64,000 nt of DNA from the NCBI RefSeq assembly GCF_964204645.1, contig NC_134026.1, positions 16,588,150-16,652,149 of the forward strand. Direction: 5' to 3'. This DNA comes from Tubulanus polymorphus (lineage: Eukaryota; Animalia; Nemertea). Position 1 is the first letter of the stretch; every line of letters starts with the position of its first letter. Below are positions 1 to 64,000 of the stretch, piece after piece. Position numbers and translations under genes: made by a program. The notes below the pieces were generated by a model that was given only the letters and a program-made list of their open reading frames with translations, searched no databases and was not told the DNA's origin.

Positions 1-38
1 TGAGTTCCTAGTAGCCAATACCATTTTAAGTACGAAAT

Positions 39-360
39 TGTAACGCGTACGTGACTGTACGGTGATATCCACAGGTTAACCGTACGTGAGTTCCCTAAAA
101 ACGCTGTACGTGAGTTCCTATAATCTGCAAACGCGCATGCGTAAAAGAATAGAGTTTGGGTTAGGTGAGGCTAGGCTATTTGTAAATCAAATTTCATCCA
201 CCCACCAGTTACGTTCTGTGGCACAGTGGGTAAATCACTGGACTACTACTGGATTTTTTTTTCGTTTGGTTTCGAATCCCAATATTGCAAGTCCTAGCGT
301 CAACGTACTCACATATAGCTTACCTGTAGAAATCACCGTACAGTCACGTACAGGTAACAA
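39..360. repeat. End of an unclassified repeat with internal inverted repeat
   Basis: GTACGTGACTGTACGGTGAT (~47-66) is the reverse complement of ATCACCGTACAGTCACGTAC (~332-351); the 39-72 motif recurs inverted at ~13956-13990. Confidence 0.6.
213..283 (+). other. tRNA-derived relic or SINE head (Pol III A and B boxes)
   Basis: TGGCACAGTGG (A box) and GGTTTCGAATCCC (B box) at tRNA-like spacing; a T-run disrupts the cloverleaf. Confidence 0.4.
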
Positions 361-766
361 CAGCGTTTTAAGTATTAAGTGAGTACGACAAGCCTACCAT
401 GCCTATGTACTACAAACACAACTTTTTCCCTCTCGTCGGCCCTACAGTGATGTTACTATAACTGGTGCCATTATAATATGGATAGGATTTGGTCAGGACT
501 AGCCTAAAGTCTAATTCATTCTATGTACTAATTCACTCGATAGGCCTATTTTTAAAACAATACAGTGAAATATTCACACGCAGAAAGGCTAATTGATTTG
601 AGCCATGTGATTAAGTTTGGCCAGGCCTTCTCTGACCTGCTGACATTAATAGTCAAACCAAAACGTTCATGTGGTCACGGCTTGTATTACCATAAATCAT
701 TGTAGGCCTGTACATTATGCTGTTCGTAGGTTTGGTATACCGATTTCTCCATTCTTGACTGATAAG

Positions 767-2553
767 TGTACGGTACAGCTGTACGCATTATATAATTGTT
801 CCAATGGGAATAGGGCCTATTGATTGGGCTTATTATTTCCTGCTTTAGAGTACTGAAATAAACCTAATGTTCATTCAAATATCCAACATCGGTGAAAGTT
901 TGATTAATACTGTATACATGTACTGTAGGTTTTCATGTTGTATGAATATTTTGCAGTTCAAATGGGTATGATGCTGATTCCATTGTCAAACGCATGAAGT
1001 TAGATGGTCAAGGACAGTCAACACCAAGATATCTCTCTTCGACCGATGTTGTACCATAGAAGATCTGATTCTTTCAACTCAAGGAAAGTGATTCAACACG
1101 ATCGACAACACTGGAATAGGTTTGCAGTAACTAACCGTTCATTTCATTTAGTCCTATGTACTTTTTAGCCAATTTGGATTTGATTGTAATTGAAACTCTG
1201 GAACTGTTAACAAAAGACAAGTAAGACAAGTTGAAAAAACACAAGTTATGCTTGATTCTCATGTTCAAATTTAATTCAAATTTATTTTATTACATCATAT
1301 TTACAAAGCATATCATTGGTTCATACAGTAATAAAAATTAGGGCAGAACAAATATTATTACAGAAACTCCAAAAAGGCAATGAATTTCTATGACTAAATG
1401 AACATTATTTTTAGCCCACTTGGGACTTTAGTCCCAGCGGGCTATTGCGTTCACATTTCGTCCGTCGTCCGTCCGTAGACGGAAATCAGTTATTTTAGGA
1501 AGTTTTGAAGACGCTTCAATGTAATGTCTTGATATTTGGGTTACACATGTATCTACCCTAGACACATCTTCAGCTCAAAAACTGGCCCTGTCAGAATCAA
1601 GATGGCCGACTGGCAGCCATTGTTGTTCGCCAAAATCAACACTTTTTACACATTTTTGAGGGAAATTTTGAAGATGCTTTGATCAATTACCTTGATCTTT
1701 CGGATATATGTGAATGCCCCTGGGCCCATCAGCATAACAAAAATTGGGATACGGACTCAAGATGGCCGTCCTATGACCTTTTTTAGTGCCCAAAAATGTC
1801 AATTTTGGCCCGAATTCTGAGTTTGCCATTTCTCATTGCAATTTGTGATGGGTATTCTTTGAAAAGGGATGTTTTATACCTTTGATACCTGAATTGTTAG
1901 ATTGTTGAGCATTTGGAACCACTTCCCAAGTGGGCATGGTGTCCCTGGACCCCTAGTTCTAATAACTCAGATCAAGAGTGACTCTCCCGTTATTAGGAAA
2001 CACACGCAACTAGTGGAATAGGTTTGATTTACACACATGTTGCAGGTATCAATTGTTTATCACTGTAGAATTTGTAATCCATAAAAGCCAAAATCAACAT
2101 CAGCCGGAAACCCAGACCAAATCAATTCATAATTTATTGATTGAATCTACACTACGATATATGTATTTATTCAAATATTTCAATTAAAACATTAACTTCT
2201 TAAATCTAATCTATTCTAAATCATAATACGTTCTTATCTGTGAATTCACTCAATCTATCGGCTCAGCAGGTGCTTAAGATGAGTTCTTAATAGGACAGAT
2301 CCATTTTAAGGATGGTGATAATACAGTATCATGATGTTTGAATGCCAAAATAAGTGCCTGGTCAAATATATTAATATTTGTGATTGTACGTCCACGTATG
2401 TTCGGTTTCAAAGCTGAATCATATTTGACGTTTACACAGTGGTTGCATATTAGGTTCGAATCTGTCAATGCATTTTATTCTATGTATCGATATTTCAATT
2501 TACTACAATTCCCATCATTCTGAATGGCTTTACAGAAAACCCGTCATCGCTGC
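767..2553. repeat. Dispersed repeat, interrupted copy (inverted homolog at ~13200-13955)
   Basis: 767-1190 and 2262-2553 match the reverse complement of the contiguous 13200-13955 stretch; ORFs 2274-2468(-) and 13289-13555(+) translate alike. Confidence 0.85.
1409..1958 (+). mobile_element. Helentron-associated non-autonomous element (HINE/DINE-1-like)
   Basis: Starts in a T-run; subterminal inverted repeats GCCCACTTGGGA (1414-1425) and TCCCAAGTGGGC (1924-1935); CGTC/GTCC microsatellite near the 5' end; short 3' hairpin ending CTAGTT. Confidence 0.75.
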
Positions 2554-2559
2554 TTTGCA

Positions 2560-3530
2560 GCTATATTTCAGATTTAAAATTCATTCATACGATATTTAGA
2601 TTTCATACATACTTTCAAATTAGAATTATATTAAATGAATTAGAATGTCCTTTACCTGGATCGAAATATTTTAAAGAATTGGATAATAATATTAATCTAT
2701 CTAAGTTTTATGAAATATGTAATGAATTTAATATAAATATTAATTCCGATTTTAGAGCGCATGGTAAATTGCAAGGTATTGCTGAAGAATATGAAATAAA
2801 AAGAATTGATTATATGCATAGAATTTCAGCTTATCATATTTATAAAATCGATAATGATGATGGTTGGAATAATTTTATTATAGATAATGGTGAAGGTTTT
2901 ACAACACCTGGTATACAAAGAATAAATCAATCAATTAGAACTTATTCAATTTGTATTTTAGGTGCGCAAGTTGAAACAAGATCACCAATAGTTGGAAATG
3001 ATAGTACTTCATTTGATGCGCAGAAACAATTCAAAGTATTATTTGAAGATTCTATTCATAATGATAAAAATAGATCGATTCCAGAAAACCTTGTAAGATA
3101 TCAAAATTATTTAGATAAATCACATATTAAATTAAATTATTGTATAGGCCCTAATCTATTAATTATTTCTAATGATTTAGTATTAAAGATGGGAAATATA
3201 ATTGGTTATAATAATCTAATTAAAACTGCAACAATAAATAATTCATTTGGATAAAATGATATAAATAAAAAGATTATTACTGCTCCAAAAGTAATGGAAG
3301 GTGAAAAAAATAAAATCAATATTCAATCAACTGAAACTAAAACGAAAAATATTAAATTGGATAATGATTCTAAAATAAAAGATTACAATACATCAGAAAA
3401 TATTAAAACTGATAATATTCAACATGATATAATTAAAACTGATAATGATAATAAATCCCATGAAAATGCTAAATTAGCTTTAACTTGTATAGGAATTGTT
3501 ATAGGAGGAATATTATATTTTTTATTTTAA
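2560..3530 (+). pseudogene. Polinton conserved hypothetical protein X with C-terminal TM helix (truncated, internal stop)
   Basis: Homologous to 60903-62268 (FRFHTYFQ, GAQVETRSPI, HIKLNYCIGP); hydrophobic C-terminus LALTCIGIVIGGILYFLF. Confidence 0.75.
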
Positions 3531-3546
3531 TTTTTTTATTATGTAA

Positions 3547-4996
3547 ATGGAAATAGAAGGTGTAGAAGATTATGAAATGGGAGAAATGGAAAATAATAAT
3601 GAATGATATATTGCTGATGATTATAATGATGCAGAAACTAATATTGATAATGAAACATCATATAATAATAATTTAACAAATAATGGTTTTAATGATAATA
3701 CAATAACAACAGGCGATTTTGATAGAAGAACTAAATCGAGAATAAATACTGAAAATGTAAATCTAGATTTAGTAAGACAAGATTTAGAATATATTGAATA
3801 TATTCGTAAATTCAAACCTATATTTGAAAAATCTGGATATAATATAAATGCTAGAGGCGCTAGACTTTTAGTACCAGAATTAAAATCATTAGATGGTGAA
3901 TATTATTATCGTTTGGAAAAAGATTATTATATTGATATTTCTTATAAAATTCAAAACAAAATATTAGCAGAATCAACTTTGGAAAAATTATAACCAGATA
4001 GAATTAAAAAAATAAGTATTAATAATGAAATAGATGAAATAGAAAAAAATGTATCACAACAAAAACCCTATAAAAAGTATTTAAACAAAGAATTAACGAA
4101 TTATTTGAAACAATCGATAATAATTTAGAAACAGAAACAACTTCTGGTAAACTTAAATCAAATAAAGTTCCAATTGAAAAACTTTTACCAAATGGATTAC
4201 TTGATGCAACAGATCAAGAATTAGAAGATTTAGATATATTTTCTGATGAAGCAATTAGAGAAACTACTAGTATAAGAAATGAAGCTGATAAAATTGCACA
4301 TAATAAAAGTATAATATATCAAAAAATTATGTATTTGGAAAAAGAATTAACTAATGCAAATAAAGAAATAGAACAACTAAAGTCTGATTTAGATCATCAA
4401 GTTAATTGATGAAATAGAATATAGGCAAAAAGAATTACGTTTAGAGAAAGAAATTGATAATTTAAAAGATAATTTAGAAGTACAGAAAGGTGAAAGAGAT
4501 ATATTATTAAATGAATTAGGTAATAATTTTAAAAGATTAAAAGATGTTTTTAAAGATTTGTTGATAAAACCAGATTCTAAAATATCATTGAAAGATAGAA
4601 TAAAATTATTATTTGAATTAGAAGGAATAACAATTCTTTCAATTCTAACAGCTGTAACTATGGTATTCACGACAATAGGTTTAGCAATATCAAATGCTTT
4701 AAAATCTACACCAACTCCAAATAAACCAGATAAACCCCCGAATGATAATAATTCTATAAAAGATTAAGTTAAGGATGGTTTAAAGAAATTAGCAAAATAT
4801 TTATGGGAACTATCTAAAAAATCTGCTGCAGCACTACCCGTAGTTATTGCATCAATTGTTGGTTTTATATTGAAATCTGCTGGGAATATTCTTAACTTTG
4901 CTGCTGAACATATTATTTTATTTTTAATTACAGTTGTAAGTGCTATTATTTTTGGGTTAGTGAATATGATATCAAAAGATATCAAGAAAAAATAAT
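3547..4996 (+). pseudogene. Polinton protein Y: acidic N-terminus, coiled coil, two hydrophobic segments
   Basis: Homolog of 62293-63636 and 32806-33217 (EGITILSILTAVTM, KKSAAALP); frameshifts and stops. Confidence 0.75.
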
Positions 4997-5045
4997 AAAA
5001 AATAAACATAATCAAAAATAAATAATTGATTTTTTTGTTAAATAA

Positions 5046-6292
5046 ATGAATGGGAGTTATATAAGTCCTTCTAAGAATTCTAGAATATCTAATGCTATTA
5101 AAGCAGAAAGATCACATCATATAATTATTCATGATCCTTCAAATATTAATCCCGATGAAACTTTATATGTTAGAATTCCTCGATTAACACAAAATACTTT
5201 TTATGTTCCAAATAGTATTTATTTATCAGCTGATATAAAAGTAACTGGTCATGATAATAATTATGTTGTTGATAATGTTGGGAGATATTTGATTAAAAAA
5301 TTAGCTGTAAAGATTGGACCAGAAACAGTTTTCTCATTAGATGATTATAATTTATTTATGCATTATAAAGATTTATGGTTAACTAAAGAAAATAGAAATA
5401 ATATGATATTTCAAGGCATTCAATCGGAAAACCATAATAAATTAAGATCGGGAGCTAATGACGCAATAGTAACTCGTGCCGCAGATAATTTGATAAAAAA
5501 GATTTATGGAAGCAAATATAAAATTCCATTAGATTTTGAATTGATAAATAATTATGCGCCTTTATATAAATACGCAATTCAAGAAGATATTATATTCGAG
5601 ATAACATTTGCTCCTGTAAATGAAATTTTATTATCTAACGTTGTTAAAGATATGGGTTATAAATTATCGAATATATGTTTAGAATATAATACAGTAACTA
5701 ATGAAATTATTGCTAATACAATTCAAACTCAATACAATCAAGGATTTTCATTATTATATGATTATATTGGTAAATTTAAAACTGTAACTATTGATGCAAA
5801 TGATGAAATAATTAATGAGAATATTAACTTCCCAAGAAGATCTATTAAAGGTATATTAATATTTTTTACCATTGCAACATATTCTAATGGTGCAATAAAG
5901 GTAGATAATTATTATAATCCTGAAATAACAAAAGTAGAAATAACTATCGAAGGAATAGCAAATAAAATATTTTGTCAAGGAATGAGAATGATAGATCAAT
6001 GGCCAGAAATTAGAAAACATTTTATGAATGAAAGAGTAAAATCATTTGAAAATTGTAATATTAATCAAATTGATTATTATACCGGCGATAAATATGCATT
6101 ATGGTTAGATTTTAGAACAACAGAGGATAATTCACTACATGGTTCTGGGAAAAACTACAAAATGCTAAGGATGGAATACAATTATTCATGAAAAAGAAAA
6201 AAGGAAGCTTAAATTTCAAAATGCACATTTATATCATATCTGACGCACAATTAAATATTATAAATTCACAATTAGATAGTATTCAATATTAG
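5046..6292 (+). CDS. Putative major capsid protein (double jelly-roll type); one frameshift near 6150
   Basis: ~415 codons, beta-rich, next to integrase and ATPase; conserved in copies C and E; the C-terminus continues in another frame (KMHIYIISDAQLNI). Confidence 0.7.
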
Positions 6293-6322
6293 AAATATAA
6301 AGCTAAAATTAACGATATATAA

Positions 6323-7450
6323 ATGGGTGGTAAAAAAACTCCTAATACTAAAGAACAATATTTAAGAAATTTATATTACAACCCTGAGAGTTCGGTTGCT
6401 TATTCTTCTACCAAAAATATATGGCGTCATGTAAAACAAGATAAATTAGATAAGATAATTCCACAAAATTTAGTTAAATATAAAGATATAAATGAATTCA
6501 TGTTAGAACAACCAACATATACAACACATGAAAAAATTGTTAGAAAATATAAAACTCGTAAAACTATGGTAAGTTATGTAGATCAACAGTGGCAAGGAGA
6601 TTTAATTGATATGAAAAATGTTAAGAAAGATAATGATGATTATTGGTGGTTATTGAATATAATTGATATTTTTAGTCGTTATGTATGGAGCTTCCCACTT
6701 TATAGAAAAGATTTTGTACAAACATCAAATGTTTTAAGACAATTTCTTTCGGATGATAAACAAAAACCAGAAAAATTACAATTTGATGATGGAAAAGAAT
6801 TTGATAATTCACTTGTTCATGAACTCTTAGACAATCATAATATTAAATATTTTTCAACAAAATCGGATAAAAAAGCAGCAGTTGTTGAACGATTTAATAG
6901 AACATTAAGAACAAGAATGTGGAAATAATTTACAGCAAATAATACTTTTAAATGGATTGATGTTTTACCAAAATTGATAGAAGGTTATAATAATTCTTAT
7001 CATTCTTCTATTGGAATGAAACCTATCGATGCTAGAAAACCTGAAAATGCTGAAATTGTTTGGAATAATTTATATGGAGCATTTCTTGTAGATGATTTTG
7101 GTGAACCTAAATTTAAAGTTGGTCAAAATGTTAGAATTTCTAAGTATAAAAAGATATTTGATAAAAGACACGATCGAAATTATACTAGAGAAATATATAA
7201 AATAAAAAAGGTAATAACAACAAAACCATATGTCTATAAATTAGAAGATTTAAATGGTGAAGAAGTTGATGGGTATCTTTATGAAGAAGAATTGAGTTTA
7301 ACTACTGAAAATCTAGAACAAGAATATAAAATTGAAAAAGTATTAAAAACAAAAACTGTTAAAAGAAAAAAATATTCTTTAGTAAAATGGGTTGGATGGC
7401 CAGATAAATTCAATGAATGGATATTATCAAGTAAAATTAAAAATATATTA
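6323..7450 (+). pseudogene. Polinton retroviral-type (rve) integrase with C-terminal chromodomain; premature stop at 6926
   Basis: WQGDLIDM, IDIFSRY, LQFDDGKEF, VVERFNRTL (DDE triad); YNNSYHSSIGMKP; chromodomain YKIEKVL...LVKWVGWPDKFNEWI. Confidence 0.92.
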
Positions 7451-8059
7451 ATGAATAAGGAATTATTTATATTTGAGCCTCATAATATGTTAATTTCTGG
7501 TGTAACAAATTGTGGAAAAACTTATTTTATATTAAATTTATTAGAAACTGTTTATAAAAACTATTTTGATAATATAGTATTATTTTGTCCAACACATGAA
7601 TTTAATCAAACTTATGATAGAAATATTACTAGAAATAATAAATTTACTATATTAGATCCTAAAACAGTTAAAGAAAATTTAGATAATTGTATTAAAATAG
7701 CAATTGATATTTACAAAGGATCTAATACATTATTTATCATGGATGATTGTGCTAATTTACATGATTCAAAAGTTAGAGAAAGTGAGTTATGTTATCTAGC
7801 TTTCTCTGGGAGACATTTCGGGATAACAACATGGGTTTTAGATCAAAAATATTATTCAATTGTTAAAGACTTTAGGGAGAATATAAGATCTCTAGTTTTA
7901 TTCTACAATAAAGATAGAAAATCGATGAAAAATGCATTTGAGGAAAATGATATTATTCCACATGATTTACATAATGAATATATGGATAAATTGAAAAATA
8001 ATAAAAGATCAAAATTACTATTTAGATTACAACACCCATTTAAATATGAATTTATTTAA
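7451..8059 (+). CDS. A32/FtsK-like DNA packaging ATPase
   Basis: Walker A GVTNCGKT, Walker B LFIMDD, GRHFGIT motif, R-E-N-I motif. Confidence 0.88.
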   Translation: MNKELFIFEPHNMLISGVTNCGKTYFILNLLETVYKNYFDNIVLFCPTHEFNQTYDRNITRNNKFTILDPKTVKENLDNCIKIAIDIYKGSNTLFIMDDCANLHDSKVRESELCYLAFSGRHFGITTWVLDQKYYSIVKDFRENIRSLVLFYNKDRKSMKNAFEENDIIPHDLHNEYMDKLKNNKRSKLLFRLQHPFKYEFI

Positions 8060-8060
8060 A

Positions 8061-8333
8061 TTCAACTAGCTTGTTAATCTATTACATATTTAGTTACATT
8101 CTGGTTGAATTCTAGTTATTGGTATTTGAAACAAAAATCAAATAAAATTCAACAATATTTTAACTAGCTTGTTAATCTAGTATATTCTTAGTTACATTCT
8201 AGTTGAATTCTAGTTATTGGTAGTTGGAACAACAATCAACTAGATTTAACAAGAAATAAATAAAAACACTAATAGTTCAACTAGTTTGTTAATCTAGTTG
8301 ATTTTTAGTTACATTCTAGTTAAATTCTAGTTG
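8061..8333. repeat. Three degenerate ~100-bp tandem repeats in a Polinton intergenic region
   Basis: Unit AACTAG(C/T)TTGTTAATCTA...TTAGTTACATTCT(A/G)GTT(G/A)AATTCTAGTT at ~8064, ~8162 and ~8279. Confidence 0.85.
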
Positions 8334-8364
8334 CAATATCACAACTAATTTTTTTGTTATGTAA

Positions 8365-8880
8365 ATGGGAGGTGAAAAGAAAATAAAATCTAAAAATGGT
8401 GATGTTCCAATTGAAAAAACTTTAGATGATTTAGGAATAACAGAAACAAAATTAACTCCAGATGATGGTGCTTTAAATAATGTTACAACAAATAATAATT
8501 ATGAATATTATCTTTATTGTAAACATCAATTAGAAATATAAATAGCATCTGGGAAGTGTAAAAGTTTTATTAGTAAAAATTTAACTTATAATGAATTAGA
8601 TACAATGAAATCAGATGAAATTATTAAATTATTTAAGATTTATGAAACTGCGAGAATAGCTAGAATTAATGACGCGATATCAGAAAATGTAGTAAAAGGT
8701 TATAGTAAATTATGTAATTATATGCTGCCAATTCAAGATGAAAAAAGATTATATTCCGATTTAAAAAATGATTATTTAGTTATTTAGTTATATTTATCAT
8801 TTCAATTAGGTGGATTTATGACATTATTATCAACTGGAGTTATAACATTTTCGAATATTGAAAGTAAAAATTTTTCTACA
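8365..8880 (+). pseudogene. Polinton conserved hypothetical protein Z1
   Basis: Homolog of 21103-21670 (CKHxLE, IYExARxARIND, LKNDYLV, GGxMTLxSTGVITFSNI). Confidence 0.7.
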
Positions 8881-9156
8881 ATAAATGAGCTGAGAAGTCC
8901 GAAACAAAATGAATGGTCTCGGCAATTAGGAATTAAATCACAATCTAAAAAAGAAGGAATAAATAATGAAAATTTTAATAATAGTGAAAATATTGTTATT
9001 TCTACTCCTTCTGGTAATAGAATATTTGATAAATATTTATATTTTACAGTTGGATTTGTAATTTTATTCATTTTGATTGGGCGTAATTGGTATAAAAAAT
9101 CAAATGAAATTCATGATATTTATAATTCTGAAACAACTGCTATCAAAAATGAAAAT

Positions 9157-9907
9157 CACGATAGGTAAAACACAATATCCGTGTTGACGCGATGAGGAGA
9201 GAATCCCACAATGATAATAAAAAGTCCGAAAATGAAACTTCGAGATAGTAGTTTATTCAACGTTTCGACTATATCCTAATAGTCATCTTCAGGAATAATG
9301 AGATACTACAGAAATTATGAGATATATATACAATCCAGGGACAAAGAGACTAATTCAAGTAATCAGAGATGATACAAACTAAAGGAAAATTAACGTAGAA
9401 ACAGTTACACGCTAAAATAGATTAAAGGGAAGCAAACTAAGGGGTGATTATAAACAACAATAGTGAGTATAAATATAAATGAAACTTAAAGTCAGTAGTA
9501 AAAAGAAAGACAAACTAGGGGGCACTTAAATTAAAACAAAGGTGAATACAAGTTAAGTCAGAGACGAAATTGATGAGAGAACAAATAACAAATAATCAAA
9601 GGGGAAATCAAGTGTTGAGTTTAACCAGTTTACAGAGGAATTTTGATATAAGTTTATTATGGGGTGAAAAACCATTGTTAAGGTTTACAACGTTGTTCGA
9701 ATTTTCAATAATTAATGCAGATTCCAAAATATGTCTTCTAGTTTTATCGCTGCAAGGGTAAACTAATTCAGCATTAGCAAAATCAAAATTGTGTGAAGTC
9801 TGAAAAACATGACTAGCAACTCCGCTTTCAGGTTTAAAGTTTTTTACATCTAATTTATGCTCTTTTATGCGTTGATTAAGATTCCGACCTGTTTCTCCTA
9901 TATATAC
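9157..9907 (-). mobile_element. 5'-truncated Penelope-like retroelement (GIY-YIG C-terminus and terminal repeat with hammerhead)
   Basis: Minus frame YIGETGRNLNQRIKEHK...HVFQTSHNFDF...RHILESALI; 14-bp TSD TCAAAAATGAAAAT at 9143-9156 and 9908-9921. Confidence 0.88.
9256..9298 (-). ncRNA. Minimal type I hammerhead ribozyme (Penelope-associated)
   Basis: Minus strand reads CTGAAGA-TGACTAT TAGGAT ATAGTC-GAAACGTT: catalytic core, stem II and palindromic stem III. Confidence 0.75.
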
Positions 9908-10114
9908 TCAAAAATGAAAATACTTCTGAAATTCTAAAATTGACAATAGAAAAAAATGGATTAATATTTTAGAAAAAAAGCAAAAAATAATTTCGTTTTT
10001 AATTAATTGAATATCTCACTACTTTTGTCTATCTATGTGGCGCAATTAAATTGTCCAGATAAGTCATTTCGGATTCTAGATATTCATTATTTTAATTTAT
10101 TTATTTTTTTAAAT

Positions 10115-10441
10115 TTAATCAACAATTTCTAAATCATGATGACCATCTTCATTTTTTCCATGATAGATTATTCTAAATCCTTCTAAATCTTTTAATTCCT
10201 CTGTACTCAATGAAACCCATTTATCAGGTAAAAATACTTTAAATTCTCGTGATGTACTAACATTGCAGTAGCTTAAATTGGCTGATATTTTATCTCCATA
10301 TTTAGTTTTAACCTTTTCTAATTTCAATATTTTGTGTTCAATTTCTTTTGTAACATCGACTAACTTTTTTTTTTCAAATTGTTTTTTTGCTGGTTTAATT
10401 CTGTTATTTATTGTTGCTAAGAATGCTTTTCTATCTCCCAT
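10115..10441 (-). CDS. Small Polinton protein, possibly an OB-fold ssDNA-binding protein
   Basis: Intact 108 aa ORF with KTKYGDKI...FKVFLPDK; homolog at 35493-35820; TAAATG start. Function is inferred. Confidence 0.55.
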   Translation of the reverse strand: MGDRKAFLATINNRIKPAKKQFEKKKLVDVTKEIEHKILKLEKVKTKYGDKISANLSYCNVSTSREFKVFLPDKWVSLSTEELKDLEGFRIIYHGKNEDGHHDLEIVD

Positions 10442-10459
10442 TTATAAGGAAAAAAATTA

Positions 10460-10794
10460 CTTGTAGTGATGAGTGGGGATTACTTCCCCTTGTATATAAC
10501 AAGCACGCTATTAACCGTTCTCACCCAAGCCTCACAGCATCTATTTATCCGGGCACAGTTGACACGCAATCACTGTACTTCAGTAATAACACCCATGTTA
10601 ATAACCGTTCTCAGTAGCACCTCGCTGTATCGATCTATCCACGCGCAGTTGTTGTTACGCGCACTCACTGTATATGTGTATCACAGAGCAATCGTCCGTT
10701 CTCACTAGCGCCTAGCTGTGATGAGACTTGTGGTGATGAGAGCTAGTACTCTAGTACTCTGGGCTGAAAACGCCATCTTCTAATTACTAATACT
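10460..10794. repeat. Probable right terminal (TIR) region of copy A with ~95-bp subrepeats
   Basis: GC rises after the last gene; three CCGTTCTCA-anchored repeats; ends ...TTACTAATACT, whose reverse complement AGTATTAGTAA resembles Polinton AGT-rich termini. Confidence 0.45.
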
Positions 10795-12585
10795 CTTTTA
10801 GACCCAAGGAATCAACACGGAGAAGCAACTAAGTAACAGCTTTCTCTTCACAAATAACGGAGTTAAAAAGGATACCATTTTTTATATAATGTTAAATATT
10901 ATTCAGCTTTTATTAACTCTTCTAGATACACTACACTTGCATGAATCAGAAGTTAGATGCACGATGCGCATTCAAAATCCAAAGCCAGAATATGCATAAT
11001 GTCAAAAATTCATAATGAATTTTTGATAATGTGTGTCTGTTTTCGTGCGTCTGACATCGTGTTTTGGAATATTTCTCTTAACCAACCGTATAAAAACATA
11101 CCTGTTCGGTCTTAATACGACCAGTGGAACAGTGCAGTCTAAATAAACCATCGTTTTTATATCCATTTTACAATGCAGCATTTATTAAATCAGTTAATGG
11201 TTTATAAATGGTAACACGCGCAAAACTCGTAGATGCGGTCTCAACCGATGCACTGATTTGGGTACAGGCCCGATGCACAAGTTTATGTGATGGGGTCAGC
11301 AATTAATGTTGATAGATTTGCCAACGTTAGTGCCTTGTTCAACAAGGGATGTCCCATAGAAAGCACAGTTACTATGTATAGTAAAAATGAAGGAATTCCG
11401 CGTTTTTGGAAAATACTGCGATTCCGTGTTTCCGCGATATGACAACACTGATAATAAAGTGCATTACATCATGAAAATGAATATATCTTATTGCCATGCC
11501 CAATTACGTTCTTGAAATGAATGATTTAACTAAAAATCAATCATTTGAAAAATTCGGGTCATGAAATTTTATCGGTTTGTTCTGAACATGGCATGGCATT
11601 TGGTAAATGGCATGGTCTGAACATTCAACATGCCGACGATTCATATAGATGTTTTATATTTTTGTTCTATCCAGTGTCAGTGCTCTGAATAACAATTAAT
11701 CAAACTTATTTACAAAATGCATGTTCCATTCTGCTGTGCGACTGGGAAAAATGTTGGTTGCCCGTTATACCTCAAAACATGGCATTATATTTCAAAAAAA
11801 TATATTTGTTCGATATCTATAGAAACGAAAACTTCATGAAACCTAGAAACTTTATCAAAGTAGGAGACGGTGTGCTTATGGGGTTTTGCCCAAGCTGGGT
11901 CATCATCAAGCGATGACCATGATAAGTGGCATAAGGATGTGCATGTTAGTGCCACAGAAAAAATGATGCATCGGGGCCAAGTTTTCGCAAACTGGGATTA
12001 ACCTCGCATAAGTCAATAATTCGAACAAAAATGCATTCGTTTGTGAAACCGGGCTCTGGGACATCATCACCTTTTCGTGTTTCAATCCTAAGGCAGGCTC
12101 GACACGGATCCAATAATATTGGAATTATCGCTCCAAATATTCACAACAAACGCAGTCAAAAGCTTTAGAATTTCCATCACATTCTTTAATTACATTGAAT
12201 AATACGATTTAAGATGCGTTCACACTACATACGGCGCTTACGAAGTATCGTACTTCGCTGGTGCCGAATATGCCAGAATAGGGCGCTTACATAGCGAGTT
12301 ACATTCACACACGTCGGAATTCGGTACTGAGTAAGCCCAGTATAGTAGTCAACCGGTGTGCCGAAAGAGGGGAGTGTTCTTCCATGATGGCGGCGCCTAT
12401 GAATATACGTTTATTATGGAAATTTTTCTCACAAATAATGAAAAACACTGAAAATGATGATGAATATGGAGATATTGAAGACGGAGAGTTACCTAAGAGA
12501 AGCTAATGAATGCGGGACTAGATTCTTTCAGTTGGCGAGGCGACAAGGACGCGAGTCAAGAATTACGTTAAAGTAGTTCTGTGAT

Positions 12586-12802
12586 AAGTAACGAGACGAG
12601 TAGTACTATATAGGTTAACTATTTATTTGACGCACGATCTTTCGCTTCTAATGAATATAAGCTTCATCAGGTGTCCAGACCTGATGAAGCTTCTATTCAC
12701 TAGAAGCGAAAGCTCGTGCGTCAAATAAATAGTTAACCTATACAATACTACTCGTCTCGTTACTTATTTTAAACCTGGTTAACACGGCTACCCTACGAAT
12801 AT
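12586..12802. mobile_element. Penelope-derived inverted terminal repeat (~184-bp palindrome) with hammerheads on both strands
   Basis: 12584-12767 is a near-perfect hairpin; CTGATGA-AGCTTCTATTCACTAGAAGC-GAAAGCTC core; 9-bp TSD TTCTGTGAT at 12577-12585 and 12803-12811. Confidence 0.75.
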
Positions 12803-13199
12803 TTCTGTGATGAAAACGAACATATTGAGAGGTTACCACGCAGGGTATGGGTACGATTTCGTCAATATGGATGGATAGTTTGAAAGTATTGTGATGAAAA
12901 CGTGGAATGATGACGATAGGCTTGAAAATTTTAGGATCACAAAAGGAACCTTTACGGTAGGCTTCCTTTTGCTCAATTGGATTCTGGTTTCTTGTTCAGA
13001 GAAGTTTATAACTGATCCCTGATCCTGATACCGAATTGCCAATATCGAATTCCGCACGATTGAACATTTGTTTGAGTAGCCAGATCGACTGTCTGTCACA
13101 TAACTTATGAAAAATGCGAAGCACTTACACAGAGGAGTATGTCAAAATACCCTCAGGTGATGCGTTAAAGGAAAAAATAGAATATAAATGGGTTCGAGA

Positions 13200-13990
13200 T
13201 GCAGCGATGACGGGTTTTCCGCAAAGCCATTCACTAGGATGATGGGAATTGTATTAAATTGAAATACTGATACATAGAATAAAATGCATTGACAGATTTG
13301 AAACTAATATGCAACTACTGTGTAAACGTCAAATGTGATTCAGCTTTGAAACCGAACATACGCGGACATACAATAATACGATTATACGCGGACATACAAT
13401 CAACAAATTTGAATTTATTCGACCAGGCATCAATTTTGGCATTCAAACATGATCCTGTATTATCAAACGCTAAAAATGGATCTATCCTATTAAGAACTCA
13501 TCTTAAGCACCTGCTGAGTCAGAGTTTCAGTTACAATCAAATCCAAATTGGCTAAAAGTACATAGGACTAAATGAAATGAACTGTTAGTCACTGCAAACC
13601 TATTCCAGTGTTATGTCGATCGTGTTGAATCACTTTGATTGAGTTGAAAGAATCAGATCCTCCATATATTGTACAACATCGGTCGAAGAGTGATATCTTG
13701 GTGTTGACTGTCCTTGACCATCTAACTTCATGCGTTTGACATTGGAATCAGCATCATACCCACGTGAACTTCAAAATGTTCACACAACATGAAAACCTAC
13801 AGTACATGTATACAGTAATCAAACTTTCACCGATTTTTGGATGTTTGAATGAACGTTAGGCTTATTTCAGTATTATAAAACAGGAAATAATGAGCCCAAT
13901 CATTAGGCCCTATTCCTGGTACAATTGTATATAAGTACAGCTATATACCGTACACGTGGAGATCACTTAACAGTCACGTACGGATAACAA
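13200..13990. repeat. Dispersed repeat nested in the Harbinger element; inverted homolog of 39-72, 767-1190 and 2262-2553
   Basis: Direct reverse-complement matches visible by eye with scattered substitutions. Confidence 0.85.
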
Positions 13991-16059
13991 CTTCGTACCA
14001 ACTGACCTACCAGTATATTTTAGTCCCAAAACGCACCAACCGGCACAGGCCTAACACTGCTTGTCAACTGTGTGTTCCGTGGTAAGCTATCGTAATCACC
14101 TGATACTTGTCTGTCGTTTGTTTTCTTTCTGAGTCGAACGTAAGCCGCCCGCGACTCAATGACCTCGATTTAAACTTGATCAATTCAAAATCTATTTATT
14201 GACACTTTTGGTGACGTGAAAAGATCAGTATTATACTTAAATGAAATAACCGGAATAACAAGAAATCGAAAATATTAAAGAGGTAACAAACAAATGCCCG
14301 TAAACCTGTCGGACTCGCGAACGCTGGACTCGTAATCTCTTGGACTCAGACCCGCTGAGCAATAAATTCATAAAATTGACTTTGAAATTGATTGTGGAGA
14401 CGAGAGGGAACAATTCAATAGCTCTTCCTCAAAAACAAAAGAGAAATATCGAGTAGAAAACACAACGTGGCTACTAATTGAACGGGGCCAAATTTCCGAT
14501 GTTTACGGCTCGACAGTGCCTTTATAAAGTGGATTTATCAAAATTCCCATGCAATATCTGGAGATTGAAGTGAGCTGAATGATATCATACGGATTGTACC
14601 GGCAACAGCGGTAAGGTAAGGAAGCCTTTACACTTCTAACAAAAACTGTGTGGAAAAGGGAAAAAGAAAAATAATGATAATCATGCGATTCTCAATAGGG
14701 TTTTCTGTGAAGAAACAGAAAACCCTAAAACTGGTACTACAGCGTTAACATGACAGCAGTTGTTGAATATCGATACCGTTTTATGTACACATACACAGGT
14801 TACCCTGGTAGTATGCATGACGCTTTTTGCATTCATCATTCTTTAATGATGGTATGGATGGCAACCTTGTTCCAGACTGGACGAAAGACATTAATGGTAA
14901 ACGCATCCCCCTGCTTTTTCTGGGGGATGCTGCGTACCCAATGCTCCCCTGGTTGCTTAAACCATACATTGGTAATGGCAACTTGACACCAGAACAAAAA
15001 CATTCAAATATCGATTGAAAGGCCGGTGGAGAATTTAACAAAAATGTCTTGATTGCGATGTTACTCGTGTACCAACGATTGCCGGTGCGTGTGTTGTGCT
15101 ACACAATATGTGTGAAACGTTAAATTAACAATTTCGGAATGAATTGAAACCATCGATCACTGAGCTAGGTTTAAGGGTAAATCCGGAGCCACCCACAGCT
15201 GAAAACATATTAAACCTATTTACACCAAACTAAATAGATTATCATGTCTAGTAGAATCTATTTATAAAATTATTTGATTATCATAAATTATCAAACTAGG
15301 CAAAAAACCATGAATGTTACAATTAGCTGTTGCATATTGCAGCTTATTGTCAATAAAAATTTCAAACTTATGTATAATAATTGCAAGAAACTTTTATTGT
15401 TTACTAGTTGTTCTGTTCTGAGTGAAAATTTGAAGGACGGGGTGCAGAAGAAAAGGCATTTCTCTGATAAAGCAGCAAATGGCTCTATTTTTGAAGAATT
15501 ACATTCGAAAGTTGTAATTTCCAAGCAGATGAGTGAAGGCAGGAATCCAGGCCCCCTAAATCCGCTCCTGGTGGTTATGTAACAAGAATGAGCGAGGAAG
15601 GTCAGTAAGAAATGAGCACCATCTTCACAAGAAACTATGATAAAGAACACTATTTAGATATGAAATATAATGTTCTTGCAACTAGTAATGGCAGACATGA
15701 AGATCTTTCAGTAAACAAAAACTCAAATATACAAATACATTATGATGACAGGGAACGTAATACTGTTAAAATTTAAATACACGTAAAATACAAATACATT
15801 ATGCTGCCATGCAAAACTCGCATAACATAAAATACTGTTTACAATCGAAACATTAAACTTCCCAGGGAACACAATTTTGCTAAAATTCAAATACACGTAA
15901 AATTTTTCAGAAAAAAAAAACTAATTCAAATATACAAAAGCTGATACTATATACACTAATATAATAACACGATACTGCAAAAATTCAAATAAACACACTC
16001 ACTGCATACACAAATATCCTCATACAGCACCAACAGTTAATCGAAAATGGACATATCTA

Positions 16060-17714
16060 CCACCTTTTGGTTAGCTGATTCAAAATTGTTTCCGAATAAA
16101 GTGCATTATTGTAGGGTATAGGCCGGGAACTCGGATGTGGTTCGACAGGATTACGGGAACGATGTGGCTGCTGGTAGTGAGATTGATTTTGCTGCGTCAA
16201 ACCACCTAACAGCATTTGCATCATCTGCATTTCGTGTTGCATTCGCCATTCTTCTTTGGCTCTACTTTCCTACTTTCGAATTTCATCTGACTTCTCTTTT
16301 TCCACGAGTCACCGCTCTTCGCGTTCCTTCTCTGAAGCAAAATACCTTCTTTCTGTTTCTCTTTGGAGGTGAAAAAACTCCCGGTTCATTCTTTCCTTAA
16401 AATCACTTGCCGAACTTTACTTCCGTTTATCTTCCTTTACTGGAGGAAATAACAAGAACATCGAAATTAAGCTTGGTAATATTGTTAAGAAAATTTTGAA
16501 AATCTTAATTAATGAAAAATGCAATAATGATATTGTGGTGTTAATCAATTCAATCTCATACCCGGTAATTTATTCGGATATGCACTTTTTGATGACTTCG
16601 GGGTCGTTTCATCTCGAGTGCATTTTTCAGCAGTTGTTGGTAAACCGGACTCTCAATAGGCCTAGAAGTACCGGTCTCAATCTGTAGTGTTTTTGGTGCG
16701 ATTGGTTCTGCAACAAAAAAAAATCATTCAGTCATCATTTATTTGAAATAAGAACTGCACTTAAAAAGCGATAAGATAAAAGGTGATAAGACACCTACCA
16801 AAATCCATCATTTTCAGGTGACATATCTCGCAATCTTCGCCTTTTGGTGCTGTAGGAGGTTGAGGTGTTGGGCCTTCATGAAAGAAAATCACATATATTT
16901 TAGAATACCGGAGTATTTAAATTTTAAACCATATGGAAATCAATAATGATGAACAGAAATCTCTCATCTCGATCTGCATCAAAGGTGAAATTGCTGTTGG
17001 TAAAGACCAAGCTATTCGTGCTATTTGGTCGCTCAGAAATTGAATCTGGAGTTGCTCCTAAAAAGAAATAGGCCTTTTCATGAAAAAAGACTTCATGAGA
17101 TTTTTGTAGATTGTTTTTCTAAATGTTTACCTCTCGAACATGACAAAAATCCGTTACTTCAAGAGCAGGCTCAACTTCTGCAAAAAGGGTTAACAATCTT
17201 AAATTCAAGTTCAAATCGGAAAATGATAAGGCTCGTATCTATTAAAATGGTGCCGCATGGTCAAGCATACCTGATAATTCTAGATTTTCATCTACAAATT
17301 TATCATTACCATCGCTTTCTGTTTCACAACAAATGCTATCGTCAGCAGTATTTGTGACTCGTTGAGAGTCCAACAAGGCTTTTGGTTTAGTGGCGGGTCT
17401 GTCCGCCAAAATCGCGTCCACTTCATCAAAAAATTCGCAAACTGCCCATCCATTTCCAGAACAGTTTAATGTGGTTTTCGTCTTCCTATACGTTTTGATT
17501 ATTTTTTTAATCTTATTTTCTACTTGTTCGCCAGTTCTTTCGAATCCTAATTCAGTTAATTGAATTGCCATTTCGCCGTATATAAAACTATCTCTTCGAG
17601 TTCCTTGCAAACGAGCAAGTATACGTTCATCGCCATATATGTTTATGAGCGAAATATTTTCTTCGTGAGTCCAAAGCTGCCTAATCGCTTTTTCTTCAAT
17701 TTTTTCGAAGGCAT
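16060..17714 (-). pseudogene. Harbinger Myb/SANT (trihelix) DNA-binding protein gene, probably spliced
   Basis: MPSKK...LWTHEENISLINIYGDERI...GFERTGEQVENKIKKIIKTYRK...CEFFDEVDAIL; Q/M-rich C-terminus at 16057-16242. Confidence 0.8.
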
Positions 17715-18096
17715 TTTATAATCAAAACAGGGACGGAGAGTTGTCAACTTGCTCTCGAACTTGCACGTGGTATTAACCCGGAAGTGAATTAACGACACTC
17801 AGCCACCTGGCTTGAGTGTAAAGTACTACGCAGATGTAAATACGCGGCTAACTAAGCGCCGAATCTGCGTTCACGCTACAGAAAATACGCGGCCAGCTCA
17901 TTTCCATACTGAGATCGGGATTTCGGCGCGGAATCGCATTCCGCGCTTAATAAGCCGCGAAACTCAGTACGGAACTGAATAAGCCGCGAATAGTCCTCGA
18001 ATAAATTCCTAGTGAGACGCTTAGTACAGTACTGAAATCCTAGTGAGAACGCAGCTTTAGATGCGATCGTCTCATTAATCAGCCGTAATAGATTAT

Positions 18097-18392
18097 AGCG
18101 GAGTTCACACTAGATTCGGCGCTTACGAAGTACCGTACTTCGCTGGTGCCGAATCCACCAAAATACGGCGCTGATACAGCCAATTACCGTCACACTACGA
18201 GTTGGCAATTCGGCACTTAGTAAGCCCAGTAAAATAGTCACTCAGTCTTCAAATAAAGGGGAGTGGAATCGCATTCCGCGCTTTATAAGCCGGGTATTTC
18301 AGTACGGAACTGCATAAGCAGCGAATAGGCCTCGAATAATTTCCTAGTGTGAACGCTTAGTACCGTACTGAAATTCGAGTGTGAACGCAGCT
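18097..18392. mobile_element. MITE derived from the adjacent Harbinger (both ends fused)
   Basis: The 5' half matches 12212-12375 and the 3' half matches 17930-18056; same TIR motif. Confidence 0.85.
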
Positions 18393-18839
18393 ATTTCCAT
18401 AGTCCCTCGAATGCATACCTAAGAATATCTAAGGCATATTAACTCAAAAAACATGAAATTATCAGAATTGTAAAGAGATAAACCAAAAAAATGCCATGCC
18501 AAGTTTAGAACTAACCGGAAATGTATTCCAAATTCAAGCAAAATATAATCCATTAGAAAAAGGTTTCACTGCAACCAATCGAAATTATCTCAGTATGTTT
18601 CAGGCGTCATTCACAAATAAAATGCGATATTTCGTTAGATAAAAACTTCCAAAGTAAGATAATTAATTCATAGACTATGATAACGATCAGATTAGGTTAT
18701 TTGGGGCGGTTGGATATTTTAAATACATTTTTTTGCTTCTTAAAAACAGTTGGCGTACCATGACATTTCAAAATGGCCATCCTTGTGATTACTCCGTTTA
18801 CACGCTAGTAGTTGATGGGCAACGTCCTCCGTGATCGCA

Positions 18840-18923
18840 AAGAGTACAAGCTTTACCATGAAGGCTATATACTAAATATGTAAGAGTACAAGCTTTACCA
18901 TGAAGGCTATATACTAAATATGT
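18840..18923. repeat. 42-bp tandem duplication
   Basis: AAGAGTACAAGCTTTACCATGAAGGCTATATACTAAATATGT occurs twice in a row. Confidence 0.9.
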
Positions 18924-18941
18924 TAAGTAACAGTACCTTAC

Positions 18942-18995
18942 CTACACATGCACCTCGTTTTGTATCAAAATGCTTGCCATAACCACAATGTAAAT
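18942..18995 (-). CDS. Host VWA/EGF gene: 54-nt Cys linker exon 2
   Basis: tttctttctag|ATTTACAT...TGTGTAG|gtaagg; encodes NLHCGYGKHFDTKRGACV; phase 1-1 and same size as 34214-34267. Confidence 0.8.
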   Translation of the reverse strand: MYIVVMASILIQNEVHV

Positions 18996-19140
18996 CTAGA
19001 AAGAAAACAGATTATACATTTGTTAAGGAAATGATGAGGAATGAATTGACAATTTTCCATACTTCAGATCTAGTCCAATGACTGCATTGAGAGAACCTAT
19101 GCAACATTGTATGCGTACCGTACACTATAGGGATGCTTAC

Positions 19141-19695
19141 TCTTCTTTATTTTGAGCACTGTCGATACGGCTAATTCTTGGACGGCATTGAAGTTTAGAA
19201 TATTCGGCAACTTGGTCAAAAATTCACTATTCAAAGCGTTATAGAAGAACTGTGTAGTTGGAGTGTCGTAGCTGATTGCGTATAGTGTTGTCTCAGTGGA
19301 AAGTACTTCACGCAATGCAATAAGGGATTTTTTAGTCTGAATAGTGCGTCCACTTCCGACGTATAGCACCACAGTTGGAACATCCCTATCGTTGAACTTA
19401 GTATATATATCGTGGCTGACGTGCTCCAGGATAGACCCAATATTTGGATCGTTATCATTCCAGCTCCAATCAGATATAGATTTGATGATACAGTGCAGAT
19501 CACTGCCACACGAATCAACGCTTACACCTGACCATACCTTATCAGAAAAAGCAGCCAGTGCAACGCGAACGAATGCCGGATGCACGTACATTATTTTCAA
19601 TATGTACTTGAAGAGCTCAAATAATTTAGGCCATGCGGTAGGATGCACGCCAGTCGAAGTGTCGATGATGATGGCGAGGTCTAATTTTACTCTTA
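19141..19695 (-). CDS. Host VWA/EGF gene: VWA domain exon 2
   Basis: ttttacag|TAAGAG...AAGAAGA|gtaagc; 555 nt; KLDLAIIIDTSTGV, VRVALAAFSD, DRDVPTVVLYVGSG. Confidence 0.88.
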
Positions 19696-20035
19696 CTGTA
19701 AAATAGGTAAAATTAAATACAAATTTATAAAATTTCATCATCAGAAGTTTATCAGGGTATGTCAAAACGCAGGCTCCCGAAGCAAATGAGTTACAGGCTG
19801 ACTAAAGGAGCCACCATATATTCATATGGATACTATATGAATTCTGCGAATACTGTAAATGATTGCACTTCGTATCAATATGTTAGTGTGGAAACATCAC
19901 CGTCTCCGATCCATACGCCAAGTTAAAGGGTAACTAACACTTTTTCAAATTTCAAAATATGGTGTCTTCTATGGTGTAGAGCCCATATAAATATGTACGT
20001 TGAATTTTGAGGAAGCTGCGTGTTTCTATTTATAA

Positions 20036-20777
20036 ATGCAGCCGGAACAATCACAAACTAACAATATTACAAATAGTGTTGTTAATATTTATCATAAGAA
20101 ATGTTGTAAATGTAAAATAAGTAAACCATTTACAGAATATTATAATCATAAAACTAAGAAATATGGTAAACGAACATATTGCAAAAGCTGTACTAAACTA
20201 TATAATAAAAAATATCAAGCAAATAATACTGAAAAATGCAAAGATATTAATAAAAAATGGAGAGAAAATCATCCAGATTATATGACAGAATACATGAGAC
20301 AATGGCGAACAGATAATCGAGAATATAATAATAAACATCGAAATAACCATCAAAAAGAAAGATATCAAACAGATTTTAATTCTAAATTGAAAAAATGTTT
20401 AAGTTCAAGATTAACACAATTATTCAGTAAAGATAAACACTCAGTTACACTAACAAATTTGTTAGGTTGTTCAGATGAATTCATGGATTATATTTCAGTT
20501 TGATGGTGAAATGAATATAGATAATTATGGTGAATATTTCCAAATAGATCATGTGTTACCAATATCTAAATTTAACATGAGTGATGAATACAATAAAAAA
20601 CTAATTTGGAATTGGAAAAATTTAAGGCCTTTAGAAAAGAAAGAAGATAAAATAAAATTTGATAAACTAGATTTAAAATATTATTTAGATCAACTGGATA
20701 AAGCAAAGACATTTATTGAATTATGGAACAATGATCCAAATAATGAACAATACGTTGAGTTTTTGATAAGTGGTTAA
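20036..20777 (+). pseudogene. NCLDV-type zinc-finger/HNH endonuclease (frameshift near 20490)
   Basis: KCCKCK...YCKSC N-terminus, basic helical middle, LLGCS, NYGEYFQIDHVLPISKFN...NWKNLRPL. Confidence 0.7.
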
Positions 20778-21102
20778 AGAATAGTTTACAGGAATTCAAT
20801 ACCGAGAATCTGAAATGACTTATCTGGACAATTTAATTGCTACTATAGATAGACAATAGTAGTGAGGTATTAAATAGAATTTAAATAAAATATAATAAAA
20901 ATTACATACCTTCAACTAGCCATTATTTCTATTTTAATTTTTAATATTTTCTTTTGCATTTCTTTTCAAAAGGAGAATACTTTATATTTTGATAAGATTT
21001 GAATGAGAATTCTTTAACTTCAAATAGCTAGTATTTAAAATTCTTTAACTTAACTAGCTAGTATTAAAATATTATATTTTTTTTCAATTTTCTCTAAAAT
21101 AA

Positions 21103-21673
21103 ATGTCAAAGAAATCGAATAAGAATAATATTGATATTGAAAAAACATAACATGATTTAGGATTAACCGAAGCTAAAGTTGAAAATAATGATGATAAAGC
21201 AGCAACTAATTGTGCTCAAAATAATAATAATATTGATTATGAATACTATTTGATGTGTAAGCACCATCTTGAGTTACTAATTGCTGGTGGAAAATCTAAG
21301 GATTTCTTGGGGAACATTTTAACTTTTCAAGAACTAGATGCCATGAAACCAGATAAAGTAATCAAACATTTCAGAATATATGAAGAAGCTAGATTAGCTC
21401 GAATAAACGATTCTATTTCGGATGGTATTATAAAATGTTACTCTAAATTATGTAATCGAGTAATACCAATTGATGATGAAAATAAACTATATATTTAAAA
21501 AATGACTACTTAGTTATGACAGAACTACAGAAATGGGTTGGATACGCTTCATTCCAATTAGGTGGAATAATGACATTGATTTCTACTGGAGTTATAACAT
21601 TTTCTAACATTAAACCTATAGAATGCAAAGATAAAAGTAAATCAGAAGATATCGAATCAGAGCAAAAATTAAC
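21103..21673 (+). pseudogene. Polinton protein Z1, copy B
   Basis: Homolog of 8365-8880; stop and frameshift present. Confidence 0.7.
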
Positions 21674-21681
21674 TAAAATAA

Positions 21682-22050
21682 ATGAGTGATGATATTAAGA
21701 AGAAGCCTAGATCCGAAAAAAAAATTAAACTGGCAAGGGAGTTGGGTAAAAGATCTTCAGAATTAAAAAGAGCTAAGAAAAAGAAATTAACTGATATAAA
21801 TGAATCACAGAAATTATCTGTTATTGATTCGAATGATAATCCATCTGATTCTTCTAATGCTGGAAGTAATAATAAATTATATATTATAATTGGATAAGTA
21901 ACAGTTATTATATTTTCTGGTGTAATATATAAATATAAATTCAAATCTGATGATAAAGATGATTCCAATGATTATAAACCTATTATACCAGAAAATAAAT
22001 CAAATGATAAAGTCATTGAAAATAAACCAAGATTATTATTAATGGATTAA
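21682..22050 (+). pseudogene. Polinton small membrane protein Z2, copy B
   Basis: Basic N-terminus and TM segment LYIIIG*VTVIIFSGVIY containing a stop. Confidence 0.6.
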
Positions 22051-22056
22051 AACAAG

Positions 22057-22725
<669 letters not shown>

Positions 22726-25700
22726 ATATGGAAAAGATGAAATCTGAGTGACGGACGCCTCGTTACAGCTTGATTCAATTTTTCATAGTAAGAAATCATA
22801 GCGATTCGGGAAAACAATATCAAGTACCCCAACTACGGGGTAACGAAAACACTCACACTTAAATGTTGTTAATGAAACTGGAAAGATAATCAACTCCAAT
22901 ATTTCATATTGAAATTGTACTGTACTTGGACCCAAAGCATTAAATTAATGAAGAAATTAAATCAATTCTTAGTCAAAACTTGGAAAATTGAAAATTAATG
23001 CCAGAGTTAAGGGGTGGGAGGAAAGAAGATGAAACTGTAACTCTTAAGTTTTGATTCATTTCTGAAATTTCGGAAGCCCAAATTTGAAATGAATCAAACC
23101 TCATAATTTTCTTATCTTATATTATAAGATCAAACGAAATTTAAATTTTTAATTTTTGCAAGAAAAAAACTTGAAAAATTTCTTATAAATTAGGTCTCGG
23201 TACCACTGTTGATTATTCTTTCGATTTAGATAAAGTTGCATTTTTCAATGGTTTAAAACTCTTTGTGAAAACATAATGTAACCAATGACATTTCTATGGT
23301 GGAAACTGAGAGGGGTTTTTGCAATATTGAAGAATTTTGATCTGGTAGTTAATTTGGAAATTAGTTCCATTTGGAAATAAAAGGAATACGAGAAGATTAC
23401 AACGCATTTCTTAATTACTGTACCTTCAAAGAGAAAAAAACCGAATACGCGTTGAAAGGCACAAATCGAAAAATTATTTTCTGTCAGTACAAAAATTGAT
23501 TTCTCTTGCGAAAAATATACACTTCTTTCTAATCCTCCGGGAATACGGTTCAAAATAAGCAGTGCACGCGGCAAGCGGTACCGAATTCCTTATTTGTTGA
23601 AGAAGGGGCAGAGACCGGTTCCTGAACTTCGCTGAAAAAGCTGAAACACTGAAACGCTGAATCGCTGAAATAAAAACGCTGAAATTTCAGGGAATTTCCG
23701 AAAAACGCCGAAATTTCAGGGAATTCCCGAAAAACGCTGAAATCGTGCTAGGTACCGACAATACACGTTTTGAAATAATATCCGGGCCGGTATCCGCTGC
23801 CGAGTCCTGAACCGTCTTTTAGTCTCCACCTTCGGTTACAGAGACATGCATGGGCAGTATGTGTGGAGTATACTTCTAGAGGGCCACTTGTTGAACAAAT
23901 TAATTCGCTTGAAATCCGGATTTTTAATGCATACAGGCAGCATGATGAGGAAAACCCATTCACAAACCGTGCAAGCCAACTTAAACACTATGCTCAATAT
24001 TCCAAGAATATGGTTTACTTCTATCGTTCATGTATAAAACAGGATTATAAGCAACTTTTCTTTTGTCAACACGTTGATGGGCGACGGACTATGGTATTCT
24101 CTGAAGGAGGTAAATTAAATTTGACAGCTAGTTATATAAATGATGCAGCTTTTGGACAAAAGGGATCTAACTAAATTTCTTTTTAATTCACCGTGGAATG
24201 GAATGGATTGACGCCAATGACATGCAGTAGGCCCCTACTTATAGGTCATACTAATTAGCGTCAACCAATTAATCTAAATCGGGCAAACCATTCAACAACT
24301 GTAATTTATTTGCTGTGTTGTGATAATAATAGGTTTTTTTTTTTAAATGACATACCAACTGTTAGAAAAATGTACCGATTCTTATTTTTAGACTACTACG
24401 GTATCTATAAAAGGAGGAGTCATAGATAAAGTTGATTTGCTCAGCTGGACACACTTCTTGTCAAGTACATCATCTCAAGTATTGGGTGTTTTGTAAGTTT
24501 GATTTCAGTATTTATTTACTAAGTGCTGTTCCCTCGGACCTCAGTGCTTTCAAACTAGGCCCACCCCATAGGCTATATCTCCAGAGTGTGTTAGCCACTA
24601 TTCGTTTATTTCCTACTTTAAATGCACTTTTTTCTATTTTTAGACTCGGGCTAAGAATGTGCAAATTTGAGATACTGAGAAATCAGATGGCACTAGTTAA
24701 CTTGAACTGCGAAATTTGCAGCAGGATAGCTGAACGACACAATTTTTAAAAACAAAATGGCTATTCGAATGCTATTTCAGTAATAACTTGATTCAACCAG
24801 AGAGAAATAAGTCAATTGGGGATGTACAGTACACCCACTTTACTTCCCCGTTTTCCTGGTACCAAATTTTTTATCTTAAGCTAAGCAATATTCTAAGGTA
24901 TGCTAGTGAATTTCATTAGAATATAAAGCAATGGAACCAGAATTCAAGCCCGAGTTAAGCGAACTATTGATTCTGATATAATGTAAGAACTGATTTCTTT
25001 TGTGTATTCTTATAATGTGTTAAGTATTATTTTAAGCTGTTAAATAATATAATTAGACAAACGTCAAATTATTGGATCTTTCTTGTTGACTCGTTTAATT
25101 TTGTGAGTTTAGAGTTCCAGTCAATCCACAATGTGCAGTGCCTAGCCTTCATCTAGTACTAAAGCCAAGCCTGTGTATGGGAAAACGTTGTTCGACTCTC
25201 ATAAGCCAGACAAGTAAAAACTTGCAATACATTGCAGATAGTAGTCTCCAGCAAGTAGACAGAGAAAGTAAACCAGGTTTTACCCCGTACCCTACCCGGC
25301 ATCTTCACCTGTCAAGGGATTCGAACCCACTACACTAAAGCTGTTCTCCAAACCGCTTGACCTCGAGTCGTTACTAGCCGACCAGAATCAGGTCGGGCCA
25401 ATCACAGCGCTTGTTACAAACGACATTTGGCATCTATGGAATTTCCCGGTAAATGGACCAATCAGCGAATACGTAGCGAAAACGGAAGTATTGTCGCGTG
25501 TTGATATATGACGTCATTCGCTAAAACGCCGGTAATGAAATCGCGCGTCGTGAGGCCAGGGGGCAGGTGGAAGCGAGTTTGGGAGCGATACTGGTCTCCT
25601 GGCAAGCGAGGATGCCTTCCCGGGAACGAAAGACACTCCAAGACTCCTTCCTTGAAGAGATTGTAGAAATATGGCACCCAATCGTAGTAATGCTAAGTAC

Positions 25701-26909
25701 AGTATACTATGACGGTTGAACCTTTATTCACACCAAAATAGAATCAAAGTAGTCATAAGTTCCATGATAGCACTTAATTTGGGTTATCAGGTTCAGCCTT
25801 ACTAGCTGTACTTTCATTCAGCTACTACTTTTGTATGAGACTTGGCAATGATAAGTTGGAAGAAATCACCAAATATAAGAAAAAATATTGAGAATTAATA
25901 TTACTGTAATTAAGAATTTATTCAAATGAAGTGATAATTTCATTGTTAGATCGTACCGGTATATGCGCATAAAACAAAAAACACATCTAACAATCCACGC
26001 AATCCGCAATCGATCAAGTCGAACATGACGACGACCTCAAGGCATGTCTCCGTAACCGAAGGTAGAGTCTAAAAGACGGTTCAGGACTCGGCAGCGGACA
26101 CCGGCCCGGAAAGAATTTCAAAACGTGTATTGTCGGTACCTAGCACGATTTCAGCGTTTTTCGGGAATTCCCTGAAATTTCGGCGTTTTTCGGAAATTCC
26201 CTGAAATTTCAGCGTTTTTATTTCAGCGTTTCAGCTTTTCAGTGTTTCAGCTTTTTCAGCGAAGTTCAGGAACCGGGCAGAGACTAATGTTTTTGCCGAC
26301 CGCGATGTTGCTGCTGCTCGAGAGCGAGACTACGCCGTGCCGATCCGCCGCCGCGCTGGCCGAGAAATTTTACGACTCTAACACGACTCTCATCGCAGTT
26401 TTTAGGGTCATTACTTTCGATTAAAAAAGCGTATTTCAGTGCTGCGGCTGGGAATTACTGCTGCGCGCGCGAGAGCGTAATTCTCAAGGATTCGAACCTG
26501 CGCGCCGACGAACCGCGTAGGGGCACCGGGCCGCGGCCGCGTTTTGTTATCATGAACTCGCCCCTGTTCTGTTGCTAAGGGAATTACAGCTATTTTCAAC
26601 TCGATCGATCAACGCGGTTCATCGTTTAACTATTCATCGACCCAATCTTGTTCGAAATTTCATGAAATAAATACATTCTGAAATAACCCGATCCATAAGT
26701 TACCGTATTTTAGTTAGTGGAATGCCGGATTTTAGCGTGACGTAATTCTACTTCCGATTTCCCCATGAACTTCAAACTGGACGTCAAGCGACGTCATTTT
26801 TTTCTGACTTTGTCAGCTAGTCCGAATCGGTTAAGAAGACACTTCGTAGTATCCACATATACGCGTTTGACAAAGGGACGTCCTCCGGGCGCCTTCGGCG
26901 CCCGTCTAT
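22726..26909. mobile_element. Composite insertion splitting integrase B; the outer element is unclassified and ends in a GC hairpin
   Basis: Integrase reads HSS|INMKP across the insertion; the right end has the hairpin CGGGCGCC-TTC-GGCGCCCG at ~26886-26905. Confidence 0.6.
23616..26275. mobile_element. Non-autonomous long-TIR element with 9-bp TSD (Mutator/foldback-like)
   Basis: TIRs 23616-23849 and 26042-26275 with internal GCTGAAA subrepeats; TSD GGCAGAGAC at 23607-23615 and 26276-26284. Confidence 0.85.
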
Positions 26910-27345
26910 AAATATGAAACCTATACAAGCTAGAAAAGAAGATAATTCGGAAATAGTTTGGAATAATTTATATGGTGCATTTGTTACACATGATTTTGGA
27001 GAACCAAAATTTAAAATCGGACAACATGTAAGAATATCCAAATATCGAAAAACATTTTATAAAGATTATAATCCTAATTTTACTTAAGAAATATTCAAAA
27101 TTAAAAAGATAATATTAACGAAACCATTTGTTTGTAAATTAGAAGATTCAAAAGATGAAGAAATATTAGGTTACTTTTATGAACAAGAATTATCACTTGT
27201 ACCAAATCCAGATGAAATAGAATACAAAATAGAAAAAGTATCAAAAACAAAAACATTACATGGTAAGAAATATTCTTTGGTGAAATACAAAGGGTATGAT
27301 GATAAATTTAATGAATGGATTTTATCTAGTAAAATTAATAGAATG
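26910..27345 (+). pseudogene. Polinton integrase copy B, C-terminal part with chromodomain
   Basis: MKPIQARKEDNSEIVWNNLYG...FKIGQHVRISK...YKIEKV...LVKYKGYDDKFNEWI. Confidence 0.88.
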
Positions 27346-27880
27346 TGAATAAAGATTTATTTATATTTGAACCACATAATATGTTAGTTACTGGAGTAAC
27401 CAACTGTGGTAAAACACATTTCATATTAGACTTATTAGAAACTATTTATAAGAATCATTTTGATAATATAACATCATTCTTTCCTACTTATGAAATGAAT
27501 AAAACATATAATAGAGATATACTTAAGATAAAAAAGTTTATTATATTAGATCCTAAAACAGTAAAAGAAAATTTAGATAATTGCATTAAAATAGCAATTG
27601 ATACTTATAAAGGATCAAATACATTATTCATTATAGATGATTGTGCAAATTTACATGATTCAAAAATTAGAGAACGTGAATTATGCTATTTAGCTTTTTC
27701 TGGGAGACATTTTGGGATAACAACATGGGTTTCAAATCAAAAATATAATTCAATTGTTAAAGATTTTAGGGAGAATATAAGATTTTTAGTTTTATTGTAC
27801 AATAAAGATAGAAAATCAATGCAACAATCATTAGAAGAGAATCAAATTATACCTACTGAATTACATGATGATTATATGAA
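27345..27880 (+). pseudogene. Packaging ATPase copy B (3'-truncated)
   Basis: GVTNCGKT, LFIIDD, GRHFGIT; closely similar to 7451-8059. Confidence 0.88.
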
Positions 27881-28082
27881 AGGCTGAATCCAAGAACATG
27901 TCTATCGCACTTTTGAGCCCAAACGTCTTCTTTTACTTAGTAGCCACTTGAGAACAATAAGCAATTAACGATATCGGCTACTTTTCCAGTAGTATACATT
28001 TCAAAACAGTCACTCTGAAATAGTATTCCTTTCAATTCGGTTGGTTTTCTATAGTGGCTGTTTCGAAGAGTCTACTATTGAA

Positions 28083-30706
28083 AAGTGACCATTTTGAAAC
28101 ATCTGGTTTCGATAGTGCACACTAGCAGTAGAGGTGACTGTAAAACCACCCGCCTGTTAACAGCGACTTTGTGATAGTAACTCCTACCATAGCAGCTACT
28201 CTCAAAACACATCGTTTCTAAAAGTCAACTATTGAAAAGTGACCATTTTGAGATCGCTTGCCAGATTCCCTGTTATAAATACACTGTAGCAACATATGCT
28301 TCAGATTTGCAGTGATACGTGACAATATAAACATACGGAAAACTCTACTCACGCTATAGTTTGGGGTATAGTTCTATTTAGAGTAACTCAGTTAAGATGT
28401 GAAGATATTGTAGATACTCTTTGAATGTGAAATGTAATGAGCGATTCCCAACTTTAACCAATAAAAGTCGAGATTGTAGTTAAATTTGTTTACAAATTGT
28501 CAATAGTTTAGTAGTTTTAAGATAAATCAAAATTTCCTTCTTTTCATTGCGATATAATTGAATAAAGATTTCAATTTGAACAAATGCAGCTATTTTCAAG
28601 CATAGGTCTGCATTTATTTTTGATTGAAATTCTAAGATTAAAAGCGCAATCATAAATTTAGGCTAACCTCTCATTATTGAAATGGTGGTTTATTTTCAAC
28701 GGGGGCCTGGATGTCTTTGCATCTTAAATTAAGATGTGCATTTCGGAGTTTTCGAATTTCCATGAATTCTAATTTCGCGAAATCATTGATTTTTTTAAAA
28801 CAAAATATGCTATATCCATGTGGATTTTAAACATTCTAAAGAAATCATCTAAATTGTGCCCATATTTGATCGAATTTAATAGAAGAAACTTTGTATGGTA
28901 TTCAAGATTTCATTTGGATTGCGGTAACGGCCTTTGGTGATCGTCCCTGTGGTCATGAATGAAGAAATCCCGTAATAGATTTTTAAATGAGATAAAATTT
29001 GTTAAAGGTAAAACCGCAACGTTTCGACTGTTGACTAACAGCCATCATCAGGTGGAATGGAGACATTCCTAGTGATAAGGGCTTTTAGTCAGATGGCTGT
29101 CAGTCAACAGCCGAAACGTTGTGGTTTAACTATAATATATTTCATGATACAAAATTCTATTGTGGAATTTCTTCATTTATCTACAGTTAACACGCTTTAG
29201 AGTATTTTCGACTTCTTCGGGTCCTGTAGTCCTTTAGATCAGAAAGTATTTACTAATCGGCAAAAAAGGGATATACAACCGTGTTCGTCGATATGAGAGG
29301 GATTCCCTGTATATCTGCACCTTGAACCGGTACCTTTGTTGGTTCTAGCCCGCATTCACTTCCAAATTCAAGTATTGGTAACGTTGGTTTACGATAATTT
29401 GAGAAAAAGAGTTTAGTTGGAGAAAACTGATAATTATCTTATAATTCAGCGATTCATTGGTTCATCGATTCAGCGAAGTTCAAACACCGTACATTTTGGC
29501 ATATTATTATATTGGCACTTTGAAATAAAGTTTCATAGAGATATTGCGGTGCTAAGTTTATTAATATTAAGAGGTAATTACTTTTGGTTCGGGGTATTTT
29601 GGTGGCCAATGCAGTTTGTTCACTCGTTCATCAATCACTGTCTAGTTAGCCAGTGTAATTGACCTGCTGACCGATAGCTGCTGCTGGGTTTTTGATAACG
29701 AATATAAACAATTTACTTAACAAAGTAGGAAAGTATGTGAAACTAGAATTACAGCCTATTGCATTTCTTTCACATCTTAAGCCAAAAGAAGTTTTCTCTA
29801 TGAACATCTCAACACTGCACTTTTATACGCTAATCGTTTGATCTTTTATAATAAGTTGGTAATTTCATTTCAACCAAACTGTATAACTACGAAATGAGAT
29901 TTTGATTATGGTATCACTTCTAGCGAGCGATATAACGATTCAATATCCATTAACGAAGAAGCAGAGAACAGCGTGACAAAGTGAACATCATATGGATTAC
30001 TTAATAATCGTTTGTATCGAAATAAACAATAAATTCAAGGTTAATTCTAAGTATTTTAGATACATTTTTTTCGTAATTCATTTTTTGAAAATATGATTTT
30101 ATTTGTATATTCCTCTCTCATATACCCTCAAAAACAAATTAAGGCTCAAAGACAAATTTATTTTTTTGTCTTTCTTTTCTACAAAATCAAAGATTTACGA
30201 ACGCACCAGAATGTTTTAGAATCGCAAATGTAAAACAAAAATCTTAAAATTCTAAGAATTCTAGGACTGGCACTATATTTTGGTATTAATGGATTTAACC
30301 CATGATGATGTTACATGAATCAATAGTTTTCCATTTTGTTGAGCGTAATATAATTTAGGGGATTCTTAGCATCTCAAAAACTTTGATTTTCTATTCACAG
30401 AACTGTATTCAAAGCATACAGAGTTCTGTATACACAGCATATAGGGTTTAACAGTACCTTTGAACATGTCACGTATCACTGCAAATCTTTAACAGATGCT
30501 GCTATTTTGAACAGGAAATAACCATGCCTTCTCAAAGTGGTCACTTTTCAATAGTTGACTTTTAGAAACGATGTGTTTTGAGAGTAGCTGCTATGGTAGG
30601 AGTTACTATCACAAAGTCACTGTTAACAAGCGGGTGGTTTTACAGTCACCTCTCACCTCTACTGCAGTGTGCACTATCGAAACCAGATGTTTCAAAATGG
30701 TCACTT
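28083..30706. mobile_element. Foldback-like element with ~170-bp inverted arms
   Basis: 28083-28252 is the reverse complement of 30530-30706; built from short AAGTGACCATTTTGA-like units. Confidence 0.7.
29011..29130. ncRNA. Penelope-type inverted repeat remnant with a hammerhead (minus strand 29017-29053)
   Basis: Minus strand CCTGATGATGGCTGTTAGTCAACAGTCGAAACGTTG; partial inverted copy GATGGCTGTCAGTCAACAGCCGAAACGTTG on the plus strand. Confidence 0.7.
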
Positions 30707-30809
30707 ATCTATACTTATGGTAAGTTATTTATACTATATTTAAATATTATTTTAATAAAATATATATATATTGTGTTAAATTTAATGTAGAATACAAATA
30801 TTATATTTA

Positions 30810-31559
30810 TACTCATACTATTCTTCCAATCATTTCATTGAATTTTGGATTTATAACTTTTGGATTTTCTATGACATTTTCTGTACCAATATGGTAAATT
30901 GCGTATTTATGATTCAATTGTTTGTCATATATTACATATTCTGTACATTTTTCACAGCAAGATTTAAATACCTGTATTGCATGGGATGAATCATTTCCAC
31001 CTTTGGTTTATAATTTATAATGTTTTGACCAATTAGCCTTTATTATACATTCATTACAGAAGGCGCAATAATTTTGATCTTTGCATTTATCTTTATATAT
31101 ATATCAGCATATATTTTTACTAATTGTAAAATATGTTCATCTTTTTTGACGTGCGATAGATAATCATTATTATTATTATTATAATCTTCTTCATAATACA
31201 TACATCTAATTATATCTTCTATTTTAGATTCAATATTATCTTCTATTTTAGTTTCATTATTAGCTTCTATTTCAGTATCAATATTATCTTCTTTTTTTTT
31301 GTTTCAATATTATCTCCTATTTATGTTTCAATATTGTAATTATTAGATGTAGAAGGTATATTATCTATATTATCATTATTATTATCTTTTTATTTATATC
31401 ATTATAACGTTCAATTAAATATTCTTTGTATTGATTTAAATCATTTAATAAAAATGTTCCAATATATTCATTTATTCTTTTATAAGGTATTACATAATAC
31501 AAATCATCATTGATTTCTTTATCATCTTTGATTCTTTCATATAACTTACCTGCCTCCAT
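30810..31559 (-). pseudogene. Polinton hypothetical protein with Cys motifs
   Basis: TAAATG start MEAGKLYERIK; later YCAFCNEC and SCCEKC in shifted frames. Confidence 0.45.
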
Positions 31560-31596
31560 TTATTATATAAATTTTTATTAAAACTAAAACTGAAAG

Positions 31597-32782
31597 ATAT
31601 AATATAAATGTGCATTTTGAAATTTAAGCTTCCTTTCTTCTTAGTCATGAATAATTGTATTCCATCTTTTGTATTTTGTAATTTTTTACCAGAACCATGT
31701 AATGAATTATCCTCTGTTGTTCTAAAATCTAACCATAATGCGTATTTATTGGCGGTATAATAATCAATTTGATTAATATTACAATTTTCAGATGATTTAT
31801 GTTTTTCATTCATAAAATGTTTTCTAATTTCTGGCCATTGATCTATCATTCTCATTCCTTGACAGAATATTTTATTTGCTATTCCTTCAATTGTTATTTC
31901 TACTTTTGTTATTTCAGGATTATAATACTTATCAACCTGTATTGCACCATTAGAATATGTTGTAATGGTAAAAAATATTAATATACCTTTAATAGATCTC
32001 CTTGGGAAGTAGATATTCTCATTGATTATTTCATCACTTGCATTAATAGTTACAGTTTTAAATTTATCAATATAATCATATAATAATGAAAATCCTTGAT
32101 TGTATTGAGTTTGAATTATACTTGAAATATTTTCATCAGTTACTGTGTCATATTCTAAACATATATTGGATAATTTATAACCCATATCTACATAATACAA
32201 TTTCATCAACAGGAGCAAATGTTATTTGAAATATAATATCTTCTTGAATTGCGTATTTATATAAAGGTGCATTATTATTTATCAATTCAAAGTCTAATGG
32301 AATTTTATATTTGCTTCCATAAATCTTTTTTATCAAATTATCTATAGCATTAGTTATTTTTGCATTCTGATCTTCTGATCTTAATTTATTATGGTTTTCT
32401 GATTGGATGCCTTGAAATATCATATTATTTCTATTTTCTTTTGCTAACCATAAATCTTTGTAATGCATAAATAGGTTGTAATCATCTAATGAGAAAACTG
32501 TTTACGGACCAATCTTTATAGTTAATCAATTTTAATCAAATATCTTCCAACATTATCAACAACATAATTATTATCATGGCCAGTTACTTTTATATCAGCT
32601 GATAAATAAATACTATTAGGAACATAAAAAGTATGTTGTGTTAATCGAGGAATTCTAACATATAAAGTTTCATTGGGATTAATATTAGAAGGGTTATTAG
32701 TAATCATATGATGAGATCTTTCTGCTTTAATAGCATTAGATATTCTAGAATTCTTAGAAGGATTTATATAACTCCCACTCAT
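31597..32782 (-). pseudogene. Major capsid protein, copy C (frameshifted, C-terminus lost)
   Basis: Three ORF pieces nearly identical to 5046-6240. Confidence 0.85.
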
Positions 32783-32805
32783 TTATTGAACAAAAAATTA
32801 ATTAT

Positions 32806-33217
32806 TCATTTTTTATCATATTCACTTACCAAAAAAATAATAGCACTTATAACTGTAATTAAAAATAAAATAATATGTTCCGAAGCAAAGTTAAGAGTAT
32901 TCCCAGCAGATTTTAAAACAAAACCAACAATTGATGCAATAATTCCTGGTAATGCTGCAGCAGATTTTTTAGATAGTTCCCATAAATATTTTGCTAATTT
33001 TTTTAATCCATCTTTCACTTTATCTTGTATAGAATTATTATCATTTAGGGGTTTATCCGGTTTATTTGGAGTAGGCGAAGAATTTAATGAATTTGATATT
33101 GCTAAACCTATTGTTGTAAATAACATAGTTACAGCTGTTAGAATTGAAAGAATTGTGATACCTTCTAGTTTAAATAATAATCTTATTCTATCTTTCAATG
33201 ATATTTCAGAATTTAAT
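32806..33217 (-). pseudogene. Protein Y C-terminus, copy C
   Basis: NSEISLKDRIRLLFKLEGITILSILTAVTM...KKSAAALPG. Confidence 0.85.
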
Positions 33218-33300
33218 GTTAAGTGCGATTCATACGTTTGATAATCAATGTTACGCAAACTACATAATAAGCCATAAGCTACTTAAAATATGATACTTAC

Positions 33301-33423
33301 ATCGACACCCCTTGTACGAAACAAGTCCTTGTGGACATATGCATTTATGTCTGCCATGAACAGGTAGAAGATTTACGCACTTTCCTCCTAGCGCACATGG
33401 TGTTCCAGTACATTCGTCCACAT
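33301..33423 (-). CDS. Host VWA/EGF gene: calcium-binding EGF exon
   Basis: ttctttag|ATGTGGAC...GTCGAT|gtaagt; 123 nt; DVDECTGTPCALGGKCVNL...HKCICPQG...GC. Confidence 0.9.
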
Positions 33424-34213
33424 CTAAAGAATGTAGGCATATCAAAAATAGATCTTACGATTTACAATACATCTTCAATCCCAAACCTGTATGTCATTGA
33501 TGACAATCTATACCCTTTATTCGAAGACCGGAGAGCAAAAGCCTTATGCATCCATCGTGTTCAGTTATTTATGCCAATCACTAATTAATCAGTTAAAGCC
33601 GGAAATTAAAAAAAATATGAAATGGCGTCCTGTGATAGTAAACTTTGACACTAATGACCTTGATATTCAGCACAATAATGCGCAAGCATGCCATAGTCTA
33701 CACTACACATGAAGAAGTGTAAGGTACGAGATATAACAAGCCGACTACGAAAAACAAGACTGATTTAAAACGTCGGATAAATAATACCTTCCCAAAGTAT
33801 ATTGCATTTAAAAATGTCAAACTACAAGTATAAGGAAGGTAAAGATCTAAGAATTCAGAACAGTGACCTTTCTGTGCACAAAAAGTTTCAGGACATCCAT
33901 CTTGTGGAATAAACTACCCCCGATTAAAAATATTTCACCGTGGCTTGAGAACTTTATCTTGATCCCAACAAGTCACTAGTTTCAGTGCGTGCGACAGGAC
34001 GGATTAGATGATTAGATGTTCAAAGGCAGGTCGGCGGCCTTCAATATCAGGAATTTTACATTATCTTCCTAATCGGCAACCATCGACCTTAGCTTTCACT
34101 GTGTAAAAGGTTTCTCAATAAGCCTTGCATTAGGGATTATTATCCAATTCAATATATAAAATCGATGTGTACAATTATAAATGGAGTTTGAATTCGTCTA
34201 AAATGATGTTTAC

Positions 34214-34267
34214 CTACGCAAGTATTTCCTGAACCGTCATCAACCGAACCGAACGCACATTCGGTAT
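34214..34267 (-). CDS. Host VWA/EGF gene: 54-nt Cys linker exon 1
   Basis: tctttttcag|ATACCGAA...TGCGTAG|gtaaac; encodes DTECAFGSVDDGSGNTCV and joins in frame to DVDEC. Confidence 0.8.
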   Translation of the reverse strand: MPNVRSVRLMTVQEILA

Positions 34268-34430
34268 CTGAAAAAGACAGAAAAGATCCAAACGAAAACA
34301 TTCATATTCATTCATATCAAATGAAATGACCGGTGGTGAAGATCGGCGGTCCGACTTCACACTCGGCTATCATATCTAACCAAATTGATCCAGAGATTCT
34401 ATCTCAATCAATCGAAGGATTGAAACTTAC

Positions 34431-34979
34431 CTGAATGTATTCTACTTTCGATTTTCTTTACAAATGATGTTATTGTGAAGCTCATCAGAATGATGGGTAG
34501 CTCAATAATGTATACACTTGGCAATGCCATGCGTAATATATCATTAGATGATAGTGGGGAAAGGCTGTAGATGGACACTTCCTTCTTCCACAAATTTAAA
34601 ATTTCGTCGCGGGTTGCAGAAAAATCGGTTGCATAACCACTTCCAACAATGATCAACACTTTCTTGGCATCTTCTCGAACACCGAATTGGAATATTTCAC
34701 TTGTTGCAAATGAAAGTGCAGAGTCTAGTCTGGAACTTTGGCCTATCCATGTCCATTTGGCCATAGATCGCAGGATGTCCTCTGTATTGTCGTAAGTGTC
34801 TAGATAAGCGCTGACCTCGGGCATGGAAGAATAGATGGAAACAGAGATATGGTTCCCAGTTAACGAGGCTTGGAACACTCTCACTAAATCCTTGGTTAAT
34901 TCGAATAACGACTGCCATTGGCTGCGAGATACACCCTCCGATGCATCAAGCATGATAGCTATATCCAATTTATTGGCCG
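34431..34979 (-). CDS. Host VWA/EGF gene: VWA domain exon 1
   Basis: tcttttag|CGGCC...ATTCAG|gtaagt; 549 nt; KLDIAIMLDASEGV, ISVSIYSS, GVREDAKKVLIIVGSG. Confidence 0.9.
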
Positions 34980-35071
34980 CTAAAAGAGATTCATAAACAG
35001 ATCGTGAACTTAGAAAACTGAAATAAATGTAAGGATAGAAGAATAAAAACGCCGCGTTGACCGCAACTTAC

Positions 35072-35130
35072 CGTGACTGTTAGATACCAAGATAGTGGCC
35101 ACCAGTGTAGATAACACAACAATGAAATAC
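35072..35130 (-). CDS. Host VWA/EGF gene: signal-peptide exon
   Basis: ttttgaaag|GTATTTC...GTCACG|gtaagt; encodes YFIVVLSTLVATILVSNSH in frame with VWA exon 1; the start-codon exon was not located. Confidence 0.72.
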
Positions 35131-35170
35131 CTTTCAAAATGTAAACTGAATTAACTTGATATTCGATATA

Positions 35171-35408
35171 AGTAATTGTAAATATGCGTATTCAAATCAA
35201 AGGTCGAAGGTGGTAAATTAGAAAATGAAAATATAATCAATTTTTAATCATAATTGAAACAATATTTAAAATATATTGATTACTTCACGTCCGCTCAGTA
35301 ATCAATCAATATGTTTTAAATTTTGTGCCAATTATGATTAAAAATTAATAATATTTTCATATTTTCTAATTTCAACCTTTGATTTGAAAACGTATATTTA
35401 CAATTACT
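35171..35408. repeat. 238-bp imperfect AT-rich palindrome
   Basis: AGTAATTGTAAATAT...ATATTTACAATTACT arms around the loop TTCACGTCCGCTCA. Confidence 0.85.
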
Positions 35409-35492
35409 CTAATAGTTCCATATATATGAATTTCATATTTATGAAATTTGATATTTCTAAAATATATTCTAAGAAAAAATTTGTATATTAAA

Positions 35493-35820
35493 ATGGAGAG
35501 TAAACAAGTACATTGCGAAAACAACTAATCAATTTTAGCTAGAATTAAAGATACTACAAGTGCTAGATCTGTAGATTATTATTAACAGAACTAACAATTT
35601 ATAAGAAATATTTAATTACAAATATTGAAACAATTACTAACGGATATGGTAATAAATTAGTGATACATTTAGAATATGAAAAATTAAAAGGAAATAAATA
35701 TAAATTTAGAACGTATTTACCAGATAGATTTTATAGATTATCTAGTGAAGATATTGATTGATTTCTATTTCATATATAAAAGTAAGAATGAAAAAGGAAG
35801 TCATGATATTGATTTTAAAT
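35493..35820 (+). pseudogene. Copy D homolog of the small 10115-10441 protein
   Basis: NGYGNKLVIHLEY...FRTYLPDRF aligns with TKYGDKISANLSY...FKVFLPDKW. Confidence 0.55.
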
Positions 35821-35858
35821 AAGATAAAATTTATTTCAATAAAACATTTGTTTTTAAA

Positions 35859-36653
<795 letters not shown>

Positions 36654-36793
36654 GAAGATATAAGATTCAGATATATATATATATCTGAATCTTATATCTT
36701 CTTCAGTCTCAAGTCTCAAACACTACGTCAGAGTTCCGTATAATGGATGGTGGATGAACCGACGGCAGATTAACGCTTTCTACCAAGTTCCCT

Positions 36794-38140
36794 ATGCCGC
36801 AGCCAAGCACACACTTGACCAGATCACAGGGTAGGCAAAATATACGACCAACTTCACCGCAGAAACTACAACCGCAATCACCGCAACAATCGCAACAAAC
36901 GCCACAACAACCGCAACCGCCACAACCACAAGCATCGTCAAGCTCAACACTGGATATATCAGCACCAGCAGCTGAGATATCAACATCGTCATGGATACAA
37001 AGGTGCCTAGATTACCAGTTTTCGAAGGTAAAAACGCGTACATTTGGTGGTCCCGATGGGATGGATACACCACTGCAAACAATTACACGGACGCACATAA
37101 GCTTAAGAAACTTTCCAGGGGATAACACATATGTCTGGTATATGGGCCTTAGTGACGAAGCCACATGGGCAAATTTGAAAAAGGCATTTGAGAAAAGATA
37201 TTTACCCCAGCGAATCAATCTAAATCTATTTAATGACAGTCAAAAGAATGAATCCGCACACGAATTCATGAACCAGCCGAAACGAACAGACGACCTACAA
37301 TCATCAGCATACTCGGCTGCAACTCAGACAACAGCAACAACAACCGAGTTACCAGAACCAATCTATGCACTATCAACCGCGACAACATCAACAACCAAAA
37401 GCACGACAGAGCCAACACCGACATGGTCTACCACAGCTACATCGACAGAAACATTGCAGAAGATGCGGAGCGGGTAAGTCATGTTTTCCACACGATAGGT
37501 TATGCCCTGTATTAGGAAAGTTATATTCATTCAATAATTTATGAGTAACAACAGCTGTAGGTTTAGAGCAAATTCATAGTTCCTGGTATCGTTGATAAAC
37601 TCAGTTTGAACCGAACTAATTCAGCCGTGAAAACCATTCAGTTTTGGGTCGCCAGTTCTCCATAAATCATTGTTTTAATATCAGATCAGCATATGGTTTT
37701 CACAATAGTTTCAGTTGCTACCAGGGACTATAATCACTGAATTAATAAATTTTCATATTGGGAATTCATATAGTTGGTGCTCGCCCGACGTGGCAGTACT
37801 GCGACGTGGCAGTTTCGTGGCAGTTTCGCGAGTGCCTATATAAGGGAGGTCCCTGAAACAGAGACAGAAAGAGAGGGAGAGACAGAAAGAGTGAGAACAC
37901 CGGAACTGGAACAGCCATAAGCAGTAGAAAAATAAAAGCGTAATATCAACTGGAGGAGAGTCTTTTCAACTTTCCATTTACTATCACTCTGCTTGGCGAC
38001 ATTTATGTCAACGATACGGTCATTATCACAACATCTGTGGCAACCAACAAAATTATTACTAGGGGTGCGCGCCTATCCGTAAACCCTGTGTTTCTTCGGA
38101 TGGGCACCACACAGCCAACATTGCCCTGACAACTGAAGCA
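36794..38140 (+). pseudogene. gag remnant
   Basis: WYMGLSDEATWANLKKAFEKRY (retrotransposon gag helix); CRRCG and CQRYGHYHNIC knuckle split by an insertion. Confidence 0.65.
37482..38001 (+). mobile_element. Possible solo LTR inserted in gag
   Basis: TG...CA ends, TATA box CCTATATAAG (~37836) and AATAAA (~37931); no clear TSD. Confidence 0.4.
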
Positions 38141-38143
38141 TCG

Positions 38144-40170
38144 ATGTCTGGCAACACCGTTCTTATTAAAATCAACAACTCGTTTCAAAATATCAGAGTA
38201 CTTGTAGATACCGGGGCCTCCGTTTCTATTTTAAGCCAAGCAAAGCTTTCGAGACTCGAAGTTCCTGACTCTGCTATTGATCGGGCAAATATTAAATCGG
38301 TTAGCGGAGTTGGTGGACAGAAAACTAACGTGCTTAGTAAAATTCATTTGGCGATTAAAATTGAAGGTGTTGCCTTTCGTCACGACTTCATTCTCTTGCC
38401 AAGTTGTCAAAATCCAATTATACTCGGTGATGACTTTTTACTTCACCACAGTGCAAAGGTTAAATATTGGCACAATACACGCACACTAAACGCTTAGCTA
38501 TGATACAATTATAGCTCCTATCACATGTAGTAGCTCGCACCTGAAACGCATTAAAATCCCGGCTAGATCTGAGTAATTCCGTTAAACCTAACTCGCATTC
38601 CGGACGTGGTTACCGCTCATATACAGCCACATCCAAACATTAGGTCAATGCTATTAGCTGGATCACAATGTGTCGTGCAATCATGTAGAAATACAAACCC
38701 GATTATGAGCATAACTAATCCAAACGATTACTCAATTGCGATACCGCGTAATACTGTTGTGGGCCTCGTGGCTGTAATTGACCCCGAAGATGTAATTTCA
38801 TTAGTTGACATGTCTCCTCCTAGTTCTGAAGCAAATTCTAAAAACAAACCAGTTCAAAAAGAACCAGTAAAATTTAATCTACCATCAGAGGACGACATGA
38901 CATCGAAAGAGCGAGAACGGCTACAAGAATTTTTGAATCAGAATCGAGACCTTTTCTCTGATGATTTAGATTCATTAGCTAGAACTGAACGCGTTGCTCA
39001 TAAAATAGAAACCCTTGCTGACCAAGAGCTGGTAAGACTTTTGCCATATCGACAAAACCCAGAAGCTAAAGAAAATCTAAACAAAATATTAGATGAATTC
39101 TAACACTCTAATATATGTGCACCGAGCACTTCTAATTGGCATAGCCACGTTGTTTTTGTAAAAATGCGTAAATGCGAAGTATTTCACTTCTCTCAAGGCA
39201 GTTTCCAATGGACCCTGAAACTAGACATAAAGCTGCTTTTATGTCGCCTAATGGTATATTCGAATGAAATAGACTACCATTTGGTCTCAGGAATAGTCCA
39301 ATCACGTTCCAAGCTCTTATGGCCGATGTTTTGAGTAAATTTCAAAATCGCACTTTGCTACGTCGACGATATCTTAATTTTCAGTCCCGATTTTGAAGCT
39401 CATTTGAAACACCTAAATGAAATTTTCAATAGGTTACGCAACGCAGGCCTAACTCTTGAAACGTCTAAATGTTTCTTTGCAATGCCATCATTTCATTACC
39501 TAGGATACATTATGTAGCGTGAAGGTTTTCAAACCGACCCTGAAAAGACTAAAATTATCAATTCGTTCCTAGTTCCTACTAAACAAAAGGAAGTGCGTCG
39601 TTTCTTGGGTCTGGCTAATTTCTACTGTTGCTTTGTTAAAGGCTATTCGAATATCGTCGCACCTCTCAATAGATTGCTTCACAAAAACACACCGTTCAAT
39701 TGGACTAAAGAGTGTCAAGATGCTTTCGAGAATATGAAACAGGCACTGGTTTCGGCTCCAATTCTAGCTTACCCCAACCTAAACAAACCATTTGTGCTAA
39801 CTACTGATGCTTCCACAAATGGAATAGCATACATCTTGAGCCAAATCATTGAAGATGACAAAGAACGCCCTATAGCATATGGTGGTAGAGCCCTTCGACC
39901 AAACGAACGGAACTGAAACACACCTGAACAGGAATGTTTAGCCGTAGTAGAAGGCATACAGCACTATAAGGAATATTTGACCGACCAACCTTTCAAAATT
40001 ATAACCGATCATATCGCCTTGAAATGGTTAGCTGATGTGAAACAAGATAAGAATAGGCGTCTACACCAACGTCTACTACAATCGTATAATTACGAAGTCA
40101 TCCACAGACCTGGTGTTAACAATACCAACGCGGATCTCGCATACCAACACCAACTACAATCGCTACACCT
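38144..40170 (+). pseudogene. pol remnant: aspartic protease, reverse transcriptase, RNase H
   Basis: VLVDTGASVSIL; LPFGLRNSPITFQ; YVDDILI (~39359); RRFLGLANFY; LTTDAS; IITDH. Confidence 0.92.
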
Positions 40171-40499
40171 GTAAACACCATGTCTCCATGACTCCGACTT
40201 AATATAGCTTGTTTGATCGAATACTATTGGTGCTGTCCATCGTTCGAACTATTCAGAAATCACTCACCACTTACTTTCCTTGCTCTTCATCATCACGGTT
40301 CAGTTACTTTGTGCTATAACCTAACAGCTGGGGTTAATTGTCACACTCATCTTCTACATCTCGTATCTTTTTAGATCTCATACTAAGTGGTATAATGGCG
40401 TTATTCTGGATACTGTTATTCACTCGATTCGCTATGACATCATCTTCGACAGTCATTCAACGATTAAACTATGGCTTGATATTCAAATAAGTCGGAAAC

Positions 40500-42260
40500 A
40501 TCGAAATGTCAAACGAATACTGGACACACACCTTCCAGACCGAATTACCTACGACAGACTTTACGCGCTACGATATTCGCAGCTGCCATGACACGGAAAA
40601 CGCCACTGTCAACTGAAAAACCGTGCAGTATACATGCTTATGCAAATACGCTCCAAGACAATCGCACGCATTAACGAAACGCTCAACGTAATTCAAACCT
40701 TGATACAAGAAGCCCCTGTTCCATCGAAACGATCAAAACGGTCAGCACCTCTTTCATTTATCGGGTCTTTCAGTAAAAGTCTTTTCGGCACGGCAACTAT
40801 GGACGACATAAAAATCTTGGCCCAACACATTTCAAAACTCACAGCCCGCTCAAATTCACTTTCTTCTGCTGTTTCACAACACGGCGATCATTTCTCTTCA
40901 TACGCTAATCTTGTGTCTCGACGGACGGACCGAGCTTTCAAAGCTATCAGAGAGAACTTCCATCAAATAAAAGTTCTGCAATCGAACATCCAATATCACA
41001 TTCAAGATGAAGAAAGTGCAACTGATCAATTGGACGCTTTATTGTCAAGCCAACTTCAACAAGCAGAAGGCATTTCTATAGCAATGGAAGAGCTAAAAAA
41101 TATCAATCGCTACACTTCACTATAACAAACTGTCACCTTTGTTGATACCTACACAAAACTTCAAAGTGGCTCTCGCGTCACTTCAGAGTTGCAGCGTTAC
41201 TACCATAACCAATACATTGTACGGACGGAGACATATTTTTATTACGAAAACACCCGATCGATTTATTTTAGGAACGCTTCACAATTATACGTCACATTGC
41301 GTATCCCTATATCTTCTTACAAATCCCCGTTAAAACTTTTCAGCATCACATCTCTTCCAGTTCCTATAAATAAATCTGATTCTAAAGCAACCAAATTACT
41401 TGATCTTCCTCCGCATATAGCCATCACAGATGACCGACAGTACCATACTGCACCTTCGCATGATAATGTTCGCGATTGCAAGAAAAAGAAAAAGTTCCTA
41501 TGTCCGTTCAATTTAGCTATGACGTCATCTTTGAAACCCTCATGTGAATATGCAATTCTTTACAACATTGTCAAAGCTATACGCGAGGTTTGTGACCTCC
41601 GGATTGTAATCAACGCTATTAAATCGCGGATATTGAAGTGTCACCTGGCATTGTCTTAGTTTACCGAAGCCCTGTGATCACTATTGATTGTTTGAATGAC
41701 AAACGAGAAGTTCAAGAATTTTGCGAATTTTGTATCAATAAGATTCCATGTTTCTGTGCCATCCACGCTAATGATCTCGATTTGTTTCCGCGCTCTAGTT
41801 CCTGTCACAATAATTTGCCTCTGACTGTATTACATCCTGTGAACCTTGCACTCCTCCATGCATTTTTTGAGAATGACCCTTCGGTTGCAGCATTGACATG
41901 TGAAACTACATCTGACAAACCACTTTCAGTGCATATCCCTGACTTTAATGTTTACAACCATTCTATGTCGCAACTTCTCGCAAACCACCGACAAGATGAC
42001 TTAAACGCATTACCAAAGCCATCAAGGACGGTCGTCGCATTTACGCTTCGCTATCATCACCACTACTGACTGGTGATCTGTCTACTTGGACCACGTGGCC
42101 TCACTTTAACGGCATTCTAACATTAGCTGCCCTCGGACTTAACATATTTGTGCTATTTACTTGTGTATTTCTTTTTAAACGCTATCAAATGGTTGCTACA
42201 GCACTACTGTTGATCCAGAAAGGTTCAAACTCTGGTGTTATTGCTGCAGCAGCCCGGCTC
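40500..42260 (+). pseudogene. env-like class I fusion glycoprotein remnant
   Basis: Furin-like site RSKR followed by fusion-peptide-like SAPLSFIGSFSKSLFGTAT; heptad region; Cys-rich ectodomain; TM GILTLAALGLNIFVLFTCVFLF. Confidence 0.75.
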
Positions 42261-42729
42261 GGGCTGGCGCCATCGTCTATTACTTTTTCAAAGAAAGAAT
42301 GTATTTTGTAGTGAAAGCTAAGCTAGGACCAAAGAAATTGCTACACTTACTGAGTTCGAGACGCAAAATTAGATAGCCATTATAATCGTCACAAACGAAC
42401 AAACTCTAAGCGAACTAAGAGCCGCACGAATGTCAAATGAATTGCTCACCATTTTGTGACTCACAAAACTACGTCAGAGGTGCCGAAATTCCCGGGAATT
42501 CCGAGAATTTCCCGTATTGACGTCTGAAACACAATATAGGTCAACACAAGTAACTTGTAGAAAGCGAAGAATTTTCGATATTTTTCGTTTTGAAGCTTAC
42601 CGGCCTGACCTCCGCGCATCAATTCTACTAGCTTCACGATAAAAGACAACCCCGTAAGTATGACCACTAAATTTTGTGCTGCGATTTAACATAATCTTGG
42701 CAGACTGCCAACCAACAGCCATGACATAG

Positions 42730-43810
42730 GTAAACCAATAATAATAGAATATATCTATGCAGATAATGTTTACATAAATTCAGTAATGAAAGTGCATCAT
42801 TAGATTTATAAGCAAGTATATGTGATAATTATGATTATTGTAAATTAATTTTACCAACAGTAAAAGATGATAAATTAGAATTTGAAAAGTATGAATATAA
42901 GAATAAGTACCATTTGTAATATATGGAGATTTCGAGTCATTGAATAAGGAATTAACTGATCAAGATAGAAACGAATTATATTATAAAGACATAATTTAAA
43001 TTCTAATTCTGATGGAAATAATTATTCAGATCGTTCAATAACATATACTATCAAAATAATTCATCAAAGTGCTGCAGCTTTCCGATTGTATAATAAATCT
43101 GATTATCCAAAACTAATTAAAAGTTAATTGAATATGAAATGAAAATTAAGTAAATTATTAGATACAAATATAGAAATTATAATGACAGAAGATGATGAAA
43201 TACAATTTGATTTTGCTGATAAATGTTATTATTGTGAAAAGATATTTAATTTTAAAGATAAAAAAGTTAGAGATCATGACCCCAATCATTTGAATGGTAG
43301 ATTTAGAGGTGCAGCACTCTTCTTTGAAAATTGTAATTTGCAAGCTAAGAAAATTAATTTTGTTATATTTCATAATTTATCAGGGTATGATGCACATTTA
43401 TTTATTAAACAACTATGTCATAAAATAGAAGAAATCAATAACGAAATAAAAACTCTAAATTCAAATAGATCAAAAGATGTTGTTAAAATACCAACTCATG
43501 AATTTAAAATGCTAGCTGAAACATCTGAAAATTATAAATCTTTCCAATTTGGATGTTTAAGATTTATAGATTCTCATAGATTCTTAACTAGTTCATTAGA
43601 TAATTTATCAAAATCATTAGTTGATGATGAATTAAAAATATCAAAAGAATATTTTCCAAATGATAATGATTTCCAATGAATGTGATACAAAGATGCGATT
43701 CCATATTCTTTTTATAAAAATCATAATGATTTTAGAATGAAATAACGATTAAAGTAACAATTCTATCATCAATAAAAAATGAAGATGTAAAAGATGAGGT
43801 TTATAATAGA
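42730..43810 (+). pseudogene. Protein-primed PolB fragment (exonuclease region), copy D
   Basis: IYGDFES, CYYC...VRDHD...GRFRGAA...CNL, IFHNLSGYDAHLFIK, LRFIDSHRFLTSSLDNL. Confidence 0.88.
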
Positions 43811-44139
43811 AATGGTCTATTGTACTAAATGCCTTTTGAGGTCAAGCAGAATTAGTACAAATTAGTGCTCCATCTTCAAGGTTTTTAGTGTGCTTCGCTG
43901 ATAATGTTACCAAAACAATGCTAAATCTGTTGAATAATTTTTCCGAAAGCACTGTATGTCAGATAGAACCAAGGGTTTAGGACAAAAGTTCAATAATCGA
44001 TTATATATGAGTTTTCCTACAATTTTTAAAGATTAGTATAGAATTGAGCAAGGACGATAGTTCAGCTTGGCGCGCGTCACCAGATTTAAAGATAGGTACA
44101 ACTCTTACCGTTTTGCGATATCCTAAGTATAGATTTTAC

Positions 44140-44882
44140 CATATAGTATAATCAACTAAAGTTCGTCGTCTATCTCGAGGTAAATAGCATAATTCATTTA
44201 TAGCTGGTCATCTATATCTCTAACAAAACATTACCCATCGTCTATATTGGATGCATAGTATAATTGATTATAGCTCATCGTCTCGACCTTTCGAGCAAAC
44301 ATAACCCGTCGTCTATTTTGGTTACATAGTATAATTGACTTTAGCTCGTTGTCTTTTTCGAGCTAAACATTATCTGTCGTCTTTTTCGGGTGCATAGTAT
44401 AATTAATTATAACTCGTCACCTTTTTCAAACAATCATAACCCATCGTCTATTCCGGGGGCATAGTATAATTGATTATAGGTCGTCTATTTCGACCAAAAC
44501 AGTACCCGTCGTCTATCTCGGGTACATTAGCTCGTCGTCTATTTCGACCAAAACATTACCGTCGTCCATCTCGGGTACATAGTATAATTAATTATAGCTC
44601 GTCGTCTTTTTCGAGGAACCTTTACCCGTCGTCTATCTCGAGGTAAATAGCATAATTCATTTATAGCTCGTCGTCTATATCTTTAACGAAACACCACCCA
44701 TCGTCTATTCCGGGGGCATAGTTTGATTAATTATAGCTCGTCTATTTTGAGCAAAGCATTACCCGTCGTCTAGTTCAATTAATCATAGCTCGTCGTCTAG
44801 CACGAGTAAAACATTACCCGTCCTCTATCTCGGGTAGATAGAATAATTAATTATAGCTCGTCATCTATCTCGAGCATAGATT
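44140..44882. repeat. Degenerate minisatellite (~60-65-bp unit)
   Basis: Recurring TAGTATAATT(G/A)ATTATAGCTCGTCGTCTATTTCG...TACCCGTCGTCTAT; duplicated at 49749-50491. Confidence 0.9.
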
Positions 44883-44889
44883 ACCCCTC

Positions 44890-45455
44890 AACCTCTGGTG
44901 CAGAGGGTCAACCACAGGCCCTCTTTTTATCGACCTTTTCAGGGATCGCCTTACATTATGCGCCAATTTTATCGTCACATGAAGTCGCCTTTGGAATGTT
45001 GTAAGCCGAACCCATCGTTGAATACACACACACACCTACACACAGCGGCTCGAGGTATACCTGATGTCCACATCAAGGCTGCTGGTAGACGGAGCTCGGA
45101 GGCTTACCGGAAATATAAACACTTGCTAGATAACGTTACAGCTGGGGCGCAACTCTGGATCATCTGTTTTGACTCTTTAAGATTCGTGTTTGACACTCAT
45201 ACCTCCTATTGCAGCTGGGGCGCAACTTGGTATCATATACAGGCTTTAGGAACGTTCAGTTCATCCGCTGCTATGACAACCATTGTTGTCTTGGCCTAAT
45301 TACCATGATGTGATTGCCATGGTAACGAGTATTTTAACATTTAATTCCTAGTAATTTTAATTAGGCCGAGCAGCTGGGGCGTTTGACATATGTTTATTGT
45401 AAATATTGTATATTTTGTATTCTAATAATAAATGTCAAGCAGCTGGGGCGCTTGG
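44890..45455 (+). mobile_element. DIRS/Ngaro-type tyrosine-recombinase retroelement 3' remnant
   Basis: AARGIPDVHIKAAGRRSSEAYRKY matches the YR C-terminal GRW-S-x-A-Y-x-x-Y box; followed by four CAGCTGGGGCG repeats; duplicated at 50499-51064. Confidence 0.7.
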
Positions 45456-46108
45456 CCATTTTCAATTTAAAATCATCGACCTTATCATTCTTTCTCGTTG
45501 CAAACTCGTTGCAAAGAGATAACTTTTGCGCATAAAGGAAAAATGTGCAATAAGGATTAAATGTATACAGCACTATAAGGAATATTTGACCGACCAACCT
45601 TTCAAAATTATAACCGATCATATCGCCTTGAAATGGTTAGCTGATGTGAAACAAGATAAGAATAGGCGTCTACACCAACGTCTACTACAATCGTATAATT
45701 ACGAAGTCATCCACAGACCTGGTGTTAACAATACCAACGCGGATCTCGCATACCAACACCAACTACAATCGCTACACCTGTAAACACCATGTCTCCATGA
45801 CTCCGACTTAATATAGCTTGTTTGATCGAATACTATTGGTGCTGTCCATCGTTCGAACTATTCAGAAATCACTCACCACTTACTTTCCTTGCTCTTCATC
45901 ATCACGGTTCAGTTACTTTGTGCTATAACCTAACAGCTGGGGTTAATTGTCACACTCATCTTCTACATCTCGTATCTTTTTAGATCTCATACTAAGTGGT
46001 ATAATGGCGTTATTCTGGATACTGTTATTCACTCGATTCGCTATGACATCATCTTCGACAGTCATTCAACGATTAAACTATGGCTTGATATTCAAATAAG
46101 TCGGAAAC

Positions 46109-47869
46109 ATCGAAATGTCAAACGAATACTGGACACACACCTTCCAGACCGAATTACCTACGACAGACTTTACGCGCTACGATATTCGCAGCTGCCATGA
46201 CACGGAAAACGCCACTGTCAACTGAAAAACCGTGCAGTATACATGCTTATGCAAATACGCTCCAAGACAATCGCACGCATTAACGAAACGCTCAACGTAA
46301 TTCAAACCTTGATACAAGAAGCCCCTGTTCCATCGAAACGATCAAAACGGTCAGCACCTCTTTCATTTATCGGGTCTTTCAGTAAAAGTCTTTTCGGCAC
46401 GGCAACTATGGACGACATAAAAATCTTGGCCCAACACATTTCAAAACTCACAGCCCGCTCAAATTCACTTTCTTCTGCTGTTTCACAACACGGCGATCAT
46501 TTCTCTTCATACGCTAATCTTGTGTCTCGACGGACGGACCGAGCTTTCAAAGCTATCAGAGAGAACTTCCATCAAATAAAAGTTCTGCAATCGAACATCC
46601 AATATCACATTCAAGATGAAGAAAGTGCAACTGATCAATTGGACGCTTTATTGTCAAGCCAACTTCAACAAGCAGAAGGCATTTCTATAGCAATGGAAGA
46701 GCTAAAAAATATCAATCGCTACACTTCACTATAACAAACTGTCACCTTTGTTGATACCTACACAAAACTTCAAAGTGGCTCTCGCGTCACTTCAGAGTTG
46801 CAGCGTTACTACCATAACCAATACATTGTACGGACGGAGACATATTTTTATTACGAAAACACCCGATCGATTTATTTTAGGAACGCTTCACAATTATACG
46901 TCACATTGCGTATCCCTATATCTTCTTACAAATCCCCGTTAAAACTTTTCAGCATCACATCTCTTCCAGTTCCTATAAATAAATCTGATTCTAAAGCAAC
47001 CAAATTACTTGATCTTCCTCCGCATATAGCCATCACAGATGACCGACAGTACCATACTGCACCTTCGCATGATAATGTTCGCGATTGCAAGAAAAAGAAA
47101 AAGTTCCTATGTCCGTTCAATTTAGCTATGACGTCATCTTTGAAACCCTCATGTGAATATGCAATTCTTTACAACATTGTCAAAGCTATACGCGAGGTTT
47201 GTGACCTCCGGATTGTAATCAACGCTATTAAATCGCGGATATTGAAGTGTCACCTGGCATTGTCTTAGTTTACCGAAGCCCTGTGATCACTATTGATTGT
47301 TTGAATGACAAACGAGAAGTTCAAGAATTTTGCGAATTTTGTATCAATAAGATTCCATGTTTCTGTGCCATCCACGCTAATGATCTCGATTTGTTTCCGC
47401 GCTCTAGTTCCTGTCACAATAATTTGCCTCTGACTGTATTACATCCTGTGAACCTTGCACTCCTCCATGCATTTTTTGAGAATGACCCTTCGGTTGCAGC
47501 ATTGACATGTGAAACTACATCTGACAAACCACTTTCAGTGCATATCCCTGACTTTAATGTTTACAACCATTCTATGTCGCAACTTCTCGCAAACCACCGA
47601 CAAGATGACTTAAACGCATTACCAAAGCCATCAAGGACGGTCGTCGCATTTACGCTTCGCTATCATCACCACTACTGACTGGTGATCTGTCTACTTGGAC
47701 CACGTGGCCTCACTTTAACGGCATTCTAACATTAGCTGCCCTCGGACTTAACATATTTGTGCTATTTACTTGTGTATTTCTTTTTAAACGCTATCAAATG
47801 GTTGCTACAGCACTACTGTTGATCCAGAAAGGTTCAAACTCTGGTGTTATTGCTGCAGCAGCCCGGCTC
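46109..47869 (+). pseudogene. env-like remnant, duplicated copy
   Basis: Identical to 40500-42260. Confidence 0.75.
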
Positions 47870-48338
47870 GGGCTGGCGCCATCGTCTATTACTTTTTCAA
47901 AGAAAGAATGTATTTTGTAGTGAAAGCTAAGCTAGGACCAAAGAAATTGCTACACTTACTGAGTTCGAGACGCAAAATTAGATAGCCATTATAATCGTCA
48001 CAAACGAACAAACTCTAAGCGAACTAAGAGCCGCACGAATGTCAAATGAATTGCTCACCATTTTGTGACTCACAAAACTACGTCAGAGGTGCCGAAATTC
48101 CCGGGAATTCCGAGAATTTCCCGTATTGACGTCTGAAACACAATATAGGTCAACACAAGTAACTTGTAGAAAGCGAAGAATTTTCGATATTTTTCGTTTT
48201 GAAGCTTACCGGCCTGACCTCCGCGCATCAATTCTACTAGCTTCACGATAAAAGACAACCCCGTAAGTATGACCACTAAATTTTGTGCTGCGATTTAACA
48301 TAATCTTGGCAGACTGCCAACCAACAGCCATGACATAG

Positions 48339-49419
48339 GTAAACCAATAATAATAGAATATATCTATGCAGATAATGTTTACATAAATTCAGTAATGAAA
48401 GTGCATCATTAGATTTATAAGCAAGTATATGTGATAATTATGATTATTGTAAATTAATTTTACCAACAGTAAAAGATGATAAATTAGAATTTGAAAAGTA
48501 TGAATATAAGAATAAGTACCATTTGTAATATATGGAGATTTCGAGTCATTGAATAAGGAATTAACTGATCAAGATAGAAACGAATTATATTATAAAGACA
48601 TAATTTAAATTCTAATTCTGATGGAAATAATTATTCAGATCGTTCAATAACATATACTATCAAAATAATTCATCAAAGTGCTGCAGCTTTCCGATTGTAT
48701 AATAAATCTGATTATCCAAAACTAATTAAAAGTTAATTGAATATGAAATGAAAATTAAGTAAATTATTAGATACAAATATAGAAATTATAATGACAGAAG
48801 ATGATGAAATACAATTTGATTTTGCTGATAAATGTTATTATTGTGAAAAGATATTTAATTTTAAAGATAAAAAAGTTAGAGATCATGACCCCAATCATTT
48901 GAATGGTAGATTTAGAGGTGCAGCACTCTTCTTTGAAAATTGTAATTTGCAAGCTAAGAAAATTAATTTTGTTATATTTCATAATTTATCAGGGTATGAT
49001 GCACATTTATTTATTAAACAACTATGTCATAAAATAGAAGAAATCAATAACGAAATAAAAACTCTAAATTCAAATAGATCAAAAGATGTTGTTAAAATAC
49101 CAACTCATGAATTTAAAATGCTAGCTGAAACATCTGAAAATTATAAATCTTTCCAATTTGGATGTTTAAGATTTATAGATTCTCATAGATTCTTAACTAG
49201 TTCATTAGATAATTTATCAAAATCATTAGTTGATGATGAATTAAAAATATCAAAAGAATATTTTCCAAATGATAATGATTTCCAATGAATGTGATACAAA
49301 GATGCGATTCCATATTCTTTTTATAAAAATCATAATGATTTTAGAATGAAATAACGATTAAAGTAACAATTCTATCATCAATAAAAAATGAAGATGTAAA
49401 AGATGAGGTTTATAATAGA
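48339..49419 (+). pseudogene. PolB exonuclease fragment, duplicated copy
   Basis: Identical to 42730-43810. Confidence 0.88.
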
Positions 49420-51199
49420 AATGGTCTATTGTACTAAATGCCTTTTGAGGTCAAGCAGAATTAGTACAAATTAGTGCTCCATCTTCAAGGTTTTTAGTGT
49501 GCTTCGCTGATAATGTTACCAAAACAATGCTAAATCTGTTGAATAATTTTTCCGAAAGCACTGTATGTCAGATAGAACCAAGGGTTTAGGACAAAAGTTC
49601 AATAATCGATTATATATGAGTTTTCCTACAATTTTTAAAGATTAGTATAGAATTGAGCAAGGACGATAGTTCAGCTTGGCGCGCGTCACCAGATTTAAAG
49701 ATAGGTACAACTCTTACCGTTTTGCGATATCCTAAGTATAGATTTTACCATATAGTATAATCAACTAAAGTTCGTCGTCTATCTCGAGGTAAATAGCATA
49801 ATTCATTTATAGCTGGTCATCTATATCTCTAACAAAACATTACCCATCGTCTATATTGGATGCATAGTATAATTGATTATAGCTCATCGTCTCGACCTTT
49901 CGAGCAAACATAACCCGTCGTCTATTTTGGTTACATAGTATAATTGACTTTAGCTCGTTGTCTTTTTCGAGCTAAACATTATCTGTCGTCTTTTTCGGGT
50001 GCATAGTATAATTAATTATAACTCGTCACCTTTTTCAAACAATCATAACCCATCGTCTATTCCGGGGGCATAGTATAATTGATTATAGGTCGTCTATTTC
50101 GACCAAAACAGTACCCGTCGTCTATCTCGGGTACATTAGCTCGTCGTCTATTTCGACCAAAACATTACCGTCGTCCATCTCGGGTACATAGTATAATTAA
50201 TTATAGCTCGTCGTCTTTTTCGAGGAACCTTTACCCGTCGTCTATCTCGAGGTAAATAGCATAATTCATTTATAGCTCGTCGTCTATATCTTTAACGAAA
50301 CACCACCCATCGTCTATTCCGGGGGCATAGTTTGATTAATTATAGCTCGTCTATTTTGAGCAAAGCATTACCCGTCGTCTAGTTCAATTAATCATAGCTC
50401 GTCGTCTAGCACGAGTAAAACATTACCCGTCCTCTATCTCGGGTAGATAGAATAATTAATTATAGCTCGTCATCTATCTCGAGCATAGATTACCCCTCAA
50501 CCTCTGGTGCAGAGGGTCAACCACAGGCCCTCTTTTTATCGACCTTTTCAGGGATCGCCTTACATTATGCGCCAATTTTATCGTCACATGAAGTCGCCTT
50601 TGGAATGTTGTAAGCCGAACCCATCGTTGAATACACACACACACCTACACACAGCGGCTCGAGGTATACCTGATGTCCACATCAAGGCTGCTGGTAGACG
50701 GAGCTCGGAGGCTTACCGGAAATATAAACACTTGCTAGATAACGTTACAGCTGGGGCGCAACTCTGGATCATCTGTTTTGACTCTTTAAGATTCGTGTTT
50801 GACACTCATACCTCCTATTGCAGCTGGGGCGCAACTTGGTATCATATACAGGCTTTAGGAACGTTCAGTTCATCCGCTGCTATGACAACCATTGTTGTCT
50901 TGGCCTAATTACCATGATGTGATTGCCATGGTAACGAGTATTTTAACATTTAATTCCTAGTAATTTTAATTAGGCCGAGCAGCTGGGGCGTTTGACATAT
51001 GTTTATTGTAAATATTGTATATTTTGTATTCTAATAATAAATGTCAAGCAGCTGGGGCGCTTGGCCATTTTCAATTTAAAATCATCGACCTTATCATTCT
51101 TTCTCGTTGCAAACTCGTTGCAAAGAGATAACTTTTGCGCATAAAGGAAAAATGTGCAATAAGGATTAAATGTATTATGAAATTAATTAGGTTAACCAA

Positions 51200-54100
51200 A
51201 TGTACTTCAATTAACACATGTAGAAAACGAATTGACAGAAGAAGTGAGATATTGTTTTGAAATATTTTTAAAGGTACAACAATAGAAGATTATAGTAATT
51301 ATATTGAAGTAATGGAAAAAATAATGGACCTTGTAAAAGATGTTGAATATCAAAAAATTTTTATCTCTCGAAAAGTAAGTTTTATGAAGTCAGAAAAGAA
51401 GAAAAAATGGAGTACAACATTCAAACACACTTAGAAGAAAATTTCAAAAATACAAATAAAAGAGAAGTTAGAAATAATGTTTAATGAATTTAAACGCCGT
51501 ATTGAAGAAAGATATTTTGAATGTTCTGGTTTAACATTGAATGAAATTATATTTTTAGATTTGAATATTTTTGACATAAAAAGAATAAAACATTAAAAAG
51601 TAATGACATTTTTTACAAATAATTCAAACTTTACAACAGAAAAGGATATTGAAGCATCATCTTCTAATAAACTATCATTTCCAACAAAAAAGATATGAAT
51701 TTTCAAAATGAAGATAATAAATGTTTTCTATGGTCAATTATAAGTTGTCTACATCCAACAGAAGAACATGTTTAAAAAATAACAGATTTTTTGGAAATAT
51801 GAATCATCATATTAAATTGGCCAATACCCAGTAACTATAAAAATGACTCCTAAAATAGAAAAAGTTTTTGATTTAAAAATAAATGTATTCGAATTAATGC
51901 AATTACCAGAGACAAAAGGTGAAAATATTTAAGATTATACATTAGAAGCTTTAACAAAACATTATGATGATGAAAATGTTATATATTTATTATACAAAAA
52001 AATGATGAAAATGAACATTATATGTGGTTAAAACAGATCGATTTATTCTTTAGAACAGAAAGTGATCTTCATCGTAAGATTTATCTATGTAGAAAATGTT
52101 TATCTAAATTTATGACAGAGATTGCATTATCAAAACATAAAGAGTTATGTGATGATAACGATTTTTGTAAATTAATAATGCCAACAGAAAAGATTATAAA
52201 TTAAAATTTGCTAATCATGAATTTAAGAATATTGTTCCATGTGTAATATATGGGGATTTTGAATCGTTGAATAAAGAATTAACTGACCAAGATAGAAAAG
52301 AAATATACAAGAAAAAGCAATTATTAAATCAATGGATAAAGGAAATGAACTAAATGAAGACATAATACAGACCCACCAATTATAAGTACAATTTGAAAAG
52401 TTCATCATAGAGCTGCTGCGTATGGAATTTATATAAAATCAAATTATCCTGATATCCTGAATTACATGAAAGTCAATATATTTCTTTTAGATGTGAATAT
52501 GTAGTAAATGATTTTTGTAATATAACAAAATAATCGTAACAAAAGAAGATCATGCAACCCATTGTTGTTATTGTGAAAAACGTTTTTATTCATTTCCTAA
52601 ATAAGTTAAAGATCGTGATCATTTTAATTCCAAATATCGTGGAGCTGCTCATGAAGATTGTTACTTACAAGCTTAGGAAGTTAATTTCGTACCAATTTCA
52701 TTTCATAATTTATTAGGGTATGATGCCCATTTATTTATGAAACAATTATCAGGAGAATTAGGTGTAATCAATGACGAAATAGAAGAATATAATGCTATAA
52801 ATGATGCAAGTGTAAGAAAATATGATTTTAAACTATTAGCTAAGACAAAAATTATATTTCATTTCAATTTGGGTACTTTCGATTTTTTGATTCTTATAGA
52901 TTTTAGCAAGTTCATTAGATAATTTAGCAAAAAGTTTAGTTGACAATAATTTCATAATAACGCGATATTATTATCCAGATGAACAAGACTTAAAATATTA
53001 AGAAATAAAGGTGCAATACCTTACTCATTTTATAAAACGCACGATGATTTTAAAGAAACAAAATTATTGAAAGAACAATCTTCTGATCAATTAAAAAATG
53101 AGTGCGTGACAGATGAAGTTTTCAATAAAACAGAGAAGTCAGAGAAGTTAATTTAAATCATTTTAATGATGACCCTTGTTATTGGTATTCAAGTCCTGGT
53201 TTAACCTGGCAATGTGGTTTAAAATATACAAATGTTGAATTAGATTTATTAAAAGAACTATTAATTCTAGAACTAGAAACTTAAAAGAACCAGACATGGT
53301 TTTATTATTTGAAAAATCTATTAGAGGTGGAATAAGTGGTGTTATGGGTGATAGGTATTTTATAGCAAATGATGAAAATAAATCATTATATATTGACGCC
53401 AATAATTTATGTGGTTGGGCAATGATGCAACCTCAACCAAATGAAAATGTTATATTAACAGAAGTTGAAAATGATGATAAAACTGATTGGGGAAGTGCAA
53501 TTATGAGTTTAAAAGATGGTTATTTCATACTAGTTGATTTAGAATATCCTGATAACATAAAGTTTTAATCAAAAAACTTACCTTATTGCCAGAACATTTA
53601 GCCGTAGATGATAGTTATTATCTAAGTGAATACCAGAAAAAAATAAAACCGAATGATCGTGTCTTATCTGAAAACTTAATACTAACACAAAATAATGAAT
53701 ATAATTATATTGCTCATTATAGAATGTTAAAATTTTACTTAACTCATAAAATTAAATTTCAAAAAGTACATAGATATATTGAATTTAATCAATCGAAATG
53801 CTTAGAAAAAATATATATAGGTTTCCATACTCAACAGTGAACCATATCCAAAACAGATTTTGAAAAAGACTTTGTTAAAAATGATGAATAATAGTTTTTA
53901 TGGAAAAACATGTGAAAATATTAGAAATAGAAATGATATTGAATTAGTATATAATTCTGAACGATTGAGACATTTACAATCAAGTCCTAGACATTTAGGA
54001 AATAAAAGATTTGAAGATTATTTAACAGCAGTAAAATTAAAAACAACGTCAATGAAATTTAATATACCTATATTCATTGGTTCAACTGTTTTAGAAATAA

Positions 54101-55679
54101 CAATATCATTAATGTATGATTTTTATTATACTGTTTTACAACCACTTTTTGGGGAAAAGCATATTGAAATATTATATTTTGATTTTTTAACAGCTGATAA
54201 CCCAATATTATTAAAATACAATAACCAAATATTATTTGGAAGAATTTCAGAAATAATTCCAAAACAAAATGAACTTTATATTTCATATGGTGAAAAAGAA
54301 TTAATACAAATAAATGGATTAATGGATGACAAGAAATGGATGGAAAAAATTAAAGAATATTATTAGGCATAAAACAAATAAGAAAATCTATAGAGTTAGA
54401 ACTAAATTAGGATTCGTTGATGTTACTGAAGATCATAGTTTAATTAAACAAAATGGTGATGAAATAAAACCAACTGATATAAAAATTGGAGAAGAATTAT
54501 TACATAAAGGATTTTACCCAAGAATGGATCATATGTCATTTGATGAAATAATTGATAATATTTATAATAGAGAACCTGAAACATTAGAAGAAAAAGAATA
54601 TTTTATCAAAGGATTTTTTATGGGTGATGGTTCAGCAGGTGTGTAAAAGTATGTTAATCACACTGAATATTGTTGGTGTTTAAGCAATCAAAATTTGAAA
54701 TTATTATAAAGAATAAAGAAATACTGTGAAGAAGTTTATCCATAAACATATAAATAAAACATTTAAAATCATAGATGTTATGAAATCATCAGCAGTTTAT
54801 AGAATACATGTTAATAATCTTAAATTTTGCAATTAAATATAATGATGAATTCTATATTCATGCAATAGTTAAAAGTAATATTTCAACTAAAGAAAAGATA
54901 ATACCAGATTATGTATTAAACCCAAAAGATAATTTAAGAAAATGGTTCTTCATTGGATTCTATGCTGCAGATGGCACTAAAAAATTTACAAAACAGAAAA
55001 CTATATCTTTGACATAAAAATGAAAAGTTGCTATATCAGGATTAAATATATTATGCAATTCATTGGGTTTTAATATGAATATTGGATTGATTAAATCTAA
55101 ACCAAATTGCTTTAATTTAAGGCACACAGAAAAAGATTTAACTGAAGAAGTTAGAGATTTATTTGAAATATCCAATCCAACAGTTTATGTTTATGATTTA
55201 CCAACTGAAGATGGAACATTCAATTCTGGGTTTCCATTGGTGACTTTCAATACTGACAGTTACATATTAAAGATAAAAACTAATAAGATAACGAAAGACT
55301 TAAAAACATTAAAACATCATTTTGACTTAAGCAATTATCCAAAAGATCATGAAGTATTTAGCAATGATAATAAAAAAATTCCTGGTAAATTTAAAGATGA
55401 ATTAGGGGGCGATGAAATGATTGAATTTGTTAGGATAAGAAGTAAAATGTATAGTTATAGAACAAAAGATCATGAAGCTAAAAAGTTAAAAGGAATAACA
55501 AAACATGAGGTTGATAAACACATAGAATTTCAATTGTAATGAAACATAAAATGAATTGTTTAAGATCAGAAGATCACGAGATGTACATTAATGAAGTTGA
55601 AAAAACTAGTTTAAATCCGTTCGATGATAAAAGATATATTTTGGGTGATGGAATAAAAACATTACCTTATGGCCATTAA
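51200..55679 (+). pseudogene. Protein-primed family B DNA polymerase, copy E, with intein
   Basis: NEDNKCFLWS, FHNLLGYDAHLF, SIRGGIS, YIDANNLCGWAM, KMMNNSFYGK, YFD|TDS, PGKFKDE, RSKMYSY, KLKGI, FDDKRY...LPYGH; many frameshifts. Confidence 0.93.
54184..55251 (+). mobile_element. Intein with LAGLIDADG homing endonuclease inserted in PolB motif C
   Basis: Flanked by YFD and TDS; block A (F)LTADNPILL, block B VDVTEDHSL, LAGLIDADG FIKGFFMGDG and FFIGFYAADG, blocks F/G VYDLPTEDGTF...VTFN followed by +1 Thr. Confidence 0.9.
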
Positions 55680-55724
55680 AAAAAATCAATATCATCATAC
55701 TCGAAATCACTATTGGCTCCTTCA

Positions 55725-56985
55725 TTTTAATTTAATTGTTTAGGTTCCTTCATTTTATTTTCCTCATCTAAATAAAGTTCTATATTATTCCACATTTCAT
55801 CTAGCTTTCTTTGTTTCTTTTTGTTCGTTAATTCATCAAATGGAATTATAATATCGATGTTTAAAAAATGTACAATCTTATTTAAACAGAATTCATAAAT
55901 TGATTGAATCTGTCATTTTATTATCCACATAATATTTTAATATGTTTGTGAATGTTTCTTTAATATTTTCCATATCTTCTTTTGTTAATTTAGGTTTTTT
56001 ATAATGATCGTAAAATAATAAATGTAAATACATTTTCTTTTTTTTAATGTTACATGTTGATGCAATAATTGTTTTTATTATATCTTTCTTAGTTATTTCA
56101 CCATTTTTATTTTCTATCATTTTCATTTTTTCAAGCCATTGCTTATATTCTGGTGTATGATCTTCCATAGAAAATATCTTAAAAATTTCATCTAGATATT
56201 TTAATTTTGGTTCTATAAGAATATCTCTAGTTTTTTCATCACCCCATAAATTTTTTTGCCATCCACATTCATTACAAAATATCACAGAATCTTTTTGTCT
56301 TAAGTACACATAAATACATTGTGGGCATTTTTTTCTATCACATCTTGGCAATAGATCTTCATTAAGTTCTTGGTATTTTCTTACATTTTCTTTACGTTTT
56401 ATTGTTCTATTATGTAGATTTGAATTACTTGTTGTAATAATCATTTTACAATATTTGCAATAATATGTTATTCTTACTAATTCATTGTATTGTTTTTCCA
56501 ACTTTTCAAGTGTTTCTGCAATATCTGGTAACGTTTTCTCATATGTAATGTTTTCTAATATATTATTTTTTCTTTCATTGAATTCTGCTTCAAATTTATT
56601 AGAAATTTTATCTATATGTGCTTTACGAAATTGATGATTCTCCCAATCTTCTATATTTTCAGGGCTATATTTTATTCGAATATGCTCACAGAAATGATCT
56701 TTTATATTACTCTTATCATAAAATGTAGAAAGGTCTTTTCCAAATAAGTTCAGGTTCAGTTTCAACAGAATTATTATTACTTTCGTTACTATCAACATTA
56801 ACCGTTGATTCATTAATTTTAGTTCTCTGAATGTTTTTTAACATAATTTCTTGAGAATAATTTATTACAATTTGGGCAATTTATGTTAGGGGTTTATAAT
56901 TTTTATCATGTTTTTTCATATGTCGAGCCATATTACTTTTTCTTTGAAGTTCACCACAAATTTTACATTCTATCTTCACATCCAT
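55725..56985 (-). pseudogene. C2H2 zinc-finger protein with VLTF3 (poxvirus A2)-like C-terminal domain
   Basis: ECKICG...RHMKKH; CPQC...FCNECG ribbon; KPKLT...IKETF; after a frameshift, INYEFCLNKIV...LDEMWNNI. Confidence 0.62.
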
Positions 56986-57059
56986 TTATTTAGGAAAAAT
57001 TTAAATTAAATTAAAATTAATTTTTAATGGTTCAAGGTAATTTTTTTGTTTTATTAGTA

Positions 57060-57805
57060 ATGGTTGAATAAAAAGAATATAGAATATTTGTTGATTCTAG
57101 AAAACTTACAAATTATAAATCACATAATTAACTAGTACAATAAGATAGGGAATTTAAAAATTGTGTAGATTTAAAATTAGTAAATATAAGTTTATGTAAT
57201 TCTTTTTATGATATATCGGATAAAAGTTTTGATCATAGATCCTTTTTAGTTTTTATTAAAAGTAAACGTAAATGGGTTCATCTTATGCTAACACCAGGAT
57301 CATATGATTTAGAAACATTAGCGCAAGAAATTAATAAAAAAGCTCAGTTTAAAATGGGTAGTGATGCTGGATTTAATATTAGATTTTCTTTAAGTGAAAG
57401 TTCTGATAAAATTAAAATAAAGTTTGATAATGAAAATAAATATGCTTTTGGGGTAAAAAAAAACCTATAGCTAAACTGTTAGATAATCCTCCAGATGATA
57501 TTATTTTAGGAAACTATGTAAAAGGTAAATCAAACTTAATGCCTTTTACACGCTTTTATATTTATTGCAATTCAATTGACCCTGTAAAAACTTTCGAAGC
57601 AACTAAAGATACAATTTGTAATTCTAGTATATTAAATATTTTACCATTAAAAAATTTTAAACAATTTGGAACGCAAATGAATTATAATTTAGCAGAATGT
57701 GATTTCAAACCTTGTACTCCAAAATTTAATAATTTTAGATTAGAAATTATAAATCATAATGGTTATTAATTGATTTAAATAACTTTCCTGTGATATATGA
57801 ATAAG
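57060..57805 (+). pseudogene. Putative minor capsid (penton) protein
   Basis: IFVDS, ISLCNSFYDI, LTPGSYDLETL, FYIYCNSI, SILNILP, RLEII...IDLNNFP pattern typical of Polinton/virophage single jelly-roll proteins. Confidence 0.6.
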
Positions 57806-57901
57806 TTATAAGATGTAGAGAGTAATTTTTTCACTATATAAATAAATATAACAGTAGGACCGAGTATATGTTTTGGATTTGATTTTAAACGTGAGAAAGA
57901 A

Positions 57902-58201
57902 ATGAAATTTGATATTAATGATGTAATTACACATATCAAAAATATTGCATTTTCTAATGAAACAACATTTGAATATGAAACAACAATAAATAAAGAAACT
58001 TTTAATGTAGAAAAGATTACTGATTTAATTAGAGAGTCTTTAAGATTTTATGAATTAGATGAAGATTTTATTATTAATGATATTAAAAAGATAATAATAA
58101 CTGAAATATATGAAAATGAAACTAATAATATTATAAATGTTGAAATAATTATAACTAAGATAACTAAATATTTTGAAGATAGCAATTTCTTTTCTAAATA
58201 A
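57902..58201 (+). CDS. Polinton hypothetical protein (99 aa)
   Basis: Open ORF within the viral gene array; its stop overlaps the next TAAATG. Confidence 0.45.
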   Translation: MKFDINDVITHIKNIAFSNETTFEYETTINKETFNVEKITDLIRESLRFYELDEDFIINDIKKIIITEIYENETNNIINVEIIITKITKYFEDSNFFSK

Positions 58202-58428
58202 ATGGCGGATCAGAAGTGGATAATAACTGGTTTATATAATGGAGCATTATTATCAGTGGGAACTGTTGGTTATACAATGGTATTAAAAAAAGTAAAATAG
58301 GAAGTATTAATGTTGATAAATTTGATATCAATGATATTTTGAAATCAACATTAGCAGTAACTTTATCTAATTTAACAATTGATTATTTGGAAAAACAAAA
58401 ATATATTCCTCCTAAAATAAATGGGTAA
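58202..58428 (+). pseudogene. Small hydrophobic Polinton protein
   Basis: MADQKWIITGLYNGALLSVGTVGYTMVLKK...DYLEKQKYIP; one frameshift. Confidence 0.55.
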
Positions 58429-58444
58429 TTTTTTTACTAAATAA

Positions 58445-58864
58445 ATGGCATCTGCAATTATAACTATTATAGGATCAGCAATTGTTAACGCTTTAGCATT
58501 TACTGGTGGTGGGTATTTATTTAAGCATATTGATAAAAATAGTTCATAAGCAGAACAAAGAAGACATAACTTAGCATTAGAGAAATACAATAAAGCTGCA
58601 GAAGAATACAGAGAAAAGAGACAAAATTACATAGATTACATTAATAAAGAATTATATAATCAGAAAATTACACAGAGATTTTCAATCAGTCGATGAAGCT
58701 ATGAGTTTATATAACGCAGTAACCAATAAAGAAAAATTACATCTATATAAACCTAAATTATCAGATTATTATACACCAAGTAGTGAACAACAAAAATATG
58801 AAATAATTTGGATTTTAGGTGGAACAGTTATTGTATTATTTGTTGCTTATAAATTTACTAATTA
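58445..58864 (+). pseudogene. Small Polinton membrane/coiled-coil protein
   Basis: MASAIITIIGSAIVNALAFTGGGYLF...EQRRHNLALEKY...; C-terminal TM IWILGGTVIVLFVAY. Confidence 0.6.
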
Positions 58865-58884
58865 GTAATTTCTTTTCTAAATAA

Positions 58885-60886
58885 ATGGATGATTAAGTTG
58901 ATGATATTGATATTATTCCTCATGATATAAATAAAACTAAATTAAAATTATATATGGAAAAACAAATATTATAATTTAAAAATGATTTTGAAAAAAAATT
59001 AGATCGAAGACACTTTTGTACCAGTTATGAAAACAGATGCGTTTTCAGACGTCGCCTGAAAATCGCTAAGCTGCCAGATGCTCTAATAGAAATAGGGAGC
59101 TTATTCCACATACGTGGAGCAGCACATGAAAAAGAGCGATCTCCAAACGTCGTCAGCCTGCTTCTAGGTTGGGACAAAAGGGGTTCTCCAGAAGATCTTA
59201 ATGAACGACTTGGTATATAAAGTTGAACTAGTTGTTCTAGGTAGGTTGGAGCTAGGCCATGAACACACTTGTATGTTAAAACGAGAAACATAAATTGGAT
59301 TCTTTTCTCAACTGGAAGCCAATGAAGGCTTTTCAAAACTGGGGAAATATGGTCACCTCTTGGAGTGCCAGTCACAAGGTGGGCAGCATTATTTTGAACT
59401 CTTTGTAAAAGGGGAAGTGTGGTTTGCGGAATACCAATGAGTAGAGCATTGAGCCCATCCATCCTAGAATTAACTAATGCATTTATAAGAGTAAGTGCAG
59501 CATCAGTTGTAATGTACCTCCGGATGAGCCCAATGTTCATCAAATGAAAGTAGCAAGATTTACAAATATTTCTGATGTGATTATCCATGGACATGTGTTC
59601 ATCAAAATAACCACCCAGATTTCTTGCGACACTACTCCTTTGAATCATGTGATTACCAACATTTACAGCTGTTGGCAGGGCAGAAAAGTTCTGTTGACGA
59701 GAATGGATGATCAGAAATTCAGTCTTGTCATGATTAAGTTTTAAGAATTTCTAGCCATCCACTCTCGAACCTATGCAATACAAGTCTCAAGTTTAGAGAT
59801 TGCATCTACACTATCAGCAGGATGGAAACAAATGTAGAGCTGGCTGTCATCAGCAAAAAAGTGGTAACAGATACCATGTTTACGAATTATTTCGCCTAGT
59901 GGGCTCATGTAGATCGAAAACAGCAAAAGGCCTAAGACAAAACCCTGCGGTACACCAGTACCAAGCCTACAAGGGGAAGACATGTGACCATCAACACAAA
60001 CGCATTGAGTTCTATTGTCCAAGTAGGACCTAAACCAATTAAGTGCGCTACCTTCTAACCCAAGACAGTCTTTTAGTCGATTAAGAAGAACTTCATGATT
60101 GACAGTATCAAATGCTGCTGATAAATCGAGCAGCACCAATCCAACTACCTGCTTCTTGTCAACGGCACACAGAATTTCGTTTTGCACCCTGACTAAGGCG
60201 GTTTCGCTGCTATGCCCAGCTCTGTAGGCTGATTGTAGGCACTCATAGAGGCCGTTATCTGACATATGATGGCGAAGTCCATTCGCAACTACCTTCTCTA
60301 AAATCTTGGATAAGAAACCAAGGTTAGACACAGGCCGATAATTATCTCAAAACATGGCGGTCCAACGTCGGTTTCTTAAGAAGCGGGGTAACAGTTGCCT
60401 GTTTGAATTCTGTGGGAACAGTATCACTTGAAAGGAATCATTGACAATGTTACAGACTACTGGAGCTATACATGGTAGAACACTAAAATTCTTAAGTAAA
60501 TGAGTCGGTATGGGGTCTAAAATACAAGTTTTAGATGGCGAACACATAATTAACCTTTGTATTTCACTAACAGATGCTAGATATTTAAAAAGTAAAATCC
60601 TATATTATTTTATTATTAGTAGTTCAGTTACAATTAGTTCTGTAATAACATTTCTAGCATTATTCTCACCATTAACACCTTTAGCTATCTCAATTGGAGC
60701 TTTAGGTTTAAGTTCAAGTGTATTAACCGGCATAAGTTCAAAATTAGATATAAAAAGTAATAAAGAAAAAATAAAATCTAATATAAAAGAAATTAATGAA
60801 TTAAAAGATACATGAAATAATAAGTTTGAATGGTAATATAACATTGAAGAACGAGTTAAATTATCAAAAGAATTAATAGATTATTA
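58885..60886 (+). pseudogene. Polinton membrane protein split by a LINE insertion
   Basis: TAAATG start at 58885; resumes near 60575 with hydrophobic LYYFIISSSVTISSVITFLALFSPLTPLAISIGALGL. Confidence 0.5.
59002..60574 (-). mobile_element. 5'-truncated LINE (L2/CR1-group) reverse transcriptase
   Basis: KTCILDPIPT, RPVSNLGFLSKILEK, QSAYR, LLDLSAAFDTV, GVPQG, FADD, LHWLPVEKRI, FRRRLKTHLF. Confidence 0.93.
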
Positions 60887-60902
60887 ATTTTTTATCATAT
60901 AA

Positions 60903-62270
60903 ATGGTAGTTTTCCAAAAGCTTTTCAATGCAATAAATCAAATAAATATAATATTCCTGCAATAGATTTTAATACGGATATTTCATATGAGAATTGAAGT
61001 TTTAAATTCATTAATTAATTTAGATATTATATGTTACTGAAACTAATAATTTTAATGCAAAGATGGAAAATAAATTTCATAATTTAAAAAAAATGAAAGA
61101 TGAAAAACAATGGTTATTAAAATCTAATATGAAGTATTTGCAGAACCAATTAAATTTTGCAGTTTATTGTGCAACAACAGGTTGTGGAATTAGTTGGAAT
61201 GATCATTTGAATAATTCTAAATACAAATTAATTCAAAGTTTATTTAGATTTCATACATACTTTCAATTAAGATTAATATTAAATGAATTAGAGACCCCTT
61301 TACCAGGATCTAGATATTTTAAAGAATTAGATAATAATATTAATTCATCAAAGCTTTATAAAATTTGTAATGAATTTAATATAGATATAAATCATTCTGA
61401 TTTTAGAACAAAACTTGGAACAATTAGATCACTTCCTTGTCCTGAAAATATTTTACAATATTGCACACTTCCCATACCATCTAATAGTTTTTATAATATT
61501 TATAATAATTAATTAGGTTATGGTTTAATAGAAACTAAGGATTTAGAACCATTACATTTTAATAAATTACCGAAACTTTATGATAATTTAAAACAAGAAA
61601 ACAATAATGGTTGGGTTTATTTTATTTTAGAAAATAGTGAAGGTTTTACTAAAGCTGGTATACAAAGAATAAATCAATCAATTAGTACTTATTTGATATG
61701 TATTATAGGTGCGCAAGTTGAAACAAGATCCCCAATAATTGGAAATTTAAATACATCATTTGAAACACAAAAACAATTTAAGGTTTTATTTGAAGATTCT
61801 ATTCATAATGATAAAAATAGATCGATTCCAGAAAACATTGTGAGATATCAAAATTATTTAGTTAAATCACATGTAAGATTAAATTATTGTATAGGCCCTA
61901 ATTTGTTAATTATTTCAAATGATTTAATATTAAAAATGGGAAATATAATTGGTTATAATTATCTAATTAAAACTGCAACAATAAATAATAAGTTTGGATT
62001 AAATGATATAAATAAAAACATTATTACTGCTCCAAAACTAATGAAAGGTGAAAAAATTATTAACATATTCAATCAACAGAAACTAAAACTAAAAATATTA
62101 AATTGGATAATGATTTTAAAAGAAAAGATTACGATACTACAGAAAATATAAAAACTGATAATATTCAACATGAAATAATTAAAAGTAATAATGATAATAA
62201 ATCACATGAAAATACTAAATTAGCTATTACTCGTATAGGAATTGTAATGGGAGGAATATTTTATTTTTAA
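60903..62270 (+). pseudogene. Polinton protein X, copy E
   Basis: QLNFAVYCATTGCGIS, FRFHTYFQ, GAQVETRSPI; homolog of 2560-3530. Confidence 0.8.
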
Positions 62271-62292
62271 TCTTAATTTTTTTATTATATAA

Positions 62293-63636
62293 ATACATGT
62301 AGAAGGTGAAGATATTGGAATGGATACTTTTGATGAACCCGGCATAACTGAAGAACAACCGCCTGATTTTAATGAAACAAGTTTTAATGACGGTAATGAG
62401 CCAGAATATAATAATAATTTAGCAGATAGTGGTTTTAATGATAATATAATATCAACAGGCGATTTTGATAGAAGAGCCTTAAACCTATATTTGAAAAATC
62501 TGGATATAATATAAATGATAGAGGTGCCAGATATTTAGTAAAAGAATTAAGATCTTTAAATGGTGAATATTACTATCATTTGAAAGATGATTATTATATT
62601 AATATCACTTATAAAAATCGAAACTAAAATATTAGCAGAATCAACTTTGAGTAATTTAGAATCATCTAGAATTAAAAGAATAAGTAATGGTAATGAAATA
62701 GAAAATGTGACCGACACTGAAATAAATCAAAATAAAAGAGTATTTAAACAAAGAATTAATGAATTATTTGAAATAATCAATAATAATTTAGAACCAGAAA
62801 CAACTTCTGAACATAATATAACTTCCAAAACTAGTAAACTTAAATCAAATAAAGTTCCAATTGAAAAACTTTTACCGAATGGATTACTTGACGCAACAGA
62901 TCAAGAATTAGAAGAATTAGATATATTTTCTGATAAAGCAATTAGAGAAATTATTAGTATAAGACTTGCATCTGATAAAATTAGACCTTTAGAAAAAGAA
63001 AGAACTGATCAAATTAAAGAAATAGAACAATTAAAATTAGATAGAGATAATAAAGTTATTGAAGAAATCGAATTTAAAAAAAGAAATGCATATTTAGAAA
63101 AAGAAAAAGATGATTTAGAATATAACATAGAATTACAGGAAGAAGAAAGTGAATTATTTAAAAAATCATATGATTATAATATTAATAGATTAAAAGCTAT
63201 TTTTAAAGATTTGTTGATAAAACCAAATTCTGAAATATCATTAAAAGATAGAATAAAATTATTATTTAAACTAGAAGGTATAACAATTCTTTCAATTCTA
63301 ACAGCTGTAACTATGTTATTTACAACAATTGGTTTAGCTATTTCAAATTCATTAAAATCTACGCCTACACCCAATAAACCGGATAAACCTCCAAGTCATA
63401 ATAATTCTATACAAGATAAAGTTGAAGATGGTTTAAAAAAATTAGCAAAATATCTATGGGAACTATCTAAAAAATCTGCTGCAGCTTTACCCGGAGTTAT
63501 AGCATCAATTGTTGGTTTTGTATTAAAATCTGCGGGAAATATTCTTAGTTTTGCTGCTGAACATATTATCTTATTTTTAATTACAATTGTTAGTGCTATT
63601 ATTTTTGGGTCAGTGAATATGATAAAAAATAAATAA
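62293..63636 (+). pseudogene. Polinton protein Y, copy E
   Basis: Acidic N-terminus, coiled coil, EGITILSILTAVTM and C-terminal TM. Confidence 0.8.
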
Positions 63637-63656
63637 TTAATTTTTTTGTTAAATAA

Positions 63657-64000
63657 ATGAGTGGGAGTTATATAAATCCTTCTAAGAATTCTAGAATATC
63701 TAATGCTATTAAAGCAGAGAGATCTCATCATATAATTACTCATAATCCTTCTAATATTAATGCTGATGAAACTTTATATGTTAGAATCCCGAGATTAAAT
63801 CAAAATACTTTTTACGTTCCAAATAGTATTTATTTGTCAGCTGATATAAATGTAACTGGTAATAATAATAATTATGTTGTAGATAATGTTGGGAGATATT
63901 TGATTAAAAAATTAACTATTAAGATTGGACCAGAAACAGTTTTCTCATTACATGTTTATAATTTATTTATGCATTTATGGTTAACAAAAGAAATTAGAAA
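63657..64000 (+). pseudogene. Major capsid protein N-terminus, copy E (partial)
   Basis: MSGSYINPSKNSRISNAIKAERSHH... as at 5046. Confidence 0.85.

Follow-up and report, generated by a model that had tools for sequence, protein, structure and literature searches.

Introduction

Inteins excise themselves from a precursor protein and rejoin the flanking sequences, the exteins (PMC549080), and those with an endonuclease can home, the nuclease cutting an empty allele whose repair then copies the full one (PMC10710043). Except where a whole text or supplement is named, the papers cited in this article are represented by excerpts, and what we say of them refers to those excerpts. The closest described relatives of the insertion reported here are the motif C inteins found in the PolBs (DNA polymerases of family B) of Mimivirus, other giant viruses and archaea (PMC549080), which share with it the insertion site, a length of about 350 aa, a Ser start when intact, a TxxH motif, two LAGLIDADG motifs, a terminal Asn and a +1 Thr. 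Inteins have been described as well from Klebsormidium, Tetrabaena and a labyrinthulomycete, whose nuclear scaffolds encode the viral-like DNA polymerases that contain them (Gallot-Lavallee et al. 2023, PMC10710043). These likewise reached the eukaryotic nucleus within an endogenous virus but, unlike the present case, in algae and a protist; the words "animal", "metazoa" and "maverick" are absent from the text of that paper, and "polinton" from its supplements. According to reviews, metazoan genomes lack inteins (PMC5784728; PMC8529194). The Chilo iridescent virus intein (cited in PMC549080) also resides in an animal-infecting virus, but that virus is a lytic, large DNA virus rather than an integrated multicopy element, and its intein ends in Gln.

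The element family that houses our insertion, in a likely animal genome, shares with Polintons and adintoviruses (Starrett et al. 2021, PMC8502044) a protein-primed PolB (pPolB), an rve integrase, an A32 ATPase, a likely capsid gene and a division of PolBs into two distant classes. "Intein", "LAGLIDADG" and "homing" are absent from the text of that paper, and "intein", "LAGLIDADG" and "Hint" from its supplement. Nuclease domains inside Polinton polymerases are known as HNH and VSR inserts (Jeong et al. 2023, 10.1101/2023.08.22.554363; Krupovic et al. 2024, PMC11071308), and it has been suggested that the HNH-type inserts arose from intein invasions (PMC11071308). In the excerpts these inserts are described as nucleases only, lacking a splicing domain, whereas the intein presented here combines a complete Hint domain and a LAGLIDADG endonuclease in the polymerase active site and has empty alleles. 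The preliminary description of this DNA was unaware of any precedent, and we likewise found none: neither protein-primed PolBs nor Polintons nor animal genomes are reported to contain an intein in the openly accessible literature, as represented by excerpts of PMC12220804, PMC11071308, PMC3671162, 10.1101/2023.08.22.554363, 10.1101/299784, PMC5718144, PMC5784728, PMC8502044, PMC11131425, 10.64898/2026.10.13.758929 and PMC10643990; subscription journals, bioRxiv supplements, RepBase or InBase may contain such a report.

Results

A LAGLIDADG intein in motif C of a Polinton polymerase

In the window, as we call the whole 64,000-nucleotide stretch of DNA analysed, motif C of a PolB is interrupted by 1068 nt lying exactly between YFD and TDS (Table 1). 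Every intein motif that had been placed there in the preliminary description was found in position, the blocks following in order but spread over three frames. The block B TxxH, the block F Asp, the terminal Asn and the +1 Thr are all kept, and the block A nucleophile (Ser or Cys) is missing, the first residue being Phe. With three frame changes (near 54313-54328, 54743-54758 and 54807-54825) and five stops (54644, 54707, 54743, 55015 and 55021), the open frame through the intein is broken and this copy is a pseudogene. Judged from its sequence, it can neither splice nor cleave. The GC content of the insertion is 24% and that of its flanks 25-26%.

Of 366 candidates, 224 matched an unbroken piece of 107 aa (54323-54643) at E<=0.001, well above what chance would give, the closest of them with 72-80% identity (E 1e-46 to 1e-51); the Mimivirus PolB intein is 50% identical over this piece. 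The 120 matches listed are nearly all intein-bearing family B polymerases or topoisomerases. Against Pfam the broken pieces score weakly and fall short of the curated thresholds (Intein_splicing E=0.003; LAGLIDADG_3 E=0.027 and 0.004), and they are weak against NCBIfam as well. The 107-aa piece, the intact relatives and the fold of one of these, P0003, all bear out the proposed LAGLIDADG endonuclease, and the insertion is confirmed as a LAGLIDADG intein in a decayed Polinton protein-primed PolB.

Table 1. Features of the intein-bearing polymerase and its element (window coordinates)
Feature	Position	Strand	Basis
Related Polinton copy	2454-9165		rve-chromo integrase (E=3e-10) and Pox_A32 ATPase (E=5e-11) at 6323-8056
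N-extein, decayed Polinton/adintovirus protein-primed PolB of the HNH-insert class	51267..54183	+	tblastn of P0003, P0395, P0396 and P0398
N-extein motifs	exonuclease motif I 52246; HNH-like insert 52611; motif A 53389; motif B 53881	+	motif positions
Motif C, first half, ILYFD	54169-54183	+	motif positions
Intein, Hint domain with internal LAGLIDADG endonuclease	54184..55251	+	protein matches, precise read skip and fold of intact relative P0003
Block A, FLTADNPILL, first residue not a nucleophile	54184-54213	+	sequence
Block B, VDVTEDHSL, with TxxH	54416-54442	+	sequence; H87 invariant in 49-row intein alignment
LAGLIDADG-1, FIKGFFMGDG, with acidic residue	54602-54631	+	sequence and weak profile match
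LAGLIDADG-2, FFIGFYAADG, with acidic residue	54946-54975	+	sequence and weak profile match
Blocks F and G, terminal Asn at 55251	55183..55251	+	block F VYVYDL at 55183-55200
C-extein, Thr-Asp-Ser start to polymerase end	55252..55679	+	71-80% identical to P0395, P0396 and P0398
C-extein TDSYIL, second half of motif C	55252-55269	+	sequence
Likely major capsid gene start, same element	63657..64000	+	Capsid_N E=0.07 (weak, for 63657-63998); 81-85% DNA identity to 2577-5398

The host polymerase is of Polinton type, as had been proposed. P0003, which passes the PF03175 cut-off together with P0123, P0241 and P0005, aligns along 51267-55676, nearly its whole length, and relatives of the N-extein match PF03175 and Endonuclease_7. 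The Mimivirus PolB, P0050, matches the window within the insertion only and is 19% identical to the flanks; an assignment of the flanks to RNA-primed giant-virus PolB (PF00136/PF03104) was thereby ruled out. The closest flanks are those of the intein-free P0395, P0396 and P0398 (59-80% identical in the catalytic half and grouped with the window extein with support 100), whose motif C reads an uninterrupted YFD/TDS, the slash marking the insertion site. The HNH-like insert of the window polymerase sits 1.5 kb upstream of the intein. Many frameshifts and stops interrupt the polymerase around the intein, mostly in the N-extein, the C-extein having one stop and a frame change near 55537.

Comparison with the giant-virus motif C inteins, Mimivirus included, bears out the shared site that had been recognized earlier and reveals homology throughout the intein (39-46%). 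Unlike the Mimivirus intein, that of the Polintons resides in a protein-primed polymerase (flanks 16-23% identical), in a small integrating element with many chromosomal copies, and forms a clade of its own.

The surrounding element

The integrase and ATPase genes are seen in the related copy and were not seen in the intein-bearing copy itself; the two share 81-85% identity over the downstream part of the intein-bearing element. Within the related copy, 5046-6188 has no Pfam match. A candidate minor capsid ORF (57440-57766) has atlas matches that all score below 0.9, with no usable lead. Among the ORFs listed, none stood out as an adenovirus-type protease. Neither terminal inverted repeats nor a target-site duplication were found in 39000-64000; the intein-bearing copy is truncated near 51265, and its other end lies beyond the window. 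Related families have left additional Polinton fragments, with integrase-chromo, ATPase and likely capsid sequences, at 2454-9165, 20036-22748, 26821-27884 and 31046-33282, so that the window is a nest of decayed copies.

Other features accompany these copies. A LINE reverse transcriptase fragment (RVT_1 E=5e-25) is inserted in the Polinton copy on the minus strand (59025-60346), and beside the polymerase, also on the minus strand (55893-56837), is an ORF of 314 aa, nearly intact, that encodes a zinc finger of U1 type (E=1e-4) as well as another cluster of Cys residues. Upstream, 39956-45566 and 45565-51175 form a perfect tandem duplication of 5611 nt (100%), which is either an assembly artefact or a very recent duplication. 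It holds an LTR-retrotransposon envelope-like gene (Baculo_F E=2e-8), a degenerate array of ~70-nt repeats and a second pPolB fragment; this N-terminal fragment (42728-43811 and again 48337-49420), with 67% DNA identity to 52079-53130, stops before motif C. VWA-domain stretches lie on the minus strand at 34408-35067 and 19100-19801, the first matching collagen VI alpha 3 best (E=9e-20), and LINE, LTR and DDE elements are also present in the window. These features, the collagen-VI-like stretch foremost, are what point to a likely animal host.

Intact relatives and predicted activity

Complete intein-bearing pPolBs are P0003, P0005, P0123, P0136 and P0137, and partial ones are P0001, P0002, P0004, P0272 and P0491. 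All five complete inteins retain Ser1, TxxH, both acidic LAGLIDADG residues, the terminal Asn and the +1 Thr, and the block F Asp is present in these five and in the window. The penultimate His occurs in three of the five, being absent from P0003 and P0005 as well as from the window and Mimivirus. The LAGLIDADG_3 cut-off is passed by all five; that of Intein_splicing is reached by P0123 alone, and the remaining four, like Mimivirus, score below it or lack a match. Modelled from a 49-row alignment (pLDDT 89.4, pTM 0.90), the P0003 intein has a Hint fold enclosing a two-motif LAGLIDADG domain. Its best matches are the endonuclease-bearing archaeal inteins TliVMA and PI-PkoII (PDB 7qsu, 7qss and 2cw7; E 7e-18 to 7e-16), and a profile search agrees (PI-PkoII E=7e-15). 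Intact copies with these residues would self-splice and restore the polymerase.

Carriers are few. Among the 120 nearest polymerases five bear the intein (four detected by profile, plus the truncated P0491), and none of 56 further cluster members does. A search of viral contigs with the whole of P0003 found no relative among 57 stretches. Scans with the P0003 intein turned up 37 loci in viral data and 131 in metagenomes, 80 of the latter being kept, and the flanks of these 117 loci were RNA-primed PolB in 106, neither type in 11 and pPolB in none. A protein library clustered at 50% identity gave 2058 matches, the 150 listed adding solely pPolB-type fragments such as P0272. Several of the carriers come from short contigs.

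Related inteins also occur elsewhere, before TDG, CDG or SAA motifs in the topoisomerase II-like P0058, P0060, P0089, P0100, P0102, P0131, P0326, P0378 and P0389, and at PolB motif B in P0121 and P0141. The intein clade would therefore have changed site more than once.

Full and empty alleles

Parts of the stretch occur in four runs of a single study. Of the ten runs listed, three were examined, X1, X2 and X5, the last being raw whole-genome sequencing under the same species label as the best-matching run but from a different study, 12% of it read. With the three combined, every one of the 30 bins of the stretch has coverage. The 5' junction is bridged by contigs of X1 and X2, and X1 matches the left flank without differences. 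In X5, 77 reads with the window's flanks skip exactly the 1068 nt, and a further 63 link those flanks across a recoded site in which Thr-Asp-Ser is nonetheless kept, which makes 140 empty-junction reads, set against 233 over the intein start. One X2 contig also has the exact 1068-nt skip. Intein-bearing and precisely empty copies thus coexist in the Polinton family of the window, and the junctions that had been read from the assembly are upheld by this skip and by the bridged 5' junction. The X5 counts suggest roughly six full copies to four empty ones, a ratio to be read in the light of junction reads being harder to detect and of 48 joints outside those listed. The 3' junction of full alleles was not among the 16 read pieces listed of more than 4400, and RNA data sets were not among the listed matches to the stretch.

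Depth in X5 is 155-240 over the intein and 12-13 over the flank, at least 12 times lower. At position 54185, in the first intein codon, 230 of 233 X5 reads differ from the window, which indicates that the first-codon lesion is rare among copies, and the first frameshift of the window intein is absent in 125 of 185 reads. The persistence of 77 empty-site reads with the window's own flanks implies either that homing is incomplete or that the nuclease no longer cuts.

The P0123 cluster (136 members, on contigs of up to 1 Mb) offers a second view. Its 15 listed members comprise seven full alleles, six empty ones and two fragments, the full and empty forms differing in length by 346 aa. Divergence between full and empty alleles has a median of 0.015 per 30-residue window and rises to 0.31 at the site (rank 1 of 39); among empty alleles it is 0.17 at the site, again rank 1 of 39. 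These ranks refer to a divergence window picked after the alignment had been viewed, in one family; in five control sets, four of them near-identical throughout, the same window is invariant or conserved. Twelve empty alleles (the six of the cluster and six near-full-length ones from two sister clusters, nine shorter ones being omitted) fall into three site types, and none has the site of the full alleles. From sequence comparison, this pattern would be as expected from homing in which flanks are co-converted and resistant sites survive.

Among the empty Polinton polymerases P0390-P0505 the sequence of motif C varies to an unusual degree: YMD/CDS occurs 28 times and others read ASD/TDS, GFD/TDS, FTD/TDS or YID/TDA. 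This variability may record past escape from the nuclease.

Origin of the intein

For the intein trees, 258 full-length inteins were dereplicated to 186, from which a quick tree was built with 80 rows and a bootstrap tree with 45. Both trees are midpoint-rooted and without archaeal rows, so the direction of transfer rests on nesting, and most records of RNA-primed PolB in them are without a named host. All seven pPolB inteins form one clade in the 80-row tree (SH-aLRT 99), as do all six in the 45-row tree (100/99), there on a long stem. This clade is nested among motif C inteins of RNA-primed, largely giant-virus, PolBs. Mimivirus P0050 falls in the same larger clade but outside the group nearest to the Polinton inteins, and is not their sister. 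The nearest outgroup in both trees, as a weak sister, is P0193 (SH-aLRT 85; 80/94), which is Pol-delta-like, its best solved relative being human Pol delta (E=1e-176), and has a weak zf-C4pol match. A C-terminal GFPL motif was considered as a marker of the donor and rejected, as the 18 giant-virus rows with GFPL are not sister to the Polinton clade.

The carrier polymerases behave differently from their inteins. On a 41-row polymerase tree, from which P0005 was left out as too distant, the six carriers fall in five places with five changes, and a carrier clade is rejected (p-AU 0.001); separate intein and extein trees, called for in the preliminary description, thus give one clade for the Polinton inteins and none for the polymerases that carry them. 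Five changes is not below what shuffled labels give (92 of 500 as low), and gain and loss are indistinguishable on this tree.

The window intein is 64% identical to P0003 and 62-68% to other Polinton inteins, as against 39% to Mimivirus, and the best non-Polinton match to its read-through is 41%. Many giant-virus genomes in IMG/VR hold the intein, at 36-42%. Within the HNH-type class, intein and flank identities run in parallel (64/56, 64/63, 77/80, 50/47 and 47/46), which points to long residence, although descent with loss fits too. P0005 departs from this pattern: its intein is sister to P0003 plus the window (98/91) and 48-50% identical to them, with flanks at about 20%, making one transfer between classes likely.

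The single clade on its long stem argues that the crossing from RNA-primed to protein-primed polymerases is old and probably happened once. The intein likely entered Polintons once, long ago, from a giant-virus-type PolB, and a later jump into a second, distant pPolB class is likely from the one record, P0005. The crossing proposed in the preliminary description is therefore retained, given the nesting among inteins of RNA-primed PolBs, as an old and likely single event and not as one into this element. The close likeness to the Mimivirus intein that it noted holds as homology (39%, and 50% in the best piece), but P0003 is closer at 64%.

Discussion

We consider it quite probable that the window holds a broken copy of a LAGLIDADG intein in motif C of an integrated Polinton pPolB, that full and empty copies coexist, that intact copies would splice, and that the intein has likely spread by cutting empty sites. 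We propose a model in which the intein was captured once, in ancient times, from a giant-virus-type PolB inside a co-infected cell, a transfer between polymerase classes that would have been possible because both keep Asp-Thr-Asp at the site. The intein may then have stayed on for a long time, passing repeatedly through homing, decay and loss, as the parallel divergence of intein and polymerase within one class would indicate, and at least one later jump would have reached the second, distant pPolB class (P0005). By the known chemistry of inteins, an intact copy would be translated within the polymerase and then, in the animal nucleus, excise itself and rejoin the catalytic Asp-Thr-Asp. The freed endonuclease could then cut empty alleles, to be repaired from a full allele, with the multicopy Polinton family providing templates and targets in one nucleus. 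Homing of this kind would co-convert the flanks, and empty alleles with altered sites would survive.

It is tempting to go further and see the intein as a gene drive of natural origin within a transposon family, one that actively spreads through the Polinton copies integrated in the chromosomes of animal germ lines and that empty copies escape by recoding active-site codons, and as a record of a giant-virus-type donor and a Polinton in one cell. We hold this fuller reading tentatively, at a little under even odds.

How far the intein is still mobile bears on a quieter history, which strikes us as improbable: a single ancestral entry into Polintons, inheritance with the polymerase and many losses, leaving a passive relic whose endonuclease no longer drives and whose full and empty alleles are old recombining lineages. 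The parallel identities of intein and flanks in the HNH-type class, the presence of the intein in only five of the 120 nearest polymerases and the persistence, in the species of the window, of empty alleles with unchanged flanks would all suit such a history. A relic would not be expected, however, to keep both LAGLIDADG motifs in five of five intact inteins that are 42-50% identical between lineages, nor to have divergence peaking exactly at the site in the P0123 family, and P0005 needs a transfer between classes. As to the donor, the same mechanism could have begun with a nuclear Pol-delta-like virus or with a protist gene rather than with a cytoplasmic giant virus; a Polinton-like virus of protists would have made the capture, and animals would have received its descendants afterwards. 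This is unlikely in our view, though less so than a passive relic; the Pol-delta-like P0193 is the nearest outgroup in both trees and several carriers come from short contigs of unnamed host, but the P0193 link is weakly supported and giant-virus records surround the clade, with P0050 in the larger clade and the IMG/VR inteins at 36-42%.

Homing into this element from a co-infecting giant virus was the origin favoured in the preliminary description, taken here as a recent and direct event with a Mimivirus-like source. The shared site and the identity to the Mimivirus intein (39% overall, 50% in the best-conserved piece) speak for such recent homing, yet the nearest inteins are those of other Polintons, far closer at 62-68% than the best non-Polinton match at 41%, and they form a clade on a long stem to which Mimivirus is not sister; we abandon this origin as very improbable. 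Slighter still is the chance of an artefact, whether a chimeric assembly or a contaminating giant-virus fragment fused to a Polinton gene. The perfect 5.6-kb tandem duplication in the window is a possible assembly error and so lends this some colour, but three runs cover all 30 bins, the 5' junction is bridged, reads carry the precise empty allele, independent intact proteins have the same layout, and the GC content of the insertion (24%) is like that of its flanks (25-26%). What we retain, as the probable history, is an old capture from a giant-virus-type PolB, after which the intein persisted and spread among Polintons.

On this retained reading, a likely animal genome carries many copies of an intein, housed by a virus-like transposon instead of a host gene. 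It would have broken the usual allelic rule of intein homing, having moved from polymerases that are RNA-primed to protein-primed ones, with flanks ~20% identical. Such a crossing would place a Polinton and a giant-virus-type replicon together in one cell at some time in the past, a point of relevance to the idea that Polintons act as virophages. In practice, trees and annotations of Polinton polymerases need to allow for an insert of 350 aa in motif C. The coexistence of full, empty and recoded alleles would make homing, and resistance to it, measurable in a multicopy nuclear family.
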